Below the pieces are notes generated by a model that worked only from the letters and a program-made list of their open reading frames with translations, was not told the DNA's origin and searched no databases. This document shows positions 1-64,000 of a stretch of 64,000 bases of DNA, piece after piece. Source of the DNA: an uncultured Chitinophaga sp. (lineage in GTDB: Bacteria > Bacteroidota > Bacteroidia > UKL13-3). Numbering within the stretch: the first letter of the stretch is position 1; every line of letters begins with the position of its first letter. The stretch is from positions 16,480 to 80,479 of the forward strand of contig CAYHCF010000002.1 in NCBI GenBank assembly GCA_964355075.1. Reading direction: 5' to 3'. The position numbers and the translations under genes are program-made.

Positions 1-342
1 ATCGATTATTTCAGCCGGGATCGTATAATTTGGGCCTCCGTTTCCATCATTTGCGGCAAAAGAATCTTTGGAATTAGGATCACCACCCTGAATAACAAAT
101 CCGGGGATAATGCGATGAAAGGTAGTGCCGTCGAAATAATTGGTATCGGCTAAGGCAAGGAAATTTTTCCGGTGTTGAGGCGTTTCCTTATACAACCATA
201 TATAAATAGTGCCAAAAGAAGTTTTTAGCTGAATGATTTTCTCGGTAGGAATAACAGGTTGCGGTTGCGGTTCCGTTTGCTTTTTTTCCTTGCATGCAAT
301 CATTAAAAAAGCGATGCACAAAATAATGTGTACTGTTTTCAT
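1..342 (-). CDS. Peptidyl-prolyl cis-trans isomerase, cyclophilin type, probable lipoprotein (C-terminus runs off the window)
   Basis: Reverse translation from ATG (complement of 340-342) gives MKTVHIILCIAFLMIAC... (signal peptide plus lipobox-like Cys), then FHRIIPGFVIQGGDP, a cyclophilin core motif. The frame stays open to position 1. Confidence 0.75.
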   Translation of the reverse strand, partial: MKTVHIILCIAFLMIACKEKKQTEPQPQPVIPTEKIIQLKTSFGTIYIWLYKETPQHRKNFLALADTNYFDGTTFHRIIPGFVIQGGDPNSKDSFAANDGNGGPNYTIPAEIID

Positions 343-388
343 AGTAATATTTTTAACAAAGTTGTTTCAATAATTTCCTTAAACAAAT

Positions 389-1285
389 TTATTTAATTTG
401 AAGGCAAAATTTAAAAACAAGACTATCCGGAATTTCCTCATTTTGAAAAAGCAGGAACCTTTGACTCTTACTCAGGCTCATTCTATTTATATAAGAATCA
501 AATATTTTCTGATAGACACAATTTCCGATGGAATCGAACACAACCACAGCGGACTTTTTTTCTAAAGGCAAACCCAGCGCCAGAATGGCAAATAAACGAG
601 GTGAATTTATTTCTGAAGTATATAATGTTTGCAGATTGGCAAAGGGAATTCGATGCGTGTATAAATAGCCATTCTGTTTACATCTGACCTGAATCATCTG
701 ACCTGAAACGATTGAAATATCCAGTGAATCGTTATAGATAGCAGGGGATGCCGGGAAAAATATCTCGTTCGGTTTTTCTTTAAGTGGTTTCAGATTTATA
801 CTGTTTATTTCTTTGGACTTCATTAATTCAGCACTTCCCGTTGGAATAATCAGATTTAACGTTTGATTAAATGGCTTAAATAATAATGTAAATACTAAAA
901 CAGGAGCGATGACGAATAAACTTAAGTTTAGCATTTTATATGCATATGGGGCAGCAATTTTTGAGGCGGTAACATATATCAATAATCCACAAAATGCGCC
1001 AAACAGAGAGGCAGTAACAACTACCGGAATAAACCATCCATAACCTGCATAAATGTCATTATCCAATCTTAAAAAGTTGTCTAGCGCATTTAATAAAACA
1101 TAACTTATGGAAGCGATGGTGTAAAACACGAAAGCATAAAATAGAATTCCATACGATTTTAAGGAGGCTTTTTTTTGAAATTTAACTTTCACATAAAAAA
1201 AGAAAAAGAGAATACTCAGCAGGGAAACCGCAAGTAAAATACTATCCACTTCCATTAAAACAGAAATATAATATTTACCTACCAT
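389..1285 (-). CDS. Hypothetical integral membrane protein
   Basis: 298-aa ORF with about 5 hydrophobic N-terminal segments and a soluble C-terminal half. Its start overlaps the stop of the upstream M23 gene, suggesting translational coupling. No family recognised. Confidence 0.4.
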   Translation of the reverse strand: MVGKYYISVLMEVDSILLAVSLLSILFFFFYVKVKFQKKASLKSYGILFYAFVFYTIASISYVLLNALDNFLRLDNDIYAGYGWFIPVVVTASLFGAFCGLLIYVTASKIAAPYAYKMLNLSLFVIAPVLVFTLLFKPFNQTLNLIIPTGSAELMKSKEINSINLKPLKEKPNEIFFPASPAIYNDSLDISIVSGQMIQVRCKQNGYLYTHRIPFANLQTLYTSEINSPRLFAILALGLPLEKKSAVVVFDSIGNCVYQKIFDSYINRMSLSKSQRFLLFQNEEIPDSLVFKFCLQIK

Positions 1286-2340
1286 TACTTACTATAAAAT
1301 TGATCATTTCGAATTAAATAATCATTGCTTAGCTCCTTAAAACCTATCCAACGTTTACGGTTCATCTTTCTGAAACGAAATGGCAAACCAATTGAATTGG
1401 AATCATTTATAATTGGTTTTGATTGTATGTGCATATGGAGATGAGGCCAGGTTGTATTCCCACTGTTCCCAGCCAATCCAAGCCATTGTCCGGGTTTTAA
1501 AGTATCACCGGTTTTTACCTGAACCGAACCGGATAACAAATGTTCCAAAAACAAAAACTGAGAATCATTCATTGCAATTTCAACAAAGTTACCAGCTATA
1601 TTAATTGTGTCGCCATCCAATAAAACCTTTTGTGTAGCAAAATTAGAAGCCGAATTTTCTACCATTCCTCCAATTGGGGCAAAAATACTATCCCCAAAAG
1701 CGAAAAAGTCGGAACATTCTATCCCCTGATTAATAAAGTACTTTCCATCCTGATTTAATTTTACCATATCTATCGCAAATTTTTGTGAAGGATAGGCACT
1801 GTGATAATTTACCCAGGCTTCCTGACCAGCATGAACAGCAAGCCAGGTACCGTGTACAGGTAGATCCAATAATACACAATCCTCAGTCTTGGGATAAACA
1901 TAGGTATTTGGAATAATAAAACAGGCTGCACCAAAAGATAAAAAACAAAATATCGAAACCAGAAAAAATATTATTCTTTTAACAAATTGTTTGATTAAGA
2001 CCTCAGAAACAGTGAAACACAATATTAGTTCCTGCACGGCAATAGCAATTAAAACAGTAACGAAGATTCCATTTAGTACAGGGGAAACAACAGCTTTAAA
2101 TTGAGAAATGGTAAAAAACCAAACAGGTACATCAATCAGAAAGGCTATCATGGCGAGCGCAAAGATAAATTTGAGAATAAAAACGAACCATTCTCCTTTA
2201 AAATTGAAAATGAATTTTCGTTTTTTTCTGAATTTGATAACAAAATATAATCTCACGACAAACAGTGTAAAAAAAATACCTGCCGAAATGATCAATCCAT
2301 TTGTGTAAGTATCGCTTAATTCTGCTAAACTATTTGTCAT
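1285..2340 (-). CDS. Membrane-anchored M23 family metallopeptidase
   Basis: N-terminal multi-TM region followed by a LytM/M23-like C-terminal domain (GNSGNTTWPHLHMHIQ, an HxH zinc motif). Confidence 0.65.
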   Translation of the reverse strand: MTNSLAELSDTYTNGLIISAGIFFTLFVVRLYFVIKFRKKRKFIFNFKGEWFVFILKFIFALAMIAFLIDVPVWFFTISQFKAVVSPVLNGIFVTVLIAIAVQELILCFTVSEVLIKQFVKRIIFFLVSIFCFLSFGAACFIIPNTYVYPKTEDCVLLDLPVHGTWLAVHAGQEAWVNYHSAYPSQKFAIDMVKLNQDGKYFINQGIECSDFFAFGDSIFAPIGGMVENSASNFATQKVLLDGDTINIAGNFVEIAMNDSQFLFLEHLLSGSVQVKTGDTLKPGQWLGLAGNSGNTTWPHLHMHIQSKPIINDSNSIGLPFRFRKMNRKRWIGFKELSNDYLIRNDQFYSK

Positions 2341-2342
2341 TT

Positions 2343-3575
2343 CTATTCAAATCTAAGGGCTTCAATCGGATCCAGTTTGGAAGCTTTTATGGCTGGATAG
2401 ATTCCGCTAATCAAACCCACAAGGAAACATAAAGTGATTCCACTAAAGATCCATAGCCAGGGAATAATAAATCCACTCCCAACAAAGTGAGTAACGATAT
2501 TACCTATAATGATTCCTAATATAATACCGCCCATTCCACCTATCTGACAAATCAGAATGGCTTCAAATAAAAATTGCCTTCTTATTGCTTTTTGCGTTGC
2601 TCCAATGGCTTTTCTGATGCCAATTTCCCTGGTTCTTTCAGATACAGAAACCAGCATGATATTCATCAGTCCTACGGCGGCACCCAATAAAGTAATGAAT
2701 CCAATTATCGTGGCGGCGATAGTAACATAACTCAGGTTACTTATCAGTTCTTTTGCTACATTATCAGCTTTGTATATTTCAAAATTATTTTCAGCTTTTA
2801 CCGGCAATTTTCTCACCCTTCTAAAAACACTTGTAGCTTCCTCCACTGCAAAATCAAGAAAGGAAACGTCATTCACGGCAACTGTAATAACACTGCTCAT
2901 ATTCGGCATTGAAAAAGTCTGATACGCATTTTGAAGCGGAACAATAATCATTCTATCCCCTCCAAAACCCATACTGGCACCTTTTGATTTGAGTAAACCA
3001 ATAACCCGGTATTTTGCGCCGCCAATAAAGATACTTTCTCCCACAGGCATCTTGTTTTTGAACAACTTTGTTTTTATTTCGGTACCTATTAATGCAACAT
3101 TTGAAGCAGAATGAATATCCTTTTCCGAAAAATTCCTACCCAAATCAATATCATAACCTGCAACACTTAAGTAATTTTCATCTCCTCCCATTACCATAAC
3201 ATTTGGATCCGTTTTCTTGTTATTATACTTTACAGTACTGGTAAAGCTTGCATTTACCGATAAAGAGGTCGTAGAGGAGAATTTGAAATCGTTTACAAAT
3301 TTTTCGGCTTCCTGAAAACTTATTGTTTTGTATTTTTTGGGGCCTTTGGATGAACCGGAAAAGTGGATATTCTGACCCCGGTTTTTGATGTTAAAGGTAT
3401 TGGCCCCCATGTTAGAAAAGGTATTGTTGATTCCTGCTTTCATTCCGTCAATGGCAGTTAAAATACCGACCAGGGCCATTATTCCAATTGAAATAATCAA
3501 AGCAGTAATGCTTGCTCTTATTTTATTACCTTTAATGGAATTTAATGCTATTTTTAAATTTTCGGTAAAAGTCAT
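2343..3575 (-). CDS. ABC transporter permease, MacB/FtsX family
   Basis: 410 aa. N-terminal TM, large periplasmic domain and C-terminal FtsX-type 3-TM bundle ([15 protein letters not shown] motif typical of MacB/LolE-like permeases). Confidence 0.8.
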
Positions 3576-3583
3576 GAATGGGT

Positions 3584-3889
3584 TTAATTGCTTTGCAATT
3601 TAGCTTTTTCAACTAATTTAAATCCCTTTCTTCCATTTTGTTCAATAAAATCAATAAGCATACCTGCAAAAAAGAAAATCTGATCTGCATTAAAAATTAT
3701 GTCTATACCATTAATTTTTATGGCCTTGTCCTTTTCAGTTTTTGTATCAAAGCCAATTAACAAACTTTTATCCTGTGCATTTTTTTGTTTGATCCCAACT
3801 CTCAAAGCAAAACCTTCGGGTATATTGAGCGTTTTTTTGTAGGCGATTATCGCCTCAATTGCTGAGGGAGTAAATTCAATTAGCTGCAT
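3584..3889 (-). CDS. HesB/IscA-like small protein lacking the canonical cluster cysteines
   Basis: 101 aa. The pattern [11 protein letters not shown]...LRVGIK...IDFIE...GFKL resembles the IscA/HesB fold, but no Cys ligands are present. Confidence 0.4.
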
Positions 3890-3917
3890 CGTATATGTTC
3901 GTTATACCTGAAGAGAA

Positions 3918-4967
3918 CTAGATTACCGGGGCAGGACTTTTAACCCGAATAGCTTTAGCGATTTTTTTTATGAGTTTAGGTCCACCATAAACAAAACCAG
4001 TGTACACCTGAACAAGACCTGCGCCGGCATTTATTTTATCCATTGCCGATATTTCATCATGCACCCCCCCTACTCCAATTATAGGCAATTTCCCATCTGT
4101 CTTTTGATGAATATATTGAATCATTTCGGTAGATTTTTCTGCCAGAATTTTGCCACTCAAACCGCCTTCACCTGCACTAATAATTATTTCTTTAGCTGTT
4201 ATTAAGCCCTCTCTCGATAAAGTTGAATTGGTAGCTACAATGCCATCAATTCCACTTTCCAAAACGATTTCAACCACATCATCAACTTGAGAATAAGTAA
4301 GGTCCGGTGCAATTTTAAGCAAAATGGGTTTATTGGGTTTATTCTTTTTTATCCATAAATTTCTTTGAAAAACGAGTTGGTTCAGAATTTCCAATAAAGG
4401 CTTTTTATCCTGTAATTCTCTTAGATTTGGTGTATTTGGCGAACTCACGTTTACAACAAAATAATCCACTACTTCATATAATTTATCGAAACAAATGGAA
4501 TAATCCTCAACTGCTTTTTCGTTTGGTGTTGATTTATTTTTACCAATATTGCCACCAACAATCAATCCTTTTGGTCTGATTCTCAATCTTTCAGCAATTA
4601 CATTTACTCCTTCATTGTTAAAACCCAATCTGTTAATAAGGCACTCATCCGGTTTCAATCTGAACAACCTAGGTTTATCATTGCCGTATTGAGGCTTTGG
4701 GGTAACTGTTCCAATTTCGATAAACCCAAAACCTAAAGCCTCGATCTCATTCAGATATTCCGCATTTTTATCCATTCCAGCGGCCAGGCCAACCCGGTTA
4801 TGAAATTTTAATCCTAAAAAATCATAGCTATTTTCTACCCTAAAGGTCTGAATACACAGTACCTTAATAAATGGAATTTTCAATAAAACCTTAAGTGCTT
4901 TAAATGTAAATTGATGTGCCGTTTCTGCAGGTAACAGAAACAATAAACTTCTGATTATTTTATACAA
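3918..4967 (-). CDS. pyrD: Dihydroorotate dehydrogenase (quinone), class 2
   Basis: 349 aa with GLAAGMDKN, IEIGTVTP, NRLGFNN, NVSSPNTPNLR and GVGGV motifs characteristic of PyrD. Confidence 0.9.
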   Translation of the reverse strand: MYKIIRSLLFLLPAETAHQFTFKALKVLLKIPFIKVLCIQTFRVENSYDFLGLKFHNRVGLAAGMDKNAEYLNEIEALGFGFIEIGTVTPKPQYGNDKPRLFRLKPDECLINRLGFNNEGVNVIAERLRIRPKGLIVGGNIGKNKSTPNEKAVEDYSICFDKLYEVVDYFVVNVSSPNTPNLRELQDKKPLLEILNQLVFQRNLWIKKNKPNKPILLKIAPDLTYSQVDDVVEIVLESGIDGIVATNSTLSREGLITAKEIIISAGEGGLSGKILAEKSTEMIQYIHQKTDGKLPIIGVGGVHDEISAMDKINAGAGLVQVYTGFVYGGPKLIKKIAKAIRVKSPAPVI

Positions 4968-5175
4968 AATATTTTTTATTTAATTTTTTCAAATTTACAA
5001 TCCTAATCTTTCTTTTTTACACTTTTCGTAAAATTGGGTATCCTCCTGTTTTCCATTGCTTAACGACTCTATTTAGAATAAGTCCAAATTCACAATTTAT
5101 TCAAAAATATGAGTATTATCAGCCTATTAATGGACTATATCTATAATTTCGCACACAAATTTAAAAATAACACTA

Positions 5176-5847
5176 ATGAACTGGGTAACTAAAATGTTTT
5201 CTTCCTCCTTAGGCCAAAAATTTATCATGGCCATCACAGGATTATTTCTTATTACTTTCTTGGTTGTTCACTGCTTTTTAAATGCACTCATCTTTTTCAA
5301 TGACGGAGGAATCATATTTGATAAAGGTGCTGAATTTATGTCAACCAACGTGCTTATCAGAATTGTGGAAGTTGTATTATTTGCAGGATTAATCCTTCAC
5401 ATTATCAGAGCCTATATTTTATTGCGAAAAAACAATAATTCTCGTCCGATAAAATATCAGATGCATGATGGTAAAGCAAATAGTAAGTGGTACTCCCGCT
5501 CGATGGGATTGTTAGGAACGCTTTTGTTAATGTTCCTGATTATTCATTTAAAACATTTTTGGATAGTAAGCCGGTTTACGGATGAAATTAGCAGTGGAAA
5601 ACAAACAATGTTTAATGAAATGAAGGAGGTTTTTGAAAATCCGATTGTTATTATTGTGTACATTCTTGCTATGTTTTCATTAGCCTATCATTTAATGCAT
5701 GGATTTCAATCTGCCTTTCAAACATTAGGAATTAACCATAAAAAATATACTCCATTTATTAAAAGTTGTGGACTCGTATTTTCAATCCTTATTCCTCTCA
5801 TTTTTGCATTGATGCCTCTTGCAATGCATTTCAACTTTATAAAATAA
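5176..5847 (+). CDS. sdhC: Succinate dehydrogenase/fumarate reductase cytochrome b subunit (single large anchor type)
   Basis: 223-aa polytopic membrane protein with conserved His residues, directly upstream of the flavoprotein and Fe-S subunits. Confidence 0.8.
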
Positions 5848-5867
5848 TAATTTTAACAAACAGCAAT

Positions 5868-7868
5868 ATGTCAAAATTAGATGCAAAAATTCCGGAAGGA
5901 CAATTAGAGACCAAATGGACGAAATATAAATCGTCAGTACCTCTCGTAAATCCTTCTAACAAAAGAAATTTAGAAATTGTAATCGTAGGCTCAGGACTTG
6001 CAGGCGCATCGGCCGCTGCTGCTTTAGCTGAATTAGGTTATAAAGTTAAAGTTTTCTGCTTTCAGGATTCGGCCAGAAGGGCGCATAGTATTGCTGCTCA
6101 GGGTGGAATTAATGCCGCAAAAAATTACCAGAATGACGGGGATTCGGTTTACCGTTTATTTTATGATACCATTAAAGGTGGCGATTACCGGGCACGTGAA
6201 GGAAACGTTCACCGATTGGCAGAAGTTAGTAACAATATCATTGACCAATGTGTTGCTTCAGGTGTTCCTTTTGCCCGCGAATATGGAGGCTTATTGAGCA
6301 ACCGCTCGTTTGGCGGTACCCAGGTTCAGCGTACCTTTTATGCCGCCGGTCAAACGGGTCAGCAATTATTATTAGGTGCATACAGCGGATTGCAACGTCA
6401 GGTGGGAATGGGAAATGTGAAAATGTATGCCCGTCACGAAATGCTTGAAGTTGTAAATATTGATGGGGTTTGCCGTGGTATTATTGCCCGCGATCTTACC
6501 ACAGGAAAATTGGAGCGCCATTTCGGACATGCGGTCTTATTATGTACCGGTGGTTATGGCAATGTATTTTACCTTTCTACCAATGCAATGGGTTGTAATG
6601 CAACCGCCATCTGGAAAGCCCATAAAAAAGGGGCATTTTTTGGCAACCCCAGCTTTACACAAATACACCCAACCTGTATCCCGGTCTCAGGCGATCATCA
6701 ATCAAAATTAACGTTGATGAGTGAATCTCTGAGAAATGATGGCAGGATTTGGGTTCCAAAAAATCAGGAAGATGCAAAAGCAATTCGGGAAAACAAAATA
6801 TCCCCAAACCAGATTAAAGAAGAGGACAGAGATTATTTCTTAGAAAGACGATATCCAGCTTTTGGGAATTTGGTGCCACGTGATGTAGCCAGCCGTGCCT
6901 CAAAAGAGCGTTGTGATGCTGGTCATGGTGTGAACAAAACCGGAGAAGCCGTTTACCTTGATTTCAATTTCAATACGAAACGATACGGTACCATTGAGGC
7001 TACAAAAAAGGGGATTCATAATCCAAGCGAAGCTCAGGTAGTTGAATTAGGCAGGGCAGTGATTAAAGAAAAATATGGCAACTTATTTGACATGTACCAG
7101 CAGATTACCGGAGTTAATGCCTATGAGCAACCTATGATGATTTATCCTGCGGTTCATTATACCATGGGTGGTTTGTGGGTTGATTATAACTTAATGACTA
7201 CGGTACCGGGATTGTATTCTTTGGGAGAAGCCAATTTCTCCGACCATGGTGCCAATCGTCTGGGAGCATCCGCCCTAATGCAAGGTTTAGCGGATGGCTA
7301 TTTTGTGATTCCTTATACCATTGGCGCTTATTTATATAAAGAGATCAGTACCAAGGCTATTTCAACTGATCACCAAGCATTTGTTGAAGCAGAAAACAGT
7401 GTTAGAGCCACTATTGATAAATTCTTTGCCATTAAAGGAAGCAAATCAGTTGATTATTTCCATAAAAAACTCGGTTTGATCATGTGGAACCAATGCGGTA
7501 TGGCTAGAAATGCAGAAAACCTGAAAAAAGCAATTGTAGAGATACAGGAATTACGTAAACAATTCTGGGCTGATGTAAAAGTTACCGGAAATGCAGATGA
7601 ACTGAATCCGGAACTTGAAAAGGCCGGAAGAGTTGCCGATTTCTTTGAATTAGGAGAATTGATGTGCATGGATGCTTTGAACCGCGAGGAAAGCTGTGGT
7701 GGGCACTTCCGCGAAGAACACCAAACTGAAGAAGGGGAAGCCATGCGAAACGATGAAAACTTTAAGTTTGTTGCAGCATGGGAGCATATTTCAAACAATA
7801 CTTGGGAAATGCATAAAGAAGAATTGATTTACGAAAATATTAAAATAGCCCAAAGGAGCTATAAATAG
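5868..7868 (+). CDS. sdhA: Succinate dehydrogenase/fumarate reductase flavoprotein subunit
   Basis: The tracked ORF starts at 5766 but overlaps sdhC. The in-frame ATG at 5868 ([11 protein letters not shown]) precedes the FAD motif [23 protein letters not shown] (covalent FAD His) and HYTMGG motifs are present. Confidence 0.95.
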
Positions 7869-7935
7869 GAATTCGGTAAAGGAATGAAATCAGACCTAAA
7901 AAAATCCTAAAACCTAAGCATAAAAATTAAGCAAA

Positions 7936-8697
7936 ATGGAAAAAAGTTTAAATCTGAAATTGAAAATCTGGCGCCAGAAAAATGCCAAAGATAAAGGTAA
8001 TTTCGAGGAGTATAAATTAAGTAACATCTCCACGGATATGTCGTTTCTGGAAATGTTCGATGTTTTGAATGAAAAACTGGTTAACGAGGATAAAGATCCA
8101 ATTGCGTTTGACCATGATTGCCGCGAAGGTATTTGTGGAGCCTGTAGTATGTTTATCAATGGTCGTCCACACGGACCCAAACAGGCTATTACTACCTGCC
8201 AGTTACATATGCGTAGTTTCAATGACGGCGATACCATTGTTGTTGAACCATGGAGAGCATCCCCATTTCCTGTAATAAAAGACCTTATTGTTGATCGCTC
8301 GGCTTTCGACAGGATAATGACCGCCGGTGGTTTTGTCTCCATTAACACAGGTAGTGCTCAGGATGCCAATTCAATCCTTATTTCAAAAGAATCCGCAGAT
8401 GAATCGCTGGCTGCGGCTGCATGCATTGGTTGTGGAGCCTGCGTTGCAACCTGTAAAAATGCTTCTGCCATGTTATTTGTTGCCGCTAAAGTTTCTCAAT
8501 TTGCCGTATTACCGCAAGGACAGCCTGAACGTAAACAAAGGGTATTAGACATGGTTGCACAAATGGATGCTGAAGGATTCGGAGCTTGCACAAATACGGG
8601 AGCCTGCAGTGCTGAGTGTCCTAAAGAGGTTTCCTTAAAGCATATTGCCCGAATGAATTGTGATTATATGATTGCCGGACTTACCTCAAACACCTAG
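7936..8697 (+). CDS. sdhB: Succinate dehydrogenase/fumarate reductase iron-sulfur subunit
   Basis: 253 aa with CREGICGAC (2Fe-2S), [11 protein letters not shown] and [12 protein letters not shown] (4Fe-4S/3Fe-4S) motifs. Confidence 0.95.
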
Positions 8698-8714
8698 TTG
8701 ATTTTTGTTATATG

Positions 8715-8751
8715 AAAAACCCGCTGCCAAATCTGACAGCGGTTTTTTTTT
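8715..8751 (+). terminator. Rho-independent terminator after sdhB
   Basis: Stem aaaaacccgctg / cagcggttttt, followed by a run of 9-10 T, 18 nt after the sdhB stop. Confidence 0.6.
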
Positions 8752-8899
8752 ATAATAATCCTGGATTATTGGTAAACGAAGGTATGAATAGGATGGGAAA
8801 AAGAATGCAAGTTTTTGGTAAGGAAACGGACTTATACTATTATTTTTTCACAAATGCAACAAATACCTCTAAATTAGCGACTTCAAATAAAGTCGAAAT

Positions 8900-11578
8900 T
8901 TGAAAAGGTCTTACTTCAAAAACATTTTATATCTTCTAACAATATTTATTGTTAATCCTCTTTTTGCAACCCATTATCGTGCAGGAGAAATTACTTATAA
9001 ACAAATAACGCTTTTAACCTACGAAATAACTGCTATTACTTATACTGACCCGACCAACAAAAGTGCTGACAGGCCTGAAATGGAGATTTTGTTTGGCGAC
9101 GGAAAATCTGAAATTGTTAAAAGATCAAATGGAAATGGCGAAATGGTAAATTCTAAACCGGCGTCAAATTTGATCCAAAAAAATATTTACATTACTACCC
9201 ATACGTATCCTGGACCTTATGGTTACATAATTAGTCTTACGGATCAAAACAGGATTAAGGGAATCATAAATATTAACGGAGGGGAGTCTGTGAACATTCC
9301 GTTTTATGTTGAATCTTTTTTGCAAATTACAGCAGGTATCGGCTTTAATCAATCACCGGTGTTAAAATTACCACCGATTGATGTCGGATGTATTTTTCGA
9401 ACTTTTAAACATAATCCAGCTGCTTATGACCCTGATGGTGATAGTTTGGCGTTTACCCTTATTTCACCAAAATCAGGTGTAGGAGTGGATGTTCCAGGAT
9501 TCGTAATTCCAGCTTTTACCGATTCCTTTTCACTTGCTGTTAATGATGGTCAGGTAACCTGGACAAATCCAAAGATTAAGGGACCCTATAATCTTGCAAT
9601 AAAAATAAGCGAATTCAGAAAGGGAATATTAATTGGTTACGTGGTTCGTGACATGCAGGTTTTTATTGATCAATGCTTTAATAAACCTCCGCTAATAAAT
9701 AAAGTTGCAGACACTTGTATCGCAGCCAATCAACTTCTAAAATACACCTTATTTGCAAAAGATTCCGATGTAGGTCAAATCATAACAATCAATAAATACG
9801 GGGGTCCGTTTGATTACCCGATTAGTCCGGCAACCATTACTCCAGACCCTGCAATAGGTCCTTATACCGGTGTTTCAACTTTGTTTAGATGGGAGCCCAG
9901 CTGTAATGCAATCAGGTACGAAAAGCATCAGGCAATATTCAGAGCTACTGATGATGATCCAACAAATCCAATGAGTGATATCATGTTTTGGAACATAAAA
10001 GTAGTGGGTCCTGCTCCAAAAAATGTGCAAATAAAATTGGAAAGTAATGGTTTTAAACTTTCCTGGAACCGTGATTCCTGTAACCTCGCCTTTGGATATA
10101 AAATATATAGAAAAATTGATTCAAGCTATTGGAAACATGGTCCGTGCGAAACCGGTGTTCCTTCCAATATTAGATATGTTTTATTTGATACAACCCAAGG
10201 TGTAAATAATAACAGTTATTTTGACAATGAAAACGGAAGAGGCATTTCGCCCTTAATCCGATATTGTTATTTAATTACGAGTTGGTACCCGTCACGAACC
10301 GAAAACGGGACCATTATTCAGGGAGAGTCAGTTGAAAGTTATGCAAGTGAGGAGGTTTGCAATATTATTTTACGAACCAAACCCATAATAACCAATGTTA
10401 GTGTAGAAAAAACTTCAGTAGATAAAGGCAAAATTTTTGTAAAATGGATAAGGCCAAATTTATTAGATAGCAATCAGTTTCCGGCGCCTTACCAGGTTCA
10501 ATTGCAACGGTCTTTATTTTTAGGTTCAAAATATGCGGATGTGGGTATTCCTTTTAATTACGCCACTTTCAGCGATATTAAAGATGAGCAGGTTATTGAC
10601 AGTAATTTAAACACTTTAGATAATCAGTACTATTATAAGGTTATTTTTTCGGCTACTAAACCAAACTTAATCCCTGTTGAAGAAAGTATTGCTGCAAGTA
10701 GCGTAAGGTTGAGCATTTTAAGCAATAACAGATCGCTTTTGTTAAAATGGAAAGTTAGTGTCCCCTGGCAAAACTACCTTACTACCATCTATAAGAAAAA
10801 TGCCTTGAACACCTATGATTCTATTGGCAATTCAACAACAAATCAATTCTGGGATACGGGTTTATACAATGGTTTCAATTATTGCTATTACCTGAAAACC
10901 ACAGGAAATTATAATCTTAATTATTACCCGAATATTTTGTATAATAATTCTCAGGAAGCTTGTGCTGCGCCAAAAGATACAATCAGGCCCTGCACTCCTT
11001 TATTGAATATCGAAACCCCTTGTAATTCATTCAATATTTTTAAAATTACCCTAAATTGGGTTTACCCCGACAGTTGCGAAAAAGATGTGACCCGGTTTAA
11101 GATATACTGGAGAAAAAATATGAAAGAAAAATGGAGTCTGATTGATTCGGTTCCGTGGGGTGTCAACACTTATTCAGATGTAAGAGAATCTTTAAAATTT
11201 TCTATCGCAGGGTGTTATTCAGTGATTGCGGTAGATTCATTTGACAACCCAAGTTATTTCGCGAATTCAAAATGCATTGATAATTGTCCTTATTATGTGA
11301 TTCCTAATATTTTTACTCCAAATAATGATATGCATAATGACCTGTTGAATCCCTTTCCTTACCGGTTTATTGATAAAATTGACATCAATATTTATAACAG
11401 GTGGGGTTTGATTGTTTTTCAAACGAATGATATTGATATCAATTGGAATGGAAAGGATCAAAAAACCGGTATTGAATGCACAGAAGGCGTTTATTATTAT
11501 ATATGCGACGTATATGAAAGTTATTTGGATGGATCAAAAAAAAGAACGCTCAGGGGTTCATTACAATTAATTAGATAA
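8900..11578 (+). CDS. Large secreted protein with gliding-motility-associated (T9SS type-B, CHU_C-like) C-terminal domain
   Basis: TTG start followed directly by a signal peptide (LLTIFIVNPLFA), THYRAGEITY near the N-terminus, and C-terminal VIPNIFTPNNDMHNDLL...IYNRWGLIVFQ...GVYYYICDV typical of this sorting domain. Confidence 0.75.
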   Translation: MKRSYFKNILYLLTIFIVNPLFATHYRAGEITYKQITLLTYEITAITYTDPTNKSADRPEMEILFGDGKSEIVKRSNGNGEMVNSKPASNLIQKNIYITTHTYPGPYGYIISLTDQNRIKGIININGGESVNIPFYVESFLQITAGIGFNQSPVLKLPPIDVGCIFRTFKHNPAAYDPDGDSLAFTLISPKSGVGVDVPGFVIPAFTDSFSLAVNDGQVTWTNPKIKGPYNLAIKISEFRKGILIGYVVRDMQVFIDQCFNKPPLINKVADTCIAANQLLKYTLFAKDSDVGQIITINKYGGPFDYPISPATITPDPAIGPYTGVSTLFRWEPSCNAIRYEKHQAIFRATDDDPTNPMSDIMFWNIKVVGPAPKNVQIKLESNGFKLSWNRDSCNLAFGYKIYRKIDSSYWKHGPCETGVPSNIRYVLFDTTQGVNNNSYFDNENGRGISPLIRYCYLITSWYPSRTENGTIIQGESVESYASEEVCNIILRTKPIITNVSVEKTSVDKGKIFVKWIRPNLLDSNQFPAPYQVQLQRSLFLGSKYADVGIPFNYATFSDIKDEQVIDSNLNTLDNQYYYKVIFSATKPNLIPVEESIAASSVRLSILSNNRSLLLKWKVSVPWQNYLTTIYKKNALNTYDSIGNSTTNQFWDTGLYNGFNYCYYLKTTGNYNLNYYPNILYNNSQEACAAPKDTIRPCTPLLNIETPCNSFNIFKITLNWVYPDSCEKDVTRFKIYWRKNMKEKWSLIDSVPWGVNTYSDVRESLKFSIAGCYSVIAVDSFDNPSYFANSKCIDNCPYYVIPNIFTPNNDMHNDLLNPFPYRFIDKIDINIYNRWGLIVFQTNDIDINWNGKDQKTGIECTEGVYYYICDVYESYLDGSKKRTLRGSLQLIR

Positions 11579-11581
11579 TGC

Positions 11582-12175
11582 ATGTTTACAGGAATAATTG
11601 AAACTTTAGGATGGGTTAAGGAAATCGAAAAAGAGTTAGGAAATCTAAATATTTGGGTTGAATCCCCCGTTAGTAAAGAGCTAAAAATTGATCAAAGTAT
11701 GGCACATAATGGCGTGTGCTTAACCGTGGTTTCGCTTGGCAATAATTGTCATAAGGTAACTGCCGTTGAAGAAACGATCTCCAAAACAAATTTAGGTTTG
11801 CTTAAACCGGGTTCATTGCTAAATCTGGAACGGTGCATGCTAGCAAATGGAAGATTTGACGGACATATTGTGCAGGGCCATGTGGATGATGTTGCCACTT
11901 GCATAAAAGTTGAGGAAAAATCGGGTAGCTGGCTGTTTTATTTCAGGCTGAACCAAACAAACCAGAAGAATCTGATTGTAAATAAAGGAAGTATTTGCAT
12001 TAATGGCGTAAGTTTAACTGTGGTAGAAATTACAGATATGGAATTCTACGTGACCATCATACCTTATACTTTTGAACATACTCAATTTAAGGAATTAAAA
12101 GAAGGAGACAAAGTGAATATTGAATTTGACATTTTGGGTAAATATGTTCTGAACCAAATAGCATCCCGGCTATAA
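11582..12175 (+). CDS. ribE: Riboflavin synthase (alpha chain)
   Basis: MFTGIIE start and duplicated lumazine-binding repeats (GVCLTV.../ICINGVSLTVV). Confidence 0.9.
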   Translation: MFTGIIETLGWVKEIEKELGNLNIWVESPVSKELKIDQSMAHNGVCLTVVSLGNNCHKVTAVEETISKTNLGLLKPGSLLNLERCMLANGRFDGHIVQGHVDDVATCIKVEEKSGSWLFYFRLNQTNQKNLIVNKGSICINGVSLTVVEITDMEFYVTIIPYTFEHTQFKELKEGDKVNIEFDILGKYVLNQIASRL

Positions 12176-12207
12176 AAACGGCAGGTTTTGATCAAATCAG
12201 CAGCGGT

Positions 12208-13038
12208 TCAAACCAAATATACCCCATTCTCTTCAATACGAATCAAACGTTTTTTGTAAAGAATGCCAATAGCCTTTTTGAATGTTTTTTTACTCATATT
12301 TACCATTGCAGTAATTTGTTCAGGACCGCTACTATCGGAAAGTTCCAGGTAACCCTGATGTGCTTTCAAATAATCCAAAATAACATTTGTCTGGTCGGCA
12401 ATATTCTCAAAACCAATTTTTTGAAGGCTGATGTCAATTTCATTGGTATCCTTAATTTTCTTGATATATCCCGTAATAATATCACCCGGGAAAATCGGTT
12501 TATATACTTCATTATGATAAATAAGCCCCTTGTGTTTCCCTTCCAGGATAACAAAAAAACCAAGCGCTGAATTTTCATAAACCATCATTTCCACTTCATC
12601 ACCAACCTGAAAATCAATATTTTCGTTGCTTAAGATTTTATTCATACGGGTAGTCCCTACCAGGCGCTGTGTTTCCTGATCCAAATACATATAAACAACG
12701 TATTCTTTTCCTTCAAACATTTTCTCAGCCTGTTCTTTAAAAGGCACCAGCAGATCTTTCTCCATTCCCCAATCCATAAAAGCCCCAAAGGGAGCAATTT
12801 CATTTACTCTTAACAGGGCAAATTCATCAACCAATAAATAGGGCTCGAGGGTTGTAGCTACTATTCTGTCTTCAGAATCCTTATATATAAAAACTTCTAA
12901 TTCTTCATTTGCACCCAAAGAGGCCGGTACATATTTATTTGGCAACAAAACTTCATTTCCTTCCTCATCAGATAAAAATATCCCGACATTGGTGTTACGA
13001 ATAGCTTTCAGCTTATTTATTTTTCCTATTGAAATCAT
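12208..13038 (-). CDS. S1 domain RNA-binding protein, CvfB/YitL family
   Basis: 276 aa with repeated S1-like segments and a C-terminal winged-helix-like tail. Overall resemblance to YitL/CvfB. Confidence 0.65.
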   Translation of the reverse strand: MISIGKINKLKAIRNTNVGIFLSDEEGNEVLLPNKYVPASLGANEELEVFIYKDSEDRIVATTLEPYLLVDEFALLRVNEIAPFGAFMDWGMEKDLLVPFKEQAEKMFEGKEYVVYMYLDQETQRLVGTTRMNKILSNENIDFQVGDEVEMMVYENSALGFFVILEGKHKGLIYHNEVYKPIFPGDIITGYIKKIKDTNEIDISLQKIGFENIADQTNVILDYLKAHQGYLELSDSSGPEQITAMVNMSKKTFKKAIGILYKKRLIRIEENGVYLV

Positions 13039-13118
13039 CTTTAAAAAAACCTTATGAATTGCACGCGATACAAATCGATCACGAAAATATATTAATTATT
13101 TACTATTCTCTCAAAATC

Positions 13119-16100
13119 CTAATTTAACAAAGTGACATTTCCCTGCAATATGCGCCAATTGTTCTCATTGTCTTTGTAATCAACTATATAGAAATAAACA
13201 CCCCCCAGACATAAACTTCCGTTATAGGTTCCATCCCATCCTTTGGTAAAATCGTCAGTTTTATACATGAGCTGTCCCCAACGATTGTAGATAGAAAGCA
13301 CTCCACCTTTCGAATTGCGATAGATCACATTGAAGATGTCGTTATTGCCATCTCCATTTGGGGAAAATGCATTTGGAACCCATATATATTCACTTCCATT
13401 TATTAAAATATCAACAGATAAGGTATCTATACAAACAGAATTTATTGCCATTAAAACTACCCTGTACAATCCTTCAACCGGAAATAGAAATTCAGGATTT
13501 TCAAGTATACTGGAATTTCCACTTCCAAAATCCCATAAGAAATTTTTGGCATAAAGCGAATTAGACTTAAATATTACCGGAAAATCAATAGTTGGCAAGG
13601 CAGGATGAAAAGTAAAAGCCGCAACAGGTATTCGCAATACTTCAATGGTACGTTTGCTTGAATCGGAACAACCATATTGGTCAATTTGGTATGTAATTGT
13701 ATAATTTCCATAAACTCCGGGATCAAAATAACTGCCTGCTACATAGGGTCCTTTAAAAATGCCCCCCGGATTGTCGGGTATTAAACCAATTAACGGAGCA
13801 CCTTCACATATCAATGTATCAGTTGGGGAAAAATGAGCGGATGTTTTTGGCCTGTAATCAACTACCTTATCATCAGAGCTGACACCGCATTGATTGACTG
13901 CATTGAGGGTAAGCCTGGTTGCTCCAATAATCCCTTTATTGACTGTAAACAAAGGAGTAAGTGAATATTTATTGCTGAAAATACCATTAGAATTATCCAA
14001 CCAGCGAATCGAATCATAATTGGATGCAATTGCATCTAACTGCAAAGCCAATTCATTACATAAAATTGTATCCGGACCGGCATAAACAAGTGCATCCGAT
14101 TTTAACTTAACATAGGTTGTATCGGAATTATTACAATAATTGGAATCCGTGAAGATAACCCAATACTTTCCATCCTTCCCTATTGAAATAGAATTACTAT
14201 TTGAACCCGTACTCCAGAAATATTGTATAAATCCATTCAATCCTAAAACATTATTATTTGCACAAATAATACTCGTATCAGGCATATTGGCCTGAGGTAC
14301 CGGATAAAATCCAACATGCACCATATTCGATTCTGCGTTATTGCAATTTCCGGAAACATAGGCATAGTAATTTCCTGTATCTGAGGCAAGCAAATTATTG
14401 AGTACCAACGAGTCAAAGATTTCACCCAAAATTTGCGTATTATTTTTAAACCATTGATAAGAATTTATGGCGATTCCACTTAATCTGAAAATACCTTTTC
14501 CTCCAATACATTGAAGAATATCAACCGGTTGAGAGGTAATGCTGGTTGGCGTAATAACACCTAAATGTGTGGTATTTGAATTGGTAACCCCACAAGGAGT
14601 ACTTACCATTACAAAATAATTTCCTGTATCGGCATAGGCAACGGGTAGGATCAGGAGTGAATCTGAAGTTGCATTAGTTATAGCGAAACCATCCTTTTTC
14701 CATTGATAAAATATCGGACTGGTTCCTACCACATTTACTTTTAGCCCGAAGGTATCATCAATACATTTATTGATATTTTGACCTGATCCTAAAATGGAAG
14801 TAAGCGCATTAATTGCCAATGGAACTGAATCTGTTATGATGCTGTCGCAAGCCGATTTTACAGTTAAATAATAATAGCCTGTATCAGTTATCCCTGAACT
14901 ATTAATTATCAGGGAATCACTGGTGGCACCCGTAATTATTTGTCCGTTTTTTATCCATTGGTAAAGCAATGTATTCATGCCAATTGCGCTTGCTTTGAAT
15001 ACCGCTTTACTACCCATACAAGGAACAACCGCTTGTGGCTGCAAAGTAATTTGCGTTGGTGGAAACAGGTTCAAAGTTACGGTAAGGGATGCTAAACTGT
15101 CGCAGGGTCCTTTTCCGATCACATAGTAGTTACCTGTATCCATAAATGATAAAGAAGAGAAAACCAGTGAATCATTTATTTCACCGATAATGGGTAAATT
15201 ATTTTTATACCATTGGTAGGTATTCATCCCGATTCCAACCAATCTAAAAACGCCAAAACTTCCTTTACATTGAAGGATTGGATTGGGTTGTACAGGAATA
15301 CCCAACGGAACATTAAGATTTAATATCGCAGCTGTTGAGGTATCGGTTCCACATGGACCATTCACTATAACCGAATAGGCTCCAGTATCTGAATAAATGG
15401 TATTATTAAAATAGAGTGAATCGCTATTGGCTCCGGTAATAATTGCTCCATTCTTCATCCATTGATAAGTTAATGGAATTGCTCCGATTGCAAATACCGA
15501 AAAGCTGAAATTATCCCCAAAACACCTGTAAGTTGATTGGGGATTGTTGACAATACCGGTTTTTTGTTTTACATTTATAAAAACCGAATCTGAAAGCAAG
15601 CTATCACACACAGATATTACCATCACCTTATAGTATCCTGAATCGGGATAAGCAATATTACTGAATAGCAATGAATCCTTATTTGCACCTGATACAGGTA
15701 TTCCGTTTTTAATCCATTGGTAAGAAATTGGCCCGGTTCCACTGGCAATTATTTTCAAAGAAGCGGAAGTCCCAAAACATGCATTGACAGATGAAGGTTG
15801 AAGCGAAATGACCGGTTTTGGATAGTTATTTAAACTGACTGAAATGGAATTGGTGCTGTCGCAATTTCCTTTTACACGAACAAAATAATTCCCCGTATCC
15901 CCATCATATACCACAGGTATTTCCAATGAATCTAAATTTGCTCCAACTATTGGGACATTATTTTTAAACCATTGGTAAGTATTTATTCCGAATCCGCCTA
16001 CCTTAAAAACTGCCCTGCTCCCATTGCATAGCAACAAAGAAACTAGCTGGATATTTATTACAGGAGGTGCATTGATGTTCAGTTGCGCCAAACCGGAGTT

Positions 16101-18752
16101 TATCGTTCCGCAAGGACCCGTTACAGCCACAGAATAATTTCCGGAATCAGCATAGCTGACATTTCTGATGATCAAACTATCCAGCGTTGCCCCACTTATA
16201 ACCGTACCATTTTTCTTCCACTGAAAACTTAAGGGAGCTACACCGGCATAACTTATTTTAAACGCAAAAGTATCGCCTAAACACCTCACGGTACTTTGCG
16301 ATTGAACCAAGATAACAGGAATCTGCCTGACCGATAAAAATACAGAATCTGAAAGCACACTGTCGCAGGCATTTTTTACCATTACAGCATAATATCCTGT
16401 ATCAGATAAACTCACACTACTGAAAATAAGTGAATCGGCAGTGCCGGAAATATTGATCCCATTTTTCTTCCATTGGAAGTTTAGGGGATTGATACTGGTT
16501 GCACTCACCCTAAAGGATGCCTTTATTCCCAGGCATGGGCTGACCGGTTGCGGTTGTAAGATGATAAGTGGCTTTGGGAAAAAGCTTAAAGTAACAACAT
16601 TGGAAAGCAGGCTGTCGCAATTTCCCTTCACCCAAACCGAATAATTCCCGGTATCGGTATAACCTGAGGCCGGTATTTCCAATGAATCTAAATTTGCTCC
16701 AACTATTGGAATATTATTTTTAAACCATTGGTAAGTATTAATTCCAAATCCGCCAACCTTAAAAACTGCACGATTCCCTTTACAATGAAGTATGGATACT
16801 GGTTGAGTTACAATGACCGGGATTGAATATAGTGCAAGATTGGCATTATTAGAGGTTACTATTCCACACAGGCCACTTACCACAGCAGTATAAGATCCAG
16901 TGTCAGCATAATTAATAGAAGCAATAACTATAGAATCTTTGGTTTGGCCAATTAAGGTAACTCCATTCCTTTTCCACTGGTAATTTAAAGGAGTTCCGCC
17001 TGATGCGATTACGTGAAAAGTGTAGCTTGAATTCAGACATTTTATAGTGGATTGCGGTTGAACTAAAATTGCAGTCGGGTATTTTACTGTTAAAAATACA
17101 GAATCAGATAGAATACTATCACAAATAGAGCTTACCGAAACTTTGTAATAACCGGAATCACTTGCTGAAATTGTTGCGAATTTCAAGGAATCTGATGTGG
17201 CACCCGTTATATTGATTCCATTCTTTTTCCACTGATAGCTTAACGGACTAATGCCACCTGCTGTGACCCGCAAAACAGCATTGGAGGCTAAACATGGGCT
17301 TATAGGCTGCGGTTGAACAGAAATAACAGGCATCGGATATACGCTTAGTTTGCCCGGGTTTGATAATAAACTATCACAACCCCATTTCACATTTACCGAA
17401 TAATTACCGGAATCTGAATATGCAATATTGTTCAGTACCAAAGAATCGAGAATTGCACCCGGTATATTTACTCCGTTCTTCTTCCACTGATAGGTATAAT
17501 TTCCATGTCCACCCACACTCATTTTAAAAGTAGCCGAAGAACCCCTGCACTTTGTGATATTCTGCGGTTGGGTAATAATACTATCCCTTCGAATAAAAAT
17601 GGTAAAGCTATCTTTAACACTGCAACTATTTCCATCAACCACGGTTAACGCATAACGTGTAGAAACCGTTGGAGATGCAATAGGGTTTAAACAGGTTGAA
17701 CAGCTTAAATTATTTGTGGGGCTCCAACTAAAAGTCAAAGGCTGAAAACGAGCACTTGCCGTTGCTGTATCCATTAATTGAACCGAATTGTTTTTACATA
17801 TAAAAGTATCTTTGTTTATTTTTAATTTAAGATCAGAAGTATAAATAGTTGTGGATAAGGTATCATCGCAACCATAACCCGGGTATGCAGATAATACTAC
17901 GTGATATTTATTAAAAGTGGCAGGAGTTGGAACCATGACATTTTGGTTGGTATCTAGCAAAACGGTATAAGTGGAATCATACCATTTATAATGTTGAAAG
18001 CCAGGAGGTGCAGAAAGCGAAGAAAAAGGAACCCCTTTACATACAGAGGAGCTGATAGCAAAGAGAACGCAATTCACATCTACATAGCCATATCCAAAAT
18101 GTAAACCCAGACTGCAATCACCACTGGCAAAGTCAACTGCTACCGTTCTTCCTGCATAACCAGATAAATTCAAGCTTGCCGTTGACCAGGGTTTATAATA
18201 TACATTTGGATATAAGGAAGACAAAATGAAGCCCGGTAAAACTGAAGATGCAACAAAACTAAACTGCGCACAGGATATGGGAATATTTGTAATAGAATCA
18301 TACGCTTTCACTTCAAATCTGGGTTGTTCTTTTGGCTGATGCGAAGGATTTTCCAATACCACTGCATATTTTAAAAGCAAACTATAATTATTTAAATTAT
18401 TCGGTACCCGTAAGTAATACCTTGCCCGTTCTGCCTGTGCCGAAGTTTGGCGATTTCCCAATTTTAGTGAGTAAAGTCCTTTACTTGGATCAACTACAGG
18501 AAATCCTCCGTACATATCAATAGAGGCCACATTGGTGATGGTATGCCGGGTTGCAACCGGACCACTTAATGTTGGGGTATTAATGGGGCAACAACTTCCG
18601 ATATATAAATACCAGTTTGAAAAATTATTTGATTCAAAATCAATATTGGGTGGGCAATAAACAACCTGCGCCTGAATTTTCATAAAAGCGAAAGCAAGAA
18701 ACAGGATCATCCTGATTCTCAGTTTTGAGCTATTTGCTATGGTATGATTCAA
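13119..18752 (-). CDS. Giant (1877 aa) cell-surface protein: N-terminal domain, 13 tandem Ig-like (I-set type) repeats, T9SS type-B C-terminal domain
   Basis: Signal peptide (ILFLAFAFMKIQAQ). 13 units of about 84 aa share the pattern QPQ..C.G..A.F.V...G...YQW.KNG..I.GA..DSL......D.G.Y.V.V...C. C-terminal VPNAFSPNGDGNNDIF...IYNRWGQLMY...GVYFYIVDY sorting domain. Confidence 0.8.
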   Translation of the reverse strand: MNHTIANSSKLRIRMILFLAFAFMKIQAQVVYCPPNIDFESNNFSNWYLYIGSCCPINTPTLSGPVATRHTITNVASIDMYGGFPVVDPSKGLYSLKLGNRQTSAQAERARYYLRVPNNLNNYSLLLKYAVVLENPSHQPKEQPRFEVKAYDSITNIPISCAQFSFVASSVLPGFILSSLYPNVYYKPWSTASLNLSGYAGRTVAVDFASGDCSLGLHFGYGYVDVNCVLFAISSSVCKGVPFSSLSAPPGFQHYKWYDSTYTVLLDTNQNVMVPTPATFNKYHVVLSAYPGYGCDDTLSTTIYTSDLKLKINKDTFICKNNSVQLMDTATASARFQPLTFSWSPTNNLSCSTCLNPIASPTVSTRYALTVVDGNSCSVKDSFTIFIRRDSIITQPQNITKCRGSSATFKMSVGGHGNYTYQWKKNGVNIPGAILDSLVLNNIAYSDSGNYSVNVKWGCDSLLSNPGKLSVYPMPVISVQPQPISPCLASNAVLRVTAGGISPLSYQWKKNGINITGATSDSLKFATISASDSGYYKVSVSSICDSILSDSVFLTVKYPTAILVQPQSTIKCLNSSYTFHVIASGGTPLNYQWKRNGVTLIGQTKDSIVIASINYADTGSYTAVVSGLCGIVTSNNANLALYSIPVIVTQPVSILHCKGNRAVFKVGGFGINTYQWFKNNIPIVGANLDSLEIPASGYTDTGNYSVWVKGNCDSLLSNVVTLSFFPKPLIILQPQPVSPCLGIKASFRVSATSINPLNFQWKKNGINISGTADSLIFSSVSLSDTGYYAVMVKNACDSVLSDSVFLSVRQIPVILVQSQSTVRCLGDTFAFKISYAGVAPLSFQWKKNGTVISGATLDSLIIRNVSYADSGNYSVAVTGPCGTINSGLAQLNINAPPVINIQLVSLLLCNGSRAVFKVGGFGINTYQWFKNNVPIVGANLDSLEIPVVYDGDTGNYFVRVKGNCDSTNSISVSLNNYPKPVISLQPSSVNACFGTSASLKIIASGTGPISYQWIKNGIPVSGANKDSLLFSNIAYPDSGYYKVMVISVCDSLLSDSVFINVKQKTGIVNNPQSTYRCFGDNFSFSVFAIGAIPLTYQWMKNGAIITGANSDSLYFNNTIYSDTGAYSVIVNGPCGTDTSTAAILNLNVPLGIPVQPNPILQCKGSFGVFRLVGIGMNTYQWYKNNLPIIGEINDSLVFSSLSFMDTGNYYVIGKGPCDSLASLTVTLNLFPPTQITLQPQAVVPCMGSKAVFKASAIGMNTLLYQWIKNGQIITGATSDSLIINSSGITDTGYYYLTVKSACDSIITDSVPLAINALTSILGSGQNINKCIDDTFGLKVNVVGTSPIFYQWKKDGFAITNATSDSLLILPVAYADTGNYFVMVSTPCGVTNSNTTHLGVITPTSITSQPVDILQCIGGKGIFRLSGIAINSYQWFKNNTQILGEIFDSLVLNNLLASDTGNYYAYVSGNCNNAESNMVHVGFYPVPQANMPDTSIICANNNVLGLNGFIQYFWSTGSNSNSISIGKDGKYWVIFTDSNYCNNSDTTYVKLKSDALVYAGPDTILCNELALQLDAIASNYDSIRWLDNSNGIFSNKYSLTPLFTVNKGIIGATRLTLNAVNQCGVSSDDKVVDYRPKTSAHFSPTDTLICEGAPLIGLIPDNPGGIFKGPYVAGSYFDPGVYGNYTITYQIDQYGCSDSSKRTIEVLRIPVAAFTFHPALPTIDFPVIFKSNSLYAKNFLWDFGSGNSSILENPEFLFPVEGLYRVVLMAINSVCIDTLSVDILINGSEYIWVPNAFSPNGDGNNDIFNVIYRNSKGGVLSIYNRWGQLMYKTDDFTKGWDGTYNGSLCLGGVYFYIVDYKDNENNWRILQGNVTLLN
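14295..17579 (-). repeat. Intragenic tandem array: 13 Ig-like units arranged as a 3-unit (756 nt) super-repeat
   Basis: Units 1,4,7,10,13 / 2,5,8,11 / 3,6,9,12 form three subtypes. The stretch from 15916 matches the stretch from 16672 (offset exactly 756 nt) over about 100 nt with few mismatches. Confidence 0.8.
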
Positions 18753-19235
18753 TACTTTTTATATACTCATTTTTTAGCATTCATTTTTTTATATTTCCAT
18801 TGAAAATCAATTTAATACCATAGCCCAAAAATATAAATTTATCCTATAAAAATCCACTATATTAAAGATTTAAATTTGAATAGCAGCTATTTAATGGTAA
18901 GCAGCGGGGAAATTTCATAGTAAATTAAAATTTACAGCATTTATTTTTGATTTTCAGTTCGCGTATCTAAAATTGAGGCATTTTTTAAAAAAAAATTTGA
19001 GTAAGCTGAAAAAGTTTTTTCGAACAAAATTTCGAAATTTGAGTATCAATAACGAAATGGATATGTGTAAATATCCTAAGAAGTAAAGGAACCTGACTAC
19101 AGCCTATTTTCAATCTTACAAAATCAGTGTGATTTTATACAAACAACTCCAATAAAATCGATAGAAATAGGAGTAAAACTCAAATTTATCAAAATAAGCA
19201 CAAATTTTCTCTTAATCAAAAAATCAAAGTCGAAA

Positions 19236-19271
19236 ATGACTAAAATCATATTTATTTTTGACCAATGTCAA
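19236..19271 (+). promoter_or_regulatory. Pair of Crp/Fnr-type palindromic boxes upstream of the 1441-aa activase-like gene
   Basis: aTGACtaaaaTCAt (19236-19249) and tTGACcaatGTCAa (19258-19271). Centres are 22 bp apart, and the proximal box centre lies about 110 nt before ATG 19375. The same architecture recurs at 23819-23854. Confidence 0.4.
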
Positions 19272-19374
19272 GAAATAGATTCCGCGATATTTGTTTTTTC
19301 GTTTAGCTATAAAACTACCTCCTTTTTATGTTAGGTGAAAAGGATTTTATTAATGATTATTTAAAGCAAGGCTT

Positions 19375-22300
19375 ATGAAAAACATGAATTCTACCCGTCA
19401 CATGGGTATTTGTATTGGCGCTTCTTCTGTATCGGTTGTAGAGCTTCAGAAAGATCATGAAGAAATAAAGTTGACATCATACAGTACAAAGCCACACCAT
19501 GGCAACCCCAAACAAATAATTGAGGAAATTTTCAGCAAAGAAACACCGGATAAAATAGTTGTAACCGGACGGAAATTTCGGAATTTATTAAACATCACTT
19601 CCATTCCCGAACCAGAAGCTGTAGAACTTGCTGCCGAATACCTTCAACTGAATACGGATATAATAATCAGTGCGGGCGGGGAAAATTTTATCATCTATCT
19701 TTTAGATAAAAACCGGAAAATATCAAAGTGCATGACAGGGAATAAATGCGCATCCGGTACCGGAGAATTTTTCCTTCAGCAAATCCAGCGTATGAACCTT
19801 TCGGTGGAGGATGCAATTGCATTAAGTGGTGAAGGAGAGGCATACAATATTTCAGGTAGGTGTTCGGTTTTTTGCAAATCTGACTGCACCCATGCATTAA
19901 ACAAAGGTGTTGCAAAGCAAGATGTAATTGCGGGTTTATGCCGCATGATGGCTAATAAAATCATTGAATTAACTTCTCATATTTCTTGTGACAGGGCAGT
20001 TATTATTGGTGGGGTAGCACGAAACAACAAAATATTAAATACCCTTCATGAGCATTTTAATGAATTGATCGTACCGGATGAAGCTGCCTATTTCGAAGCC
20101 CTTGGAGCGGCTCTTCATTCCGCAAATAATGAAGTGCCTTCTGTGGATATTGAATCATTATTCAGAAAAGAGCATATTTCTTTTACTTTTCATAAAGACT
20201 TGAAACAATTTGTGGATTTTGTTGATTTCAAGGAATTTCAAAAAGGGGAAGTCGCCGAAAATGATGTGTGTATTTTAGGTTTGGATGTGGGTTCAACCAC
20301 TACCAAAGCAATCATGATGCGGGTATCTGACAATGCAGTACTCGCAACAGAATACTTGCGTACCAATGGAGATCCTATCCAGGCTTCTATTGAATGCTAT
20401 AAAAGCCTGAAAGAAAAATTGAATACGAAGGTAAAGATAATCGGTTTGGGGGTTACGGGTTCCGGAAGGCATATTTCTGGGCTTCATGCCAATACCAAAG
20501 GAATTGTAAATGAGATTCTGGCGCATGCAAATGCCACGATTTATTTTGATAAAGATGTTGATACGATTTTTGAAATTGGTGGTCAGGATGCAAAATATAC
20601 CTTTATTACTGCAGGGGTTCCTTCTGATTATGCCATGAACGAAGCCTGTTCGGCAGGTACCGGTTCTTTCCTTGAGGAGGCCGCCAAAGAATCTTTAAAT
20701 ATAGATTATAAACTGATTGGAGACATTGCTTTAATGGCATCCAATCCACCCAATTTTAATGATCAGTGTTCGGCATTTATAAGCAGTGATGTAAAAAACG
20801 CCTTACATGAAGGATTAAATAAAGAAGACATTGTTGCAGGATTAGTTTATTCCATCTGTTTGAATTTTACCAATCGTGTAAAAGGAAACAGACCCGTTGG
20901 AAACAAGGTATTCATGCAAGGGGGTGTCTGTTATAATAAGGCCGTACCCATCGCAATGGCAGCTTTAACAGGCAAGCATATTATTGTACCGCCTGAACCC
21001 GGATTGATGGGTGCATTTGGGGTGGCATTGGAAATTAAAGAAAGATTGGCCCTTAACCTGTTTGAAGAACAACATTTTGATCTGGATGAATTAATAAACC
21101 GGAAAGTTGAATACGGAAAATCATTTATTTGTGCCGGACAACCAGAAGGGTGTGACCGTAAATGCAATGTTAATTTGATACTGATTGAAGGCAGAAAAAT
21201 TCCATTTGGCGGGGCATGTAACAAATATTACGACTACCGCAAAACCAAATCAAAAGAAAAGGCAAATAGTAATTTAGTTAAAGTAAGGCAAGATCTTGTT
21301 TTCGAAAAATATGCTCCATTTCATGAAGTAGCAGAAAATTCAAAGGTATTGGCCATTCCAAAATCATTTTTGGTAAATACGCTTTATCCGCTTTATTATA
21401 ATTTCTTTTCAAAATTAGGATTCAAAGTTGTATTGGGTGAAGAAGCGGTAAAGGAGGGAATCGACAAGCAGCAGGCCTCTTTCTGTTATCCTGTTGAACT
21501 GGCCCATGGGTTTTTTCAGGGACTCATTGACCTCAAACCTGATTATATTTTTCTGCCTCATATAACTGAAATTTATGATCCACTTGATAAAAACTACAAT
21601 AAAACCTGCATTTTACTTCAGTCTGAAGCCTATTATTTACAATCTACTTTTAATAAATCGATCGGCGATATTAAAATACTTGCCCCGATTATTAATTTTT
21701 CACAAGGTTATGCAAGTGGAAAGGATAGTTTTATTGACCTTGCGATCAGTTTAGGAAAAAGCACGTCTCAGGCTGAGGCTGCATTCAAATTTGCGATCAA
21801 TCAGTTGATGCAAATGTTTGAAGAATTTAAAGCCTTGGGAAAACAGGCAATGGAGGATTTGGCAAAGGATCCAAAGCAGATAGCTATTGTGCTCTTTGGG
21901 CGTTCTTATAATGCATTTGCCAAAGAAGCAAACCTTGGAATCCCCCAGAAATTCTCTTCACGTAACCTAACACTTATACCCCATGACTTTATTCCAAGTG
22001 CACATCTCGAAAGTTATGAAAACATGTATTGGGGAACCGGTAATCAAATATTGCGTTCAGCCCGGTTTGTAAAAAATCATGAACAACTGTTTGGAACCTA
22101 TATTACCAATTTCAGTTGCGGACCCGATTCGATGATGATTCCGTATTTCAGAAAAATTATGGGTAACAAGCCATCACTTACCCTGGAGCTCGACAGTCAC
22201 TCAGCGGATGCCGGTTTAAACACACGAATTGAAGCTGCTGTTGATATTATTAACAGATACCGGGAACTTACCAAAAAAGGTATGCTTAATGAAACCGCTA

Positions 22301-23700
22301 GCAACTTTAAGCAAGTGGAAGTTCATGGCGATATTGTTATAGATTCAAATGGTAAAAAACACAGTATCAGGGACAAGAATGTGAAAATTCTGGTTCCTAG
22401 CATGGGAAGATTTGCTACTGATGGTTTTGCTGCTGCCTTCAGATTCTCTGGAATTAATTCGGAACCATTGCCTGTATATTCTTATGAAACCTTAAAAACG
22501 GGTCGAGGTTTAACCACTTCAAAAGAATGTATTCCTTTAACACTTTGCGCAGGAGCAATGGTTAATCATCAAAATAAAAATCCAAAAGAAGATGAAATCA
22601 CCCTGATGTTTATGTCTACAGGTTGTGGGCCATGCAGACAAGGTCAGTATACCGTTTACCTGAAAGACATCATTGCCAATAAAAATCTTAAAAATCATGG
22701 CATATTTACGCTCACTGATGAAGATTCCTACAGCGGGTTGGGTACAGATTTTGTAATTCGTGGATTTACGGCGCTCACTATTTCAGATGTATATCAGAAT
22801 TTGTATTTTGCAGTAGCTGCCCTTGCAGTTGATAAGGAAAAAGCACTTGAAATGGTGGATCAGGAATGGGAAAAGATCGTAGAAAAAATTGAAAAAGGGA
22901 CGGCATCCGAAGTGTATAACCAGCTTGAGATTGCTGCAAAGAAATTTAGTACAATCGAAAAAATAACTACCATCGAGAAAGCCGTTAAAGTGGCATTAAT
23001 CGGAGAGATATTTGTGCGCAATGAAGACTTTTCAAGAAGAGAACTGGTTCAAAAATTGTTAGAACAGCATATCGTGATAAAAACAGCACCAATTGGTGAA
23101 TATTTGTTATATGCAAATTATCAGATAAAACGATTGTATAAAGAGCATTTACCATCTCTTAACTCAAGAATGCGTTTTAAATTGAGAGAAATTATTCAAA
23201 GAAAAGTAGAATTAAAAATTAAAAATATACTGGCTAAATCCGGATTCTACGAATATGAACCCATTGAGATTGAGAACGTAATAAAACATTCAAAAGGGCT
23301 GATACCGATTGAATTAGAAGGGGAAGCGATTCTAACAGTGGGTAGTGCCATGGCTGATATTGTTCATCATGCATCAGGTATTGTATCACTGGGACCGTTC
23401 GGATGTATGCCATCTCGTGTTGCCGAATCCATTTTAAGTGTAAATATGAATGTAAAAGGGAAGGAAAATGCACAGGGAAAAGAGTTAAAAATGAACAATT
23501 CTGAAATCGAAAATTTGCCATTTTTATCTGTTGAAACCGACGGGAATTTATTTCCTCAGATCATTCAATCCAAATTAGAGATTTTCATTTTGCAAACCAC
23601 CCGTCTTCATAAAGCATTAATGAAAAGTTCTGAAGAAAAACAAAAAAGTTTTACATTAGGTTTATTGGATAAAATAAAGGCTCAGCTCAATCTGTTTTAG
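19375..23700 (+). CDS. Giant acyl-CoA dehydratase/BCR activase-related protein: two BcrAD/BadFG/HgdC-type ATPase domains fused to a Cys-rich C-terminal region of about 800 aa
   Basis: Domain 1 has MGICIGASS..., NKCASGTGEFF and GRCSVFCKSD. Domain 2 has ILGLDVGSTTTKA, EIGGQDAKY, NEACSAGTGSFLEE and NDQCSAFISSD. The C-terminal part has CAGQPEGCDRKCNVN...GGACNKYY, NFSCGPDS, STGCGPCRQGQ and LGPFGCMPSRV motifs, as in the uncharacterised CoA-substrate-specific enzyme activase fusion family. Confidence 0.75.
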   Translation: MKNMNSTRHMGICIGASSVSVVELQKDHEEIKLTSYSTKPHHGNPKQIIEEIFSKETPDKIVVTGRKFRNLLNITSIPEPEAVELAAEYLQLNTDIIISAGGENFIIYLLDKNRKISKCMTGNKCASGTGEFFLQQIQRMNLSVEDAIALSGEGEAYNISGRCSVFCKSDCTHALNKGVAKQDVIAGLCRMMANKIIELTSHISCDRAVIIGGVARNNKILNTLHEHFNELIVPDEAAYFEALGAALHSANNEVPSVDIESLFRKEHISFTFHKDLKQFVDFVDFKEFQKGEVAENDVCILGLDVGSTTTKAIMMRVSDNAVLATEYLRTNGDPIQASIECYKSLKEKLNTKVKIIGLGVTGSGRHISGLHANTKGIVNEILAHANATIYFDKDVDTIFEIGGQDAKYTFITAGVPSDYAMNEACSAGTGSFLEEAAKESLNIDYKLIGDIALMASNPPNFNDQCSAFISSDVKNALHEGLNKEDIVAGLVYSICLNFTNRVKGNRPVGNKVFMQGGVCYNKAVPIAMAALTGKHIIVPPEPGLMGAFGVALEIKERLALNLFEEQHFDLDELINRKVEYGKSFICAGQPEGCDRKCNVNLILIEGRKIPFGGACNKYYDYRKTKSKEKANSNLVKVRQDLVFEKYAPFHEVAENSKVLAIPKSFLVNTLYPLYYNFFSKLGFKVVLGEEAVKEGIDKQQASFCYPVELAHGFFQGLIDLKPDYIFLPHITEIYDPLDKNYNKTCILLQSEAYYLQSTFNKSIGDIKILAPIINFSQGYASGKDSFIDLAISLGKSTSQAEAAFKFAINQLMQMFEEFKALGKQAMEDLAKDPKQIAIVLFGRSYNAFAKEANLGIPQKFSSRNLTLIPHDFIPSAHLESYENMYWGTGNQILRSARFVKNHEQLFGTYITNFSCGPDSMMIPYFRKIMGNKPSLTLELDSHSADAGLNTRIEAAVDIINRYRELTKKGMLNETASNFKQVEVHGDIVIDSNGKKHSIRDKNVKILVPSMGRFATDGFAAAFRFSGINSEPLPVYSYETLKTGRGLTTSKECIPLTLCAGAMVNHQNKNPKEDEITLMFMSTGCGPCRQGQYTVYLKDIIANKNLKNHGIFTLTDEDSYSGLGTDFVIRGFTALTISDVYQNLYFAVAALAVDKEKALEMVDQEWEKIVEKIEKGTASEVYNQLEIAAKKFSTIEKITTIEKAVKVALIGEIFVRNEDFSRRELVQKLLEQHIVIKTAPIGEYLLYANYQIKRLYKEHLPSLNSRMRFKLREIIQRKVELKIKNILAKSGFYEYEPIEIENVIKHSKGLIPIELEGEAILTVGSAMADIVHHASGIVSLGPFGCMPSRVAESILSVNMNVKGKENAQGKELKMNNSEIENLPFLSVETDGNLFPQIIQSKLEIFILQTTRLHKALMKSSEEKQKSFTLGLLDKIKAQLNLF

Positions 23701-23818
23701 GGGTCAGATTTAATTCAATTGTTTGCCATGACCCCAATTCAGCCTGTACCGGTGAAGTTGTTTTGGTTAAATCGGAAAATGGCGAACTTAAAAAATATTT
23801 TTTATTTTCACTTACAAT

Positions 23819-23854
23819 ATGACAAAAGTCATTTAGAATTATGATGGCCATCAA
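23819..23854 (+). promoter_or_regulatory. Pair of Crp/Fnr-type palindromic boxes upstream of the bcrC-like gene
   Basis: aTGACaaaaGTCAt (23819-23832) and aTGATggccATCAa (23841-23854; 9/10 match to the FNR consensus TTGAT-N4-ATCAA). Centres are 22 bp apart, and the proximal centre lies about 105 nt before ATG 23953. Confidence 0.4.
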
Positions 23855-23952
23855 TCAAATTTACGTTAAAAGCAACTCACTTTGTTATATAGAAGAAAAT
23901 CAAAAACTTCAGTGCTGATTATTACAACATCAAAAGGAAATAAAACAGTTTA

Positions 23953-25116
23953 ATGAAAACATTAGAAAAAATAATACAAGATTGTGAATCACTGGCATTT
24001 GACTTGAGTTTTACAAGGGCTAAGGAGTGGAAATCGGAAGATCCAAAGCGAATTATTGTAGGTTATCTACCTATCTATATCCCGCGTGAAATTATTCATG
24101 CTGCAAATGGAATTGCGGTAGGCATTATGGGTTCAGGCGACCGAAAACAGATTATCAAGGGAGACGCTTATTATCAATCCTATATATGTCATTTCCCAAG
24201 AGGTGTTATCGAAATGGCATTAGATAACAATCTGGATGGATTTGACGGATTTCTGTTCCCTGCCATATGTGACTGTGTTCGGAATCTTTCGGGCATGTTT
24301 AAATTATCCAAAAAGGGGAAATTTCAACGTTATTTTGACTACCCTCAAAATTTCGAATCCCATATAGGTGGAACTTTTTACAAACAGGAAATTGAAAAGG
24401 TTCTGGACGATATGTTTGCCATCAACGGGATAAAGGTTACTACCAAAGCACTTAATCAATCGATCCTTTTATATAACAGAAACAGAAACCTGATTGAGAA
24501 AATATATGATATCAGACAAGCAACGCCATGGAAACTATCAGCCGTTGAAACCTATTATATTCTTAGAGCTGGTCAGGTAATTCCTGTTGAAGAGCACAAT
24601 GAAATATTGGAACAAGTAGTTTCTCATTTACAAAATGAGAGAGGAGAGCCAATGGACAATATCCGTATAGTTGTTAGCGGCTCCTTCTGCGAACAACCCC
24701 CAATTGGCTTGATAAAGTCGATAGAATTGGCAGGTTGCTATATTGTGGAGGATGATTTTATGTTGGGATCAAGACTCATACAGGGAAATATAAACGCAGA
24801 TTCAGACATCCCTCTGGAAACCCTGGCAGATGCCTATATCAATCACAGTACATTCTCCTCGGCTTTTTATGATGTTGGAAATCCCAAGGGAAAACGACTG
24901 GTAAAACTGGCAAAGGAAAGAAATGCAGATGGTATCATTTTCTGTGCGGCCAGCTTTTGTGACCCTGCCCTACTCGACCGCCCGGAAATGCAGAAAGAAT
25001 GTGACCTTGCAGGAATTCCGCATATCAATTTCCAATTCCATGAAAATACCGGTCAGTTTAAAGTAATAAAAGAACAAGCCGGAACTTTCTCTGATTCGAT
25101 AAAGCTTTGGGCATAA
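23953..25116 (+). CDS. bcrC: Benzoyl-CoA reductase (class I) subunit C-like protein (BCR/2-hydroxyacyl-CoA dehydratase family)
   Basis: 387 aa, first gene of a C-B-A-D ordered set. N-terminal ...RAKEWK...IVGYLPIYIPREIIHAANG and the Cys pattern are typical of the family. Size and position match BcrC/BadD as I recall them. Confidence 0.6.
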   Translation: MKTLEKIIQDCESLAFDLSFTRAKEWKSEDPKRIIVGYLPIYIPREIIHAANGIAVGIMGSGDRKQIIKGDAYYQSYICHFPRGVIEMALDNNLDGFDGFLFPAICDCVRNLSGMFKLSKKGKFQRYFDYPQNFESHIGGTFYKQEIEKVLDDMFAINGIKVTTKALNQSILLYNRNRNLIEKIYDIRQATPWKLSAVETYYILRAGQVIPVEEHNEILEQVVSHLQNERGEPMDNIRIVVSGSFCEQPPIGLIKSIELAGCYIVEDDFMLGSRLIQGNINADSDIPLETLADAYINHSTFSSAFYDVGNPKGKRLVKLAKERNADGIIFCAASFCDPALLDRPEMQKECDLAGIPHINFQFHENTGQFKVIKEQAGTFSDSIKLWA

Positions 25117-25239
25117 TTCAAATTATGAGTTATGAGTTATGAATTTGATTTATTAATGTTTAACGGATAGGTGGAGATTGCATCTGCCCTTCATGGATGA
25201 AAACAATGTTTTAAATATAAAAAAAAATTATTAATTATT

Positions 25240-26544
25240 ATGAGCAAAGGACATCAAGAGGCAATTAAAGAAAATAGCATGGTTATCCAAAAGGAGATGC
25301 TTGCCAAACAATTTAAGGAATTAAGTACTGCGAGTGAACTTGGCAAAAAAGTTGTTTATACTTTTGTTCCGGGAAACCTTACCGAACTTATTCTATCATT
25401 TGACATGCTACCGGTGTACCCCGAGATCAATGCCTTGCAGTCGGGTATGCGAAAAAAATCTGCTGATTATATCCGCGACGCTGAAAAGGTAGGATACTCA
25501 GAAGATGTTTGTACTTACGTAAAATGCGATGTAGGAATGATGTTGAACGGAAATATTGGTCCAACAGGAGAAAAAATTCCGCCACCCGATTTATTATTAT
25601 TGAGCTATACAGGTTGTTTTACTTTTTTAAAATGGTTTGAGAATCTCGAACGCTTGTATCCGGGAGTACCGGTTGCCATGTTGCATACACCCTATCAGGA
25701 AGATGGTAAAATATCTCAGGATCAAATTGACTACATGGTTAAACAAATGAAAGAGGAAGTGATACCAAAAATGGAAATGGTATCCGGGCAGAAATTTGAT
25801 ATGGACCGTCTTTCAAAGATGCTTGTAAATTCAGCAAAAGCTGAAGACTTACTGGTAAAGATTTTAGAGAGTGCAAAACAGGTGCCATCACCTATTGATG
25901 CTTATTTTGCCGGCGTATATTATATAGGCCCGATTTTCACGGCTTTTAGAGGTACCGAAGAAGCTGTAGAATATTATACTGAACTATGGAATGAGGTTCA
26001 GGAAAGAATGAGATTGGGTTTAGGCCCTATTACTCCGGAAGGGGAATTGAAAGAAGAGAAATTCAGGTTGGTTGTTGAAGGACCTCCTAACTGGACTAAT
26101 TTCAGAGAGTTTTGGAAAATATTTTATGATATGGGAGCTGTTATAGTTGCCTCATCCTACACCAAAGTGGGTGGTGTTTACGATCAGGGGTTCAGACATG
26201 ACAGTAAAGAACCGCTTGAAAGTTTAGCAAAATATTGTATGGGGGTTTACACCAATCTGAACCTGCCACAACGTGTGGACATGCTTGAAAAATATGTAAA
26301 AGATTATAAGGCCGACGGTTTTCTTATCAATTCCATAAAAAGCTGCAACTCCTTCTCTGCAGGCCAATTAATGATTATGAGAGAGATTGAACAGAGGGCT
26401 GGAGTGCCTGTTGGATTTATCGAATCTGATTTGGTTGACCCCAGGTACTTTTCCTATGCCAATATTAAGAATAGATTAGAATCGTATTTCCAGATGTTGG
26501 GTCAGCGGAAAATCATAATAAAACAGGTAGAAGCAGAAGTGTAA
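25240..26544 (+). CDS. bcrB: Benzoyl-CoA reductase (class I) subunit B-like protein
   Basis: 434 aa BCR/HAD-family protein (VVYTFVPGNLTELILSFDMLPVYPE..., CTYVKCD). Second position in the four-gene set; size close to BcrB/BadE. Confidence 0.6.
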   Translation: MSKGHQEAIKENSMVIQKEMLAKQFKELSTASELGKKVVYTFVPGNLTELILSFDMLPVYPEINALQSGMRKKSADYIRDAEKVGYSEDVCTYVKCDVGMMLNGNIGPTGEKIPPPDLLLLSYTGCFTFLKWFENLERLYPGVPVAMLHTPYQEDGKISQDQIDYMVKQMKEEVIPKMEMVSGQKFDMDRLSKMLVNSAKAEDLLVKILESAKQVPSPIDAYFAGVYYIGPIFTAFRGTEEAVEYYTELWNEVQERMRLGLGPITPEGELKEEKFRLVVEGPPNWTNFREFWKIFYDMGAVIVASSYTKVGGVYDQGFRHDSKEPLESLAKYCMGVYTNLNLPQRVDMLEKYVKDYKADGFLINSIKSCNSFSAGQLMIMREIEQRAGVPVGFIESDLVDPRYFSYANIKNRLESYFQMLGQRKIIIKQVEAEV

Positions 26545-26712
26545 TTGGTAATCGGTAATTGGTAATTGGTAATTGGTAATTGGTAATCGGTAATTGGTCC
26601 CTTCGACAAGCTCAGGATGACAAATTTTGTTGTCATAGTGAGCCTGTCGAACTACGGTAATTGGTATTTGGTAATCGGTAATTGGTAATCGGTAATTGGT
26701 AATTGGTAATTG
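26541..26712. repeat. Composite repeat: 8 x GTAATYG heptamers, a 50-nt imperfect palindromic core, then 8 x GTAATYG heptamers
   Basis: Heptamer arrays at 26541-26596 and 26657-26712 lie in direct orientation. The core hairpin has arms 26602-26623 and 26630-26651 (22-nt arms, 3 mismatches). The first heptamer overlaps the bcrB-like stop codon. Confidence 0.9.
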
Positions 26713-26750
26713 GTTTAAAAAAAATAAATTAGCATATAAAATAGAATTAA

Positions 26751-28166
26751 ATGAATAAATATTATCTTGGAGTTGATCTTGGCTCCACAACATCAAAGGC
26801 GGTTATCATAAACGATCAGGATGAAATTATTGGTCGTGGAATTACCAATACCCGCGCCAACTACTCGGTGGCGGCAGATATAGCCAGGGAAGAAGCGATT
26901 TATAACGCTCGTTTTTCCATACTCAAAAAAAATCTTGAAAAAGATATGGAATCGAATCCCGAGTACAGAAAGTATATTTCAGATCTGGAAAGTGTTTTTC
27001 AATATGAACAATTCAAAGTTCGGATTGATAAGTTGGGCGAGGAGCTGGTAAAAACCTGTAATAGTTACCTGTCGGGAGACAAGAAAGATCTCATGCTGGA
27101 GAATTTAAGAAATATCAGAAAAGTAATTAAGCCAAAAATAAAACATGCGTATATTTTCGGTGATCTGGGTTCCAAAAATCAGTTTTTCAGGGATATCGTT
27201 TCAGAGCTTTACAACGAAGAAGTAAACAAGCTCGACAGTTCATTATTTGAACCTTTAATGACTATTTGGGATAAAAGTATCAGTCCGGCCGAGAATCAGG
27301 CTGTTGAATTCAACTTCTTTGAATTGATCCAGAAGGCAATGGAATTGCTTAGAGAAAAATATGAAAACCTTCCTGATAATCTCGAAGATGAAAGCATCAA
27401 TTTTGATGCTGAATTAAATTTATTAAAAGGCAAGTTTTATAATGTTAGCGATTCCTTACGCGAGCACATTCATAATATTGCCAGGATTGAATTTAATATT
27501 ACCAATATGACCGGAACGGGCTATGGTCGTGCACTACTTCCATTTCCTCAGGAATGTATCCGTTCTGAAATTTTATGTCATGCTTTTGGTGCCCACGCAA
27601 TTTTTCCTGAAACCCGAACGGTTTTAGACATAGGTGGTCAGGATACCAAAGCAATTCAGGTTGATAAATACGGATTGGTTACCAGTTTCCAGATGAACGA
27701 CAGATGTGCTGCAGGTTGTGGAAGGTACTTAGGTTATATCGCCGATGAGATGAGCATATCTTTAAACGAATTAGGACCCATGGCGATGAAAGCAGAAAAG
27801 GAAGTAGTGATTTGTTCTACCTGTACTGTTTTTGCCGGAGCTGAATTAAGGGAACTTACCAATCTTGGTGAGAAACGAGAGGACATTCTGGGCGGCTTAC
27901 ACAAGGCCATTATTATGCGGGCAATGTCGCTGATTGCCCGTTCAGGTGGTGTATTTAACGAATTTACTTTTACCGGAGGGGTTGCGAGAAATCAGGCGGT
28001 GATTAAGTACCTTACCCAATTAGTAAGAGAAAATTACGGAAATGATATTGTAATAAATATTCACACCGATTCAATTTTTATGGGAGCATTGGGAGGAGCC
28101 ATGTTTGCAAGAAGGAACATGGTTGCTGATTTACCAACTACAAAAAAAACAAAAGAATTAGCATAA
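26751..28166 (+). CDS. bcrA: Benzoyl-CoA reductase subunit A-like ATPase (BcrAD/BadFG family, with insertion)
   Basis: 471 aa. YLGVDLGSTTSKAV (phosphate 1), LDIGGQDTKAI, MNDRCAAGCGRYL and CSTCTVFAGAE (cluster-bridging Cys positions). An insert of about 170 aa follows the first strand region, as in BcrA/BadF-type subunits. Confidence 0.65.
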   Translation: MNKYYLGVDLGSTTSKAVIINDQDEIIGRGITNTRANYSVAADIAREEAIYNARFSILKKNLEKDMESNPEYRKYISDLESVFQYEQFKVRIDKLGEELVKTCNSYLSGDKKDLMLENLRNIRKVIKPKIKHAYIFGDLGSKNQFFRDIVSELYNEEVNKLDSSLFEPLMTIWDKSISPAENQAVEFNFFELIQKAMELLREKYENLPDNLEDESINFDAELNLLKGKFYNVSDSLREHIHNIARIEFNITNMTGTGYGRALLPFPQECIRSEILCHAFGAHAIFPETRTVLDIGGQDTKAIQVDKYGLVTSFQMNDRCAAGCGRYLGYIADEMSISLNELGPMAMKAEKEVVICSTCTVFAGAELRELTNLGEKREDILGGLHKAIIMRAMSLIARSGGVFNEFTFTGGVARNQAVIKYLTQLVRENYGNDIVINIHTDSIFMGALGGAMFARRNMVADLPTTKKTKELA

Positions 28167-28182
28167 AAATAAATAATAATAA

Positions 28183-29022
28183 ATGATGGAAAATTTTTAT
28201 ACAATGGGGATCGATGTGGGTTCTAATTTTATCAAACTTGTATTGGTAGATTACTCCAATAATCCTCAAATAATTGACAAGCACACTGAAAAGATCAGAA
28301 AGCGCAATCCTTCAGTTGTGGCTGAAGAATTGATTCAGGGGATGTTGACGAAAAACAATCTTCAATATGAAGACATTGCATATCTGGCTTCAACCGGTGA
28401 AGGAGATTTGGTAAAACGCAAACGAGGACATTTTTATGGAATGACCACACATGCCAAAGGAGCACACTATTTCTTTCCGGATGCCATTACCGTAGTGGAT
28501 ATGGGAGCGCTATATGTAAGAGCCATTAAAATGACGACAGATGCCCGCGTTCAGGATTATAAGATGACCGGTCAGTGCGCCTCCGGATCGGGACAATTTG
28601 TTGAAAACATTTCGCGCTATCTGGGACTGTCTATTGAAGAAGTAGGAGGTGTTTCCCTGCAAGCTGAAGCTCCCGAATTATCTTCCGGGATTTGTGCAGT
28701 ATTGGCTGAAACTGATGTAATCAATATGGTTTCAAGAGGAATTAAAACACCAAATATTATCAAAGGAATTCACCTCTCCATAGCCAGCAGAATCATTAAA
28801 CTACTAAGCTCCCTCAAGGCAGAATCTCCGATCGTTATTACCGGGGGGATGTCGTTGAATAGTGGCATGATACAGGCCATTGAAGAACAATTACTGGAAA
28901 CCGGGAAAAAATATGTTATCAAAACGCATCCCGACGCCATTTATGCAGGCGCAATCGGTGCGGCTTTGTGGGGAGGATTCAGGCATATTAAATTGAAGGA
29001 AAAGCAAGCTGAACTGGTATAA
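28183..29022 (+). CDS. bcrD: Benzoyl-CoA reductase subunit D-like ATPase (BcrAD/BadFG family)
   Basis: 279 aa. MGIDVGSNFIKLV, TGQCASGSGQFVEN, GICAVLAETDVIN and ITGGMSLN. Last gene of the C-B-A-D order. Confidence 0.65.
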   Translation: MMENFYTMGIDVGSNFIKLVLVDYSNNPQIIDKHTEKIRKRNPSVVAEELIQGMLTKNNLQYEDIAYLASTGEGDLVKRKRGHFYGMTTHAKGAHYFFPDAITVVDMGALYVRAIKMTTDARVQDYKMTGQCASGSGQFVENISRYLGLSIEEVGGVSLQAEAPELSSGICAVLAETDVINMVSRGIKTPNIIKGIHLSIASRIIKLLSSLKAESPIVITGGMSLNSGMIQAIEEQLLETGKKYVIKTHPDAIYAGAIGAALWGGFRHIKLKEKQAELV

Positions 29023-29157
29023 GCACGAAGGTAGGATCCGCGTGATTTCACGAATCCAAAATAGAGAAAAACAGCCATTGGGAAAAAAAGTATAAGTAAT
29101 TAACTTTTAAGTAAGACCCCTATTTCGTAAAATAATAAAAAGAATAAAAATATAATT

Positions 29158-31290
29158 ATGGATTATCAGGGTGAGACAGAAAGTATTGGATCCATTGGAA
29201 TTGAAAACGAATTGGATTCCTTGTTTAAGCCAAAGTCTATTGCAATTATCGGGGCTTCATCAAAAGAACTATCTATCGGAAATGTTATCATTAAAAATCT
29301 GATTCATTTCGGGTTTACAGGAAAAATATTTCCGATTAATCCTAAGGAACCTGAAATTAGGGGAATTAAAGCTTATCCCTCTATATTGGACGTGGAAGAA
29401 AGCATTGATTTGGCGCATATCATTATTCCTTCCAAATTTGTTCCACAAATCATTGAAGAATGTGGTAAAAAGGGTGTTAAATCTGTTATCATAAACTCTG
29501 CAGGATTTAGTGAAATGGGCGAAGAAGGCATGGCACTTCAAAAAGCATTTCTAAGCAAAGCAAAAGAATATGGCATCAGGGTATTTGGCCCAAATTGCCA
29601 GGGGATTATCAATACAGATCCTGTGTATAAAGCCTATTGCGATTTCACCTTTACTTTTCCTGAACCGGGCTCTGTATCGATTGTTGCATTGAGCGGAGGT
29701 GTAGGAGCATTCATTATGCAAAGTTTGTTCGACCTTGAAATTGGAATGCGTTATTATGCCTCCAATGGAAATGCTTGTGATATCTCAATTTCGGAGGTTT
29801 TAGAATATTATGGCAATGATGAAGCTACCAAAGCAATCATTCTATATACCGAAGGATTTAAAAATCCAAGAGAATTCATGGAAGTAGCAAAGACTGTTGC
29901 AAAGAAAAAACCCATACTCGCAATGAAATCAGGCAGAACCGAAGAAGGGGCACAGGCTGCAGCTTCTCATACAGGTTCACTTGCCGGAGTTGATATTTCA
30001 ACTGAATTGATTTTTGAAAAAACAGGAATACTATCCTTTACGAACGAAGAAGAAATGTGTCAGGCAGCAAAAGCATTTTCTTCTCAACCCATTCCAAAAG
30101 GTAACCGGGTTGGTATTATTACCAATACAGGAGGTCCGGCTGTTATTGCCACTGATGAATTGGTAAATTCAGGTATGCATATCCCTCCCCTTTCTGAAAA
30201 AGCAAAAACCATATTACAACAAACTCTTTTGCCTGAAGCCAGTATAGGAAATCCAATTGATGTTGTGGCAACGGGTGGAGGAATTCATTTCAGAAGTGCT
30301 TTAGATGTAATGATGGATGAAGAACAAATTGATTCAGTTTTCATCAATTTTGTAACTGCCCCCTTTACGGATACAAATGAGGTTGCCAGAAATATTGTAG
30401 CAGTAAACCAACAAAAGAGAAAACCCATCATCTGCAATTTTATGACCAATATGAGTCTGGAGCGTTTTCAGGAAACTGCAAAAATTCTCAAAGATGGCGG
30501 AGTTCCCTGCTATAGCTTTCCAACCACCGCAGCCAAGGCTCTCGGGGCATTATATAAATACCATCAATTGCAATCCAGGTATATTGGTGTTCCAAAATAT
30601 TTTAATGATGTAAATAAAACAAAAGCAGATTCCATTTTGAACCAGGTAAACGTTACAGGAGAATTCCTTTCAAGTAGTCACGCATATGAATTGCTTTCAG
30701 CTTATGGGATTCCGGTTGCGGATTGGTGTATAGCTCATACGGTTGATGAGGCTATTACAGGTGCCAGAGAAATCGGATACCCTGTTGTAATCAAAGCGGA
30801 AACAAAATCATTGATACACAAAAGTGATCAGGGTGGCGTGGCAATTAATCTGATCAATGAAGAAGAGGTTCGATATGTAATTGAAAAGATGCAAGAGCAG
30901 TTTTTGGACAATGATTTGAAGTTTTTTGTTCAGAAATTTCTTCCCGGAGTGAAAGAATTAGTTGTGGGTGTGAGCGGACAAAGAGATTTGGAGCACCTGA
31001 TTATGTTTGGTTTGGGGGGGATTTATGTTGAAGTATTGAAAGATGTTGTATTCAAACTTTCTCCAATTACCGAATTGGAAGCGAATGAAATGATTTCATC
31101 GGTAAAAGCAGCAAAATTACTGGAAGGGGTAAGAGGGAAAAGTGGAATTGACAAGCGGAGTGTAATTGACATTATTCTTCGTATTTCTCAATTGGTAAAT
31201 GATTTCCCTCAAATAAAAGAAATGGATCTGAACCCGATTATGGCATTTGAGGACTGCGCGTATGTTGTGGATGCGAGGATTATGGTATAG
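29158..31290 (+). CDS. ADP-forming (NDP-forming) acyl-CoA synthetase, fused alpha-beta type
   Basis: 710 aa. CoA-binding Rossmann (IAIIGAS...GN), succinyl-CoA-synthetase-like ligase domain with phosphohistidine motif AASHTGSLAG, and a C-terminal ATP-grasp domain. Confidence 0.8.
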   Translation: MDYQGETESIGSIGIENELDSLFKPKSIAIIGASSKELSIGNVIIKNLIHFGFTGKIFPINPKEPEIRGIKAYPSILDVEESIDLAHIIIPSKFVPQIIEECGKKGVKSVIINSAGFSEMGEEGMALQKAFLSKAKEYGIRVFGPNCQGIINTDPVYKAYCDFTFTFPEPGSVSIVALSGGVGAFIMQSLFDLEIGMRYYASNGNACDISISEVLEYYGNDEATKAIILYTEGFKNPREFMEVAKTVAKKKPILAMKSGRTEEGAQAAASHTGSLAGVDISTELIFEKTGILSFTNEEEMCQAAKAFSSQPIPKGNRVGIITNTGGPAVIATDELVNSGMHIPPLSEKAKTILQQTLLPEASIGNPIDVVATGGGIHFRSALDVMMDEEQIDSVFINFVTAPFTDTNEVARNIVAVNQQKRKPIICNFMTNMSLERFQETAKILKDGGVPCYSFPTTAAKALGALYKYHQLQSRYIGVPKYFNDVNKTKADSILNQVNVTGEFLSSSHAYELLSAYGIPVADWCIAHTVDEAITGAREIGYPVVIKAETKSLIHKSDQGGVAINLINEEEVRYVIEKMQEQFLDNDLKFFVQKFLPGVKELVVGVSGQRDLEHLIMFGLGGIYVEVLKDVVFKLSPITELEANEMISSVKAAKLLEGVRGKSGIDKRSVIDIILRISQLVNDFPQIKEMDLNPIMAFEDCAYVVDARIMV

Positions 31291-31339
31291 TTAAATAACA
31301 AAATGATCATAAACAATTACAATTATAAACTGAATCAAC

Positions 31340-32560
31340 ATGTATAAAATTCAAACAAGCAAATTAATGAAGGAAATAATGGCAAATTATTTCCTGGGAA
31401 TGAAAGATCCATCAAAAAAAATTGCATGGTGTACGAGTGTTGGCCCTGCTGAACTATTACGCTCATTTGGTTTTGAGGTTCATTTTCCTGAAAATCACGG
31501 TGCCTTATTGGGAGCTACCCGAACGGCGAATGATTTGATTCCTGAATCAGCCATTTTGGGATATTCCAATGATATTTGCTCTTATTTAACTGCAGATATC
31601 GGTTCCTACTTAACCAAACAGACTCCATTAAAAGAGCACTATGGATTAAATGGACCCCCAAGACCTGACCTGATTGTATATAATACCAATCAATGCCGCG
31701 AGGTACAGGATTGGTTCACTTATTTTGCAAGAGAGTTGAATTGCCCGATATTTGGCATTAACCCACCCAGACATGTAACGGAAGTAACACAGGAGGAGAT
31801 TGAAGATGTTGCCTCTCAATTCAAAGCTATGATACCTGTATGTGAAAAGGCAAGCGGCTTAAAATTTGATATCGACCGATTTAGGGAAGTGTTAAAATTA
31901 AGCAAGGAAGCAACCGATTTATGGAAGAAGGTATTGAATACAGCCACTATTTCTCCTGCTCCCATCAGCTTTTTTGATGCCACCATACATATGGGACCCA
32001 TCGTGGTTTTAAGGGGAACAGAGATTGCGAAAGTATATTACGAAACGCTCCTGAGTGAATTAGAAGAAAACGTAAAAAAAGGAATGGGATTTTTAGAAAA
32101 AGAAAAGTCTCGTATATACTGGGATGGGATGCCCATCTGGGGTAAATTGAGATCCTTGTCTGATTTATTTATTCAAAATAATTCGGCAGTGGTAGCTTCC
32201 ACTTATTGTAACAGCTGGATATTTGATGCATTTGATGAAAGAAATCCTTTTGAGTCATCTGCAAAAGCGTATACTGAGATATTTATTAATAGAAGCGAAG
32301 AAGCCAAGCAGAAAATACTCAGTAATCTCGTTCACGATTTCCACGTGGATGGAATGATATTCCATGATGCCAAAACATGCTCTAATAACTCGAACTCAAG
32401 ATTTGGAATGCCTCAGCGAATATCGGAAACACTTGGAATTCCAACCCTGGTCATTGAGGGTGATTTGTGCGATTTGCGATTTTATTCGGAAGGTCAGAGT
32501 GTCACTAAAATTGAAACATTTATTGAGCAGATCGAAAGCTCAAACGTATTCAGTCAATAG
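31340..32560 (+). CDS. Stand-alone 2-hydroxyacyl-CoA dehydratase/BCR-family (D-component-like) protein
   Basis: 406 aa. Family-typical N-terminus (KKIAWCTSVGPAELLRSFGFEVHFPENH). 8 Cys, including WCTS, ICSY, QCRE, YCNS, TCSN and LCDL. No partner subunit gene is adjacent. Confidence 0.7.
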   Translation: MYKIQTSKLMKEIMANYFLGMKDPSKKIAWCTSVGPAELLRSFGFEVHFPENHGALLGATRTANDLIPESAILGYSNDICSYLTADIGSYLTKQTPLKEHYGLNGPPRPDLIVYNTNQCREVQDWFTYFARELNCPIFGINPPRHVTEVTQEEIEDVASQFKAMIPVCEKASGLKFDIDRFREVLKLSKEATDLWKKVLNTATISPAPISFFDATIHMGPIVVLRGTEIAKVYYETLLSELEENVKKGMGFLEKEKSRIYWDGMPIWGKLRSLSDLFIQNNSAVVASTYCNSWIFDAFDERNPFESSAKAYTEIFINRSEEAKQKILSNLVHDFHVDGMIFHDAKTCSNNSNSRFGMPQRISETLGIPTLVIEGDLCDLRFYSEGQSVTKIETFIEQIESSNVFSQ

Positions 32561-32575
32561 AATATTTACCTTAAT

Positions 32576-33049
32576 ATGGTTCTTATGAAAAATGATGATT
32601 TTCAGGAAAAGCAGGTATTCAAACTTTCAACAGGAGAAAAGGTAAACAATGCCGAAATTGAAAAACTTATTGAAAATACCTGTCATTATGTAAAGTTTGT
32701 GACGTTGAGTGATGGAGAAAATGAAAACCATGTTGCTTTAATTTTTCCAAACATAGAATTGCTGAACAATCCGAATTATAAATTAACCCCTGACGAAGGC
32801 TGCTTTTGTCCCCGAAACCTTACAGAACTCGGGAGGTGTTTGTCCGGTTGTATGAATAATGTTAACAAGCAACTGGAACCAGGTTCAGGAACAATTATTT
32901 CTACCCGCATCTTGAATGAGGATAAAAATAAAGCAGAATCATACCAGACTCCTGAAAACATAAACAAAACACTCAAAACTTTTCTAAAGGATTTGATTGA
33001 TGATGTTGATACCTCTGAAAATGAAACATACTATATCCCATCCTTGTAA
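32576..33049 (+). CDS. Hypothetical small Cys-rich protein
   Basis: 157 aa with CFCPRN...GRCLSGC. The N-terminal half (STGEKVNNAEIEKLIE...HVALIFPNIELL) loosely resembles the C-terminal subdomain of AMP-forming long-chain acyl-CoA synthetases. Compactly packed between neighbours on the same strand. Confidence 0.35.
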   Translation: MVLMKNDDFQEKQVFKLSTGEKVNNAEIEKLIENTCHYVKFVTLSDGENENHVALIFPNIELLNNPNYKLTPDEGCFCPRNLTELGRCLSGCMNNVNKQLEPGSGTIISTRILNEDKNKAESYQTPENINKTLKTFLKDLIDDVDTSENETYYIPSL

Positions 33050-33091
33050 TTAATAATCCAAAACAATCTTGAATGATATAACCAAAATAAA

Positions 33092-34942
33092 ATGATGGAA
33101 AAATCAGAAAAACTAAAAGTCGGAGTGGTAGGATTAGGTCCTGTTGGAATGATTCTGGCAGTCAAATTAAAAGAGGCTGACTGCGAAGTTTCGATATGCG
33201 ATAAAGATGATTTTAAACTTAAAAAAATAAGAGAAAGCGGTATTGTATTAGAAAATGCCATTGAATCGAGTACCCGTTTCGAACGGATTTTTGATTCGAT
33301 TGTGGATATGAGATCTCAGGATCTTGATTACCTCATTTTCGCTTTAAAATCTTATCAAACAATAGGAGCTGTTAAAGAGGCTGAGTTATTAAATACAGAA
33401 AAACTCACTTTGGTTTCGGCTCAAAATGGGATAGATGTAGAACAGCTAATTACGGCAACTTTTGGCGAATCCAAAACGCTGCGCATGATTGTAAATTTTG
33501 CCGGAAATATGAAATCCGCAAATACAGTAAAGGTTTCTTTTGTAAATCCTCCAAATTATTTAGGTTCGGTTGATGACAGCAGAACAAAGGAAGCGATTAT
33601 TCTTGCTGAAACTTTGAATAAAGTTGGATTCAGAACTGAAAAATTAGATTCTTTTGACCTGGTAAAAAGCATTTGGCAGAAAACAATTTTAAATGCATCT
33701 TTAAGTGCTTTATGCGGTGTGGGCAGGTTAACTATGGCTGAGGCTATGGCTGATAATGATACAATGGAACTCGTTGAACAAATCATGAATGAGGGAATTG
33801 AGGTTGCCGAAAAGGAGAAGATTCGTTTTGCAGATGATTTTGTTAGAAAATGCATGCAATATCTTAAAAAGGGGGGCGACCATTTTCCCTCATTATCTGT
33901 TGACTTAATAAATAACCGGCCCACCGAAATAGATTTTTTTAATGGAAAAATTGTTGAATATGGCAAAAAGCATTATGTAAAAACTTCTCTAAACCTGGCA
34001 TTTACAAATATGGTGAAGGCCATGACCAATAAAAATGTATTAAACCGGTTTCCCGGTATTGATGAAGAATTATATAAAAAAATTATCAATAAAGGAATGA
34101 TTGAAAAGAGTCGTTCCACTATTTATTATAAAGAACATGATTGCTTCCTTGGAATTGACTTAGGATCGGCATTTACCAAGTTTAATATTATTGATGGGAA
34201 CTCCAATCCCGTGTTCAGGTATATTTTACCTACCATGAACAAAGACCGGAATGCCATGAAAAATGTTCTGAAATCAATTTATGCTTCCTTCCAGATTAAA
34301 CATAGTTGCGCAACCGGTTATGGCAGGAAACATTTTACAGAAACAGATATTATAAAAACAGAAATAAACTGTGCGGCTGTTGGGGTGGGTGAATTTTTCC
34401 AGGGAGAGAAAAATATCATTGATATTGGAGGAGAAGATATTAAGATCATTCATACCAATCAAGAGAATTTTGTTGCAAATTTTTACATGAACGACAAATG
34501 TGCTGCAGGTACCGGCGCTTTTCTGGAAGAAATTTCGGAGAGAGCAGAAATAAATAACGGCGAAATGAGTAGTCTGGCAGCACATTCGTCATTTGATAAA
34601 GAGTTAAATAGTTTCTGTACGGTATTTGCTAAAACCGAGATCATGAGTTGGGTATTTGAAGGCATGATGAAACAAGACATTGCAAGAGGAATCTATATTT
34701 CAATCGCCAATAAAGTAGCGAAAATGAAACTATTCCCAAATATTCCTACTTATTTAATCGGAGGCGTGGTAGCCCATCATCCCTATCTTGGAAATATTTT
34801 AAGCGAAAAATTCCATAAAGAAATACACGCGCTCGACAATCCCCAATATATTGTTGCACACGGTGCTGCTATTTTGGCTAAAGAAAACTGGCTTTTAAAC
34901 AATCCTAAAGAATTCATTATTTCAGAATCCATAACAAATTAA
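33092..34942 (+). CDS. Fusion protein: ketopantoate reductase (ApbA/PanE)-like NAD(P)-binding oxidoreductase plus HgdC/BcrAD-type activase ATPase
   Basis: The N-terminal region of about 320 aa has VGVVGLGPVGMILAVKL (Rossmann) and a PanE-like C-terminal helical part (...TEIDFFNGKIV). The C-terminal region of about 270 aa has FLGIDLGSAFTKF, DIGGEDIKII, MNDKCAAGTGAFLEE and SFCTVFAKTE. Confidence 0.7.
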   Translation: MMEKSEKLKVGVVGLGPVGMILAVKLKEADCEVSICDKDDFKLKKIRESGIVLENAIESSTRFERIFDSIVDMRSQDLDYLIFALKSYQTIGAVKEAELLNTEKLTLVSAQNGIDVEQLITATFGESKTLRMIVNFAGNMKSANTVKVSFVNPPNYLGSVDDSRTKEAIILAETLNKVGFRTEKLDSFDLVKSIWQKTILNASLSALCGVGRLTMAEAMADNDTMELVEQIMNEGIEVAEKEKIRFADDFVRKCMQYLKKGGDHFPSLSVDLINNRPTEIDFFNGKIVEYGKKHYVKTSLNLAFTNMVKAMTNKNVLNRFPGIDEELYKKIINKGMIEKSRSTIYYKEHDCFLGIDLGSAFTKFNIIDGNSNPVFRYILPTMNKDRNAMKNVLKSIYASFQIKHSCATGYGRKHFTETDIIKTEINCAAVGVGEFFQGEKNIIDIGGEDIKIIHTNQENFVANFYMNDKCAAGTGAFLEEISERAEINNGEMSSLAAHSSFDKELNSFCTVFAKTEIMSWVFEGMMKQDIARGIYISIANKVAKMKLFPNIPTYLIGGVVAHHPYLGNILSEKFHKEIHALDNPQYIVAHGAAILAKENWLLNNPKEFIISESITN

Positions 34943-34944
34943 TT

Positions 34945-36207
34945 ATGAAATCCTATCACGATAAAGACAAAGGTATTGCCATTTCATTTGACGATATCTA
35001 TTTAGTAAACGGAGTAAGAACTCCTTTTGGAAAATTTTGCGGAACCTTGGCAAATGTATCTCCTACAGATTTGGGGATATTCGCGTCAAAGGCTGCATTA
35101 AAAAAATCGGGAATTGAGCCTGACGATATTGATCAGGCCATTATAGCGAATATCGGACAAGCCTCTGGCGATGCCTATTTTCTTCCAAGGCATATCTCCT
35201 TATTTGCCGGGTTACGTATGACCGTTCCCTCATTAATGGTGCAGAGAATCTGTGCTTCAGGATTTGAAACACTCATTACTGCCGCCGAACAGATTACTTT
35301 AAATAAAGCAGGATCTGTTTTATGTTGTGGAACCGAAAACATGTCGCTTGCACCCACCGTAAGCTTTGGAAACCGGATGGGTTATGCTCTGGGAAGACCT
35401 GTTTTTAAAGATATGTTGTGGGAAGCTTTAGATGATACCGCTGCCGGATATCCAATGGGGTTTACGGCAGAAAATGTTGCCAAAAAACATCAAATCACCC
35501 GGGAACAATGCGATGAATTTGCATACCTGTCCTTTCAAAGAGCTTTGAATGCACAAAATAAGGAAATCTTTAAAGATGAAATTACTCCCATTAATTCAAC
35601 CGTGTTTGAAATAGAAGGGTTGAAACCAAGAAAGGTTCGTTTACCGGGTGGTGTTAAAAATTTTATAACGGATGAACAGATTCGCGATACTTCCATTGAA
35701 TCTCTAGCAAAATTACCAACCGTATTTTCTGAAGTTGGTGTTTTAACCCCGGGAAATTGCAGCGGTATCGTTGATGGAGCGGGTGCAGCTGTGGTTGCTG
35801 ATGCGAATACGGTTAAATCGAAGAATTTGAAACCCATCGCAAAAATTGTAGCTGCTGCCAGTTGCGGTATTGACCCAAAAATAATGGGATTGGCTCCTGT
35901 ACCTGCCATTCAGTTACTTCTCGAATTTACCGGATTAAAGATAGAGGATATCGGTTTGTTTGAAATAAATGAAGCATTTTCAGCACAGTTGATTGGTTGT
36001 GAAATCGAACTTGGACTAGACCGGGATAAACTAAATGTGAATGGGGGTGCCATCGCAATCGGGCATCCTTTGGCAGCATCGGGATTAAGACTTTCCTTAA
36101 CCATTATCCGTGAAATGAATTTGAGAAACATTAAATACGGAATTGCATCAGCTTGTATTGGAGGCGGACAAGGAACCGCGATTTTATTTGAAAATATTAA
36201 TCTATAA
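34945..36207 (+). CDS. Acetyl-CoA C-acyltransferase (thiolase)
   Basis: 420 aa. VQRICASGFE (active Cys), NEAFSAQ, NVNGGAIAIGHPLAASG and ACIGGGQGTA. Confidence 0.9.
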   Translation: MKSYHDKDKGIAISFDDIYLVNGVRTPFGKFCGTLANVSPTDLGIFASKAALKKSGIEPDDIDQAIIANIGQASGDAYFLPRHISLFAGLRMTVPSLMVQRICASGFETLITAAEQITLNKAGSVLCCGTENMSLAPTVSFGNRMGYALGRPVFKDMLWEALDDTAAGYPMGFTAENVAKKHQITREQCDEFAYLSFQRALNAQNKEIFKDEITPINSTVFEIEGLKPRKVRLPGGVKNFITDEQIRDTSIESLAKLPTVFSEVGVLTPGNCSGIVDGAGAAVVADANTVKSKNLKPIAKIVAAASCGIDPKIMGLAPVPAIQLLLEFTGLKIEDIGLFEINEAFSAQLIGCEIELGLDRDKLNVNGGAIAIGHPLAASGLRLSLTIIREMNLRNIKYGIASACIGGGQGTAILFENINL

Positions 36208-36210
36208 TAA

Positions 36211-37275
36211 ATGGAACAAAATAAAATGTATCAGTGGCAAATGACTGAATTGGATAAGCCATTTGTTTTATCGGAGAGTGTATTGCCTGAAACAAAATCA
36301 GGAGAGGCTCTGGTAAAAATAGCCGGTTGCGGAGTGTGTCATACCGATATCAGCTTTTGGCATCATGGTGTTCAAACCAAACATGCTTTACCCTTAACAC
36401 TCGGACACGAAATAAGCGGAACTGTAATTGCAGGTGACGAAAAATGGATTGGCAAAAAGGTGATTATTCCCGCTGTTCTTCCCTGTGGAGAATGTGAGCT
36501 ATGTTTGACCGGCAGGAGTAATATTTGCAGAAGTCAATTAATGCCCGGAAACGATTTTGACGGAGGTTTTGCTTCCCACATAAAAGTACCTTCCAGATAT
36601 TTATGCGAGGTTCCGGATAAAGTTTTGGAAAAATATTCGCTTGAACAGTTATCTGTTATCGCTGATGCTATTTCAACTCCTTACCAGGTGGTAAAGAAAT
36701 CGGAACTGGTTGCCGGAGATTTTGCAATTGTGATCGGTGTGGGTGGAGTTGGTATTTATGGGGCGCAGATCGCAAAAATATTTGGAGCAAAAGTTTTAGC
36801 CCTTGATATAAGTGATGAGAAATTAGAAATTGCCAAGCAAAATGGCGTTGATGCCACGCTCAACACAAAAGGACTCGACTTTAAAACCATCAAAGAGAAA
36901 GTGAAGGAGATTGCCAAAGAAATAAAGGCTCCAAAATATGGTTGGAAAATATTAGAAATTTCCGGAACCAAAGCCGGACAAGACCTGGCTTTTAACCTGA
37001 TTACTTTTGCCTCAACCCTTTCTATTGTTGGTTTTACGATGGATAAAGTGGAAGTTCGCTTAAGTAACCTGATGGCCTATGATGCAAAATTAATCGGAAC
37101 CTGGGGATGCAAACCTGAATTATATCCCGAGGTAGTTGAACTGGTGGCACAAGACAAACTAAAAATTGATCCCTTCATCGAAACTTTTCCAATGTCACTG
37201 ATTAATGAAGTTTTTAAAAATACGCTCGAACATAAATATACCAAAAGATCTGTTTTAATACCTGACTTTAATTAA
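36211..37275 (+). CDS. had: Zn-dependent alcohol dehydrogenase family; candidate 6-hydroxycyclohex-1-ene-1-carbonyl-CoA dehydrogenase
   Basis: 354 aa MDR. GCGVCHTD, GHEISG and the structural Zn site CGECELCLTGRSNIC. Position is immediately upstream of the Oah/BamA-like and Dch-like genes. The family call is firm; the substrate call is contextual. Confidence 0.55.
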   Translation: MEQNKMYQWQMTELDKPFVLSESVLPETKSGEALVKIAGCGVCHTDISFWHHGVQTKHALPLTLGHEISGTVIAGDEKWIGKKVIIPAVLPCGECELCLTGRSNICRSQLMPGNDFDGGFASHIKVPSRYLCEVPDKVLEKYSLEQLSVIADAISTPYQVVKKSELVAGDFAIVIGVGGVGIYGAQIAKIFGAKVLALDISDEKLEIAKQNGVDATLNTKGLDFKTIKEKVKEIAKEIKAPKYGWKILEISGTKAGQDLAFNLITFASTLSIVGFTMDKVEVRLSNLMAYDAKLIGTWGCKPELYPEVVELVAQDKLKIDPFIETFPMSLINEVFKNTLEHKYTKRSVLIPDFN

Positions 37276-37284
37276 ATTAAAAAA

Positions 37285-38385
37285 ATGGAAGAATTAAAAA
37301 ATCACAATATAGTTGATGTAAACTATAAAGAAATCATTTTCGAAAAACGTCCTTGCCTGGATAAGGATGGAACACCGGTTGATAAATTATTCAATGCCTG
37401 GATCATTATCAATAATCCAAAACAATTTAATTCGTACACTACGGCTGCCATAAAGGAATTAATACTTGCATTTCGGCAGGCTTCAAATGACCGAAGTGTT
37501 GTTGCTGTTGTTCTGACTTCGGTTGGTGATAAAGCATTTTGTACCGGTGGAAACACCAAAGAATATGCAGAATACTATGCAGGAAATCCCCAGGAATATT
37601 CACAATACATGCGTTTATTCAATGATATGGTTTCAACTATTCTGATGTGTGAAAAACCGGTTATCTGCCGTGTAAACGGAATGAGAATTGGCGGCGGTCA
37701 GGAAATTGGAATGGCTTGCGATTTTAGCGTTGCAAGTGATATGGCCAGATTTGGACAAGCAGGGCCAAAACATGGCAGTGCGGCTATAGGCGGAGCCACC
37801 GACTTTCTACCGCTATACGTTGGAGTTGAACGCGCTATGATGTCGTTAACCTTGTGTGAGCCATGGACAGCACATCAGGCTTATTATTATGGGGTTATTA
37901 CTGATATCGCTCCGGTTTTAAAAGCAGATGGGAAATTTATTGCCAATCCTTTGGTTCAAACAGAAAAAATAATGGACGAATATGGCAAGATTTCTTTTGG
38001 AACCATGAAAACAGGTGATGAACTCGCCAAAGCAAAGGAAATTGTTTCCAAATGTGAGACTGATTTAAGCATGCTGGATAAGGCCGTGAATAGCCTGATT
38101 TCAAAAATATTGCATACCTTCCCTAATTGTATGAGTAAAACCATCAGTGAGGTTCGCAAGTTTAAATTGGAACATTGGGATAAAAATAAAGAAGGAAGCC
38201 GCGAATGGCTGGCTTTAAATATGATGAGCGAAGCAAAAGCAGGATTCAAAGCATTTAATGATGGGCCTAAAGATAACAGGGAAGTTAATTTTATTTTATT
38301 AAGGCAATTACTTGCTGAAGGTCATGAGTGGAATGAGGAATTACATCATGCTATTTCACCGCAGTATCAGGCGTCAAATAATTAG
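37285..38385 (+). CDS. oah: Long crotonase-family protein; candidate 6-oxocyclohex-1-ene-1-carbonyl-CoA hydrolase (ring-cleaving, BamA/Oah)
   Basis: 366 aa, about 100 aa longer than ordinary enoyl-CoA hydratases. VGDKAFCTGGN and CRVNGMRIGGGQEIGMACDF resemble the Oah/BamA core as I recall it. Flanked by had-like and dch-like genes. Confidence 0.6.
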   Translation: MEELKNHNIVDVNYKEIIFEKRPCLDKDGTPVDKLFNAWIIINNPKQFNSYTTAAIKELILAFRQASNDRSVVAVVLTSVGDKAFCTGGNTKEYAEYYAGNPQEYSQYMRLFNDMVSTILMCEKPVICRVNGMRIGGGQEIGMACDFSVASDMARFGQAGPKHGSAAIGGATDFLPLYVGVERAMMSLTLCEPWTAHQAYYYGVITDIAPVLKADGKFIANPLVQTEKIMDEYGKISFGTMKTGDELAKAKEIVSKCETDLSMLDKAVNSLISKILHTFPNCMSKTISEVRKFKLEHWDKNKEGSREWLALNMMSEAKAGFKAFNDGPKDNREVNFILLRQLLAEGHEWNEELHHAISPQYQASNN

Positions 38386-38387
38386 AT

Positions 38388-39161
38388 ATGGAAAAAATAC
38401 AGGTAACATATTTATACGAAGATTCAGTTGTACGTATTCTGTTAAATGATGGTAAAGGTAATGTGCTCGACCACATCATGATGGAGGAATTGCAGGCAGT
38501 TTTGAATTCTTTTAGCACCGCCAATCAATTAAAGTTGATCATTTTTGAGGGTTCCGGGAAACATTTTTCATTTGGAGCCAGTGTGGAAGAGCATCAAAAA
38601 GATATGGCAGGAGCCATGCTTTCGTCGTTTCACAAATTATTTTATACGCTGCGTGATTTATCCATTCCAACTCTTGCAAAAATTACAGGACAATGCCTCG
38701 GAGGTGGAATGGAACTTGCCATCATGTGCAATTTTCTTTTTGCGGATCAAACTGCAAAATTTGGGCAACCCGAAATTATTCTGGGTGTATTCCCCCCTCC
38801 GGCATCAATTATTTTATCAGAAAAAATTGGTCTGGCCAGGGCAGAAGAATTGATAATTACCGGAAAAACGATAGGTGCTGAAGAAGCAAAAAACAGTGGT
38901 TTACTGAATTATTTATTTGAGGACAAAGCTGCTCTTGAAACCGGAACAAATGAATGGATAGAGCAGAATATCCTTCCAAAAAGTGCGTCTTCACTCAGAT
39001 TTGCCAACAAAGCAGTAAGACTAAAATTCAACCATTTACTTTCAAACTTCTTACCCCAGTTAGAACAATTGTACGTTAACAGTTTAATGGAAACAAATGA
39101 TGCCAATGAAGGGATCTGTTCATTTTTAGAAAAAAGAAAACCTCTTTGGAAAAATAATTAA
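38388..39161 (+). CDS. dch: Crotonase-family protein; candidate cyclohexa-1,5-diene-1-carbonyl-CoA hydratase
   Basis: 257 aa. KGNVLD...GSGKHFSFGASVEEH...GQCLGGGMELA. Context next to oah-like/had-like and bcr-like genes. Confidence 0.55.
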   Translation: MEKIQVTYLYEDSVVRILLNDGKGNVLDHIMMEELQAVLNSFSTANQLKLIIFEGSGKHFSFGASVEEHQKDMAGAMLSSFHKLFYTLRDLSIPTLAKITGQCLGGGMELAIMCNFLFADQTAKFGQPEIILGVFPPPASIILSEKIGLARAEELIITGKTIGAEEAKNSGLLNYLFEDKAALETGTNEWIEQNILPKSASSLRFANKAVRLKFNHLLSNFLPQLEQLYVNSLMETNDANEGICSFLEKRKPLWKNN

Positions 39162-39171
39162 CCTTAATACT

Positions 39172-41169
39172 ATGGAATCGTTAAAAACAGTTGGTGTTGT
39201 GGGAGCAGGTACGATGGGTTCAGCCCTCACTCAGAAATTTGCCCAGGAAGGATTTAAGGTTATTCTGGCAGACAGGACAATCAGCTTTGTAGACAGAGGA
39301 ATTAATGGCATAAAATCGAGTTTACAGGAAGGAATTCAAAAAAAGGTTTTTACAGAAGAACAAGCTGGTAAAACCCTCAGCAATATTTCCGGCACAGAAA
39401 ATCTGGAAGACTTAAAAGCTTGTGATATTGTTATTGAAGCCATATTTGAAAATTTTGATGCAAAAATTGATTTGTTTAAAAACCTATCAAATGTGTTATC
39501 CGATACTTGTATCATCGCAACCAATACTTCTTCTTTTTCAGTTAATGAATTAAGTGAATATGTAAAAAATCCTGAACGCTTTATTGGCTTGCATTATTTT
39601 TACCATGCGGCAAAAAATCGTCTGGTGGAAATTATCCCGAACAAAAAAACTTCTGCAGGTGTTATCGAAAGTGCCCGGCGTTTTTCGTTTATTTCAGGGA
39701 AAGATGCCATTTATTGTAAGGATTCCTACGGTTTTGTGGTAAACCGTTATTTTGTTCCCTGGTTGAATGAAGCTTGCAGGCTTCTGGAAGAAAATATTGG
39801 AAATATTCCTACCATTGATTCCGTTTGTTCAGAAAAATTTGGTGTAAGCATGGGTCCATTTGCATTAATGAATGCCACCGGAGTTCCCATTACCTATCAT
39901 TCCCAAAAAACACTTGAAGTATTTGGTGAACTCTATAAAACCTCAGAAATATTAAGGATTCAAACTGAATTAAACCAGCCATGGAGCCTTGAAGGAGAAG
40001 TATTGGCTGATGATGTGATCAGAAAAGAAATAGCGGAGCGGATGATCGGAATTGAATTTTTGGTATGTTCACAATTGCTTGAAGAAGAAACCTGCTCAGC
40101 CACCGAAATAAATCGTGGTGCCCGCATCGGTTTAAAATGGAGATCCGGCCCCATTGAATTAATGAGTAGATATGGCGAGGCAGAGACTCAAAGATTCGTA
40201 TCTTTAATAGCTAAAAGATACAATACCCCTGTTCCAGCTACGGTGGATTCAAGTTTCTGGAAACAAGCGTATGTATTATATGAAAAATGGGGTAAAAATG
40301 TTACCCTTACCATGTCGAGACCTGAAGATCTGAACGCACTTAATGAAGAGGTAATCAAACAACTTTTGGAAAAATTTACCATAGCTGATACAGATCCTGA
40401 AGTTGAAAATATCTTTTTGGTTGGTTCCGGAAAAGCCTTTGTTGCCGGCGCCGATATTAAATTTTTTGTTAAACACATGAAGGCGCTTTCCTTCGATAAA
40501 ATTGAAACCTTTACCCGATTCGGTCAGGACGTACTTGAAAGGATTGACCAATCAAACAAAAAGGTTATTGTTATTTTAAATGGAATGGCCTTAGGTGGAG
40601 GCTTAGAGCTGGCATTATGTGCCGACCTGATTGTGGCACTTCCAGGTGCAACTATGTCATTCCCGGAAACCGGTATTGGAATCTATCCGGGTTTGGGAGG
40701 AACACAGAGAAGCGCAAGAAGAATTGATAAAGCATTGAGTAAATACATGATTCATACCGGAAAGACATTAAGTGCAAAAGATGCTTTTGAAATTGGATTA
40801 GTAGATAAGGTCATTTCTGTTGAAGAAATGTTCGATTTGATTTATGGAAATATGGAATTACCTGCTCCTAATAAACCTGTCCTGAATGAAAAATGGCTCG
40901 CCATCAAGAATTTTTTCGAGGATCATAAGCTCGCTGAATTGCTCTCGCATCAGATTCACGATACACTGATTTCTAAAGAAGAAGCGGATCGCATTTGTAA
41001 AACATTGGCATTTAAAGCGCCTCTTGCTTTGCAATATGCCGACAAATTAATTGAAGATGCAAAAGGCTGCGCAGATGAATTGAATTATTTAACCAAAATT
41101 TTCAGCACGCAGGACGCATTGCTGGGATTGACTTCAATTGGAAAGCGGGTTGAATTTAAAGGGCACTAG
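39172..41169 (+). CDS. Bifunctional 3-hydroxyacyl-CoA dehydrogenase (N-terminal) / enoyl-CoA hydratase (C-terminal)
   Basis: 665 aa. VGVVGAGTMGSALTQ Rossmann and 3HCDH C-domains, then a crotonase fold (GSGKAFVAGADIKFF, LGGGLELALCAD, ETGIGIYPGLGGTQR). Confidence 0.85.
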   Translation: MESLKTVGVVGAGTMGSALTQKFAQEGFKVILADRTISFVDRGINGIKSSLQEGIQKKVFTEEQAGKTLSNISGTENLEDLKACDIVIEAIFENFDAKIDLFKNLSNVLSDTCIIATNTSSFSVNELSEYVKNPERFIGLHYFYHAAKNRLVEIIPNKKTSAGVIESARRFSFISGKDAIYCKDSYGFVVNRYFVPWLNEACRLLEENIGNIPTIDSVCSEKFGVSMGPFALMNATGVPITYHSQKTLEVFGELYKTSEILRIQTELNQPWSLEGEVLADDVIRKEIAERMIGIEFLVCSQLLEEETCSATEINRGARIGLKWRSGPIELMSRYGEAETQRFVSLIAKRYNTPVPATVDSSFWKQAYVLYEKWGKNVTLTMSRPEDLNALNEEVIKQLLEKFTIADTDPEVENIFLVGSGKAFVAGADIKFFVKHMKALSFDKIETFTRFGQDVLERIDQSNKKVIVILNGMALGGGLELALCADLIVALPGATMSFPETGIGIYPGLGGTQRSARRIDKALSKYMIHTGKTLSAKDAFEIGLVDKVISVEEMFDLIYGNMELPAPNKPVLNEKWLAIKNFFEDHKLAELLSHQIHDTLISKEEADRICKTLAFKAPLALQYADKLIEDAKGCADELNYLTKIFSTQDALLGLTSIGKRVEFKGH

Positions 41170-41483
41170 GAGATGAGAGATGGGAAATGAGAGATGAGAA
41201 ATGGGAAATGGAATTCGAAAAACCCTGAAGGGGTTTTATAATAATATCCACGGGTTGCTTTGTACAACGAAGCTTTAGCGTAGTTGTGCAACCCGTGGTA
41301 TGAAATGAGCAAAAGAAAGGCGCGGCACAAGAATTTATGAACAGTAAACAGAATTTAAGCCGCGCAATCTGCACAGATTAAAAAAGTGTGGTTAGTCGAA
41401 TTGGACGCTAATCTTAGGATAGAGATGGGAAAGGAAATGGGAGATGGGATGTCTGATAGTTATCGGGAGGGAAATGAGAAATA
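41170..41483. repeat. Composite repeat: GARATGR heptamer arrays flanking a core of about 210 nt with three hairpins
   Basis: 6 heptamers at 41170-41211 start right after the stop codon. A degenerate array lies at 41422-41483. Hairpins: 41219-41237 (7 bp), 41248-41258/41288-41298 (11 bp) and 41320-41326/41359-41365 (7 bp, GC-rich). Confidence 0.8.
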
Positions 41484-41556
41484 AAAATGATAATTATTGG
41501 AATATCGTTGTATAGTAGCCCTTCTGGCTATTTTTTTTCGGTTGAATGAAAATGAA

Positions 41557-42615
41557 ATGAATGATGTATTAAAGATATCGGTTAATCATGCGAACAAAGC
41601 GATAATAATCTGGCTACTTACCGGATGTGTGTTGATATACATCATGGTAGTTGTGGGTGGCGTAACCAGATTGACAAACTCCGGATTATCAATGGTTGAA
41701 TGGAGTCCGGTGGGATCAATACCACCTGTTAATGAACAGGAATGGATGATTCAGTTTGAAAAATATAAGCAATCTCCCGAATTTAAAATTGTAAATAAAG
41801 AATTTACATTACAGGATTTCAAAGGAATATTTTGGTGGGAATACCTGCATCGGTTTATTGGAAGGTTTATCGGAATCGTTTTTATCATACCCTTTTTGTA
41901 TTTTTTAATACGCAATAAATTCCCAAAAGGTTTTACAAAAAAAATGTTGATCCTGTTATTTATCGGATCATTGCAGGGATTTTTAGGATGGTTTATGGTA
42001 AAAAGCGGGTTGCAAAGCAATCCTCATGTAAGTCATTACCGACTTGCCTTGCACCTGATTACCGCATTTACAGCGTTTGGATTTTCGTTTTGGTATGCCC
42101 TGGATTTGATTTATCCAAAAATTGAAATTGAGGAATATTCATCCTTAAAAAAGACAAGTTTGGTATTATTGCTTACCATAACACTTCAGATTGTATACGG
42201 AGCCTTTGTGGCAGGATTGAAAGCAGGATATTTATTCCCAACTTTCCCTAAAATGGGCGATCACTGGATTGCACCTGAAGTAACACTGTTGAATCCTATT
42301 TGGAGAAATTTCTTCGAAGGTCAGGCGGGAGTTCAGTTTATTCACCGAACAATAGCATACCTGATTTTATTTTTAATCGTGCTTTTTTATATAAAATCAC
42401 TAAAATACAACCTCACTCCGCTTCTGAAGAACCTCTTTCTGTTTATTACTGGCATTTATTTTGTTCAATTTTTACTGGGAGTTTCCAATATCCTGTTTGG
42501 TGTTCCGATAATAATTGGGATTCTGCATCAAACAGGTGCTTTCTTCCTGTTTTCATCGGTATTGTTTCTAAACCATAATCTTACAAATAACGCTTCCTTA
42601 AACAAGAAGGCATAA
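41557..42615 (+). CDS. ctaA: Heme A synthase (COX15/CtaA family)
   Basis: Polytopic membrane protein with the conserved His-containing motifs LHRFIGR and IHRTIAY. ATG at 41557 is preferred over the tracked upstream TTG at 41497. Confidence 0.75.
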   Translation: MNDVLKISVNHANKAIIIWLLTGCVLIYIMVVVGGVTRLTNSGLSMVEWSPVGSIPPVNEQEWMIQFEKYKQSPEFKIVNKEFTLQDFKGIFWWEYLHRFIGRFIGIVFIIPFLYFLIRNKFPKGFTKKMLILLFIGSLQGFLGWFMVKSGLQSNPHVSHYRLALHLITAFTAFGFSFWYALDLIYPKIEIEEYSSLKKTSLVLLLTITLQIVYGAFVAGLKAGYLFPTFPKMGDHWIAPEVTLLNPIWRNFFEGQAGVQFIHRTIAYLILFLIVLFYIKSLKYNLTPLLKNLFLFITGIYFVQFLLGVSNILFGVPIIIGILHQTGAFFLFSSVLFLNHNLTNNASLNKKA

Positions 42616-42619
42616 AGTA

Positions 42620-43234
42620 ATGGAACCTCAGGATAAATATAAGGTTATTGTTCTCATGGCGGGTAAATCATCAAGGTTTGGACAGCCTAAGGCTTTTTTA
42701 CCATTTAATAAAGACAGGAACTTTATACAAAACCTCCTCTTCCAATACAGGGAAGCAGGTATTGAGGAAATTATTTTGGTTACTAATGTATCCGTACTTA
42801 AAGAACTGGAAAAACAATTACAGGAAAATTTGTTTGATGGCTCTTTAAAAATTGTTATCAATCCTGAACCCGAATCGGATCGGTTTTTCAGTCTGAAGCT
42901 GGCCTTGAAAAATATGGATATCTGCTGTTCTGCCTTTATCCAAAATATTGATAACCCATTTATATCTTCTGAATTAATCAGTAAGATGAGAAATAAAATC
43001 AAACCCGGGAAATACGTTGTACCAAGCTTTCTAGGCAAAAAGGGTCATCCGGTTTTATTATCAAAAGAGATCCTTCAATACCTCTCAACAATAATGTCTG
43101 ACAGTGAAAACCTGAAAGAAATTTTGGCTGAATTTGCATTTGAAGAAGTATTTGTTGATGATGAAAGCGTTCTGGCTAATATCAACACAAAAGAAGATTA
43201 TTTCAACTATTTCAACTATGCAATCCCTGTTTGA
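42620..43234 (+). CDS. mocA: MobA-like nucleotidyltransferase, probable molybdenum cofactor cytidylyltransferase
   Basis: 204 aa. VIVLMAGKSSRFGQPKAFLPF (NTP_transf_3 motif). Context next to xdhC and Mo-hydroxylase genes. Confidence 0.65.
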   Translation: MEPQDKYKVIVLMAGKSSRFGQPKAFLPFNKDRNFIQNLLFQYREAGIEEIILVTNVSVLKELEKQLQENLFDGSLKIVINPEPESDRFFSLKLALKNMDICCSAFIQNIDNPFISSELISKMRNKIKPGKYVVPSFLGKKGHPVLLSKEILQYLSTIMSDSENLKEILAEFAFEEVFVDDESVLANINTKEDYFNYFNYAIPV

Positions 43235-44042
43235 ACGATTACACCTTGCGCTCGAAAAAAGAGAACAGGTAGCATTATGTACCGTTGTTGAAACATCGGG
43301 ATCAACCCCCTTAAAAGCCGCTTCAAAAATACTAATTTGGTCCGATGGGAAATCTTCAGGAACCATTGGAGGAGGTAATGTTGAATTTCAGGTCATTGAG
43401 GATGCTATTCAGCAAATCAGGAAAAAGGAATCAAAACTGATCGATTATTCATTATTAAAACAAAACATGTGTTGCGGAGGTACTATGAAAATTTTTATCG
43501 AGCCCCAGAAACCGATTAAACAATTAATTATTTTCGGTGCAGGGCATATCGGAAGCAATGTGGCCTTTTTTTCACAAAAGCTTTCTTATAAGATTGTACT
43601 GGTTGATGAACGTAAAGAGATGCTTGATAAAGTTGATTTGCCGGATATAAAAAAAATATTATTGCCCCATAAAAAAGCTTTTGCAGATATTACATTCGAT
43701 GGCGAAACCTATATCATCATTTGTACACACCAGCATGAATATGACAGGGAGATTTTGGCTTATTGTGTAAAACAGCAAACCGCTTATTTGGGAATGATTG
43801 GAAGTATGCGAAAAGTTCTGGTAACCAGAAAGCGGTTTTTGGATCAAAAACTATGCAGCAAAAAACGATTAGATCAGGTTGATATGCCCATGGGATTTGA
43901 TATTGGCCAGAACGGCCCCGAAGAAATAGCACTGGGTATTGTGGCAAAAATTGTGGCCGTATCTAATCATAAAGAGATTATTCAAACAACAAAATCAGAA
44001 AAATATGAAGAAGCGACTTTCGATAGTGACGGGTGCTGCTAA
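43218..44042 (+). CDS. xdhC: XdhC/CoxI family molybdoenzyme maturation factor
   Basis: ATG at 43218 (MQSLFERLHLALEKREQVALCTVVETSGSTP...) overlaps the mocA end by 17 nt. IFGAGHIG Rossmann-like C-domain. Confidence 0.8.
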   Translation: MQSLFERLHLALEKREQVALCTVVETSGSTPLKAASKILIWSDGKSSGTIGGGNVEFQVIEDAIQQIRKKESKLIDYSLLKQNMCCGGTMKIFIEPQKPIKQLIIFGAGHIGSNVAFFSQKLSYKIVLVDERKEMLDKVDLPDIKKILLPHKKAFADITFDGETYIIICTHQHEYDREILAYCVKQQTAYLGMIGSMRKVLVTRKRFLDQKLCSKKRLDQVDMPMGFDIGQNGPEEIALGIVAKIVAVSNHKEIIQTTKSEKYEEATFDSDGCC

Positions 44043-44748
44043 AGGTATTGGTAAATCAATTGCATTGCAGTTGTGTGCTGATGGATTTTTTGTAGTATTG
44101 ATAGATGTTGACAAGGAGGCAGGCATAAGTCTCGAGAAAGAGATAGGGAGTGATTTCAGCCATTTTATTCATGCCAATATCAATGATGAAAAATCGGTTC
44201 AGCAATTATTTGAAGAAGCAAAAAATAGCTACGGGTCGATTGATTTACTCGTAAATAATGCGGGTATAATCCGGGATAAAATGATCTGGAAAATGAGTCT
44301 GGATGAGTTTGATGAAGTTGTTTCGGTAAATTTGAAAGGAACCTGGATCATGTGCCGGGAAGCAGCAAAAATAATGAAAGAACAAACTTTTGGCAGAATC
44401 ATAAATATAGCCTCCAGAGCCTGGCTGGGTAATCCAGGACAATCGAATTATGCAGCCTCAAAAGCCGGTGTAATCGGGCTAACCAGGGTTCTTGCCCTGG
44501 AATTAGGAAGATACAATGTGTTGGTAAATGCTGTTGCCCCCGGCTTAATTGATACGCCTCTTACCCAAAATTTAGAAGCTTCGGTAAGAGAGAAGCTGAT
44601 ACAGGCTCAACCCACAAAAACTATTGGAAAACCGGAAGACGTAGCCAACGCAGTTTCCTTTCTGGCAAATGAAAAAACACAATTTATTACCGGACAGGTA
44701 TTGTATGTTGATGGCGGTAAAAATATTGGAGCAAATATGAGCTTATGA
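44005..44748 (+). CDS. Short-chain dehydrogenase/reductase (FabG-like)
   Basis: In-frame ATG at 44005 (MKKRLSIVTGAAKGIGKS). NNAG and the catalytic S...YAASK are present. Confidence 0.85.
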   Translation: MKKRLSIVTGAAKGIGKSIALQLCADGFFVVLIDVDKEAGISLEKEIGSDFSHFIHANINDEKSVQQLFEEAKNSYGSIDLLVNNAGIIRDKMIWKMSLDEFDEVVSVNLKGTWIMCREAAKIMKEQTFGRIINIASRAWLGNPGQSNYAASKAGVIGLTRVLALELGRYNVLVNAVAPGLIDTPLTQNLEASVREKLIQAQPTKTIGKPEDVANAVSFLANEKTQFITGQVLYVDGGKNIGANMSL

Positions 44749-47639
44749 AGCAACTCAATTTAAAAATAAACGAAAAGCAATTTAATTTTCTGGTGGGGGA
44801 ACATGAAATGCTCTCCACTGTGATAAGAGAGAAAGCCGGATTAACCGGAACAAAAATTGGATGTGAACAAGGAAGTTGTGGAGCCTGTACGGTACTGGTA
44901 AATAATGAGCCTGTATTGAGCTGTATCACACCTGCCCTTAAATTTGCTGACGCCGGAATCACTACTATTGAAGGGCTTTCCCAAAATGGTGAACTTCATA
45001 AACTTCAGGAAATATTTGTTGAAAAAGGGGCCATTCAATGTGGATTTTGTACACCGGGAATGGTGATCACATCCCTGGATTTTGTCCATAAACATCCCAA
45101 TCCAACTATAGAACAAATCAAAGAAGGACTTTCGGGTAATTTATGCAGGTGTACAGGTTATAAGAAAATAATTGAAGCAGTTGCCGAATATGCGAAAGAA
45201 GTTAACGGTTCACCATTGGCCGTTCACAGTTTAGAATCATCCAATTTAAAATCAGTAGGAGTTGGGCGACCCTACATTGAAGCTTCAAAAAAAGTACAGG
45301 GTTTGGCAGAATATGCGGATGATATCAAATTAAAAGGCGCCCTTCAAATAAAATTTGTACGAAGCATTTTCCCGCATGCCCGAATTGAAAATATTGACAC
45401 ATCGGATGCTCAGAAACTGGAAGGAGTTCGATATATCGCTACCGGAAAAGAATTGCCCATCACTTTCGGTGTGCTTCCCATTTCGCAGGATGAAAATGCG
45501 ATTGCCATTGAAAAGACAAGATATATTGGTGAAATAGTTGCTGCCGTAGCTGCCGATACCGAAGAGATTGCCAAAGAGGCCTGCAAACTGATTAAAGTAA
45601 AATATCTTCCAATCAAAGAATTTCTGTCCATTGAGGATTCATTAAATGATGCAGGTGAAAATGAAAAAATCCACCCGGAACATGGCAAGCAGAATAACAA
45701 TATTCATAAAAAAGCGGAATTGCGTTTTGGGGATCAGGAACAAGGACTGAAAGATGCCGATATTATCAGTGAAATGGACTTCCGTTTTGAAGGCGTTAAC
45801 CATGGTTTTACCGAACCCCATTCAGCATCGGCATTTTGGGATGAAAATGGGTTGACTTTAATTTCGGCAACTCAGGTTACCCATTATTTACACAGGGCGC
45901 TGGCCAAAACCATGGAAGTTCCATTGAGCCGGGTTCGTGTAATAAAACCTCATGTAGGTGGTGGCTTTGGCGGTAAAGGAGATCCATTCCCGCACGAAAT
46001 TATCGTCGCCCATATAGCCCGAAAAACAGGAAAACCTGCGCATGTTCGCTTATCAAGAGAAGAAGTTTTTATAACCAATCATGGACGACATCCTTCAAAA
46101 ATGACCATCAAGTTGGGCGCTGACCGCAATGGAATTTTAAAAGTTTTGGATGCTGATATCGCCATTGATGGAGGTGCTTATGGAAGTTTTGGTGTTGTTA
46201 CCTCCTATTATAATGGGGTATTGCTTCAGGCTCCCTATAAGCTGGATAACTTTGGGTTCAGAACCTACAGAGTATATACCAATAAACCTCAGTGCGGGGC
46301 TATGCGTGGGCATGGAGCGGTAAATTCGCGCTTTGCCGTTGAATCATTGATTGATGATATTGCACATAAAATTAAAATGGATCCGGTAGAATTACGTATA
46401 AAGAATTTCCTGGATTCAAATACGTTAACAGTGGGTCAATACCGTATCACATCGAACGGAAGCAAAGAATCTATTCTAAAAGTTGCCGGGCAATCAGACT
46501 GGAAGAACAAACATGGCAAAATGGAATCGGGACATGGATTTGGGGTTGGTTGTGGATTTTTTATCAGCGGCAGCGCTTTGCCAATTATCTGGAACGAATT
46601 GCCGCAATCGGTTGTTCATTTAAAAGTAGATTTTGATGGACGTGTTCTGGTCACATCAGGTGCCAATGATATTGGTCAGGGTAGCGATACCATGCTGGCC
46701 ATAATTGTTGCTGAAGTTCTTGGTATTGGAATGGAAAAAATATTTGTAATTGGGGCAGATACCTTGCTCACTCCGGTTGATCTGGGAAGCTATTCGAGCA
46801 GGGTAACCTTTATGGCAGGAAATGCGGCTAAGGATGCAGCAGAAAATTTAAGGGCTGAAATTGCAACTGCTGTAGCACGACGATTTACGATTGACGATTT
46901 ACGATTGACGATTGACGATTTACGATTTGCAACTGACGAATTGCGATTGACGAATTACGAAATACGAATCAGGGATCTTGTAGCTGAAATAAATTTTTCT
47001 GATAACCGGGTATTTTCAAATGATAAAAGTATTGATTTGGGATGGAATGAGGCAATTGAAATTCTGACAGCAAACCGGGGCGCTGTTTCGGTGAGTGGGA
47101 AATACATTTCACCAAAATTAGGTGGTGATTTTAAAGGAGCGGGTGCAGGTTTAAGCCCCTCCTACTCATTTGGAGCCTGTGTGGCTGAAGTTACCGTAAA
47201 CCAACAAACGGGGCATGTTAAAATATTAAATATTTGGGGGGCCCATGATTGCGGTAAAGCACTGAATCCATTGGCTGTGGAAGGACAATTAGAAGGCTCG
47301 TGGCATATGGGAATCGGACAAGCAATAAGCGAAGAAATGCGTTACTATAATGGCTTGCTGGTAAATAATAATTTCCTCGATTATAAAATTCCAACTTCAT
47401 TGGATACCCCGGATATTCATACGAATATGATAGAAACAAATGATCCGGAAGGGCCTTTTGGAGCCAAAGAATGCGGTGAAGGAGCCTTGCATCCTGTAAT
47501 CCCGGCTATTGCAAATGCTATTTTCGATGCAGTAGGAATCAGGATAACCAAGTTGCCCATAAAGAGTGAAGAGGTATTAAATCTTATGAAAGAAAAATCC
47601 GGTTTAATAAATAAAAAGGCGTCTGCCAGTTTAAATTAA
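44745..47639 (+). CDS. Molybdenum hydroxylase, fused [2Fe-2S] small subunit plus molybdopterin large subunit (xanthine dehydrogenase/CoxSL/HcrCA family)
   Basis: 964 aa. GCEQGSCGAC, CGFCTPG and CRCTGY (two 2Fe-2S sites), then GGGFGGKG, a QVTHY region, RVTFMAGNA and KECGEGA (active-site Glu region). Confidence 0.85.
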   Translation: MKQLNLKINEKQFNFLVGEHEMLSTVIREKAGLTGTKIGCEQGSCGACTVLVNNEPVLSCITPALKFADAGITTIEGLSQNGELHKLQEIFVEKGAIQCGFCTPGMVITSLDFVHKHPNPTIEQIKEGLSGNLCRCTGYKKIIEAVAEYAKEVNGSPLAVHSLESSNLKSVGVGRPYIEASKKVQGLAEYADDIKLKGALQIKFVRSIFPHARIENIDTSDAQKLEGVRYIATGKELPITFGVLPISQDENAIAIEKTRYIGEIVAAVAADTEEIAKEACKLIKVKYLPIKEFLSIEDSLNDAGENEKIHPEHGKQNNNIHKKAELRFGDQEQGLKDADIISEMDFRFEGVNHGFTEPHSASAFWDENGLTLISATQVTHYLHRALAKTMEVPLSRVRVIKPHVGGGFGGKGDPFPHEIIVAHIARKTGKPAHVRLSREEVFITNHGRHPSKMTIKLGADRNGILKVLDADIAIDGGAYGSFGVVTSYYNGVLLQAPYKLDNFGFRTYRVYTNKPQCGAMRGHGAVNSRFAVESLIDDIAHKIKMDPVELRIKNFLDSNTLTVGQYRITSNGSKESILKVAGQSDWKNKHGKMESGHGFGVGCGFFISGSALPIIWNELPQSVVHLKVDFDGRVLVTSGANDIGQGSDTMLAIIVAEVLGIGMEKIFVIGADTLLTPVDLGSYSSRVTFMAGNAAKDAAENLRAEIATAVARRFTIDDLRLTIDDLRFATDELRLTNYEIRIRDLVAEINFSDNRVFSNDKSIDLGWNEAIEILTANRGAVSVSGKYISPKLGGDFKGAGAGLSPSYSFGACVAEVTVNQQTGHVKILNIWGAHDCGKALNPLAVEGQLEGSWHMGIGQAISEEMRYYNGLLVNNNFLDYKIPTSLDTPDIHTNMIETNDPEGPFGAKECGEGALHPVIPAIANAIFDAVGIRITKLPIKSEEVLNLMKEKSGLINKKASASLN
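46880..46970 (+). repeat. In-frame array of 13 heptanucleotides (ACGATTK and variants) inside the Mo-hydroxylase CDS
   Basis: ACGATTT/ACGATTG units at 46880-46928, degenerating to ACGAATT/ACGAAAT by 46970. Translated as TIDDLRLTIDDLRFATDELRLTNYEIRI. Confidence 0.9.
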
Positions 47640-47650
47640 GGGGTAATAAA

Positions 47651-48604
47651 ATGAGTGCTGAAAAAATATATCACTATGTAAATACCATTGAGCAAGCTTT
47701 TGAAATGGCAAACCAACATGTGCAAAACTTCAAATATCTTGCTGGTGGTACTGATGTGATGGTTAACCGATTTCAGGGAAATGATGAATCAGGATGTTTG
47801 ATTGATTTGTCCGGAATAAGCGAACTGAAAGAAATTAGCGTACAAGGAAATTATCTAAAAATTGGTACGCTTGTAAAGTTGAATGATCTAAAAAAACATA
47901 ACATAATTACCAAACAATTTCCTAGTCTGATACAAGCTGCAAACGAAGTTGGATCGCCCATTATAAGAAAAGCAGCCACTCTTGGCGGCAATATTTTATG
48001 TGAAAACCGATGTTCCTTTTTTAACCAAAGTGCGTGGTGGCGTGAGGCAGTTGGTTATTGTCTGAAATGTGAAGGAGATGTTTGTATTGCTACCGGAGGA
48101 ACAAAAGCCTGTTTCTCTAAATTTGTTTCTGATACCGCACCGGTATTAGTAAGCATGAATGCGCAAATAGAGGTAATTGATCATGCGGAAAGCATAGACG
48201 AAATAAAGACCATTCCGCTCGAAAGTATCTATACTGGCGATGGAATCAATCCAAGAAATTTGTCTAAAACTGCACTTATCAAAAACATTATTCTTCCTCT
48301 TGCTATAAATTATAAAGTAATATTCAAAAAATTACGTCCCCGAGAAGCGGTTGATTTTACTTCCTTAACCACTGCAGTTTCGCTGGATCAACAAGGAAAA
48401 GTAAAAATTGTTGTAGCGGGTGTTGATCCAAAACCTATAGTAGTTGAAGGTATGATGGCTGATTCTGAGGTACTGATTAAACAAATTCTAAAAAAAGCCA
48501 GAATCGTTGACAATGATTTTTATTCAAGAGCCTATAGAAAAGAAATGATGGGCTTATACCTGAAACAAAGCATGGAGGAGTTAGCGAGAGATGAGACCCT
48601 TTGA
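47651..48604 (+). CDS. Molybdenum hydroxylase FAD-binding (medium) subunit with Cys-rich insertion
   Basis: 317 aa. AGGTDVMV and ATLGGNI FAD_binding_5 motifs. An insertion of about 40 aa (LCENRCSFFNQSAWWREAVGYCLKCEGDVCIATGGTKACFSKF, 6 Cys) sits between GGNI and SDTAPVL. Confidence 0.8.
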   Translation: MSAEKIYHYVNTIEQAFEMANQHVQNFKYLAGGTDVMVNRFQGNDESGCLIDLSGISELKEISVQGNYLKIGTLVKLNDLKKHNIITKQFPSLIQAANEVGSPIIRKAATLGGNILCENRCSFFNQSAWWREAVGYCLKCEGDVCIATGGTKACFSKFVSDTAPVLVSMNAQIEVIDHAESIDEIKTIPLESIYTGDGINPRNLSKTALIKNIILPLAINYKVIFKKLRPREAVDFTSLTTAVSLDQQGKVKIVVAGVDPKPIVVEGMMADSEVLIKQILKKARIVDNDFYSRAYRKEMMGLYLKQSMEELARDETL

Positions 48605-48754
48605 CAAGCTCAGGATGACGAGGGAAATGAGACTATGTCAGTTTGAGCGAAGTCGAAAACTAATAAGCTGTGAAAGCAAATCCTATAAGATTACTGTATG
48701 AAACCGTTTTCGACTTCGCTCAAACTAACAACAAACAATTAACAATTAATCACT
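48588..48754. repeat. Composite repeat: heptamer fragments, shared 'gacaagctcaggatgac' core, 21-bp perfect-stem hairpin and AACAATT heptamers
   Basis: 48596-48619 matches 26598-26620 at about 22/24. Perfect inverted repeat 48640-48660 / 48706-48726. AACAAYW units at 48727-48754. The stop codon of the FAD-subunit gene (48602-48604) lies inside the shared core. Confidence 0.8.
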
Positions 48755-48760
48755 AGTAAT

Positions 48761-49306
48761 ATGACAAATCCAAATATTAAAATCCTGTACGATGAGCACG
48801 AAATAATCGTGAACGCCATTGATGTGGCCAAGCAGATGAAACCATTGCTGGAAAAAAATACTGAATTATATGAAACCATGCTTAGGAAACTGATTCTGTT
48901 TTTCAGAAATTATGCTGATAAATACCATCATTTTAAGGAAGAAGAAATTCTTTTCCCCGAAATGAACAGGCGTAACGAATTATTAGAAGACGGAGTAATC
49001 AAAGAAATGCTTGAGAATCACGCAGATTTTAGGGAAATGATCGGTGACATTGAGAAAAATCTGAATGACCATAATTATGCTAAAGCCAACGAAATTCTTG
49101 TCAAATATACCGAGGCACTGCTCGATCATATCGCAGTTGAAAATGATGAGGTATTCCAGATGGCAGAAAGCATTTTTGATAATGCAGAACTCGAAAAAAT
49201 TGGCTTCCGCTTTATGGATTGCGACCGCGATTTGGGCGAAGCAAAAAAAGAAGAATTAAAAGAAATGACTGCTGAATTGAGACGGGAAATGTTTTTGATG
49301 GATTGA
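48761..49306 (+). CDS. Hemerythrin-like (HHE cation-binding) domain protein
   Basis: 181 aa. YADKYHHFKEEE, ENHADFRE and LLDHIAVENDE His/Glu-rich helices typical of hemerythrin-like domains. Confidence 0.6.
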   Translation: MTNPNIKILYDEHEIIVNAIDVAKQMKPLLEKNTELYETMLRKLILFFRNYADKYHHFKEEEILFPEMNRRNELLEDGVIKEMLENHADFREMIGDIEKNLNDHNYAKANEILVKYTEALLDHIAVENDEVFQMAESIFDNAELEKIGFRFMDCDRDLGEAKKEELKEMTAELRREMFLMD

Positions 49307-49473
49307 GTATGCATTCAGGTCAAATAAGAATAATTTTTCTCAAAGAAAATATGCTGTATTAGCCCCTTAAATAGCTGGACTAAATTATAAAAAAAGTTCA
49401 GTACATTTATCAAAGATACGCACTCATTGATCAATGATTATAAAAGATATTTAGATTTCCATTAATTTTGAAA

Positions 49474-49956
49474 ATGGAATTTGAAATCAGAAAAGTAAAA
49501 AAATCAGACAATTTGTTTCTGGCCACAATGATCAGGGAGGTTTTTGAGGAACACAATGCACCCCATGAAGGAACCGTATTTAGTGATCCAACAACCGATC
49601 ACTTATATGAATTATTCCGTAAAGAAAATTCGGTTTTATGGGTTGCGGAAAAAGGGAATTCTATATTAGGCTGTTGTGGCATTTATCCATTGGAGGGTTT
49701 GAATGAAAACTATACTGAATTGGTTAAATTTTATTTGCCTTCCTCTGAACGTGGTAAGGGAATTGGAAAGGCGTTAATGCAGAAAAGCATTGAATCAGCC
49801 AAAGAACTGGGATACAAATACCTGTATTTAGAAAGCTTACCGCATTTTGCAAAAGCTGTTAACCTGTACGAAAAACTTGGCTTCAATAAATTAGATCAAC
49901 CTCTAGGCAACTCCGGACATGCCACTTGCAATATCTGGATGTCAATGGAATTATAG
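49474..49956 (+). CDS. GNAT family N-acetyltransferase
   Basis: RGKGIGKALM acetyl-CoA binding motif. ATG at 49474 is preferred over the tracked TTG at 49468. Confidence 0.8.
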   Translation: MEFEIRKVKKSDNLFLATMIREVFEEHNAPHEGTVFSDPTTDHLYELFRKENSVLWVAEKGNSILGCCGIYPLEGLNENYTELVKFYLPSSERGKGIGKALMQKSIESAKELGYKYLYLESLPHFAKAVNLYEKLGFNKLDQPLGNSGHATCNIWMSMEL

Positions 49957-49969
49957 GGAAAATAAAACT

Positions 49970-50314
49970 TTGATATCACAAATTGTGATATCAAAAACAG
50001 AAACAAGAGGTGGAACTCAAAAACTCCCATTTGCCTTTACAGAACAAGGAGTAGCAATGCTAAGTGCCGTTTTACATTCTGATAAAGCAATCCAAACCAG
50101 TATCGCGATTATGAAAGCTTTTGTGTTTTTAAAACAATATGCATTAAGTCATAAAGATCTCACTGATAAACTTGAAAAACTTGAACGGAAATTCAACAAA
50201 CATTTTAAAGATGTGTATGAAGTGATTAATTACCTCATGCAAAAGGATCAAATCGAAATTGAAAAAGAAACTTTACTAAAAGACCGGGAACGAATTGGGT
50301 TCAAAAACTATTAA
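49970..50314 (+). CDS. Truncated ORF6N-family paralog retaining only the C-terminal (ORF6C-like) half; possible gene remnant
   Basis: Aligns by eye to residues ~85-182 of the next gene (PFAFTEQGVAMLSAVLHSDKAIQ...KFNKHFKDVYEVINYLMQKDQ) but lacks its N-terminal domain. Only a TTG start is available after the GNAT stop. Confidence 0.45.
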   Translation: MISQIVISKTETRGGTQKLPFAFTEQGVAMLSAVLHSDKAIQTSIAIMKAFVFLKQYALSHKDLTDKLEKLERKFNKHFKDVYEVINYLMQKDQIEIEKETLLKDRERIGFKNY

Positions 50315-50323
50315 CAAACTGGT

Positions 50324-50872
50324 ATGCAATTACAAAAAATACAAACGAAAATTTTCGAAATAAGAGGACAAAAGGTAATGCTGGATTTTGATCTGGCAAT
50401 TCTCTATGAAGTAGAAACCAAGGCTTTAAACCAGGCAGTTAAAAGAAACATTAAACGTTTTCCTGAAGATTTTATGTTTCGGCTTACCCCATTGGAATGG
50501 GGTAATATGTGGTCACAAATTGTGACCATATCAAAAGAAACAAAAATGATGCGGTCACAAATTGTGACCGCATCCCATCATAAAAGAAATGTCTCGTCTG
50601 CCCCTTATGCCTTTACTGAACAAGGTCTGGCTATGCTGAGTGGAATTCTTCATTCAGATAAAGCCATACATGTAAATATTGCAATTATGAGAGCTTTTGT
50701 CTTTATCAGACATTATGCACTAAGTCATAAAGATATCACCGAAAAGCTCAAGAAATTTGAAAGAAAATATAACAAGCAGTTTAAAGATGTTTATGAAGCG
50801 ATAAATTATCTTTTACAGAAGGATCAAGAGGAAATTAAACAAAAGAAGCACAAGAAAATTGGGTTCATGTAA
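50324..50872 (+). CDS. ORF6N domain-containing protein (KilA-N-like DNA-binding N-terminus plus ORF6C-like C-terminus)
   Basis: IFEIRGQKVMLDFDLAILYEVETKALNQAVKRNIKRFPEDFMFRLT is the ORF6N signature. The C-terminal half has YAFTEQGLAMLS. Confidence 0.8.
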   Translation: MQLQKIQTKIFEIRGQKVMLDFDLAILYEVETKALNQAVKRNIKRFPEDFMFRLTPLEWGNMWSQIVTISKETKMMRSQIVTASHHKRNVSSAPYAFTEQGLAMLSGILHSDKAIHVNIAIMRAFVFIRHYALSHKDITEKLKKFERKYNKQFKDVYEAINYLLQKDQEEIKQKKHKKIGFM

Positions 50873-50994
50873 AATCATAATTTTCTACTATTATCATAAT
50901 CAGTCCAATAAATTTTTCCAACGATTATCTATGAAAAACTTGTTACAAACGGGATTGATTTTTGACTTATTATTGCACACAAATTAATTTTAAA

Positions 50995-51945
50995 ATGGAC
51001 TCAACTATTGAACCTATTGAATGCCTGATTATTGGTAGCGGTCCCGCAGGCTATACTGCCGCAATATATGCTGCCCGTGCAGATATGAAACCTGTTATGT
51101 ACACCGGTATGCAACCGGGCGGACAATTAACCATTACCACAGAAGTAGAGAATTATCCGGGTTATCCCGAAGGAATTATGGGACCTGAGATGATGGAACT
51201 TTTTAGGAAACAAGCGGAGCGTTTTGGAGCGGATATTCGATATGGAATGGCAACCCATGTTGATTTTAGCGGCAAACCTCCTTATAAAGTGATTGTTGAT
51301 GAAAGCAAGGAAATTTTGGCTGAAACGGTCATTATTGCCACTGGAGCCAGTGCCAAGTGGTTAGGTATTCCTTCTGAGGAAAAGTTAAATGGCAGAGGTG
51401 TGAGTGCCTGTGCGGTATGTGATGGATTTTTCTTTAAAGGTAAAGATGTGGCCATTGTTGGCGCAGGAGATACTGCTTGTGAAGAAGCTTCTTACCTTTC
51501 AAAAATATGCAGCAAGGTTTATATGATTGTGCGCAGAAATGAATTTCGCGCTTCTAAAGCCATGGTGAACCGGGTAATGAATACCCCAAATATTGAAGTA
51601 TTATTTGATACCCTAACCGACGAAATTTTAGGAGAGGATAAAGTTATTGGAGCGCGTTTAAAAAATAAAGTTAGCGGTGAAATGCGTACCCTTGATTTAT
51701 CAGGATTCTTTGTTGCTATCGGACATCAACCAAATACAGAAATTTTCAAAGCTTATTTGGATATGGATGAAACCGGTTATTTAGTTGCTATTCCCGGTAC
51801 CAGCAAAACCAAAATAGAAGGTGTTTTTGTTTGTGGGGATGCTCAGGATAAAGTTTATCGTCAGGCGGTTACAGCGGCCGGTAGTGGCTGTATGGCTGCT
51901 TTGGATGCAGAGCGGTATTTGGCAGCCAAGGCCGATATGTCATAA
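50995..51945 (+). CDS. trxB: Thioredoxin-disulfide reductase
   Basis: IIGSGPAGYTAAIYAAR, redox-active CAVCDG, GAGDTACEEA and GDAQD. ATG at 50995 is preferred over the upstream tracked start. Confidence 0.92.
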   Translation: MDSTIEPIECLIIGSGPAGYTAAIYAARADMKPVMYTGMQPGGQLTITTEVENYPGYPEGIMGPEMMELFRKQAERFGADIRYGMATHVDFSGKPPYKVIVDESKEILAETVIIATGASAKWLGIPSEEKLNGRGVSACAVCDGFFFKGKDVAIVGAGDTACEEASYLSKICSKVYMIVRRNEFRASKAMVNRVMNTPNIEVLFDTLTDEILGEDKVIGARLKNKVSGEMRTLDLSGFFVAIGHQPNTEIFKAYLDMDETGYLVAIPGTSKTKIEGVFVCGDAQDKVYRQAVTAAGSGCMAALDAERYLAAKADMS

Positions 51946-52030
51946 GCTAAAATGGAAAAAGGAAATTGCACACACTCTGTTTCGCATGTTGATAATCAAC
52001 GCAGCGGTTTATTAAAAGAGGCGATAAGAT

Positions 52031-52456
52031 ATGAAATTTGATTTGATGGAACTACCCTTCAATAAATTAATTGGCATAGCCCTCTCCGATCTTCCCGACT
52101 ATTTACTGATGTTGGATGAAAAACCCATTCACCAAAATCACATCCAATCCATTCATGCCGGGGCACTTTATACCCTGGCGGAAGGCACTTCAGGCTTGTT
52201 TATGCTGAACCAATTTTCCGATTCGGACGCTTATTTACCGGTTCTTAGGAGATCTCAGGTAAAATACCGAAAGCCGGCTTTTGGAAAAATCTACGGCAAA
52301 GGCTGGCTAAAAGAAACAACGATCGAAACCATTAAAACTGCCTTAACCCATAAAGGAACGGCTTTGTTTACAGTGGGTTCAAACCTGTTTAACCTCGAAA
52401 ACCAACTGGTGATGCAATGCGAATTCGAGTGGTTTGTTCAAAAAATAATGGGATAG
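52031..52456 (+). CDS. Hotdog-fold thioesterase-like protein (PaaI/YiiD_C-like)
   Basis: 141 aa. IHAGALYTLAEGTSG resembles the PaaI-type substrate-binding helix. Weak call. Confidence 0.35.
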   Translation: MKFDLMELPFNKLIGIALSDLPDYLLMLDEKPIHQNHIQSIHAGALYTLAEGTSGLFMLNQFSDSDAYLPVLRRSQVKYRKPAFGKIYGKGWLKETTIETIKTALTHKGTALFTVGSNLFNLENQLVMQCEFEWFVQKIMG

Positions 52457-52470
52457 GGTTCAGTAGCTGT

Positions 52471-55221
52471 CTAAAATAATTTGGGTTGTATATTATCATC
52501 CTTTTTAGACTTGCGTTTTTGTTTTGAAATTCCCATTTCGTCATCATCCTCCAGTAACTTTTTTATTTTGGCCTCCTCTTCCTGAAATAAATCCAGGTTT
52601 ACGGCTGATTCCGTATCTTCTTCCACTCCATTGGCGATTGTTTCTTCCAATTCATCAGTTGGATCAGGCGGCAATAATTCCAGGCGGGATAAATCTAATC
52701 CTGCAAATTTGTTTCCAATACTTTTCCATCCCTTTACTTCAATATATTCGACAAGATTGATTTGCTGTTCCTCCAAAGATTTTCCTTTTCCTGTAGTTAA
52801 AATAATGATAGGAATTTTATAATTGGTTGCCAATAAAATGTAGTTCCCTTTTTCTTCCGGAATGCAAAGAAATTTCTTATTTAAAGTTAAGGTTTCAATG
52901 ACAAAACGTTTGACATTGTATTGTTTTGATTTGGCTTCAAAATAAATAATGCTAATGGGTTTATCGGCCTTGAATTTACATATAAGCAGTAATTGCTCAT
53001 ATTCATAGTGGTTGCTGGTATCAAAATTAGTAAGCTCATAATTACCATCTTTGTAAATGGCTAAAATCAAATCTGACCCCAAAAAATTTCCAAGGTAGGA
53101 CCCGTGTTCACTGGTATTCAACCGACCAATAGCGTCATCGTACCAAAGGTTAATACCTCCGAGGGTTGATACCCCTTTTGATTTTAACTTGATGCTTTTT
53201 ACCAGGTATTTGCTCAGAATATTTCCTTGCACCGACCTGCCTTTTATAGCCAAATCGGAGAAATTAAAATCAAAACTCAGTTTTCGGGCATGACTCAGGG
53301 GACTTAAGGTAATATTTACCACCTCCGCTTCGCCCGACGGATTTGCAGTAAAGTATAAAATACGTGAATTTGGCCTTCCCTGGGTTAAATCATATTCTTT
53401 ATCACGAGTGACACCCGTTACAGGAAAACGTTTGGCATAGCTTACTTTGGTTTTCCCATCCAGATAAATCAAATTATAAATGCGGCGTTCATCATTCTTT
53501 CTAAAAACATCCACATGAATAATGTCTTTTCCCATAAAGGCCTTATCCTGTACCTTGCTCACCACCATTTTCCCATCTTTTCTGAACACAATAATATCAT
53601 CGATATCAGAGCAATCACAGAGGTAATCGTCTTTTTTGAGTCCATAACCCACAAAACCTTCAGCTCGATTTACATATAATTTCTGGTTAGCAATGGCAAC
53701 CGTTTTTGAATCGATGGTATCAAATACTCTTATCTCTGTTTTTCGTTCCCTGCCTTTGCCGTATTTTTTAAGTAAGGTTTCAAAATACTTAATGGCAAAT
53801 GCTTTTAGGTTTTCCAAATCGCTTTTAACCTGAGTCAAAGCTACCTCTATGCCCTTCATGATATCATCGGCCTTAAAAGAATCGTATTTAGAAATACGTT
53901 TGATTTTTATTTCTGTCAGGCGAAGAATATCATCCTCGGTAAGATCGCGTCTGAATAATTTTTTATATTTATTCATCCCCTTCCAAATCACATCAATCAC
54001 CTCTTCAAAACTTTCACTCTCTTCAATATTGCGGTAGATGCGTTTTTCGATGAATATTTTCTCGATACAGCTATAATGCCATTGTTCTTCGAGTTCAGCC
54101 TTTTTAATCTCTAATTCCTGTCTTAACAGGTCTTTCGTTTTTTCTGTTGAAACCTGTAACAATTCCTCAACACCCAGAAATACCGGTTTATCATCAACAA
54201 TTACACAGGCATTGGGTGAAATGCTGATTTCACAATCAGTAAAAGCATACAATGCATCAATGGTCTTATCAGGAGAAACCCCCGGGGCTAATTGAATTTC
54301 AACTTCAACATCTCTGGCAGTATTGTCAATAACCTTTTTGATTTTTATTTTGCCGGAATCGTTGGCTTTGATAATAGAATCAATAAGTTGCGTTGTGGTA
54401 GTACCATAAGGCACATCCCGTACAAACAAGGTCTTTTTATCCAATTCCTCTATCCTTGCTCTAACCCTTACTTTCCCCCCTTTTTTCCCCTGGTTATAAT
54501 TTGCAATATCTACCAAACCTCCTGTGTTAAAATCAGGGTAGAGTTCAAACCTTTTACCTTTTAAATAATCGATAGAGGCATTTATTAATTCGCAAAAATT
54601 ATGAGGCATTACCTTAGTGGCTAAGCCAACTGCAATACCTTCAACACCCTGAGCCAAAAGCAATGGGAATTTCATAGGGAGTGCAACCGGTTCTTTTTTA
54701 CGGCCGTCATAAGAGTTTTGCCAAAGGGTAGTTTGCTTATTGAACGCAACTTCTAACGCAAATTTTGATAAGCGTGCTTCTATATATCGTGGGGCTGCAG
54801 CCGAATCTCCGGTGCGAATATCTCCCCAATTTCCTTGTGTTTCAATTAACAAATCCTTTTGACCCAAATTAACCATGGCATCGCCGATGGCAGCATCTCC
54901 ATGCGGGTGGTATTGCATGGTTTGACCGATTATATTTGCTACCTTATTGAAGCGGCCATCATCCATTTCGCGCATGGAGTGCATAATACGACGCTGAACG
55001 GGCTTTAATCCATCTTCAATAGCAGGAACAGCCCGCTCCAGAATTACATAGGAAGCATAATCTAAAAACCAGTTCTCATACAATCCGTTAACCGCTAAAA
55101 TATGGTATTCCTGAGGGATGTCAGTTTCCAAATTCTCCAGGTTGTTGTCTATATTATTCTCGTCCATTCTTCGATTCTCACTCAAGGCAAAGCTATTGAT
55201 ATTTGCAAAAACACTATCCAC
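52471..55221 (-). CDS. parC: DNA topoisomerase IV subunit A (GyrA/ParC family)
   Basis: 916 aa. AVPAIEDGLKPVQRRI, QYHPHGD and AAPRYIEARL (catalytic Tyr region). The long non-GyrA-box C-terminal domain is typical of Bacteroidota ParC. The exact start is uncertain (alternative M at residue 19). Confidence 0.8.
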   Translation of the reverse strand: MDSVFANINSFALSENRRMDENNIDNNLENLETDIPQEYHILAVNGLYENWFLDYASYVILERAVPAIEDGLKPVQRRIMHSMREMDDGRFNKVANIIGQTMQYHPHGDAAIGDAMVNLGQKDLLIETQGNWGDIRTGDSAAAPRYIEARLSKFALEVAFNKQTTLWQNSYDGRKKEPVALPMKFPLLLAQGVEGIAVGLATKVMPHNFCELINASIDYLKGKRFELYPDFNTGGLVDIANYNQGKKGGKVRVRARIEELDKKTLFVRDVPYGTTTTQLIDSIIKANDSGKIKIKKVIDNTARDVEVEIQLAPGVSPDKTIDALYAFTDCEISISPNACVIVDDKPVFLGVEELLQVSTEKTKDLLRQELEIKKAELEEQWHYSCIEKIFIEKRIYRNIEESESFEEVIDVIWKGMNKYKKLFRRDLTEDDILRLTEIKIKRISKYDSFKADDIMKGIEVALTQVKSDLENLKAFAIKYFETLLKKYGKGRERKTEIRVFDTIDSKTVAIANQKLYVNRAEGFVGYGLKKDDYLCDCSDIDDIIVFRKDGKMVVSKVQDKAFMGKDIIHVDVFRKNDERRIYNLIYLDGKTKVSYAKRFPVTGVTRDKEYDLTQGRPNSRILYFTANPSGEAEVVNITLSPLSHARKLSFDFNFSDLAIKGRSVQGNILSKYLVKSIKLKSKGVSTLGGINLWYDDAIGRLNTSEHGSYLGNFLGSDLILAIYKDGNYELTNFDTSNHYEYEQLLLICKFKADKPISIIYFEAKSKQYNVKRFVIETLTLNKKFLCIPEEKGNYILLATNYKIPIIILTTGKGKSLEEQQINLVEYIEVKGWKSIGNKFAGLDLSRLELLPPDPTDELEETIANGVEEDTESAVNLDLFQEEEAKIKKLLEDDDEMGISKQKRKSKKDDNIQPKLF

Positions 55222-55752
55222 AAAAAATTAAACATACCTATTATGATACGCAGCAGCCTAATTTTCAAAACCTTGTGGCACTTAATTGTTTATAATTTCA
55301 GATTAACAAATGTGAAAATTGGATTTTGCAATTATGCACATTACCCCGGATTGAAAAGCATTCTTAAGCGGATAATCCTTCAGTAAATAATTGTCTCCTT
55401 GTTTTTATGCCCCGACCTACTAATGAGATATCAATATTAAATCCTAAAAATGGGATTGGATTGAGGCCTAAAATTAGGTTATGAATTTATTGCTTCATTT
55501 CTTTGAACTAGCAAAAAAGGTTTAGTTGAGATTGTATGATGCTATTTGCCACCTTCTTTTGTTTTCCCTTTTAAATAATTATTAAGGGCAATCGTAAATA
55601 CTACAGGGGTTATTCAAGTTCGCACTTCATTTAACCAAATTTTTCATAAATGATTTAAATCCAACTGGCATGTATGGATAACAATTCATGCTTTTGAGAA
55701 TTTGAACTTTTGGGTCAAAAAAAATGAAAGTAAACTTTTAAATGAAGCGAAT

Positions 55753-58700
55753 ATGAAAACACGCAGGTACATTATTATTTTATTTCTTCTCCAATGGGCC
55801 AGAATTGGATCAGCACAAATTGCCAGTTGGAGCTGGGCTTCATCGCCGGCCAATTTTAACGAAACCGGGGCTCTGTCAAATATCACCGCCTCTGCATTAA
55901 CAACAAGTTCGGGAACTTTAAGTTACATTTCCTCACCTGCCTCCATCAGCAATGCAAGCTGGTCGCAGTCGGGAACATTTTCGAGCGCAGGGAAATATTG
56001 GCAGGTCTCAATTACTCCCAATACCAATTACCAGATCGGTATCAATGGGTTCAGCTTTAGTGCCGGTAGAACGGCAGCCGGACCTCAATTAATAACGGTT
56101 CAATACAGTTTAGATGGATTTGTAAGCGCAGGAATTACACTTATGAGTGGCGAATCCAATGCCAACACCTCTTCACTAAGTAGCTTTTCTGCCGGTTTAA
56201 ACCTACCCATTTCGGCTACAACAAATACGATAACTTTTAGAATATTTGGGTATGGAGCCAGTTCAACCGGAAACTTTAGAATCAATTCGATCAGCATAAA
56301 TGGACTAACTAGTTCTACTAATATGATTACAAATTATTATCTGAAATCATCAGGTTACTGCAATTCAACCAGCAGTTGGACGGATGATTCTACATTGATT
56401 GCAGGAAATAGTCCGGGCAATTTTTCGGCAATGAACCAGGTTTTTAATATCCGGAATCAAAGTCCGTCCACAATTGATGCCGCCTGGAATGTAAGTGGAT
56501 CGGGTTCAAAAATAATCTTAGGTGACAGCATTCATTCCATTACTTTTCAAATACCGGCGAGTTTTGCTTTAAGCAGCGAAAATGGGATTGATGTTTCTGC
56601 CAATGCAACATTAAGCTTATCAAATAGTACACTCCCTGTGTTTGGATTCATCAGCAGCCTGAGTGTCGTCAATTATTCGGCAGTTTCGGCGGTTCAGAAT
56701 ATTGTACAAACCACATATGGAAACCTGGTTTTAAGTGGTTCGGGTAGCCGGGTTTTTCCTTCGGGAACGGTAACTATTACCGGCAGTTTTGATCCTGGAA
56801 ATTTTACTTCGGCCGCAATGGGAACTATTTATTTTAATGGTTCAAACGAACAAACGATCCCGGCATTTGGGTATTATCATTTGAGTTCAGCCAATAACAA
56901 TAGAATTTTAGCTAATGGAACCATTGGGATTCAGGGAACCTTTATAACCGGAACCGGTAATTATACCATTGGAACCAGTACGGTTGATTTTTGTGGTTCA
57001 ATCCTTCAAACCATACCATTAATACCTGTGGTGACAGGGGCAAATTATTATAATTTAAAATATACAGGGAGCAGCAGGGGAACCCTTGCAGATTCGATTA
57101 TTGTTGCCAAAGATGTTACTATCAGCAATGGTAGTATTGTACTAACACAATCAACAAGAAAAGTTTTAACGATTGGAGGTAACCTCATCATTAATGGCGG
57201 CACATTAGATTTTGCTTATATTGGAGCCACAACTGCAGGGGAAGTAAAACTGAGTGGCAATTTAATTCAAACTACTTTATTCGGAACCACCACCAATGGG
57301 AATACCGGAAATGGATTATTAAACTTTTGTGGTAGTGCAACATTGGCTTCTCCTCAAACACTTTCGTTAGAAACTATCAGCTCCTTAAATTATACTAACC
57401 TAAAAGTAAGTTCAGGTACTTGTTTAACTTTATTATCCAATATCTTATTGAGAAGGGAAACAGTTGCAAACGAGAGTTACAAGGGAACATTGACCGTTAA
57501 CGGAACTTTAGATTGTGGAAATTTTACAGTTAATGGAGGCATCAACAGTACCAGTAATAATACCGCAGCAAACTTTACTTTAAACAGCGGGGCAAGCCTA
57601 ATCTCAAGCCATTCATCAGGCCTCAATTCGAGTATCGGAACGAGCAGTTTAATTCGCACGTTTGCGGCAGGAGCTAATTATATTTTGAATGGTAATTCGA
57701 GCACCGCATTCCCAACTGTGGCTCAGCAGGCGAGTTTTGGAAATCCAAATAATTTTACTGTATCCGGAAATTATTCATTAAACAGAGATCTCATTGTTAG
57801 CGGTCTCTTACGAATTGACAACAATAACACCTTGAACATTGAAGGCTATTCACTGCGTTTTTCAACGATAAGCGGTTCCGGAAAATTAGCTGTTAACACC
57901 AACACAAATCTTACCATTACCGGAAGGCCCAATTCAAATCCCGTTAATGGAGATAATCCCATATATTTCGATGATAATTTCCATTCCCTTGGAAACTTCA
58001 CCCTAGGAAATGGGGTGGATGATGCAACGGTATCAATAGGATCAGCATTGATAATAGCACCCGGCGGATCGATAAATTTTGGAAGCTCCGGAAATAAAAA
58101 TCTTTTCACCAATGGAAACATTCGTATTCAATCCAATATTTCGGGCACCGGGTCAATTGGTAATACCCATGGCGCCATCATTAGCGGAAATATGTTTATT
58201 GAAAGGTTTATCAATTCAAATACCCGAAGATTCAGGTTTCTGGGTTTTCCTTTTGTTTCGGGAGTTACTTTGCAAAATTACAGAGATGATATCTGGTTAA
58301 GCGGGCCTGGAACAGGAAGCGGAACATTGGATTCGGGAAATTATAATAGCAATGGCTTTCATTATACGAACGCCAATGATACATCCGTATATTTTTTTAA
58401 TGAATCCCGCAATGCCGGTTTATCCAATTCAAGATGGGCAGGCATTTCCAACATCAATAACAACCTGGAGGCAGGGATTGGATACCGGGTTTTTTATCGG
58501 GGTCCGGTATCGCAAGGAATTACCTGTATCAATGGTTCAAAGCCTGCGCCTTTATCAGGAACTTTGTCGGCATCGGGTGTGATTAAATCAGGAATACAAA
58601 CCTTTTCAATAGCTTGTTCAAATGGCTGCCTGAATGTAAGCGGAGTAACCCCAACAAATCTGGATGATGGCTGGAATTTTATCGCCAACCCCTACCCTTG

Positions 58701-59637
58701 CGCCATTGATTGGAACAGCAGTTCCGGCTGGACAAAAACCCACCTAAATGATGTTGTATACATCTGGAACCCGGTAAATGGATCCTATGGTTGTTGGGAT
58801 GGCCTGACCCAGGTGAATGCCGTGAATGGAATTATAGCTTCCGGTCAGGCATTTTTTGTGCGGGCAAATGCTTCCAATCCAGCTTTAAGTTGTACGGAAG
58901 AAGTGAAAATAATCTCTACGCCATCGAATATGTTTAAAGCTGCGAAAAAAGATTATCTAAGCGTCCGGTTAATTTATGATTCACTCAATAATGACGAATG
59001 CATTATTCGATTCCTGGCTAATAAAAGCGACTCGTTTCAGTCAAATGAAGATGTCATAAAACTGATGAATTCGAATTATAATGTTTACTTCATTTCCGAA
59101 ACAGCACAAAACCTTGCCATAAGTTATTTGAATGCGTTCAACCCTAATAAAACATACCGGATAAAACTCGGCATCAAAGCAGCAAAAGCAAGTTATACCT
59201 TGAGGTTTGACGAATTACAAAGTTTCAATTCAGGTTCAGTTTTTCTTAAGGATAACTATCTTCATCAAACCATAGACATAAAATATTTTAGTAATTATCC
59301 TTTTGAAATCAATGATCAAACCGCCACTCAGGGTGACGAAAGATTTGAATTGATATTTAATGAGAATATCCTGGGAATTAAACAAGATGTTTTCAATAAT
59401 TCATCGATGGCAATGGTTTATCCAAACCCGGTTAAAGGTAGTTTACACATTGATTTCTCCTTTGAAAACTCAGAAATCATTTATTCCATTTCAGACCAAT
59501 TGGGTCAAAAAATACAAGAGGGGAAATTGATAGAACAAAAAAATGGTATTGATTTATCCATGCTTACTTCAGGTATTTACTTTTTACACCTCATGAAATC
59601 AAATGGAGAATCCCAACTTATTAAACTTGTAAAATAA
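55753..59637 (+). CDS. Large secreted protein with T9SS type-A (Por secretion tail) C-terminal domain
   Basis: ATG at 55753 gives MKTRRYIIILFLLQWARIGSAQ (signal peptide). Ser/Thr/Asn/Gly-rich beta-helix-like body. C-terminal VYPNPVKGSLHIDF...GIYFLHLMKSNGESQLIKLVK sorting domain. Confidence 0.75.
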   Translation: MKTRRYIIILFLLQWARIGSAQIASWSWASSPANFNETGALSNITASALTTSSGTLSYISSPASISNASWSQSGTFSSAGKYWQVSITPNTNYQIGINGFSFSAGRTAAGPQLITVQYSLDGFVSAGITLMSGESNANTSSLSSFSAGLNLPISATTNTITFRIFGYGASSTGNFRINSISINGLTSSTNMITNYYLKSSGYCNSTSSWTDDSTLIAGNSPGNFSAMNQVFNIRNQSPSTIDAAWNVSGSGSKIILGDSIHSITFQIPASFALSSENGIDVSANATLSLSNSTLPVFGFISSLSVVNYSAVSAVQNIVQTTYGNLVLSGSGSRVFPSGTVTITGSFDPGNFTSAAMGTIYFNGSNEQTIPAFGYYHLSSANNNRILANGTIGIQGTFITGTGNYTIGTSTVDFCGSILQTIPLIPVVTGANYYNLKYTGSSRGTLADSIIVAKDVTISNGSIVLTQSTRKVLTIGGNLIINGGTLDFAYIGATTAGEVKLSGNLIQTTLFGTTTNGNTGNGLLNFCGSATLASPQTLSLETISSLNYTNLKVSSGTCLTLLSNILLRRETVANESYKGTLTVNGTLDCGNFTVNGGINSTSNNTAANFTLNSGASLISSHSSGLNSSIGTSSLIRTFAAGANYILNGNSSTAFPTVAQQASFGNPNNFTVSGNYSLNRDLIVSGLLRIDNNNTLNIEGYSLRFSTISGSGKLAVNTNTNLTITGRPNSNPVNGDNPIYFDDNFHSLGNFTLGNGVDDATVSIGSALIIAPGGSINFGSSGNKNLFTNGNIRIQSNISGTGSIGNTHGAIISGNMFIERFINSNTRRFRFLGFPFVSGVTLQNYRDDIWLSGPGTGSGTLDSGNYNSNGFHYTNANDTSVYFFNESRNAGLSNSRWAGISNINNNLEAGIGYRVFYRGPVSQGITCINGSKPAPLSGTLSASGVIKSGIQTFSIACSNGCLNVSGVTPTNLDDGWNFIANPYPCAIDWNSSSGWTKTHLNDVVYIWNPVNGSYGCWDGLTQVNAVNGIIASGQAFFVRANASNPALSCTEEVKIISTPSNMFKAAKKDYLSVRLIYDSLNNDECIIRFLANKSDSFQSNEDVIKLMNSNYNVYFISETAQNLAISYLNAFNPNKTYRIKLGIKAAKASYTLRFDELQSFNSGSVFLKDNYLHQTIDIKYFSNYPFEINDQTATQGDERFELIFNENILGIKQDVFNNSSMAMVYPNPVKGSLHIDFSFENSEIIYSISDQLGQKIQEGKLIEQKNGIDLSMLTSGIYFLHLMKSNGESQLIKLVK

Positions 59638-59669
59638 CTTAATTCAAACAAACATTAAACCTTATCCTT

Positions 59670-59864
59670 ATGAAAAAATTTATAAAAACAGCAATGGCAA
59701 TTTTGATTCTGCTATTTACCATACAGTATGTAAAAGCGCAGCCAGATTTTGATGATGAAGTTCAGGATGCACCAATTGATGGTGGCGTTGGAATTTTAGT
59801 CGTTGCAGGCATCGCTTATGGAATGAAAAAGAGGAATAAAATGAAAAGGGAATCAGAGGATTAA
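59670..59864 (+). CDS. Small protein: signal peptide, short acidic linker, then PIDGG motif, TM helix and basic tail
   Basis: MKKFIKTAMAILILLFTIQYVKA / QPDFDDEVQDA / PIDGGVGILVVAGIAYG / MKKRNKMKR. Architecture resembles PEP-CTERM-class tripartite sorting signals with almost no cargo. Confidence 0.4.
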   Translation: MKKFIKTAMAILILLFTIQYVKAQPDFDDEVQDAPIDGGVGILVVAGIAYGMKKRNKMKRESED

Positions 59865-60000
59865 TTTAGTGGCAGTAATAATGACAATTATTTAAAAAAT
59901 ATCTTTTTGAATACCAGCATGTTATATTATTACTCGCTGTATTGAATTAAAAATTTAGAAAAAATATTTCTAAATTATAAGTATAAATTATATTTTTGTT

Positions 60001-60261
60001 ATGCAAATATCAATTCAAAATATGTCAACTTTCACCAGTTCACTTCCCGATGAACTTCTCAAAAAACTTACAGATGTGGCTAATGCGTTGGCCATGCCAA
60101 AAAACAAGCTGATAGAAAAAGCCTTACGCATCTATTTGGATCAGCTTAATAAAGCAGCGTATATAAAATCCTATAAGCAAATGGGAGATGATACCGATGT
60201 ATTATTACTTGCCGAAGAAGGCATGGAGGAGTATTTCATGCAAATTAAAGATCAGGAATGA
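60001..60261 (+). CDS. Ribbon-helix-helix type antitoxin
   Basis: 86 aa. LPDELLKKLTDVANALAMPKNKLIEKALRIYL is RHH-like. The stop overlaps the toxin start (ATGA). Confidence 0.6.
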   Translation: MQISIQNMSTFTSSLPDELLKKLTDVANALAMPKNKLIEKALRIYLDQLNKAAYIKSYKQMGDDTDVLLLAEEGMEEYFMQIKDQE

Positions 60262-60590
60262 AACAAGGAGAAATTTGGTATACAAGTCTGAATCCGACAG
60301 AAGGAAGCGAGCAGGCAGGATACATGCCCGTATTGGTTTTGAGTGGAAATTTAGCAAATGAGTATGCGCCAGTGGTTATTTGTTGCCCTTTAACCACCAA
60401 ACTCAAAAACTACCAGGGCAATCCCATTCTTGAACCCAATGCGCAAAACGGGCTCAAAGAAAAATCGGAAGTAATGATGATTCATATCCGGAGTTTGACT
60501 AAAACCAGGTTGAAGGAAAAAATTGGGACAGTGCCAAAATCAACCATTCAGCAAATGAAGCAAACCTTAGATGATTTGCTGAATTATTGA
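60258..60590 (+). CDS. mazF: Type II toxin, PemK/MazF family endoribonuclease
   Basis: 110 aa. MKQGEIWYTSLNPTEGSEQAGYMPVLVLS... is the MazF/PemK N-terminal signature. Confidence 0.8.
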   Translation: MKQGEIWYTSLNPTEGSEQAGYMPVLVLSGNLANEYAPVVICCPLTTKLKNYQGNPILEPNAQNGLKEKSEVMMIHIRSLTKTRLKEKIGTVPKSTIQQMKQTLDDLLNY

Positions 60591-60637
60591 AATGGAAATT
60601 CATTTTTAATCCTACAAAAAACAAGTATTTTTGAAAT

Positions 60638-61225
60638 ATGGAAGTACGCGAACCCGACCCAGCTTATGCTGCTTATACTTATGCCGATTACCTTACCTGG
60701 ACAATTCCTGAGATGGTTGAGTTAATTAAAGGCAGAGTTTTTAAGATGGCTGCAGCTCCACGAAGAATTCACCAAAAAGTATCTGGAGAAATCTTTAACA
60801 GTATTTATAACTATCTTAAAGGCAAAAAGTGCGAAGTGTATGAAGCACCCTTTGATGTAAGGCTTCCGGTTAATAGCAAAAAAAACGAAGATATTTACAC
60901 GGTAGTTCAGCCCGATATCTGTGTAATTTGCGACAAGTCAAAATTGGATGATGCGGGTTGCATTGGAGCGCCTGATTTGATTATTGAAATTCTTTCTCCG
61001 GGGAACAACAGAAAAGAATTGCACAACAAATACGAAGTTTACGAAGAAAGTGGGGTTCAGGAATATTGGATAATCCAACCCGAGGATCAAAACTTGTTAA
61101 TATACACTATGGTTGATGGTAAATATAAAGCCTCTAAATTGTTTACAAGCGGTGATGTCATCACAACGCCTATAATGCCTGGTTTTAAATTGGATTTAGA
61201 AGAAGTATTTAATGGGCTATCATAG
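60638..61225 (+). CDS. Uma2 family (DUF820) PD-(D/E)xK endonuclease
   Basis: 195 aa. GAPDLIIEILSPGN...KYEVYEESGVQEYWII matches the Uma2 catalytic core and tail. Confidence 0.8.
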   Translation: MEVREPDPAYAAYTYADYLTWTIPEMVELIKGRVFKMAAAPRRIHQKVSGEIFNSIYNYLKGKKCEVYEAPFDVRLPVNSKKNEDIYTVVQPDICVICDKSKLDDAGCIGAPDLIIEILSPGNNRKELHNKYEVYEESGVQEYWIIQPEDQNLLIYTMVDGKYKASKLFTSGDVITTPIMPGFKLDLEEVFNGLS

Positions 61226-61318
61226 TCTTTAAATACCATATTTCGCCATTGTCCCAATAATCACAATGAAAATATTAAATTTATAATATACTTATATTTA
61301 ATATTTTATAATATTATT

Positions 61319-61355
61319 ATGGAATTATTTGGAATTGAATTACAAATAATTCCAT
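61319..61355. promoter_or_regulatory. 12-bp perfect inverted repeat just upstream of the ATPase gene (possible operator)
   Basis: atggaattattt (61319-61330) and aaataattccat (61344-61355), with a 13-nt spacer, ending 12 nt before ATG 61367. Confidence 0.3.
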
Positions 61356-61366
61356 ATATTTGAAAC

Positions 61367-62530
61367 ATGATTCAACGTGATGCAACAAAAAAACTGAAAG
61401 ATCTTGCTTCAAAATTTAAAGCAGTGGCGATAACAGGTGCACGCCAAACAGGAAAAACCACGCTCATAAAGCAAGTTTTTAAACACAAACCCTATGTTTC
61501 ACTTGAGAATTCCGATATGAGGAACTTCGCATTAGAAGATCCAAGAGGCTTTTTGGGTTCTTACCCGAATGGTGCTGTGTTGGATGAAGTTCAACGTACT
61601 CCTAATTTATTTTCTTACCTCCAGGAAATTTTGGATAATTCTAAAGTTAAAGGGTTGTTTATACTTTCCGGTTCAAACAATTTTTTATTACAACAATCTA
61701 TTTCACAATCTCTGGCCGGAAGAATTGGTTATATCAACCTGTTGCCCTTTTCAATTACAGAACTTCATAAAGCTAAATTATTGCCTGAATCGGATGATGA
61801 ACTGATGTTTAAAGGATTTTACCCTCCGGTTTATGATCAGGATATCCCCATTCAGGATTGGTGTCCGAATTATATCCGAACCTATATTGAAAAAGATGTG
61901 AGGCAGGTAAAGAACATCAGCGACCTGATTGTATTTGAACGCTTTATAAGACTTTTGGCAGGACGAGCCGGTCAGGAATTAAATAACCATGCTATTTCCG
62001 TTGAGGCAGGAGTTGATATTAAAACCATTCAATCGTGGATAGGCATTTTGGAGAGCAGTTTTATCATTTATCTGCTCAAACCCCATTATAAGAATTTCAA
62101 TAAAACAGTGGTTAAACGACCTAAACTATACTTCTACGATACTTCTCTGGTTTGCTGTCTCCTGGGAATTCAACAAGCCCAACAATTGAGTAACTACCCA
62201 TTACGTGGGGCTATTTTTGAAAACATGGTAATAAGTGAATTCATTAAAAAAAGGACCAATGAAGCTTTACCTATTAATTTGTTTTACTGGAGAGATAAAA
62301 CAGGACATGAAATTGACCTGATTATTGACAATGCCGGTGCATTGCTTCCAATAGAAATAAAGTCAGGTAAAACCGTCAATACAGAATTTTTCAGAAATAT
62401 GGATTACTGGTGCAAACTAAGTGGAGTAACAAAATCAATTTTGTTGTATGGTGGTGAGCAAAACCAGAAAAGAAGCAATGGAACAGAGATTTTAAACTGG
62501 AGAAAATTGATGATCAATAATAAAATTTAG
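61367..62530 (+). CDS. AAA-type ATPase with DUF4143-like C-terminal domain
   Basis: 387 aa. Walker A ITGARQTGKTTL, Walker B-like GAVLDEVQ, and a C-terminal PD-(D/E)xK-like HEIDLII...PIEIKSGK. Confidence 0.75.
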   Translation: MIQRDATKKLKDLASKFKAVAITGARQTGKTTLIKQVFKHKPYVSLENSDMRNFALEDPRGFLGSYPNGAVLDEVQRTPNLFSYLQEILDNSKVKGLFILSGSNNFLLQQSISQSLAGRIGYINLLPFSITELHKAKLLPESDDELMFKGFYPPVYDQDIPIQDWCPNYIRTYIEKDVRQVKNISDLIVFERFIRLLAGRAGQELNNHAISVEAGVDIKTIQSWIGILESSFIIYLLKPHYKNFNKTVVKRPKLYFYDTSLVCCLLGIQQAQQLSNYPLRGAIFENMVISEFIKKRTNEALPINLFYWRDKTGHEIDLIIDNAGALLPIEIKSGKTVNTEFFRNMDYWCKLSGVTKSILLYGGEQNQKRSNGTEILNWRKLMINNKI

Positions 62531-62537
62531 GAACATC

Positions 62538-62612
62538 GTTTACGCTTCCAAACGAAGATATTTACACGGTAGTACAACCCGAAGCTCAAAACTTACTGGT
62601 ATATATATATTA
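62538..62612 (+). pseudogene. Decayed Uma2 gene fragment with internal deletion
   Basis: aacgaagatatttacacggtagtacaacccga matches 60887-60918 of the intact gene. It joins directly to a sequence like 61083-61108 (QP-E-QNLL-Y), giving NEDIYTVVQPEAQNLLVY. Confidence 0.6.
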
Positions 62613-62632
62613 TAGAAAATGGCTTAACATAG

Positions 62633-62791
62633 CCACCCAATAAACAAAATGGGTTAAAAACAAAATCGGAAATAATGGTTATTCATATAAGAAGTTTGTC
62701 TAAAAACAGGCTAACAGAGCGGATTGGCTCAATTCCAAAGGAAACAATGCAACTTATGAAGGATACTTTGAATGATTTGTTGAATTATTGA
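62633..62791 (+). pseudogene. 3-prime fragment of a second mazF-like gene
   Basis: Translates PPNKQNGLKTKSEIMVIHIRSLSKNRLTERIGSIPKETMQLMKDTLNDLLNY*, about 70 percent identical by eye to the C-terminal 50 aa of the 60258-60590 product. An in-frame stop lies immediately upstream, and the downstream spacer also resembles 60591-60637. Confidence 0.7.
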
Positions 62792-62875
62792 ATTGAAATT
62801 CGATTTTATACTACAAATAATAAATAGTCAATTCTTTAAAAGTGTTTTAAGATGAACAATATTTTTTTATGCAAA

Positions 62876-62903
62876 AGAGCCTGCCTTTTACAAGGCAGGC
62901 TCT
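62876..62903. terminator. Bidirectional rho-independent terminator
   Basis: 12-bp stem agagcctgcctt / aaggcaggctct with loop ttac. A-run upstream and T-run downstream; lies 39 nt beyond the end of the minus-strand CDS. Confidence 0.7.
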
Positions 62904-62941
62904 TTTATTAATTTTTTGCTAACAATTAAAAGCCTAAGCTA

Positions 62942-64000
62942 TTATATGGGACATTTTGTCAAAGTAATTGTAATTGGGTATCCTCCGGCAATTCCCATAG
63001 CTGTTGCATTGTATGGTTCAGAAACATAGTCTTCTCTGCTGTTTTCGTAATAAACTGAAAATCGATATTTTTCACCCTCTACAAATGTTCCACTCCCAAA
63101 ACTCATTTTGTTATAACTTTTGTTATTATCAATAATCGCCTGAACGGTGGTTTTACTCCATGTTTTTCCCGCGTATGTATTATCACCCGGGTCTATTCTA
63201 TGTGATAGTTTATTGCCATTTGTAGGAACAATAGTATTTTGGAAATCAGTTTCTTTGATATAATATACCTGATAGTTATTAGGCAACAATACCTGACTTC
63301 CATTGGAACATTTTAACAAAAGGTTAAAAATAATGTTGGGCTTATTGTTTGCCCCAACGCTTGTGTTTATTGTTGAATTACAGAGAACTCCGCAAGTACC
63401 ACCAGAGCGATTCATTGGGTCATCTTCGTTAGACATATTTTCTGTATAATAATAATATTGTAAATTTTGAACAGGAATAAAGTCCGTTACGTATTTGTAA
63501 TTTGTTGTATTCGCAGGAACGCTGAAGTCATAACTGTTTAAATGGCCATTTTGATAACAATGACTAAAATTTGTTCCTTTGTTAAGTACCCCAAAACTAA
63601 TACTTACCGCATTTGCGGTAGTATTTGAAAAATTTAATACCAGCGGCAATCCGCAAGGGTTTAGAAAGTTAGATGCCGACCAGGCACTCAGGTGATTTAC
63701 CTTCATAATAGCCTCTAATTTGTTGGTGATAGCATTTTTAACAACTGTGGTAGTACTTTCTTTTACCCAGGTGTTTTGGCCCTCACTACGACTAAAAACA
63801 CCTAAAACATCTCCAACTTTGTAAATTGTTCCTGTTTCGGGGTTTAGCATAGAATCACTAATTTCCATGGCTACATCGATGGGTTGAGAAAAAGATGATA
63901 CTGCATTGCCCCCGGCACTCATATTTATATTTACCCAGCCAACAGGTACAAAGGCCCCGCCCGGCAATGTGTTTCCTGCAGCGTCCTTAACCTGACTTAC
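62942..64000 (-). CDS. Hypothetical secreted/surface protein (N-terminus runs off the window)
   Basis: The open frame continues past the tracked Met at 63967 to the window edge. Asn/Thr/Ser-rich with no recognisable family. Confidence 0.4.
   Translation of the reverse strand, partial: VSQVKDAAGNTLPGGAFVPVGWVNINMSAGGNAVSSFSQPIDVAMEISDSMLNPETGTIYKVGDVLGVFSRSEGQNTWVKESTTTVVKNAITNKLEAIMKVNHLSAWSASNFLNPCGLPLVLNFSNTTANAVSISFGVLNKGTNFSHCYQNGHLNSYDFSVPANTTNYKYVTDFIPVQNLQYYYYTENMSNEDDPMNRSGGTCGVLCNSTINTSVGANNKPNIIFNLLLKCSNGSQVLLPNNYQVYYIKETDFQNTIVPTNGNKLSHRIDPGDNTYAGKTWSKTTVQAIIDNNKSYNKMSFGSGTFVEGEKYRFSVYYENSREDYVSEPYNATAMGIAGGYPITITLTKCPI

Follow-up and report, generated by a model that had tools for sequence, protein, structure and literature searches.

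The 2-hydroxyacyl-CoA dehydratases characterised so far are all α-β heterodimers, in which the electron is stored in the β cluster (PMC11574389). The system closest to the genes described here is HadBC/HadI/LdhA/HadA of Clostridioides difficile (3O3M, 4EHT), to which the phenyllactate system FldABC/FldI/FldH is related. Two other systems offer points of comparison, namely the class I benzoyl-CoA reductases (BCR) with their catalytic subunits BzdO, MbdO or BcrB (8S02, 9G87), and the double-cubane protein DCCP of Carboxydothermus hydrogenoformans with its reductase DCCP-R (6ENO, 7YYL), in which a single subunit is served by its own activase (PMC9351452). We report here a three-gene module from an uncultured Chitinophaga sp., located at positions 31340-34942 of the window, i.e., the whole stretch of 64,000 nucleotides that was analysed. 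It most likely encodes an unusual one-subunit, ATP-primed radical dehydratase together with its own 2-oxoacid reductase, and may route aromatic 2-oxo or 2-hydroxy acids into ring reduction.

The three genes announced in an earlier note on this DNA were all found: a 406-aa protein of the HGD-D family (hereafter HGDD; 31340..32560, + strand; PF06050, E 7e-62), a 157-aa Cys-rich ORF (32576..33049, +) and a 616-aa PanE::activase fusion (33092-34942, +), all on the + strand with intergenic gaps of 15-49 bp. The module was wrongly considered an orphan, as it is part of a conserved anaerobic benzoyl-CoA degradation operon. Directly 5' stand the class I BCR genes bcrC, bcrB, bcrA and bcrD (23953..29022, +), which are conserved upstream of the module in 56 of the 80 loci compared. 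BcrC (TIGR02263) and BcrB (TIGR02260) exceeded the cut-offs of their curated models; the BcrD and BcrA models were the best matches of the other two genes, the former narrowly short of its cut-off (310.6 vs 312.85), the latter far from it (443.5 vs 578). Directly 3', at 34945-41169, are a thiolase (34945..36207, +; TIGR01930 above cut-off), which starts 2 bp past the stop of the fusion gene and is the next downstream gene in 57/80 loci, followed by genes for Had, Oah, a Dch-like protein and a bifunctional 3-hydroxyacyl-CoA dehydrogenase/enoyl-CoA hydratase (36211..41169, +). In this latter set TIGR03201 and TIGR03200 scored above cut-off, TIGR03189 was a best match below cut-off, and FadB-like domains were found. 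Further on, MocA-like, XdhC-like, SDR, HcrC::HcrA-like and HcrB-like genes (42620..48604, +) form a set resembling the molybdenum enzyme 4-hydroxybenzoyl-CoA reductase, whose Hcr-like members have TIGR03194, TIGR03193 and TIGR03195 as best matches, every one below cut-off.

HGDD is a catalytic α-type subunit, nearest to HadB and not to DCCP in both sequence and predicted fold. Its matches among PDB sequences were HadB (4e-50), MbdO (2e-37), BzdO (4e-20) and DCCP (8e-7). Similarly, its AF2 model (pLDDT 87) gave Foldseek TM scores of 0.89-0.92 to HadB (rmsd 2.3 Å) and 0.87-0.90 to BzdO/MbdO/BcrB, compared to 0.73-0.77 to DCCP; within 3O3M, chains A and C (3O3M_A/C) scored 0.89-0.92, whereas the β chains scored 0.71-0.73. 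HGDD and HadB are about 30% identical and share the α fold, the three ligand Cys and the catalytic Glu of the PEN motif (E51, equivalent to BzdO E65), which is invariant. Although the HadB equivalog model NF052455 is its best match (222 bits vs a cut-off of 750), HGDD is no orthologue of HadB, and the catalytic BCR models were not reached either (TIGR02260, 160 bits vs 487; TIGR03191, 81 bits vs 449). The resemblance to DCCP suggested by the earlier note holds for the gene content, with one D-type gene and one dedicated ATPase in each system, but hardly for the protein itself, which shares 18% identity with DCCP at a TM of ~0.75 and obtained 59.8 bits vs 350 with the double_cubane NCBIfam model NF040772, to which its C-terminal half alone aligns.

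That note had also presented the six Cys of HGDD (C31, C80, C119, C290, C347 and C377) as candidate ligands of a double-cubane cluster. Five of them are invariant among 188 orthologues, and C377 is kept in 185/188. C80, C119 and C347 align with BzdO C95, C128 and C380 and with the corresponding Cys of HadB, at the [4Fe-4S] ligand positions of these proteins (PMC11971306), and are probably the [4Fe-4S] ligands of HGDD. The other three bear on an alternative that we consider quite unlikely, in which HGDD would be a DCCP-like homodimeric reductase with an [8Fe-9S] cluster of the double-cubane type, or a variant of it whose Fe site is open, reducing its substrate instead of dehydrating it. In hhalign comparisons with BzdN, C290 aligns exactly with C263, a distal-cubane ligand, and R318 with R290, while C31, where strand 1 ends, is shifted by one residue and lies beside the position of BzdN C36 and DCCP C76. 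In addition, the space of the lost cubane, occupied by Trp46 in BzdO and by a Phe in HadB, has an invariant Gly35 in HGDD, and in the AF2 model each of the six Cys lies where a strand ends or a helix begins and points towards the cleft between the domains. However, a deletion has removed the loop on which the third distal ligand lies (C293 in BzdN), and the nearest sister clades, which retain C31 and C290, have N, V or S in place of C377, a residue without counterpart in DCCP. The DCCP 7-Cys motif, which holds the six [8Fe-9S] ligands, is matched exactly at four positions only (C80, C119, C290 and C347) with a fifth nearby, and the Cys of HGDD do not reproduce the double-cubane ligand set. The basic residues R53, R267 and H330 that surround the distal cubane of BzdN correspond to F, S and N, the clade-specific acidic E121 and D124 lie near the cluster, and the α-type fold and sequence likewise speak against a DCCP-like enzyme. 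The module also differs from DCCP in its association with CoA-ester enzymes, and the close tie of HGDD with a CoA ligase and a 2-oxoacid reductase indicates 2-hydroxyacyl-CoA chemistry. Beside the cluster, HGDD carries the clade-specific residues T84 (Arg or Lys in the family), E121, D124, N350 and N352, and C31 and C290 line the cavity that in HadB and BzdO accommodates the acyl head; such changes could point to a different chemistry.

The BCR operon around HGDD raises the question whether HGDD and its activase form a second ATP-dependent reductase, for aryl-CoA or dienoyl-CoA, which would act like BCR but on a substituted benzoyl-CoA. HGDD shares its fold, three Cys, catalytic Glu and operon with BzdO/MbdO/BcrB, its matches to MbdO (2e-37) and BcrB (160 bits with TIGR02260) are strong, and MbdO likewise has a Cys at the C31 position. 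On the contrary, the BCR-specific His131 of BzdO, in its proton/H-atom relay position, is replaced by an invariant Val122, Trp46 is replaced by Gly, and HGDD lacks an N/C-type electron-storage subunit (BzdN/BcrC) of its own. Its activase is of the homodimer type, whereas class I BCR uses a BcrA/D heterodimer. As the module also occurs alongside class II BCR or with no BCR at all, and as ring reduction offers no role to PanE, such a second reductase seems very improbable.

Three HGD-D proteins are encoded in the operon, so that HGDD, contrary to the earlier note, is not the only D-type protein; two of the three exceed the curated cut-offs for BcrC and BcrB, and HGDD is therefore left without a dedicated partner of its own. 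The claim that one D-type subunit is paired with a dedicated activase was well borne out by the 80 related loci, which belong to Bacteroidota, Ignavibacteria and Chlorobiota and all come, like every carrier of the module, from uncultured MAGs. HGDD lies directly upstream of PanE::activase in 73/80 loci, and 75/80 contain one HGDD-type gene. No partner β-subunit gene was found in the ~20 kb inspected around each homologue. Sister clades hold the same parts (PanE, activase, HGDD and ADP-forming CoA synthetase) in other arrangements, none of which has a second HGDD-type gene. Free PanE and free activase accompany HGDD in class-II-BCR clusters devoid of BcrB/C (L082, L084), six BCR-free loci (L087, L090, L092, L093, L095 and L096) harbor a four-gene unit PanE-activase-HGDD-ACD, in which the ADP-forming acyl-CoA synthetase (ACD) directly adjoins HGDD, and PanE is fused to the HGD-D protein itself in P0122, P0127 and P0149. 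In every arrangement seen, PanE, activase, HGDD and CoA ligase co-occur. HGDD might still borrow BcrC, encoded 6 kb upstream in the same operon, or pair with a β subunit encoded elsewhere in the genome, beyond the ~20 kb covered. This seems highly improbable, since the single-gene state is kept in the class-II-BCR clusters, in the BCR-free four-gene units and in the Myxococcota locus L081, where a PanE::HGDD fusion has just an activase as its partner next door.

The fusion protein combines ApbA and ApbA_C domains (residues 10-311) with a BcrAD_BadFG domain (residues 353-596). Its PanE/ketopantoate-reductase-family part (residues ~1-320; 33092..34051, +) reached 156 bits with TIGR00745 (cut-off 141) and stayed under the cut-offs of all PanE equivalog models. 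The closest solved relatives, 2EW2, 8WL1 and 3WFI, each deposited as 2-dehydropantoate 2-reductase, share ~25-30% identity and the catalytic Lys/Asn/Ser/Asp/Glu motifs with this domain but, unlike it, are not fused to an Fe-S ATPase. We take 3WFI to be a D-mandelate dehydrogenase and Lactococcus PanE to be a D-2-hydroxyacid dehydrogenase. It presents a Rossmann GxGxxG, and its C-terminal helical part carries the catalytic Lys/Glu. At least 97% of 79 orthologues retain the motifs GxGPVG, QNGI, W.KTILN and HFPSL..D....R.TEI...NG, and with NAD(P) and catalytic motifs conserved the domain looks active. The activase ("archerase") part (residues ~350-616; 34139..34942, +; BcrAD_BadFG 3e-32; TIGR00241, 165 bits vs 125) matches HadI (6e-35), DCCP-R (9e-33), MbdQ (2e-32) and HgdC (1e-31). 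The cluster-Cys motifs NDKCAAGTG and NSFCTVFA and the phosphate motifs DLGS and GGEDIK are likewise kept in at least 97% of the orthologues. The domain belongs to the acyl-CoA dehydratase activases, ASKHA ATPases with two Cys per monomer that bind a bridging [4Fe-4S].

These elements, with the 710-aa ACD encoded immediately upstream (29158..31290, +; CoA_binding, Succ_CoA_lig and ATP-grasp_5 in Pfam; best NCBIfam matches to ADP-forming CoA ligases, all below cut-off), recall the Had system, with its dedicated two-Cys activator, neighbouring predicted (R)-2-hydroxyacid dehydrogenase and CoA activation. Several features differ: the β subunit is missing, HGDD adds the invariant C31 and C290 (plus C377), the dehydrogenase belongs to the ketopantoate-reductase family instead of the D-2-hydroxyacid-dehydrogenase family and is fused to the activase or, in relatives, to the dehydratase, and the Had system is fermentative whereas this module lies in an oxidative benzoyl-CoA operon. 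An ADP- or AMP-forming CoA ligase would stand in place of the fermenters' CoA-transferase because an oxidative pathway retains the thioester.

The evidence favors the compact route from 2-oxoacid to enoyl-CoA that the earlier note gave as an alternative, i.e., a full 2-hydroxyacyl-CoA dehydratase pathway with replaced accessories, although we rate it at somewhat less than an even chance. The PanE domain would use NAD(P)H to convert a 2-oxo acid into the (R)-2-hydroxy acid, and ACD would form the CoA thioester of the latter. The activase domain, presumably dimerised around its bridging [4Fe-4S] in a geometry like that of DCCP:DCCP-R, would hydrolyse ATP and give one electron to the low-potential [4Fe-4S] of HGDD (C80, C119, C347). 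HGDD is most likely a homodimeric α-type member, without β, of the radical family that comprises 2-hydroxyacyl-CoA dehydratases as well as class I BCR, and its complex with the activase is presumably a symmetric homodimer:homodimer, as in DCCP:DCCP-R; it would dehydrate the thioester to 2-enoyl-CoA through a ketyl radical. Aryl-pyruvates and aryl-lactates are the probable substrates, with phenylpyruvate, phenyllactate and their 4-hydroxy forms favored. Cinnamoyl- or 4-coumaroyl-CoA would then be shortened to (4-hydroxy)benzoyl-CoA by the neighbouring hydratase/dehydrogenase and by the thiolase, which is also required for 3-oxopimelyl-CoA, the Hcr-like enzyme would dehydroxylate 4-hydroxybenzoyl-CoA, and dearomatisation would fall to BCR, Dch, Had and Oah. 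Against this route, a β-less 2-hydroxyacyl-CoA dehydratase is unprecedented, the operon contains no aminotransferase, the fusion of PanE to the third step/activation and not to the second step is odd if a ligase acts between them, and the ligase may be no more than the BCR pathway's own benzoate-CoA ligase.

Alternatively, the substrate of the same four-part module could be non-aromatic and connected with the lower part of the benzoyl-CoA pathway, which we regard as unlikely. It might convert 2-oxoglutarate via (R)-2-hydroxyglutaryl-CoA to glutaconyl-CoA or, in reverse, hydrate glutaconyl-CoA, release 2-hydroxyglutarate with a gain of ATP through ACD and oxidise it to 2-oxoglutarate. ADP-forming synthetases often operate toward ATP formation, the conserved cluster lacks a glutaryl-CoA dehydrogenase, the module is retained with both BCR classes, as expected of a core pathway step, and HGDD is no closer to the aromatic-specific dehydratases among those tested. 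However, a ~580-aa AMP-forming ligase takes the position of ACD in 37/80 loci, which fits a step of acid activation and not of CoA release. BCR-free units also have an aromatic neighbourhood, as the four-gene unit of L087 directly follows IorA-IorB-like subunits of a 2-oxoacid:ferredoxin oxidoreductase and a PaaK-like ligase and is flanked by beta-oxidation genes, and L090 has aromatic-type transporters (TRAP and Liv-type ABC) together with an ACT-pair protein. In addition, the module is joined by Hcr-like genes in three contexts at the phylum level; the same set as here adjoins it in the Bacteroidales locus L084 and adjoins PanE::HGDD and the activase in Myxococcota (L081), where Hcr-like genes alone go with the module.

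The small Cys-rich ORF is present in 26/27 ACD loci and absent from 37/37 AMP-ligase loci. Its likely true start is M4 (32585). Pfam gave a weak AMP-binding_C_3 match only and the AF2 model is poor (pLDDT 52), and the protein shares 39% identity (E 4e-34) with residues ~420-570 of the 585-aa AMP-forming ligase of locus L023. By sequence, it is a free-standing copy of the C-terminal domain of an AMP-forming ligase, kept under selection, with a dN/dS of 0.04-0.21 and the invariant residues C36-H37-Y38, G75-C76-F77-C78-P79, C88 and C92.

The earlier note placed a three-gene module at 31340-34942, and all three ORFs were found there on the + strand: a 406-aa HGD-D protein (HGDD; 31340-32560; Pfam HGD-D, PF06050, 7e-62), a small ORF of 157 aa (32576-33049) with only a sub-threshold Pfam match, to AMP-binding_C_3, and a fusion gene (33092-34942; 616 aa). 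According to Pfam, the fusion protein joins a complete ketopantoate-reductase module (PanE; ApbA and ApbA_C, residues 10-311) to a BcrAD_BadFG ATPase, the activase (residues 353-596). The description of this module as an orphan was wrong, as it is part of a co-directional, tightly packed benzoyl-CoA-type operon. Upstream lie bcrC and bcrB, each above its curated cut-off (TIGR02263/TIGR02260), then bcrA and bcrD, and the 710-aa protein upstream of HGDD (29158-31290) is assigned by Pfam as an ADP-forming acyl-CoA synthetase (ACD). Downstream, a thiolase gene starts 2 bp past the fusion gene and is followed by Had and Oah (each above cut-off), a Dch-like hydratase and a bifunctional 3-hydroxyacyl-CoA dehydrogenase/hydratase. 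Farther downstream, 42620-48604 encodes a 4-hydroxybenzoyl-CoA-reductase-like (Hcr-like) Mo enzyme set, including the proteins for its maturation: an HcrC::HcrA fusion, an HcrB-like protein that has a Cys-rich loop, XdhC and MocA, each scoring below its curated cut-off. Promoter/terminator and Rfam scans gave no signal above background.

A genome scan with the fusion protein as query retrieved 143 relatives, and 80 loci, all from MAGs of Bacteroidota, Ignavibacteria and Chlorobiota, were kept for neighbourhood counts. The neighbourhood comparison that had been suggested showed the pairing to be conserved, HGDD immediately preceding the fusion gene in 73 of the 80 loci, with bcrA and bcrD upstream in 56 and the thiolase as the next gene in 57. 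Two exceptions to this order, L053 and L055, have the fusion and thiolase genes, HGDD and bcr genes being absent from the 10 kb upstream. A second HGDD-type gene adjoining the first was found in none of the 80 loci, which bears out the proposal of a single D-type subunit with a dedicated activase. Component D is described in reviews as an obligate alpha-beta heterodimer (PMC11574389), and HGDD might work with a hidden or borrowed beta (partner) subunit; given the single gene in locus after locus, we regard this as highly improbable.

HGDD is a catalytic, alpha-type subunit, since sequence, structural and profile comparisons all favour HadB, the alpha subunit of a dehydratase (sequence E 4e-50; Foldseek TM 0.89-0.92). 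The catalytic subunits of class I benzoyl-CoA reductases (BCRs) come behind it (MbdO, E 2e-37 and TM 0.87; BzdO, E 4e-20 and TM 0.87-0.90), followed by the double-cubane cluster protein (DCCP; E 8e-7, TM 0.73-0.77) and by beta-type chains, which gave no sequence match and TM values of 0.71-0.73. The same ranking is seen with NCBIfam profiles (HadB, 222 bits for a cut-off of 750; BcrB, 160 bits; double_cubane, 60 bits for a cut-off of 350), and HGDD is the orthologue of no characterised enzyme. The AlphaFold2 model is confident (pLDDT 87, pTM 0.88). The [4Fe-4S] ligands of BzdO are C95, C128 and C380 (PMC11971306); C80, C119 and C347 of HGDD align with them and with the HadB cysteines, and E51 aligns with the catalytic Glu. 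That HGDD is a second aryl-CoA reductase agrees with its likeness to MbdO and BzdO and with its place in a bcr operon, but HGDD has Val where BCRs have their specific His131, and this role appears very unlikely. The space of the lost cubane is filled by Trp46 in BzdO and by Phe in HadB, whereas HGDD has an invariant Gly there. A literature search for MbdO returned unrelated papers only.

The earlier note had also proposed that the six cysteines of HGDD (C31, C80, C119, C290, C347 and C377) ligate a double cubane. Five of them are invariant in 188 orthologues, and C377 is kept in 185. The sequences of BzdN, a BCR partner subunit, and of DCCP were rebuilt from printed alignments, in which their Cys positions match the published ligand numbers, and family profiles were then aligned with that of HGDD. 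C290 falls exactly on BzdN C263, which ligates the distal cubane, R318 falls on BzdN R290, and C31 stands at the end of strand 1, one residue ahead of the position of BzdN C36 and DCCP C76. The proposal thus stood in that some cysteines do match known cluster ligands; it failed in that the full six-ligand set is absent. HGDD has a deletion of the loop that bears the third distal ligand (BzdN C293); C377, which comes after strand 4', lacks a counterpart in DCCP; the basic residues that surround the distal cubane in BzdN are not kept; and the HGDD cluster is flanked by two acidic residues specific to the clade, E121 and D124. The nearest sister clades (43-55% identity) retain both C31 and C290 but have N, V or S in place of C377. 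A double-cubane-type reductase, to which the C290 match and the companion activase would lend themselves, is therefore improbable in view of the missing ligands. From the alignments, a second or unusual Fe-S sub-cluster, or a redox-active Cys pair, is possible in HGDD.

The small ORF is a free-standing homologue of the C-terminal domain of AMP-forming ligases (39% identity, E 4e-34) that has lost the A10 lysine motif and bears the invariant signature C-H-Y ... G-C-F-C-P ... C-x3-C. Of 27 ACD loci, 26 have it, as against none of the 37 loci (among the 80) where a ~580-aa AMP-forming ligase replaces the ACD at the same position. This strict complementarity, the five invariant Cys and one His, and a dN/dS of 0.04-0.21, indicative of purifying selection, rule out a decaying remnant. 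Retention of the Cys-rich domain with either ligase implies a role of its own, perhaps in metal binding or docking; AlphaFold2 with 29 homologues reached a pLDDT of 52. In L062, a 181-aa remnant that matches the C-terminal domain of the ligase lies between bcrD and the ACD, not after HGDD, and looks like an intermediate in the replacement of the AMP-forming ligase by the ACD.

The same parts were encountered in other lineages. An exhaustive search of representatives recovered PanE fused directly to an HGD-D domain in three library proteins (P0122, P0127 and P0149), and a Myxococcota MAG (L081) encodes such a fusion, then a free activase and an HcrC/HcrB/HcrA-like set (13019-18157). In P0127 and P0149 all three [4Fe-4S] cysteines are gone (S/G/S-T), and these domains could be cluster-less partners or pseudo-subunits. 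A paralogous Bacteroidota/Ignavibacteria HGDD family of about 55% identity is encoded in clusters that also contain class II BCR genes, in the order ACD, free PanE, Had, Oah, Dch, HGDD, free activase, thiolase and HADH. In L084 the class II genes encode a BamB-like AFOR, Fer4 and CCG proteins, and an Hcr-like set is also present (15473-20620); HGDD modules thus have such a set beside them together with class I BCR (Bacteroidota), together with class II BCR (Bacteroidales) and in the Myxococcota MAG. Metagenome contigs carry a compact PanE-activase-HGDD-ACD unit with no BCR nearby. In L087 this unit comes after genes for IorA-IorB-like oxidoreductase subunits and for a PaaK-like ligase, and beta-oxidation genes flank it; in L090 the flanking genes encode a TRAP transporter, an ACT-pair protein, an aryl-type AMP ligase and a Liv-type ABC transporter. 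PanE, activase, one HGDD and a CoA ligase recur in all contexts and hence form the constant core. Three other contigs (L086, L089 and L094) hold two HGDD and activase pairs about 9 kb apart, separated by aldehyde dehydrogenases, an SCPx-type thiolase and HADH. The closest metagenome relative (L085) of a divergent member, P0126, has an uninformative neighbourhood.

Known 2-hydroxyacyl-CoA dehydratase clusters combine an (R)-2-hydroxyacid dehydrogenase, CoA activation, a dehydratase and its activator. By analogy, the module would follow the logic of every one of them, except that an analogue stands in for each accessory and the dehydratase has come down to a single subunit. The route from a 2-oxoacid to an enoyl-CoA, offered in the earlier note as an alternative, is favoured over the double-cubane reading. 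PanE would reduce a 2-oxoacid to the (R)-2-hydroxyacid, the ligase would form its CoA ester, and HGDD, after ATP-driven one-electron priming, would yield the 2-enoyl-CoA, which beta-oxidative shortening may convert into (4-hydroxy)benzoyl-CoA for the Hcr-like enzyme and BCR. The PanE domain retains its NAD(P) and catalytic motifs in at least 97% of 79 orthologues; its closest solved relatives (2EW2, 8WL1 and 3WFI) are all deposited as 2-dehydropantoate 2-reductase, although 3WFI is a D-mandelate dehydrogenase. We infer that PanE is not the electron donor of the activase, since it has no flavin or Fe-S motif for passing from hydride to single electrons. The activase domain is equally close to HadI, DCCP-R, MbdQ and HgdC and retains both cluster cysteines. 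A literature search for ketopantoate reductases linked to 2-hydroxyacyl-CoA dehydratases found no such paper. We infer an aromatic substrate because of the invariable link to benzoyl-CoA genes, the Hcr-like sets and the IorAB-like/PaaK-like context; the same module acting on 2-oxoglutarate and glutaconyl-CoA would need the same four parts, and is unlikely beside these neighbours. A route from phenylpyruvate through phenyllactyl-CoA and cinnamoyl-CoA to benzoyl-CoA has been advanced only as a hypothesis, for a benzene degrader (PMC13416013).

Catalytic [4Fe-4S] sites have been proposed to arise through loss of one cubane (PMC11971306), and the pair C31/C290, conserved where double-cubane proteins have ligands, makes this directly testable. 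More speculatively, and rather unlikely as a whole, HGDD might be a living intermediate between homodimeric double-cubane proteins and heterodimeric dehydratases/BCRs. This beta-less alpha subunit would have two or three ancestral distal-cubane cysteines (C31, C290 and, in this lineage, C377) holding a second Fe-S sub-cluster or a redox-active pair, and store the recycling electron in the same polypeptide. It would serve an undescribed anaerobic route from Phe/Tyr-derived 2-oxo acids to benzoyl-CoA, widespread in uncultured Bacteroidota, Ignavibacteria and Chlorobiota of anoxic lakes and groundwater.

The system, known from sequences alone, appears to be a widespread, uncharacterised, beta-less branch of the dehydratase/BCR family with an unusual Cys pair, and is of real interest to specialists. 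Current mechanistic models store the catalytic electron in the beta cluster; they would need revisiting if such a self-contained member is active, and a simpler two-protein system would then be available to study or engineer ketyl-radical dehydration. The clade is large: the fusion alone has 143 genome matches, and metagenome proteins number in the thousands. It is linked to benzoyl-CoA operons with either class of BCR in Bacteroidota that are abundant in freshwater and groundwater, and may therefore mark an anaerobic sink, so far unrecognised, for aromatic amino acids or phenylpropanoids.

Among the other genes of the operon region, a 1441-aa protein just upstream of bcrC (19375-23700), with two BcrAD_BadFG ATPase domains and DUF2229, was ruled out as a partner of the module, its counterpart being found in 0 of the 80 related loci. 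Heptamer tandem repeats (GTAATTG x8) lie between bcrB and bcrA at 26541-26598 and 26656-26714, and ACGATTT x11.6 (46880-46960) is in frame within the HcrC::HcrA-like gene and encodes TIDDLRL-type repeats. The Thauera-type bcrC product (23953-25116) resembles MbdN (E 1.8e-60); it has no Cys where BzdN has C36, and the spacing of its cysteines departs from the BzdN six-ligand set.

What the first reader, a model, noticed from the sequence alone, without database searches (positions are those of the whole stretch)
33092..34942. Unusual domain fusion: NAD(P)-dependent ketopantoate-reductase-like domain joined to an HgdC-type electron-transfer ATPase
I know of no characterised activase of the BCR/HAD family that carries an N-terminal dinucleotide-binding oxidoreductase. 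The activase half keeps both cluster Cys (DKCAAGTG, FCTVFA) and the ATP-binding motifs, and the N-terminal half has an intact GxGxxG. The fusion either co-localises a 2-oxoacid reductase with its downstream dehydratase activator, or it links pyridine-nucleotide chemistry to the activator. The second reading would be energetically surprising, because activators normally need ferredoxin or flavodoxin.
Basis: partly seen in the sequence, partly recalled or inferred. Interest (0 to 1): 0.7.

Follow-up and report, generated by a model that had tools for sequence, protein, structure and literature searches.

The report
Dehydrogenase fused to radical-enzyme activator
A real, widely conserved gene in Bacteroidota and related phyla joins an NAD(H)-type 2-oxoacid reductase to the ATP-driven iron-sulfur "activator" of a neighbouring radical enzyme, inside an anaerobic benzoate-degradation operon; this marks an undescribed extra module of that pathway.

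Summary
ORF 33092-34942 (616 aa) is one continuous protein: ApbA/ApbA_C (ketopantoate-reductase family) + flexible ~40-aa linker + BcrAD_BadFG (HgdC/HadI-type activator).

It is not a frameshift artefact. The identical ORF is present in 8 independently assembled contigs, and the same architecture occurs in at least 143 species genomes of the FCB group (Bacteroidota, Ignavibacteriota, Calditrichota, Marinimicrobia).

Catalytic residues of both halves are invariant across the family.

The gene always sits beside a single catalytic-type HGD-D gene and an acyl-CoA synthetase or ligase. These lie inside a Thauera-type class I benzoyl-CoA reductase operon (bcrCBAD ... thiolase-had-oah-dch).

In related genomes the two halves are separate genes, either adjacent or about 4.4 kb apart in the same operon. 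The fused state appears in several lineages with different linker lengths, which makes this a Rosetta-stone fusion.

Best reading: a D-2-hydroxyacid dehydrogenase fused to the activator of a 2-hydroxyacyl-CoA-dehydratase-like enzyme. Together they would form a peripheral route into benzoyl-CoA, possibly from arylpyruvate or aryllactate. The substrate is not established.

Direct NAD(P)H-to-activator electron transfer is not supported.

Verdict: a new variant of known kinds, of moderate interest.

The parts
33092..34942 (+). Fusion ORF, 616 aa: KPR-like dehydrogenase + linker + HgdC/HadI-type activator
   Evidence: The identical ORF is on 8 independent contigs.
33116..34030 (+). N-terminal ketopantoate-reductase-family domain (residues 9-313). 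Holds GxGxxG at 33131-33148, Asn112, Lys197/Asn201 (33674-33694), Ser267/Asp271 (33887-33904) and Glu279 (33920-33934).
   Evidence: Pfam ApbA + ApbA_C and TIGR00745 above cutoff. These residues are invariant in 42 fusion proteins. The closest solved folds are D-mandelate dehydrogenases, at 24-25% identity.
34031..34141 (+). Linker (residues 314-350), Lys-rich and poorly conserved
   Evidence: AF2 pLDDT is below 50 at residues 315-323, with pTM 0.53 although both domains score above 90. Alignment columns are variable.
34142..34885 (+). C-terminal activator (archerase) domain, residues 351-598. Cluster Cys470 (34499-34501) and Cys509 (34616-34618). ASKHA ATP motifs at 34151-34168, 34421-34438 and 34757-34774.
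   Evidence: BcrAD_BadFG and TIGR00241 above cutoff. Best PDB sequence hits are HadI 4eht (122 bits), DCCP-R, MbdQ and HgdC, with TM 0.80-0.86. The Cys residues and motifs are invariant.
31340..32560 (+). Single catalytic-type HGD-D protein (406 aa), the presumed client of the activator
   Evidence: Pfam HGD-D. Sequence hits: HadB 174 bits, MbdO 132, BzdO 75; 29% identity to the window's BcrB. AF2 pTM 0.87; fold match to HadB TM 0.88-0.90. Five invariant Cys: C31, C80, C119, C290, C347. It neighbours the fusion in nearly all loci.
32576..33049 (+). 157-aa ORF: free-standing homologue of the C-terminal domain of an AMP-forming acyl-CoA ligase
   Evidence: 44% identity to residues 420-553 of the 585-aa ligase of L025. 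Present in arrangement-A1 loci at 36-54% identity.
29158..31290 (+). ADP-forming acyl-CoA synthetase (710 aa, fused alpha-beta)
   Evidence: Pfam CoA_binding, Succ_CoA_lig and ATP-grasp_5. Best NCBIfam hits are ADP-forming hydroxyacid-CoA ligases, below cutoff. Replaced by an AMP-forming ligase at the same position in 42 loci.
23953..29022 (+). bcrC, bcrB, bcrA, bcrD: Thauera-type class I benzoyl-CoA reductase
   Evidence: TIGR02263 457 bits and TIGR02260 697 bits, both above cutoff. BcrA and BcrD give the best hits for their subunits but fall below cutoff.
34945..36207 (+). Thiolase, starting 2 nt after the fusion's stop codon
   Evidence: The fusion-thiolase or activase-thiolase adjacency is conserved.
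36211..41169 (+). had, oah, dch and a 3-hydroxyacyl-CoA dehydrogenase/enoyl-CoA hydratase: the lower benzoyl-CoA pathway
   Evidence: TIGR03201 462 bits and TIGR03200 584 bits, both above cutoff. TIGR03189 is the best hit for dch. Pfam 3HCDH_N + ECH_1.
44745..48604 (+). 4-hydroxybenzoyl-CoA-reductase-like Mo enzyme (fused gamma-alpha 964 aa, plus beta 317 aa)
   Evidence: TIGR03194, TIGR03193 and TIGR03195 are the best hits, all below cutoff. A similar enzyme sits next to the Marinimicrobia fusion.

Best explanation
The ORF is a genuine two-enzyme (Rosetta-stone) fusion.

Its N half is an active NAD(H)-preferring member of the ketopantoate-reductase family. I read it as a D-2-hydroxyacid dehydrogenase that interconverts a free 2-oxoacid and its (R)-2-hydroxyacid.

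Its C half is an HgdC/HadI-type 'archerase'. It would dimerise around a bridging [4Fe-4S] cluster and use ATP hydrolysis to inject a low-potential electron into the [4Fe-4S] site of the HGD-D protein encoded two genes upstream.

Together with the adjacent acyl-CoA synthetase or ligase, these parts give the three steps of a 2-hydroxyacid route:
1. 2-oxoacid to (R)-2-hydroxyacid.
2. (R)-2-hydroxyacid to 2-hydroxyacyl-CoA.
3. 2-hydroxyacyl-CoA to enoyl-CoA.

The co-transcribed hydratase/dehydrogenase and thiolase would then beta-oxidise the product towards benzoyl-CoA for the bcrCBAD reductase. The most likely substrates are arylpyruvate/aryllactate (Phe- or Tyr-derived), but this is the weakest step.

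Shown here: the architecture, its conservation, intact active-site residues, synteny, and unfused orthologues.
Inferred: enzyme activities, dimerisation, the HGD-D client, dehydratase chemistry and the substrate.

I read the fusion as ensuring co-expression and co-localisation, not as a new electron path.
For: Architecture and integrity.

Invariant residues in 42 fusion proteins down to 37% identity:
- N half: G16/G19, N112, K197, N201, S267, D271, E279. In the PaKPR2-NADP-ketoisocaproate complex the equivalent Ser266 binds the substrate carboxylate and Lys196/Asn200 act in catalysis.
- C half: both cluster Cys (C470, C509) and the ATP motifs.

Nearest relatives of each part:
- The closest solved relatives of the N half are D-mandelate dehydrogenases, which are NADH-dependent reductases of bulky 2-oxoacids.
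- An acidic residue ends beta-2 in 33 of 42 sequences, which fits NAD(H) preference.
- The C half matches HadI, HgdC, MbdQ and DCCP-R.
- The HGD-D keeps the three HadB/BzdO cluster Cys and the PEN Glu. Its closest fold and length match is HadB, at TM 0.88-0.90.

Synteny. In 80 GTDB loci and 42 metagenome loci, the synthetase/ligase, HGD-D, KPR-like and activase genes travel together inside bcr-had-oah-dch operons in three gene orders.

Fusion states:
- Fused in 89 sequences.
- Adjacent separate genes, each with its own stop and start (e.g. L083, L084, L086).
- About 4.3-4.6 kb apart in 13 loci.

The fused state occurs in several branches, with linkers of roughly 10, 24 and 40 aa.

AF2 shows two well-folded domains and a disordered tether.

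N-terminal fusions onto activase domains have precedent: HGD-D + activase proteins and class III DCCPs.
Against: - Only one HGD-D gene is present. Characterised 2-hydroxyacyl-CoA dehydratases are alpha-beta heterodimers.
- There is no CoA-transferase.
- By sequence the HGD-D is as similar to BcrB (173 bits) as to HadB (174 bits).
- The HGD-D carries two extra invariant Cys (C31, C290) of unknown role.
- No ferredoxin or flavodoxin gene is in the window.
- Aminotransferase and IOR-like genes that would point to aromatic amino acids occur in only 1-2 loci.
- The module is so tightly tied to bcr that a core role, rather than a peripheral one, cannot be excluded.
- Two fusion genes lack HGD-D and bcr within reach: L081 (1.2 kb upstream, about 9.6 kb downstream) and L053 (10 kb each side).
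- No activity has been measured for any family member.
Confidence: 0.5

Rival explanations
1. The single HGD-D plus the activator half form a second ATP-consuming reductase, not a dehydratase. It would act on an aryl-CoA or enoyl-CoA of the benzoyl-CoA pathway, either as a homodimer like DCCP or by borrowing BcrC as the electron-relay subunit. The KPR-like half would catalyse an unrelated neighbouring redox step.
For: - The HGD-D is a catalytic O/B-type subunit, 29% identical to BcrB and close to MbdO.
- There is one HGD-D gene plus one ATPase gene, as in DCCP/DCCP-R.
- The module is always embedded in bcr operons.
- Two extra invariant Cys sit on cavity-forming loops and could be proton or H-atom donors.
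- No beta subunit is present.
Against: - Length and best fold match are to HadB rather than to the longer BCR beta subunits.
- The ATPase is encoded by a single gene. That implies a homodimer, as in dehydratase activators, whereas BCRs use BcrA/BcrD heterodimers.
- The recurrent fusion and linkage with a 2-oxoacid reductase and a CoA ligase is the canonical logic of hydroxyacid dehydration.
- The DCCP Cys motif is not met: NF040772 scores 60 bits against a cutoff of 350.
Confidence: 0.2
2. The module runs the hydroxyglutarate pathway at the bottom of the benzoyl-CoA route, linking glutaconyl-CoA, (R)-2-hydroxyglutaryl-CoA, 2-hydroxyglutarate and 2-oxoglutarate. It would connect ring-cleavage products with 2-oxoglutarate.
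For: - The same enzyme logic applies: dehydrogenase, thioester enzyme, HGD-D and activator.
- The link to the core pathway genes is tight.
- An ADP-forming synthetase could run in the ATP-forming direction.
- In Thauera, 2-oxoglutarate:ferredoxin oxidoreductase supplies the electrons for BCR (my own knowledge).
Against: - In 42 loci the synthetase is replaced by an AMP-forming ligase, which is effectively irreversible.
- No glutaryl-CoA dehydrogenase, glutaconyl-CoA decarboxylase or 2-oxoglutarate oxidoreductase was found in the window.
- The closest dehydrogenase relatives prefer bulky or aromatic 2-oxoacids.
Confidence: 0.1
3. The dehydrogenase half passes reducing equivalents from NAD(P)H, or from its substrate, to the activator's [4Fe-4S] cluster, replacing ferredoxin or flavodoxin.
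For: - The fusion is covalent and recurrent.
- No ferredoxin gene is in the operon.
Against: - There is no flavin, Fe-S or other one-electron module between the nicotinamide site and the cluster.
- The substrate-binding residues of a normal 2-oxoacid reductase are invariant.
- In relatives the orthologues are separate genes 4.3-4.6 kb apart.
- The tether is disordered and no interface is predicted.
- The step would be strongly uphill: NAD(P)H at about -320 mV against an activator donor at about -450 mV or lower (my own knowledge).
Confidence: 0.04
4. The fusion is an assembly or sequencing artefact, or an incidental fusion of the housekeeping pantothenate enzyme PanE with no functional link to the activator.
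For: - Public annotation names the protein '2-dehydropantoate 2-reductase'.
- TIGR00745 is passed at subfamily level.
Against: - The identical ORF is in 8 independent contigs.
- At least 143 species genomes carry the fusion.
- All equivalog-level PanE models fail, e.g. NF005091 117 bits against a cutoff of 252.
- The position inside bcr operons is conserved whether the halves are fused or not.
- The fused state appears in several lineages.
Confidence: 0.02

Closest known systems
HadI / HgdC / FldI activators of 2-hydroxyacyl-CoA dehydratases (PDB 4eht, 1hux)
   Same: The C half has the same fold (TM 0.82-0.84 relative to the target) at 30-31% identity. It keeps both cluster Cys and the ASKHA ATP motifs. 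It is a single-gene ATPase encoded next to an HGD-D protein.
   Different: It carries a 350-residue N-terminal KPR-like dehydrogenase plus linker. It lies in a respiratory benzoyl-CoA operon of FCB bacteria rather than an amino-acid fermentation operon of Clostridia or Fusobacteria. Its client is a single HGD-D gene.
[quoted passage not shown]
   Same: The N half gives its best sequence and fold matches to these enzymes. It has the same catalytic Lys/Asn/Glu and carboxylate-binding Ser. The beta-2 end is mostly NAD(H)-type.
   Different: Identity is only 24-25%. It is fused to an Fe-S ATPase. Its substrate is unknown.
Phenyllactate / 2-hydroxyisocaproate dehydratase systems (FldH-FldABC-FldI; LdhA-HadA-HadBC-HadI)
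   Same: The pathway logic is the same: 2-oxoacid reductase, CoA activation, HGD-D radical enzyme and ATP-dependent activator. HadB is the closest solved relative of the HGD-D.
   Different: - The dehydrogenase belongs to the KPR family, not the 2HADH family.
- A synthetase or ligase stands in place of a CoA-transferase.
- There is one HGD-D subunit instead of an alpha-beta pair.
- The product would be oxidised (beta-oxidation to benzoyl-CoA) rather than reduced.
DCCP / DCCP-R and class III DCCPs (HGD-D fused to its reductase)
   Same: There is one HGD-D gene plus one homodimeric ATPase gene. There is precedent for an N-terminal fusion onto the ATPase domain.
   Different: The 6/7-Cys double-cubane motif is absent: there are 5 invariant Cys with other spacing, and NF040772 scores 60 against a cutoff of 350. 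The fusion partner here is a dehydrogenase, not the client.
Class I benzoyl-CoA reductase ATPase subunits BcrA/BcrD (BzdP/Q, MbdP/Q)
   Same: The same ATPase family. The gene is encoded in the same operon as a complete bcrCBAD.
   Different: It does not reach the BcrA, BcrD or BzdQ equivalog scores: 92 against 578, 58 against 313, and 78 against 380. It is a single gene rather than a heterodimer pair.

Membership tests
Ketopantoate reductase / ApbA family (PF02558 + PF08546; TIGR00745) | Both Pfam domains and the subfamily model score above their curated cutoffs | tested here: met
   ApbA 69 bits (cutoff 22), ApbA_C 101 bits (cutoff 23), TIGR00745 156 bits (cutoff 141)
Ketopantoate reductase / ApbA family (PF02558 + PF08546; TIGR00745) | GxGxxG dinucleotide fold and the catalytic Lys/Asn/Glu plus the carboxylate-binding Ser | tested here: met
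   G14-G19, N112, K197, N201, S267 and E279 are invariant in 42 sequences. The roles of the equivalent residues come from PaKPR2. The E. coli PanE numbering is from memory.
Bona fide 2-dehydropantoate 2-reductase (PanE equivalogs) | Score above an equivalog-level NCBIfam cutoff | tested here: not met
   All PanE equivalog models fall far below cutoff, e.g. NF005091 117 against 252 and NF005092 100 against 500
Bona fide 2-dehydropantoate 2-reductase (PanE equivalogs) | Ketopantoate reduction, or a role in pantothenate synthesis | not testable with these tools
   Needs an enzyme assay or genetics. The genomic context is a benzoyl-CoA operon, not pantothenate genes.
HgdC/HadI-type activators (archerases; PF01869, TIGR00241) | Domain model above cutoff and an ASKHA fold | tested here: met
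   BcrAD_BadFG 113 bits (cutoff 31.5), TIGR00241 165 bits (cutoff 125). TM 0.80-0.86 to HadI, HgdC, MbdQ and DCCP-R.
HgdC/HadI-type activators (archerases; PF01869, TIGR00241) | Two conserved Cys per monomer that bridge a [4Fe-4S] cluster in a homodimer | tested here: inconclusive
   C470 and C509 are present, invariant, and aligned with the DKCAAGTG and CTVFA motifs of HadI. Cluster binding and dimerisation cannot be tested in silico here.
HgdC/HadI-type activators (archerases; PF01869, TIGR00241) | Encoded with an HGD-D family client | tested here: met
   An HGD-D gene lies within about 0.6 kb upstream in the window. It is adjacent or in the same operon in almost all loci. Exceptions are L053 and L081.
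2-Hydroxyacyl-CoA dehydratase systems | Heterodimeric alpha-beta HGD-D pair | tested here: not met
   Only one non-Bcr HGD-D ORF is found per locus in 104 loci. Sensitivity to very distant HGD-D proteins is limited.
2-Hydroxyacyl-CoA dehydratase systems | Catalytic subunit with a 3-Cys [4Fe-4S] site and the conserved Glu | tested here: met
   C80, C119 and C347 align with the HadB Cys, and the PEN Glu51 aligns with HadB Glu55. Best fold match is HadB.
2-Hydroxyacyl-CoA dehydratase systems | Family III CoA-transferase and a 2HADH-type dehydrogenase in the operon | tested here: not met
   Neither was found. An ADP-forming synthetase or AMP-forming ligase and a KPR-type dehydrogenase stand in their place.
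Class I benzoyl-CoA reductase ATPase subunits (BcrA/BcrD) | Equivalog-level match to BcrA, BcrD or BzdQ | tested here: not met
   TIGR02259 92 against 578, TIGR02261 58 against 313, TIGR03192 78 against 380. Genuine bcrA and bcrD lie upstream.
Double-cubane cluster proteins (client side) | 6/7-Cys motif CX19CX18-19CX29CX166-170CX32-34CX32C | tested here: not met
   Five invariant Cys with spacings of 49, 39, 171 and 57 residues, compared with the published motif. NF040772 scores 60 against a cutoff of 350.

The most novel reading that the evidence does not exclude
The dehydrogenase half is not just a passenger. It would gate or fuel the activator, so that substrate or NAD(H) turnover at the KPR-like site controls, or even supplies, the electron that the ATPase half injects into the single-subunit HGD-D enzyme. 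That would give a ferredoxin-independent, pyridine-nucleotide-linked ketyl-radical enzyme in facultatively aerobic FCB bacteria.
Probability: 0.04. Interest if true: 0.9.

Novelty: new variant of a known kind. Interest (0 to 1): 0.52.

Why it matters

This finding shows a third conserved set of such genes: one catalytic-type HGD-D with five invariant Cys, an activator, a KPR-type dehydrogenase and a CoA synthetase or ligase. The set is wired into the benzoyl-CoA operons of at least 143 species of Bacteroidota, Ignavibacteriota, Calditrichota and Marinimicrobia, many of them from lakes and oceans. The recurrent fusion of the dehydrogenase to the activator ties the parts together.

If the module is a hydroxyacid-dehydratase route, it would be an undescribed way of feeding 2-oxo or 2-hydroxy acids (possibly Phe/Tyr-derived) into anaerobic aromatic degradation, and it would conserve the side chain as acetyl-CoA.

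It would also give the first single-subunit member of the dehydratase branch.

Finally, public annotation as '2-dehydropantoate 2-reductase' is misleading for hundreds of proteins.

Tried and rejected
- **Frameshift artefact.** Rejected: identical ORF on 8 independent contigs and hundreds of full-length homologues.
- **Link to aromatic amino acids through neighbouring genes.** In L025 a HisC-type aminotransferase and an IOR-alpha-like TPP protein follow the fusion. tblastn shows these in only 1-2 of about 120 loci, so I dropped this as evidence.
- **Looking for a beta-type HGD-D partner.** None found within 10 kb in any locus.
- **Looking for a ferredoxin gene in the window.** Only SdhB carries a CxxCxxCxxxC motif.
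- **Classifying the HGD-D as dehydratase or reductase by sequence.** Scores to HadB and to BcrB are equal. Fold and length slightly favour HadB.
- **Mapping the two extra Cys onto the double-cubane motif.** The spacing does not fit.
- **Context of the most divergent fusion, P0124.** Uninformative: ribosomal, SecY, ClpB and NifU genes.
- **Literature.** Four of the six full-text searches looked for a description of this fusion, or of bcr operons in FCB bacteria, and found none. The library lacks most subscription papers.
- **NJ tree of the KPR domain.** It is crude, with no support values, so 'several independent fusions' is tentative. The differing linker lengths support it.
Full report
**1.

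The window has a single ATG-to-stop ORF at 33092..34942 (+), 616 aa.

- Pfam places ApbA at residues 10-158, ApbA_C at 190-311 and BcrAD_BadFG at 353-596.
- NCBIfam passes the curated cutoffs of TIGR00745 (apbA_panE, 156 against 141 bits) and TIGR00241 (acyl-CoA dehydratase activase, 165 against 125 bits).

**2. It is not a merged pair of genes**

- The exact 616-aa product is encoded on eight contigs from independent assemblies. These include two ENA assemblies at 48x and 9x coverage and Logan assemblies of raw runs.
- More than 240 protein clusters at 90% identity, 598-634 aa long, have the same three domains.
- A scan of one genome per GTDB species found 143 loci. The 80 loci kept were 60-84% identical, and all of them were fused.

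Record titles and source names place these genomes in the FCB group:
- Chitinophagales
- Flavobacteriales, including Vicingaceae, Crocinitomicaceae and Parvicellaceae
- Saprospiraceae, Cytophagales and Arcticibacter
- Ignavibacteria, a Chlorobiota MAG and Calditrichaeota
- Marinimicrobia, for a short-linker form (P0122)

A 'Bifidobacterium' bin and a 'Legionellales' bin are probably mis-binned.

**3. Anatomy of the protein**

I aligned 42 fusion proteins, reaching down to 37% identity.

- In the N half the invariant residues are the dinucleotide-fold glycines, N112, K197, N201, S267, D271 and E279.
- These correspond to the catalytic Lys/Asn/Glu and the carboxylate-binding Ser of ketopantoate-reductase-family enzymes.
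  - In the PaKPR2-NADP-ketoisocaproate complex these are Lys196, Asn200 and Ser266.
  - The E. coli numbers K176, N180, S244 and E256 are from my memory.
- In the C half the invariant residues are both cluster Cys (C470, C509) and all three ATP motifs.

An acidic residue ends strand beta-2 in 33 of 42 sequences, which suggests NAD(H) rather than NADP(H) (inference).

AlphaFold2 gives both domains pLDDT above 90. The segment 315-323 is disordered and pTM is only 0.53, so the model is two beads on a flexible, poorly conserved, Lys-rich tether.

No PDB chain covers both halves:
- The C half superposes on HadI, HgdC, MbdQ and DCCP-R (TM 0.80-0.86, 30-35% identity).
- The N half is closest to the D-mandelate dehydrogenases of Enterococcus and Lactobacillus (24-25% identity).
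- It is further from true ketopantoate reductases (17-21% identity).

All equivalog-level PanE models fail. The public name '2-dehydropantoate 2-reductase' is therefore not warranted.

**4. Context in the window**

The gene lies in a tightly packed + strand operon. Intergenic gaps from the HGD-D gene to the 3HCDH/ECH gene are 2-42 nt. The gene order is as follows:

| Gene | Coordinates |
|---|---|
| bcrC-bcrB-bcrA-bcrD (Thauera-type class I benzoyl-CoA reductase) | 23953-29022 |
| ADP-forming acyl-CoA synthetase | 29158-31290 |
| a single HGD-D protein | 31340-32560 |
| a 157-aa ORF | 32576-33049 |
| the fusion | 33092-34942 |
| thiolase | 34945-36207 |
| had | 36211-37275 |
| oah | 37285-38385 |
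| dch | 38388-39161 |
| 3-hydroxyacyl-CoA dehydrogenase/hydratase | 39172-41169 |

Downstream are MobA, XdhC, an SDR and a 4-hydroxybenzoyl-CoA-reductase-like Mo enzyme.

**5. Comparative genomics**

Across 80 genome loci and 42 metagenome loci, four genes travel together inside bcr-had-oah-dch operons: the synthetase or ligase, the HGD-D, the KPR-like gene and the activase. They occur in several gene orders:

- **A1**, as in the window.
- **A2**, where a 585-aa AMP-forming ligase replaces the ADP-forming synthetase (42 loci).
- **A3**, in Bacteroidota MAGs: bcrCBAD-synthetase-KPR-had-oah-dch-HGD-D-activase-thiolase. Here the KPR-like and activase genes are separate and 4.3-4.6 kb apart (13 loci).
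- **A contiguous four-gene block**, activase-HGD-D-synthetase-KPR, in L092 and L099.
- **Adjacent but separate genes.** In another clade the two genes are adjacent, each with its own stop and start codon, and the junction sequences differ between contigs (L083, L084, L086, L088, L119).

A rough neighbour-joining tree of the KPR domain puts fused proteins in at least three or four branches. These are the main clade, L115/L116, P0124 and the Marinimicrobia P0122. The linkers differ at about 40, 24 and 10 residues.

The fusion is therefore recurrent, or has been repeatedly split. That is the classic signature of two proteins working in one process.

**6. The partner HGD-D**

- By sequence it is equally close to HadB (174 bits) and to the window's own BcrB (173 bits, 29% identity), followed by MbdO (132 bits).
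- Its AF2 model (pTM 0.87) is closest in fold and length to HadB (TM 0.88-0.90). MbdO, BzdO and DCCP follow, and the accessory N/C/beta subunits are last at TM about 0.70. This makes it a catalytic-type subunit.
- It keeps the three Cys and the Glu that hold and serve the substrate-facing [4Fe-4S] cluster in HadB and BzdO.

Two things are unusual:
- No second (beta/N/C-type) HGD-D gene is present in any locus apart from bcrC.
- Two further Cys (C31, C290) are invariant in 93 family members but absent from HadB and from the window's BcrB.
  - In the model they sit on strand-helix linkers. In this fold those linkers form the cluster and substrate cavity.
  - Their spacing does not fit the double-cubane motif.

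**7. Most likely mechanism (inference)**

A KPR-family enzyme reduces a free 2-oxoacid to the (R)-2-hydroxyacid, which is the stereochemistry that HGD-D dehydratases need. The synthetase or ligase makes the CoA thioester.

The activator half would dimerise and be reduced by a ferredoxin or flavodoxin encoded elsewhere. It would then use ATP to inject one electron into the HGD-D cluster, and the HGD-D would eliminate water through a ketyl radical.

The resulting enoyl-CoA would be hydrated, oxidised and thiolysed by the co-transcribed enzymes. The thiolase gene starts 2 nt after the fusion's stop codon.

A ligase in place of the clostridial CoA-transferase makes sense if the enoyl-CoA is consumed rather than recycled.

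Aryllactates (from phenylpyruvate or 4-hydroxyphenylpyruvate) are the most attractive substrates, for three reasons:
- Their products, cinnamoyl- and coumaroyl-CoA, beta-oxidise to benzoyl- and 4-hydroxybenzoyl-CoA.
- The nearest solved dehydrogenases take bulky aromatic 2-oxoacids.
- A 4-hydroxybenzoyl-CoA-reductase-like enzyme recurs nearby.

The substrate assignment is weak, however. The aminotransferase and IOR-like genes seen in L025 are not conserved.

**8. Rivals**

- **A second ATP-dependent reductase.** The HGD-D would act as a homodimer or together with BcrC. The sequence data cannot exclude this.
- **A reversed hydroxyglutarate route to 2-oxoglutarate.** This is disfavoured by the AMP-forming ligase variants and by the lack of the companion enzymes.
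- **Electron flow from NAD(P)H to the activator.** This is disfavoured by the absence of any one-electron cofactor module, the intact 2-oxoacid site, the unfused and distant orthologues, and the disordered tether.
- **Artefact, or an incidental PanE fusion.** Effectively refuted.

**9. Comparison with what is known**

Each half is an ordinary member of a known family. The combination is not represented among solved structures. It was also not found in the searchable literature.

The system works like a 2-hydroxyacyl-CoA dehydratase pathway but fails three of that system's defining features: the alpha-beta pair, the CoA-transferase and the 2HADH-type dehydrogenase. I therefore do not file it as a member of that system.

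It shares the 'one HGD-D gene plus one ATPase gene' layout with DCCP/DCCP-R but lacks the double-cubane motif.

**10. Verdict**

This is a real and widespread fusion that has been overlooked and is misannotated in public records. It flags an undescribed ketyl-radical module attached to class I benzoyl-CoA reductase operons of FCB bacteria. It is a new variant of known kinds and of moderate interest. The biochemistry, especially the substrate, the single-subunit HGD-D and its two extra Cys, remains to be shown.

Noticed in passing
window 31340-32560: The HGD-D next to the fusion is a lone catalytic-type subunit with five invariant Cys. Three are the HadB/BzdO cluster ligands. C31 and C290 are extra: they are absent from HadB and BcrB, and they sit on cavity-forming strand-helix linkers in the AF2 model. 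Their role is unknown.
   Followed up: partly
window 32576-33049: The 157-aa ORF is a free-standing copy of the C-terminal domain of the 585-aa AMP-forming ligase that occupies the synthetase position in other genomes (44% identity). It is kept as an ORF in arrangement-A1 loci but is only 36-54% identical there, while its neighbours are 70-90% identical. It could be a relic or an accessory subunit.
   Followed up: partly
window 29158-31290; L025 7037-8794: There is a non-orthologous replacement at the same operon position directly after bcrD. Some genomes have an ADP-forming (NDP-forming) acyl-CoA synthetase, and 42 loci have an AMP-forming ligase.
   Followed up: partly
window 19375-23700: A 1441-aa protein with two BcrAD_BadFG ATPase domains plus DUF2229 lies directly upstream of bcrC. 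No homologue above 45% identity was found in the short stretch (about 0-3 kb) visible upstream of bcrC in the related loci.
   Followed up: no
window 42620-48604: MobA, XdhC, an SDR and a 4-hydroxybenzoyl-CoA-reductase-like molybdenum enzyme with fused gamma-alpha subunits (964 aa) plus a beta subunit. The best hits are the 4-HBCR equivalogs, but they fall below cutoff. A similar Mo enzyme follows the Marinimicrobia fusion cluster (L125).
   Followed up: no
window 19000-49000: No ferredoxin gene is in or near the bcr operon. The only CxxCxxCxxxC motif in the window is in SdhB at about 8.4 kb. In Thauera a ferredoxin gene follows bcrD (my own knowledge). The electron donor of this BCR and of the activator is therefore open.
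   Followed up: partly
P0145 (Asgard archaeal MAGs): A KPR-like domain fused to a crotonase (ApbA + ApbA_C + ECH_1, 619 aa) occurs in Hermodarchaeota and Promethearchaeota MAGs. This is another KPR-family fusion to a CoA-ester enzyme.
   Followed up: no
L053 10001-13115; L081 1164-2993: Two exceptions to the synteny. L053 has the fusion plus a thiolase, with no bcr or HGD-D within 10 kb. L081 (P0124, 39-40% identity) stands alone among housekeeping genes.
   Followed up: partly
window 8900-11578, 13119-18752 (-), 55702-59637: Large secreted proteins with CHU_C or Por_Secre_tail type IX secretion signals, one of them carrying many Ig-like repeats. This fits a Bacteroidota origin for the window.
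   Followed up: no
window 49919-50872, 60638-62530: Two tandem ORF6N-domain genes, a Uma2-family endonuclease and an AAA_14/DUF4143 ATPase lie downstream of the aromatic cluster. They may be mobile-element or defence-related genes.
   Followed up: no

Follow-up and report, generated by a model that had tools for sequence, protein, structure and literature searches.

A two-polypeptide molybdoenzyme of the 4-hydroxybenzoyl-CoA reductase lineage, likely to supply benzoyl-CoA to a neighbouring pathway in an uncultured Bacteroidota bacterium

The window, which is the whole stretch of 64,000 nucleotides from an uncultured Chitinophaga sp. analysed here, carries a molybdenum hydroxylase cluster near genes of benzoyl-CoA metabolism and raises the question of which reaction the encoded enzyme performs, and in which direction. 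An earlier note on this DNA listed mocA, xdhC, an SDR, a fused 2Fe-2S and Mo subunit and an FAD subunit, placed them 1.4 kb from a benzoyl-CoA island, and considered a reductive aryl-CoA dehydroxylase plausible. All five open reading frames were found on the + strand with the domains described (Pfam and NCBIfam), and the distance was confirmed, the fadB-like gene ending at 41169 and leaving a gap of 1451 nt. The features of the locus are as follows.

41497-42615, + strand: ctaA, heme A synthase (PF02628, E 1.7e-102; NF045570, 315 bits)
42620-43234, + strand: mocA, MocA-like nucleotidyltransferase (MobA/MocA-like NTP transferase; PF12804, E 6.7e-23)
43218-44042, + strand: xdhC, XdhC-type Moco maturation/insertion chaperone, 274 aa (PF02625 and PF13478)
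44005-44748, + strand: FabG/BbsD-like SDR, 247 aa (PF13561, E 1.2e-64)
44745-47639, + strand: hcrCA, 964 aa, with the Pfam domains Fer2, Fer2_2, hammerhead and MoCoBD_1/2
46880-46968, + strand: ACGATTK heptanucleotide array, in frame within hcrCA (TRF period 7, 11.6 copies)
47651-48604, + strand: hcrB-like FAD subunit, 317 aa (PF00941, FAD_binding_5, E 5.1e-32)
47999-48125, + strand: insertion with the predicted [4Fe-4S] loop in the hcrB-like gene (gapless alignment to HcrB 117-155)
48761-49306, + strand: hemerythrin-domain protein, 181 aa (PF01814, E 6.7e-15)

The likely starts of xdhC and the SDR gene, which correct those of the earlier note, are the ATG codons at 43218 and 44005, because these give the lengths of the relatives (251-274 aa for XdhC). 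Both genes overlap their own upstream neighbours; the stop of the SDR gene also overlaps the hcrCA start (ATGA). The unit is longer than had been described, since it reaches downstream to the hemerythrin gene and, in the genus of the window, also upstream through ctaA, the stop of which is 4 nt from mocA; the order fadB-like, ctaA, mocA is common to the window and the same-genus genome G009. ctaA is a neighbour in this co-directional run and has no functional part in the Hcr-like enzyme. The product of mocA, which is kept as the first operon gene in Bacteroidota loci, scored 88.8 bits against TIGR03310 (MocA), below the cut-off of 186, and is probably the maker of the molybdopterin cytosine dinucleotide cofactor. 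At the other end, the gene directly 3′ of hcrB encodes a hemerythrin in 17 of the 26 Bacteroidota loci, in two further contigs and in G009, and is the conserved last operon gene in Bacteroidota. As a guess, its product may serve in oxygen sensing, or in protection or repair of iron-sulfur centres. A scan of 41000-49600 for promoters and terminators gave counts not above those of shuffled sequences, with a sigma-70 consensus that is ill-suited to Bacteroidota. The FNR-like box TGAYN4RTCA occurs nine times in the window against 4.8 expected, and paired boxes precede the bcr and plsA-like genes; none was found upstream of ctaA or mocA, the two nearby matches being inside the coding regions of ctaA and hcrCA.

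The segment of about 40 residues with six cysteines that had been noticed in the FAD subunit was recovered as residues 117-158, between GGNI (112-115) and SDTAP (160-164), with Cys at 117, 121, 137, 140, 145 and 154. The two other xanthine-oxidase-family FAD subunits of the genome (contigs C41 and C17/C19) have counterparts of HcrB model positions 3-116 and 153-315 but none of 117-152, indicating that the insertion is real. When the 317-aa protein was aligned with HcrB, a check that the note had proposed, the 36-40-residue insertion fell without gaps on the Thauera HcrB loop (PDB 1rm6_B, E 7.6e-39), and C121, C137, C145 and C154 coincided with HcrB C122, C138, C146 and C155. These four candidate ligands (codons 48011-48013, 48059-48061, 48083-48085 and 48110-48112) are the only invariant cysteines in 42 FAD subunits from all clades, C117 and C140 being extra and non-invariant. 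The corresponding four HcrB cysteines are reportedly the ligands of the [4Fe-4S] cluster. Over its whole length the subunit is 35% identical to Thauera HcrB, and 1rm6_B is both its best sequence match and the best fold match of its model (pLDDT 89.2; TM 0.87, E 3.1e-28), followed in both searches by 5g5g_B of PaoABC. The score against TIGR03195 (beta), 199.8 bits, is below the equivalog cut-off of 404.6. The loop had also been taken as the basis for running the enzyme reductively; its likeness to HcrB stands, but the loop alone proves no direction, because the oxidative PaoABC also carries one.

HcrCA is a single ORF in which the gamma part with two [2Fe-2S] clusters (residues 1-157; C40-x4-C45-x2-C48-x11-C60 and C99-x2-C102-x31-C134-x-C136) is followed by a flexible linker (157-169) and then the alpha part (Mo-MCD); its AF2 model has a pTM of 0.82 and a linker pLDDT of 36. 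The fusion and the SDR do depart from the hcrCAB layout, as the note had it, and both are retained throughout the Bacteroidota lineage; in other respects the domains and their order are those of hcrCAB. HcrCA matches 1rm6_A with E 1.3e-166, and its Mo domain shares 38% identity with Thauera HcrA, which leads the PDB matches of this domain, the next entry scoring about 210 bits less. The alpha part scored 780.7 bits against TIGR03194 (next family, 525 bits) and the gamma part 163.7 bits against TIGR03193, both under the equivalog cut-offs (994.6 and 257.8). Equivalents of HcrA Q214, R285 and E726, together with both [2Fe-2S] Cys motifs, are present in the window and in all 26 Bacteroidota members examined, while in the neighbouring Acidobacteriota clade the residue corresponding to E726 is Gln. 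Nineteen residues specific to the Hcr superclade are kept in the window, including Y326, H360, R366 and Y521 (HcrA numbering). At 31 other positions the window clade and the canonical HcrA clade are each conserved yet different from one another, and some of these adjoin Mo-site motifs (GGGFGAR-TE to GGGFGGK-GD; HRGRP to NHGRH), so that specificity may differ. The ligand numbering and active-site roles used here are those reported for Thauera 4-HBCR, in combination with the conservation computed in this analysis.

Placement of the Mo domain was determined with an IQ-TREE tree of unbiased 50%-cluster representatives (supports as UFboot/SH-aLRT). Such a phylogeny had been asked for in view of possible clustering with aldehyde or purine hydroxylases; no such clustering was observed, and the domain grouped with HcrA. 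It falls inside a clade supported at 100/99, which is sister to the canonical HcrA clade (98/95) within an Hcr superclade (100/98). The members of the window clade are fused in Bacteroidota and unfused in Marinimicrobia, Eisenbacteria, Lentisphaeria and Emcibacter. In this tree, E. coli XdhA and both further paralogues of the genome branch outside that clade, and E. coli PaoC does so in two other trees. Members of the window clade are 39-45% identical to Thauera HcrA, and canonical proteobacterial members 57-93%, with one at 47%. Judged from sequence, the window enzyme is an uncharacterised sister lineage of HcrA and no proven orthologue, because of its 38% identity and its scores below all three NCBIfam equivalog cut-offs. 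Literature searches found no characterised member of the clade and no paper on it; NCBI names the protein only 'molybdopterin-dependent oxidoreductase', and at JGI the 4-HBCR name is an untested transfer.

The reference system, Thauera aromatica HcrCAB (PDB 1RM6/1SB3; R. palustris HbaBCD; TIGR03193/4/5; EC 1.1.7.1), has the same redox modules, namely two [2Fe-2S] clusters, FAD, the four-Cys [4Fe-4S] loop and a Mo-MCD domain with Gln, Arg and Glu. It also shares the gene order gamma, alpha, beta and the linkage to benzoyl-CoA reductase genes, besides giving the best match in both sequence and fold and forming the sister clade. Whereas HcrCAB consists of three separate subunits, gamma and alpha are fused in the window lineage (923-964 aa), and the window operon further differs in its co-inherited SDR, dedicated mocA and xdhC, hemerythrin gene and uncultured Bacteroidota host. 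Most likely, we are dealing with a divergent variant of a known enzyme and no new kind of system.

The proposal of reductive aryl-CoA dehydroxylation gained support from the context next to benzoyl-CoA reductase genes. The operon, in the order mocA-xdhC-SDR-hcrCA-hcrB-hemerythrin, stands beside bcrCBAD or had-oah-dch in many genomes, one or both being adjacent in the majority of loci compared, and synteny with one or both was found in Bacteroidota, Marinimicrobia, Eisenbacteria, Lentisphaeria and Emcibacter. Among 119 genomes of the window's order, nine have an HcrB-like gene, nine have BcrB and eight have both; in 401 sampled Bacteroidota genomes, an HcrB-like gene occurs in five, all of which have BcrB, and 394 have neither. 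BcrB is present in 12 of the 13 genomes with an HcrB-like FAD subunit, although the physical linkage of hcr and bcr genes in one island weakens the argument from co-occurrence. No member of the benzoate/4-hydroxybenzoate-CoA ligase family above cut-off was found in the genome, and no small 2[4Fe-4S] ferredoxin within the window; the only one of the genome adjoins another molybdoenzyme locus (contigs C17/C19).

[quoted passage not shown] MocA and XdhC would make and then insert the cofactor, HcrCA would hold two [2Fe-2S] clusters and the Mo-MCD active site, and HcrB would hold FAD and the extra [4Fe-4S] cluster bound by C121, C137, C145 and C154. The electron donor, substrate and direction we infer: by analogy with Thauera 4-HBCR, reduced low-potential ferredoxin would deliver electrons to the surface [4Fe-4S] cluster, from which FAD and the two [2Fe-2S] clusters would relay them to Mo, where the para-hydroxyl of 4-hydroxybenzoyl-CoA, or of a very similar para-hydroxyaryl-CoA, would leave as water. 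The benzoyl-CoA formed would then be processed by class I benzoyl-CoA reductase and by the had/oah/dch enzymes, the genes of both lying just upstream.

The same architecture and reductive chemistry might serve another hydroxylated aryl- or heteroaryl-CoA, such as 3,4-dihydroxybenzoyl-CoA, vanilloyl-CoA or the product of the SDR. The distinct sister clade with about 40% identity and scores under the equivalog cut-offs, the 31 clade-specific substitutions, partly near the Mo-site motifs, and a tightly coupled SDR that is missing from canonical hcrCAB loci are consistent with this, but benzoyl-CoA reductase accompanies the Hcr-like genes as strictly as one would expect if the step formed benzoyl-CoA, the superclade signature residues are fully kept, and no second, canonical Hcr that could fill the 4-hydroxybenzoyl-CoA role was found in the genome; we regard another substrate as rather unlikely. 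It appears quite improbable that the enzyme is an oxidative hydroxylase (dehydrogenase) of a CoA ester or aldehyde, with the [4Fe-4S] cluster sending electrons outward to an acceptor. The model for such an enzyme is E. coli PaoABC (PDB 5G5G), the FAD subunit of which carries four Cys in an insertion at the corresponding position, though with different length and Cys spacing; PaoB and the medium subunit of Methylobacillus aldehyde oxidase, with insertions there too, are the next-best matches, the organism has aerobic-respiration genes, and ctaA lies in the same gene run. PaoABC, however, consists of three separate subunits and is exported, PaoA bearing a Tat signal, and the window Mo subunit is far from PaoC, which lies outside its clade (195 against 560 bits; 274 bits against NF041671 PaoC, with a cut-off of 1180). 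Moreover, the fused protein opens directly in the 2Fe-2S fold (MKQLNLKINEKQF...), with no N-terminal signal seen in its sequence, and the operon sits among benzoyl-CoA reductase genes, which are strictly anaerobic and occur together with it across genomes. Furoyl-CoA dehydrogenase HmfABC was considered as another oxidative relative that might share the loop; no paper connecting it with Hcr was found, and one review is silent on it.

It is also conceivable, but very improbable, that heptamer-repeat elements invaded the operon and that the Hcr-like enzyme is impaired or decaying in this genome. The in-frame ACGATTK array adds 28 residues (717-744) to HcrCA that are specific to the window genome and missing in all other aligned Bacteroidota relatives, including G009. 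G009 also departs from the window genome in the C-terminus of hcrB and in both flanking intergenic regions. Nevertheless, every reading frame is open, the cofactor and catalytic residues are all intact, and the array lies in a surface linker where HcrA itself is variable (residues 561-569), modelled as a helical surface extension (pLDDT 65-82).

The best PDB match of the SDR is BbsD (7pcs_B, 9.9e-59), with FabG entries barely behind; a BadH-type assignment was rejected, BadH not being among the 25 best NCBIfam matches. Its orthologue group has an SH-aLRT of 98 and its tree mirrors the Hcr tree, and on this phylogenetic evidence it is an operon member co-inherited with Hcr. It is probably a beta-hydroxyacyl-CoA dehydrogenase and may, as a guess, supply substrate via beta-oxidation of a 4-hydroxyphenyl side chain. 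Around clade-II Hcr, a conserved super-operon holds an acyl-CoA ligase, a single-subunit 2-hydroxyacyl-CoA-dehydratase-like protein, a PanE-like 2-oxoacid reductase-activase fusion, a FadB-like hydratase/dehydrogenase, the BbsD/FabG-like SDR, a thiolase, Hcr and class I benzoyl-CoA reductase. This gene set may amount to an anaerobic pathway, not described so far, that turns tyrosine or 4-hydroxyphenylpyruvate into benzoyl-CoA, a speculative reading that we think unlikely. In such a route, the 2-oxoacid would be reduced to an aryl-lactate and converted to its CoA ester, radical dehydration would give p-coumaroyl-CoA, and beta-oxidation by hydratase, SDR and thiolase would give 4-hydroxybenzoyl-CoA for dehydroxylation by Hcr, the Hcr-linked SDR acting as the benzylic 3-hydroxyacyl-CoA dehydrogenase of side-chain oxidation.

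If the 4-hydroxybenzoyl-CoA reductase assignment is true, many uncultured Bacteroidota of freshwater, soil and sludge would be able to feed phenolic acids into an anaerobic, ATP-dependent reduction of the ring, and relatives in Marinimicrobia, Eisenbacteria and Lentisphaeria would share this trait, for which most work so far has been on Proteobacteria. The conserved SDR and hemerythrin hint at pathway parts not yet described. A natural two-gene 4-HBCR with its own MocA and XdhC could also ease heterologous production, for which Ucdh in E. coli TP1000 is a precedent. Apart from 4-HBCR, reductive dehydroxylation of a phenol para to an electron-withdrawing carbonyl has been shown in the xanthine-oxidase family only for Ucdh/UcdCFO, the urolithin C 9-dehydroxylase of Enterocloster, the activity of which requires XdhC and MCD (PMC12771579, PMC12658268). 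Ucdh is about 33% identical to 4-HBCR (PMC12771579), and the HcrB-type [4Fe-4S] site is reported not to be common to Ucd and Uxd (PMC12658268). Its likeness to the window enzyme is taken from the published description, and its substrate is a free lactone, not a CoA ester. Direct fusion of 2Fe-2S domains to the Mo domain, as in HcrCA, is found in Desulfovibrio gigas MOP (PDB 1VLB/1SIJ), the second-best PDB match of the full-length fused protein (E 8.1e-103). MOP, however, oxidises aldehydes and has neither an FAD subunit nor a [4Fe-4S] cluster, and the two fusions probably arose independently.

Closely packed co-directional genes were called as ORFs on the + strand at 41497-49306, and the domain assignments of this run were confirmed by Pfam and NCBIfam.

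Genes of the run (window positions)
41497-42615, + strand, ctaA, heme A synthase
42620-43234, + strand, mocA-like gene
43218-44042, + strand, xdhC (start refined)
44005-44748, + strand, SDR gene (start refined)
44745-47639, + strand, hcrCA, fused gene of the gamma (2Fe-2S) and alpha (Mo) subunits, 964 aa
47651-48604, + strand, hcrB-like gene of the FAD subunit, 317 aa
48761-49306, + strand, hemerythrin-domain gene

Upstream of the hcr genes lies a complete Thauera-type benzoyl-CoA island, which contains the class I benzoyl-CoA reductase genes bcrCBAD, an ADP-forming acyl-CoA ligase, thiolase, had, oah, dch and a FadB-like gene, as well as one HGD-D-type protein and a PanE::activase fusion. The distance from the end of the fadB-like gene to mocA is 1451 nt, in agreement with the gap of about 1.4 kb given in the earlier note. 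Because no member of the benzoate-CoA-ligase family scored above the cut-off in the window's genome, a 3.44-Mb Bacteroidota assembly, the ADP-forming ligase of the bcr operon is the likely activating enzyme. The ctaA gene, whose function is in aerobic respiration, follows the fadB-like gene in the co-directional run and ends 4 nt 5′ of mocA; it is found at the same place in G009, a genome of the same genus, and is an unexpected neighbour of oxygen-sensitive enzymes.

[quoted passage not shown] This likeness held when phmmer was run against PDB: the top match was Thauera HcrB (1rm6_B, E 7.6e-39), and the insertion aligned to it without gaps over the whole length, placing C121, C137, C145 and C154 at HcrB C122, C138, C146 and C155. 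These four Cys are the putative [4Fe-4S] cluster ligands, in line with those reportedly described by Unciuleac et al. 2004. They are the only invariant Cys among 42 aligned FAD subunits from Bacteroidota, Marinimicrobia, Eisenbacteria, Lentisphaeria, Acidobacteriota, one Thermoplasmatota archaeon and Proteobacteria, a pattern of sequence conservation that independently supports their putative role as ligands. C117 is one column off HcrB C117 in the phmmer alignment, and C140 is missing in at least one relative. When matched to the HcrB model, the two other xanthine-oxidase-family FAD subunits of the genome have no counterpart of its positions 117-152. In the AlphaFold2 model of the FAD subunit (pLDDT 89.2; 72-87 in the insertion), the best structural match was again 1rm6_B (TM 0.87, E 3.1e-28).

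Both [2Fe-2S] Cys motifs are present in the aligned hcrCA protein, and its linker at residues 157-169 was modeled with low confidence. HcrA is the best PDB match of the Mo domain (E 1.3e-166), leading the next entry by about 210 bits. Compared with Thauera HcrA, the window sequence is 38% identical and its clade 39-45%, and canonical proteobacterial HcrA proteins show 57-93% with one exception of 47%. The Hcr models of NCBIfam rank first for all three parts, every score being below the equivalog cut-off. The equivalents of HcrA Q214, R285 and E726 are kept in all 26 Bacteroidota members, as are 19 positions separating the Hcr superclade from the outgroups, including Y326, H360, R366, Y521, S522 and Q673.

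The lineage of the Mo domain was determined with three concordant trees: one of 83 domains from loci found by the FAD-loop motif, together with E. coli PaoC and XdhA and the genome's own paralogues; one enlarged by 139 full-length representatives that an unbiased search through 1.84 billion proteins had yielded; and a careful IQ-TREE run with 53 rows. The fused Bacteroidota proteins form a single clade that branches within unfused proteins of Lentisphaeria, Marinimicrobia, Eisenbacteria, Emcibacter and a Thermoplasmatota archaeon. With these relatives they constitute clade II (UFboot/SH-aLRT 100/99). Its sister group is the canonical HcrA clade (98/95), and both belong with an Acidobacteriota-containing group to a superclade (100/98). 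A Burkholderiaceae MAG locus (L048) encodes a canonical-clade Hcr as an apparent gamma-alpha fusion of 947 aa, aligned to window residues 4-949, so the fusion may, judging from these sequences, have arisen more than once. In three Acidobacteriota loci (L038, L051 and L061), the four-Cys loop is kept and Gln replaces the catalytic Glu (HcrA E726) in all three aligned.

The window enzyme is most likely a variant of the known 4-HBCR. Architecture, cofactor sites, lineage and linkage were shown by this analysis; the substrate, direction and electron donor would follow by analogy with the Thauera enzyme, whose mechanism is reviewed in PMC12771579. Reduced ferredoxin would pass electrons to the [4Fe-4S] cluster, and these would reach Mo-MCD by way of FAD and the two [2Fe-2S] clusters. 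Mo-MCD would take the para-hydroxyl off 4-hydroxybenzoyl-CoA, and the resulting benzoyl-CoA would enter the adjacent BcrCBAD/Dch/Had/Oah route.

Another hydroxyaryl-CoA as substrate is rather unlikely. Clade II and the canonical HcrA clade share 175 conserved and identical positions; 31 positions are fixed differently between them (for example R248K, E250D, R283H, P286H, H443F, H459Q and W668H), and a shift of substrate specificity through such substitutions is possible. An oxidative hydroxylase like E. coli PaoABC, which has a similar FAD-subunit insertion, would find a parallel in the structural search, where PaoB and then the Methylobacillus aldehyde oxidase medium subunit followed HcrB. 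We consider it very improbable: grouping of the Mo subunit with aldehyde or purine hydroxylases, which would speak against a reductase, was not seen, as XdhA and the own paralogues fell outside the superclade, and so did PaoC in the first two trees. Damage of this copy by repeat invasion is hardly credible. A heptamer array, ACGATTK (about 12 units, 46880-46968), lies within hcrCA, where adding or losing a number of units other than a multiple of three would cause a frameshift; the array is in frame, encoding 28 extra residues (717-744) modeled as a helical extension at a surface linker site. It is absent from G009 and every other aligned relative.

The reading as a 4-HBCR variant is also supported by co-occurrence with BcrB, a support that falls short of proof because related genomes are not independent and the genes lie in one island. 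Within the window's own order (119 genomes), nine genomes have HcrB-like, nine BcrB and eight both; in a Bacteroidota sample of 401 genomes, the numbers are five, seven and five, and 394 have neither. Our literature searches found no publication on this lineage, and the database names are generic (NCBI) or carry over that of 4-HBCR (JGI).

Gene order in G009 equals that of the window, including ctaA. The fadB-ctaA gap (41170-41496) is 328 nt compared with 22 nt in G009, and the hcrB-hemerythrin gap (48605-48760) 156 nt compared with 8 nt. At 41170-41496, GARATGR-type heptamer runs surround a palindrome (ccacgggttgc...gcaacccgtgg), which resembles copies of a small element with flanking repeats, such as noted at 26541-26712. 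The final hcrB residues are unlike those of G009.

Gene context was surveyed by blastp annotation of 82 fetched loci and the gene tables of two further contigs. The recurrent Bacteroidota unit, mocA-xdhC-SDR-hcrCA-hcrB-hemerythrin, is placed either divergent from bcrCBAD or 3′ of thiolase-had-oah-dch-fadB, and the unfused relatives have had-oah-dch-(fadB)-SDR-thiolase-hcrC-hcrA-hcrB. At that position, no SDR is present in canonical proteobacterial loci, which bears out the earlier view of this gene as a departure from the hcrCAB layout. Its top PDB match, BbsD, belongs to the pathway of toluene beta-oxidation and has only a marginal lead over FabG entries. The Hcr-linked SDRs fall into two groups in a tree; the branching order within the window's group (SH-aLRT 98) parallels the Hcr tree, which points to co-inheritance of the two. 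In one Bacteroidota locus, a peptidase-U32-family gene (L003:5678-6928) lies between SDR and hcrCA. The hemerythrin-domain gene (48761-49306) is the conserved final gene of the Bacteroidota hcr operon, and its product may serve in oxygen sensing or in the protection or repair of iron centres.

Two further xanthine-oxidase-family loci of the genome fall outside the Hcr superclade, and both of their FAD subunits are without the Fe-S loop. That at C41:20240-23911 consists of three genes, for the small, FAD and large subunit in that order; that at C17:61736-66325, duplicated on contig C19, has minus-strand genes for the large, small and FAD subunits. A 79-aa 2[4Fe-4S] ferredoxin is encoded near the C17 locus, at a distance of about 1.3 kb to the FAD-subunit match and 3 kb to the Mo gene.
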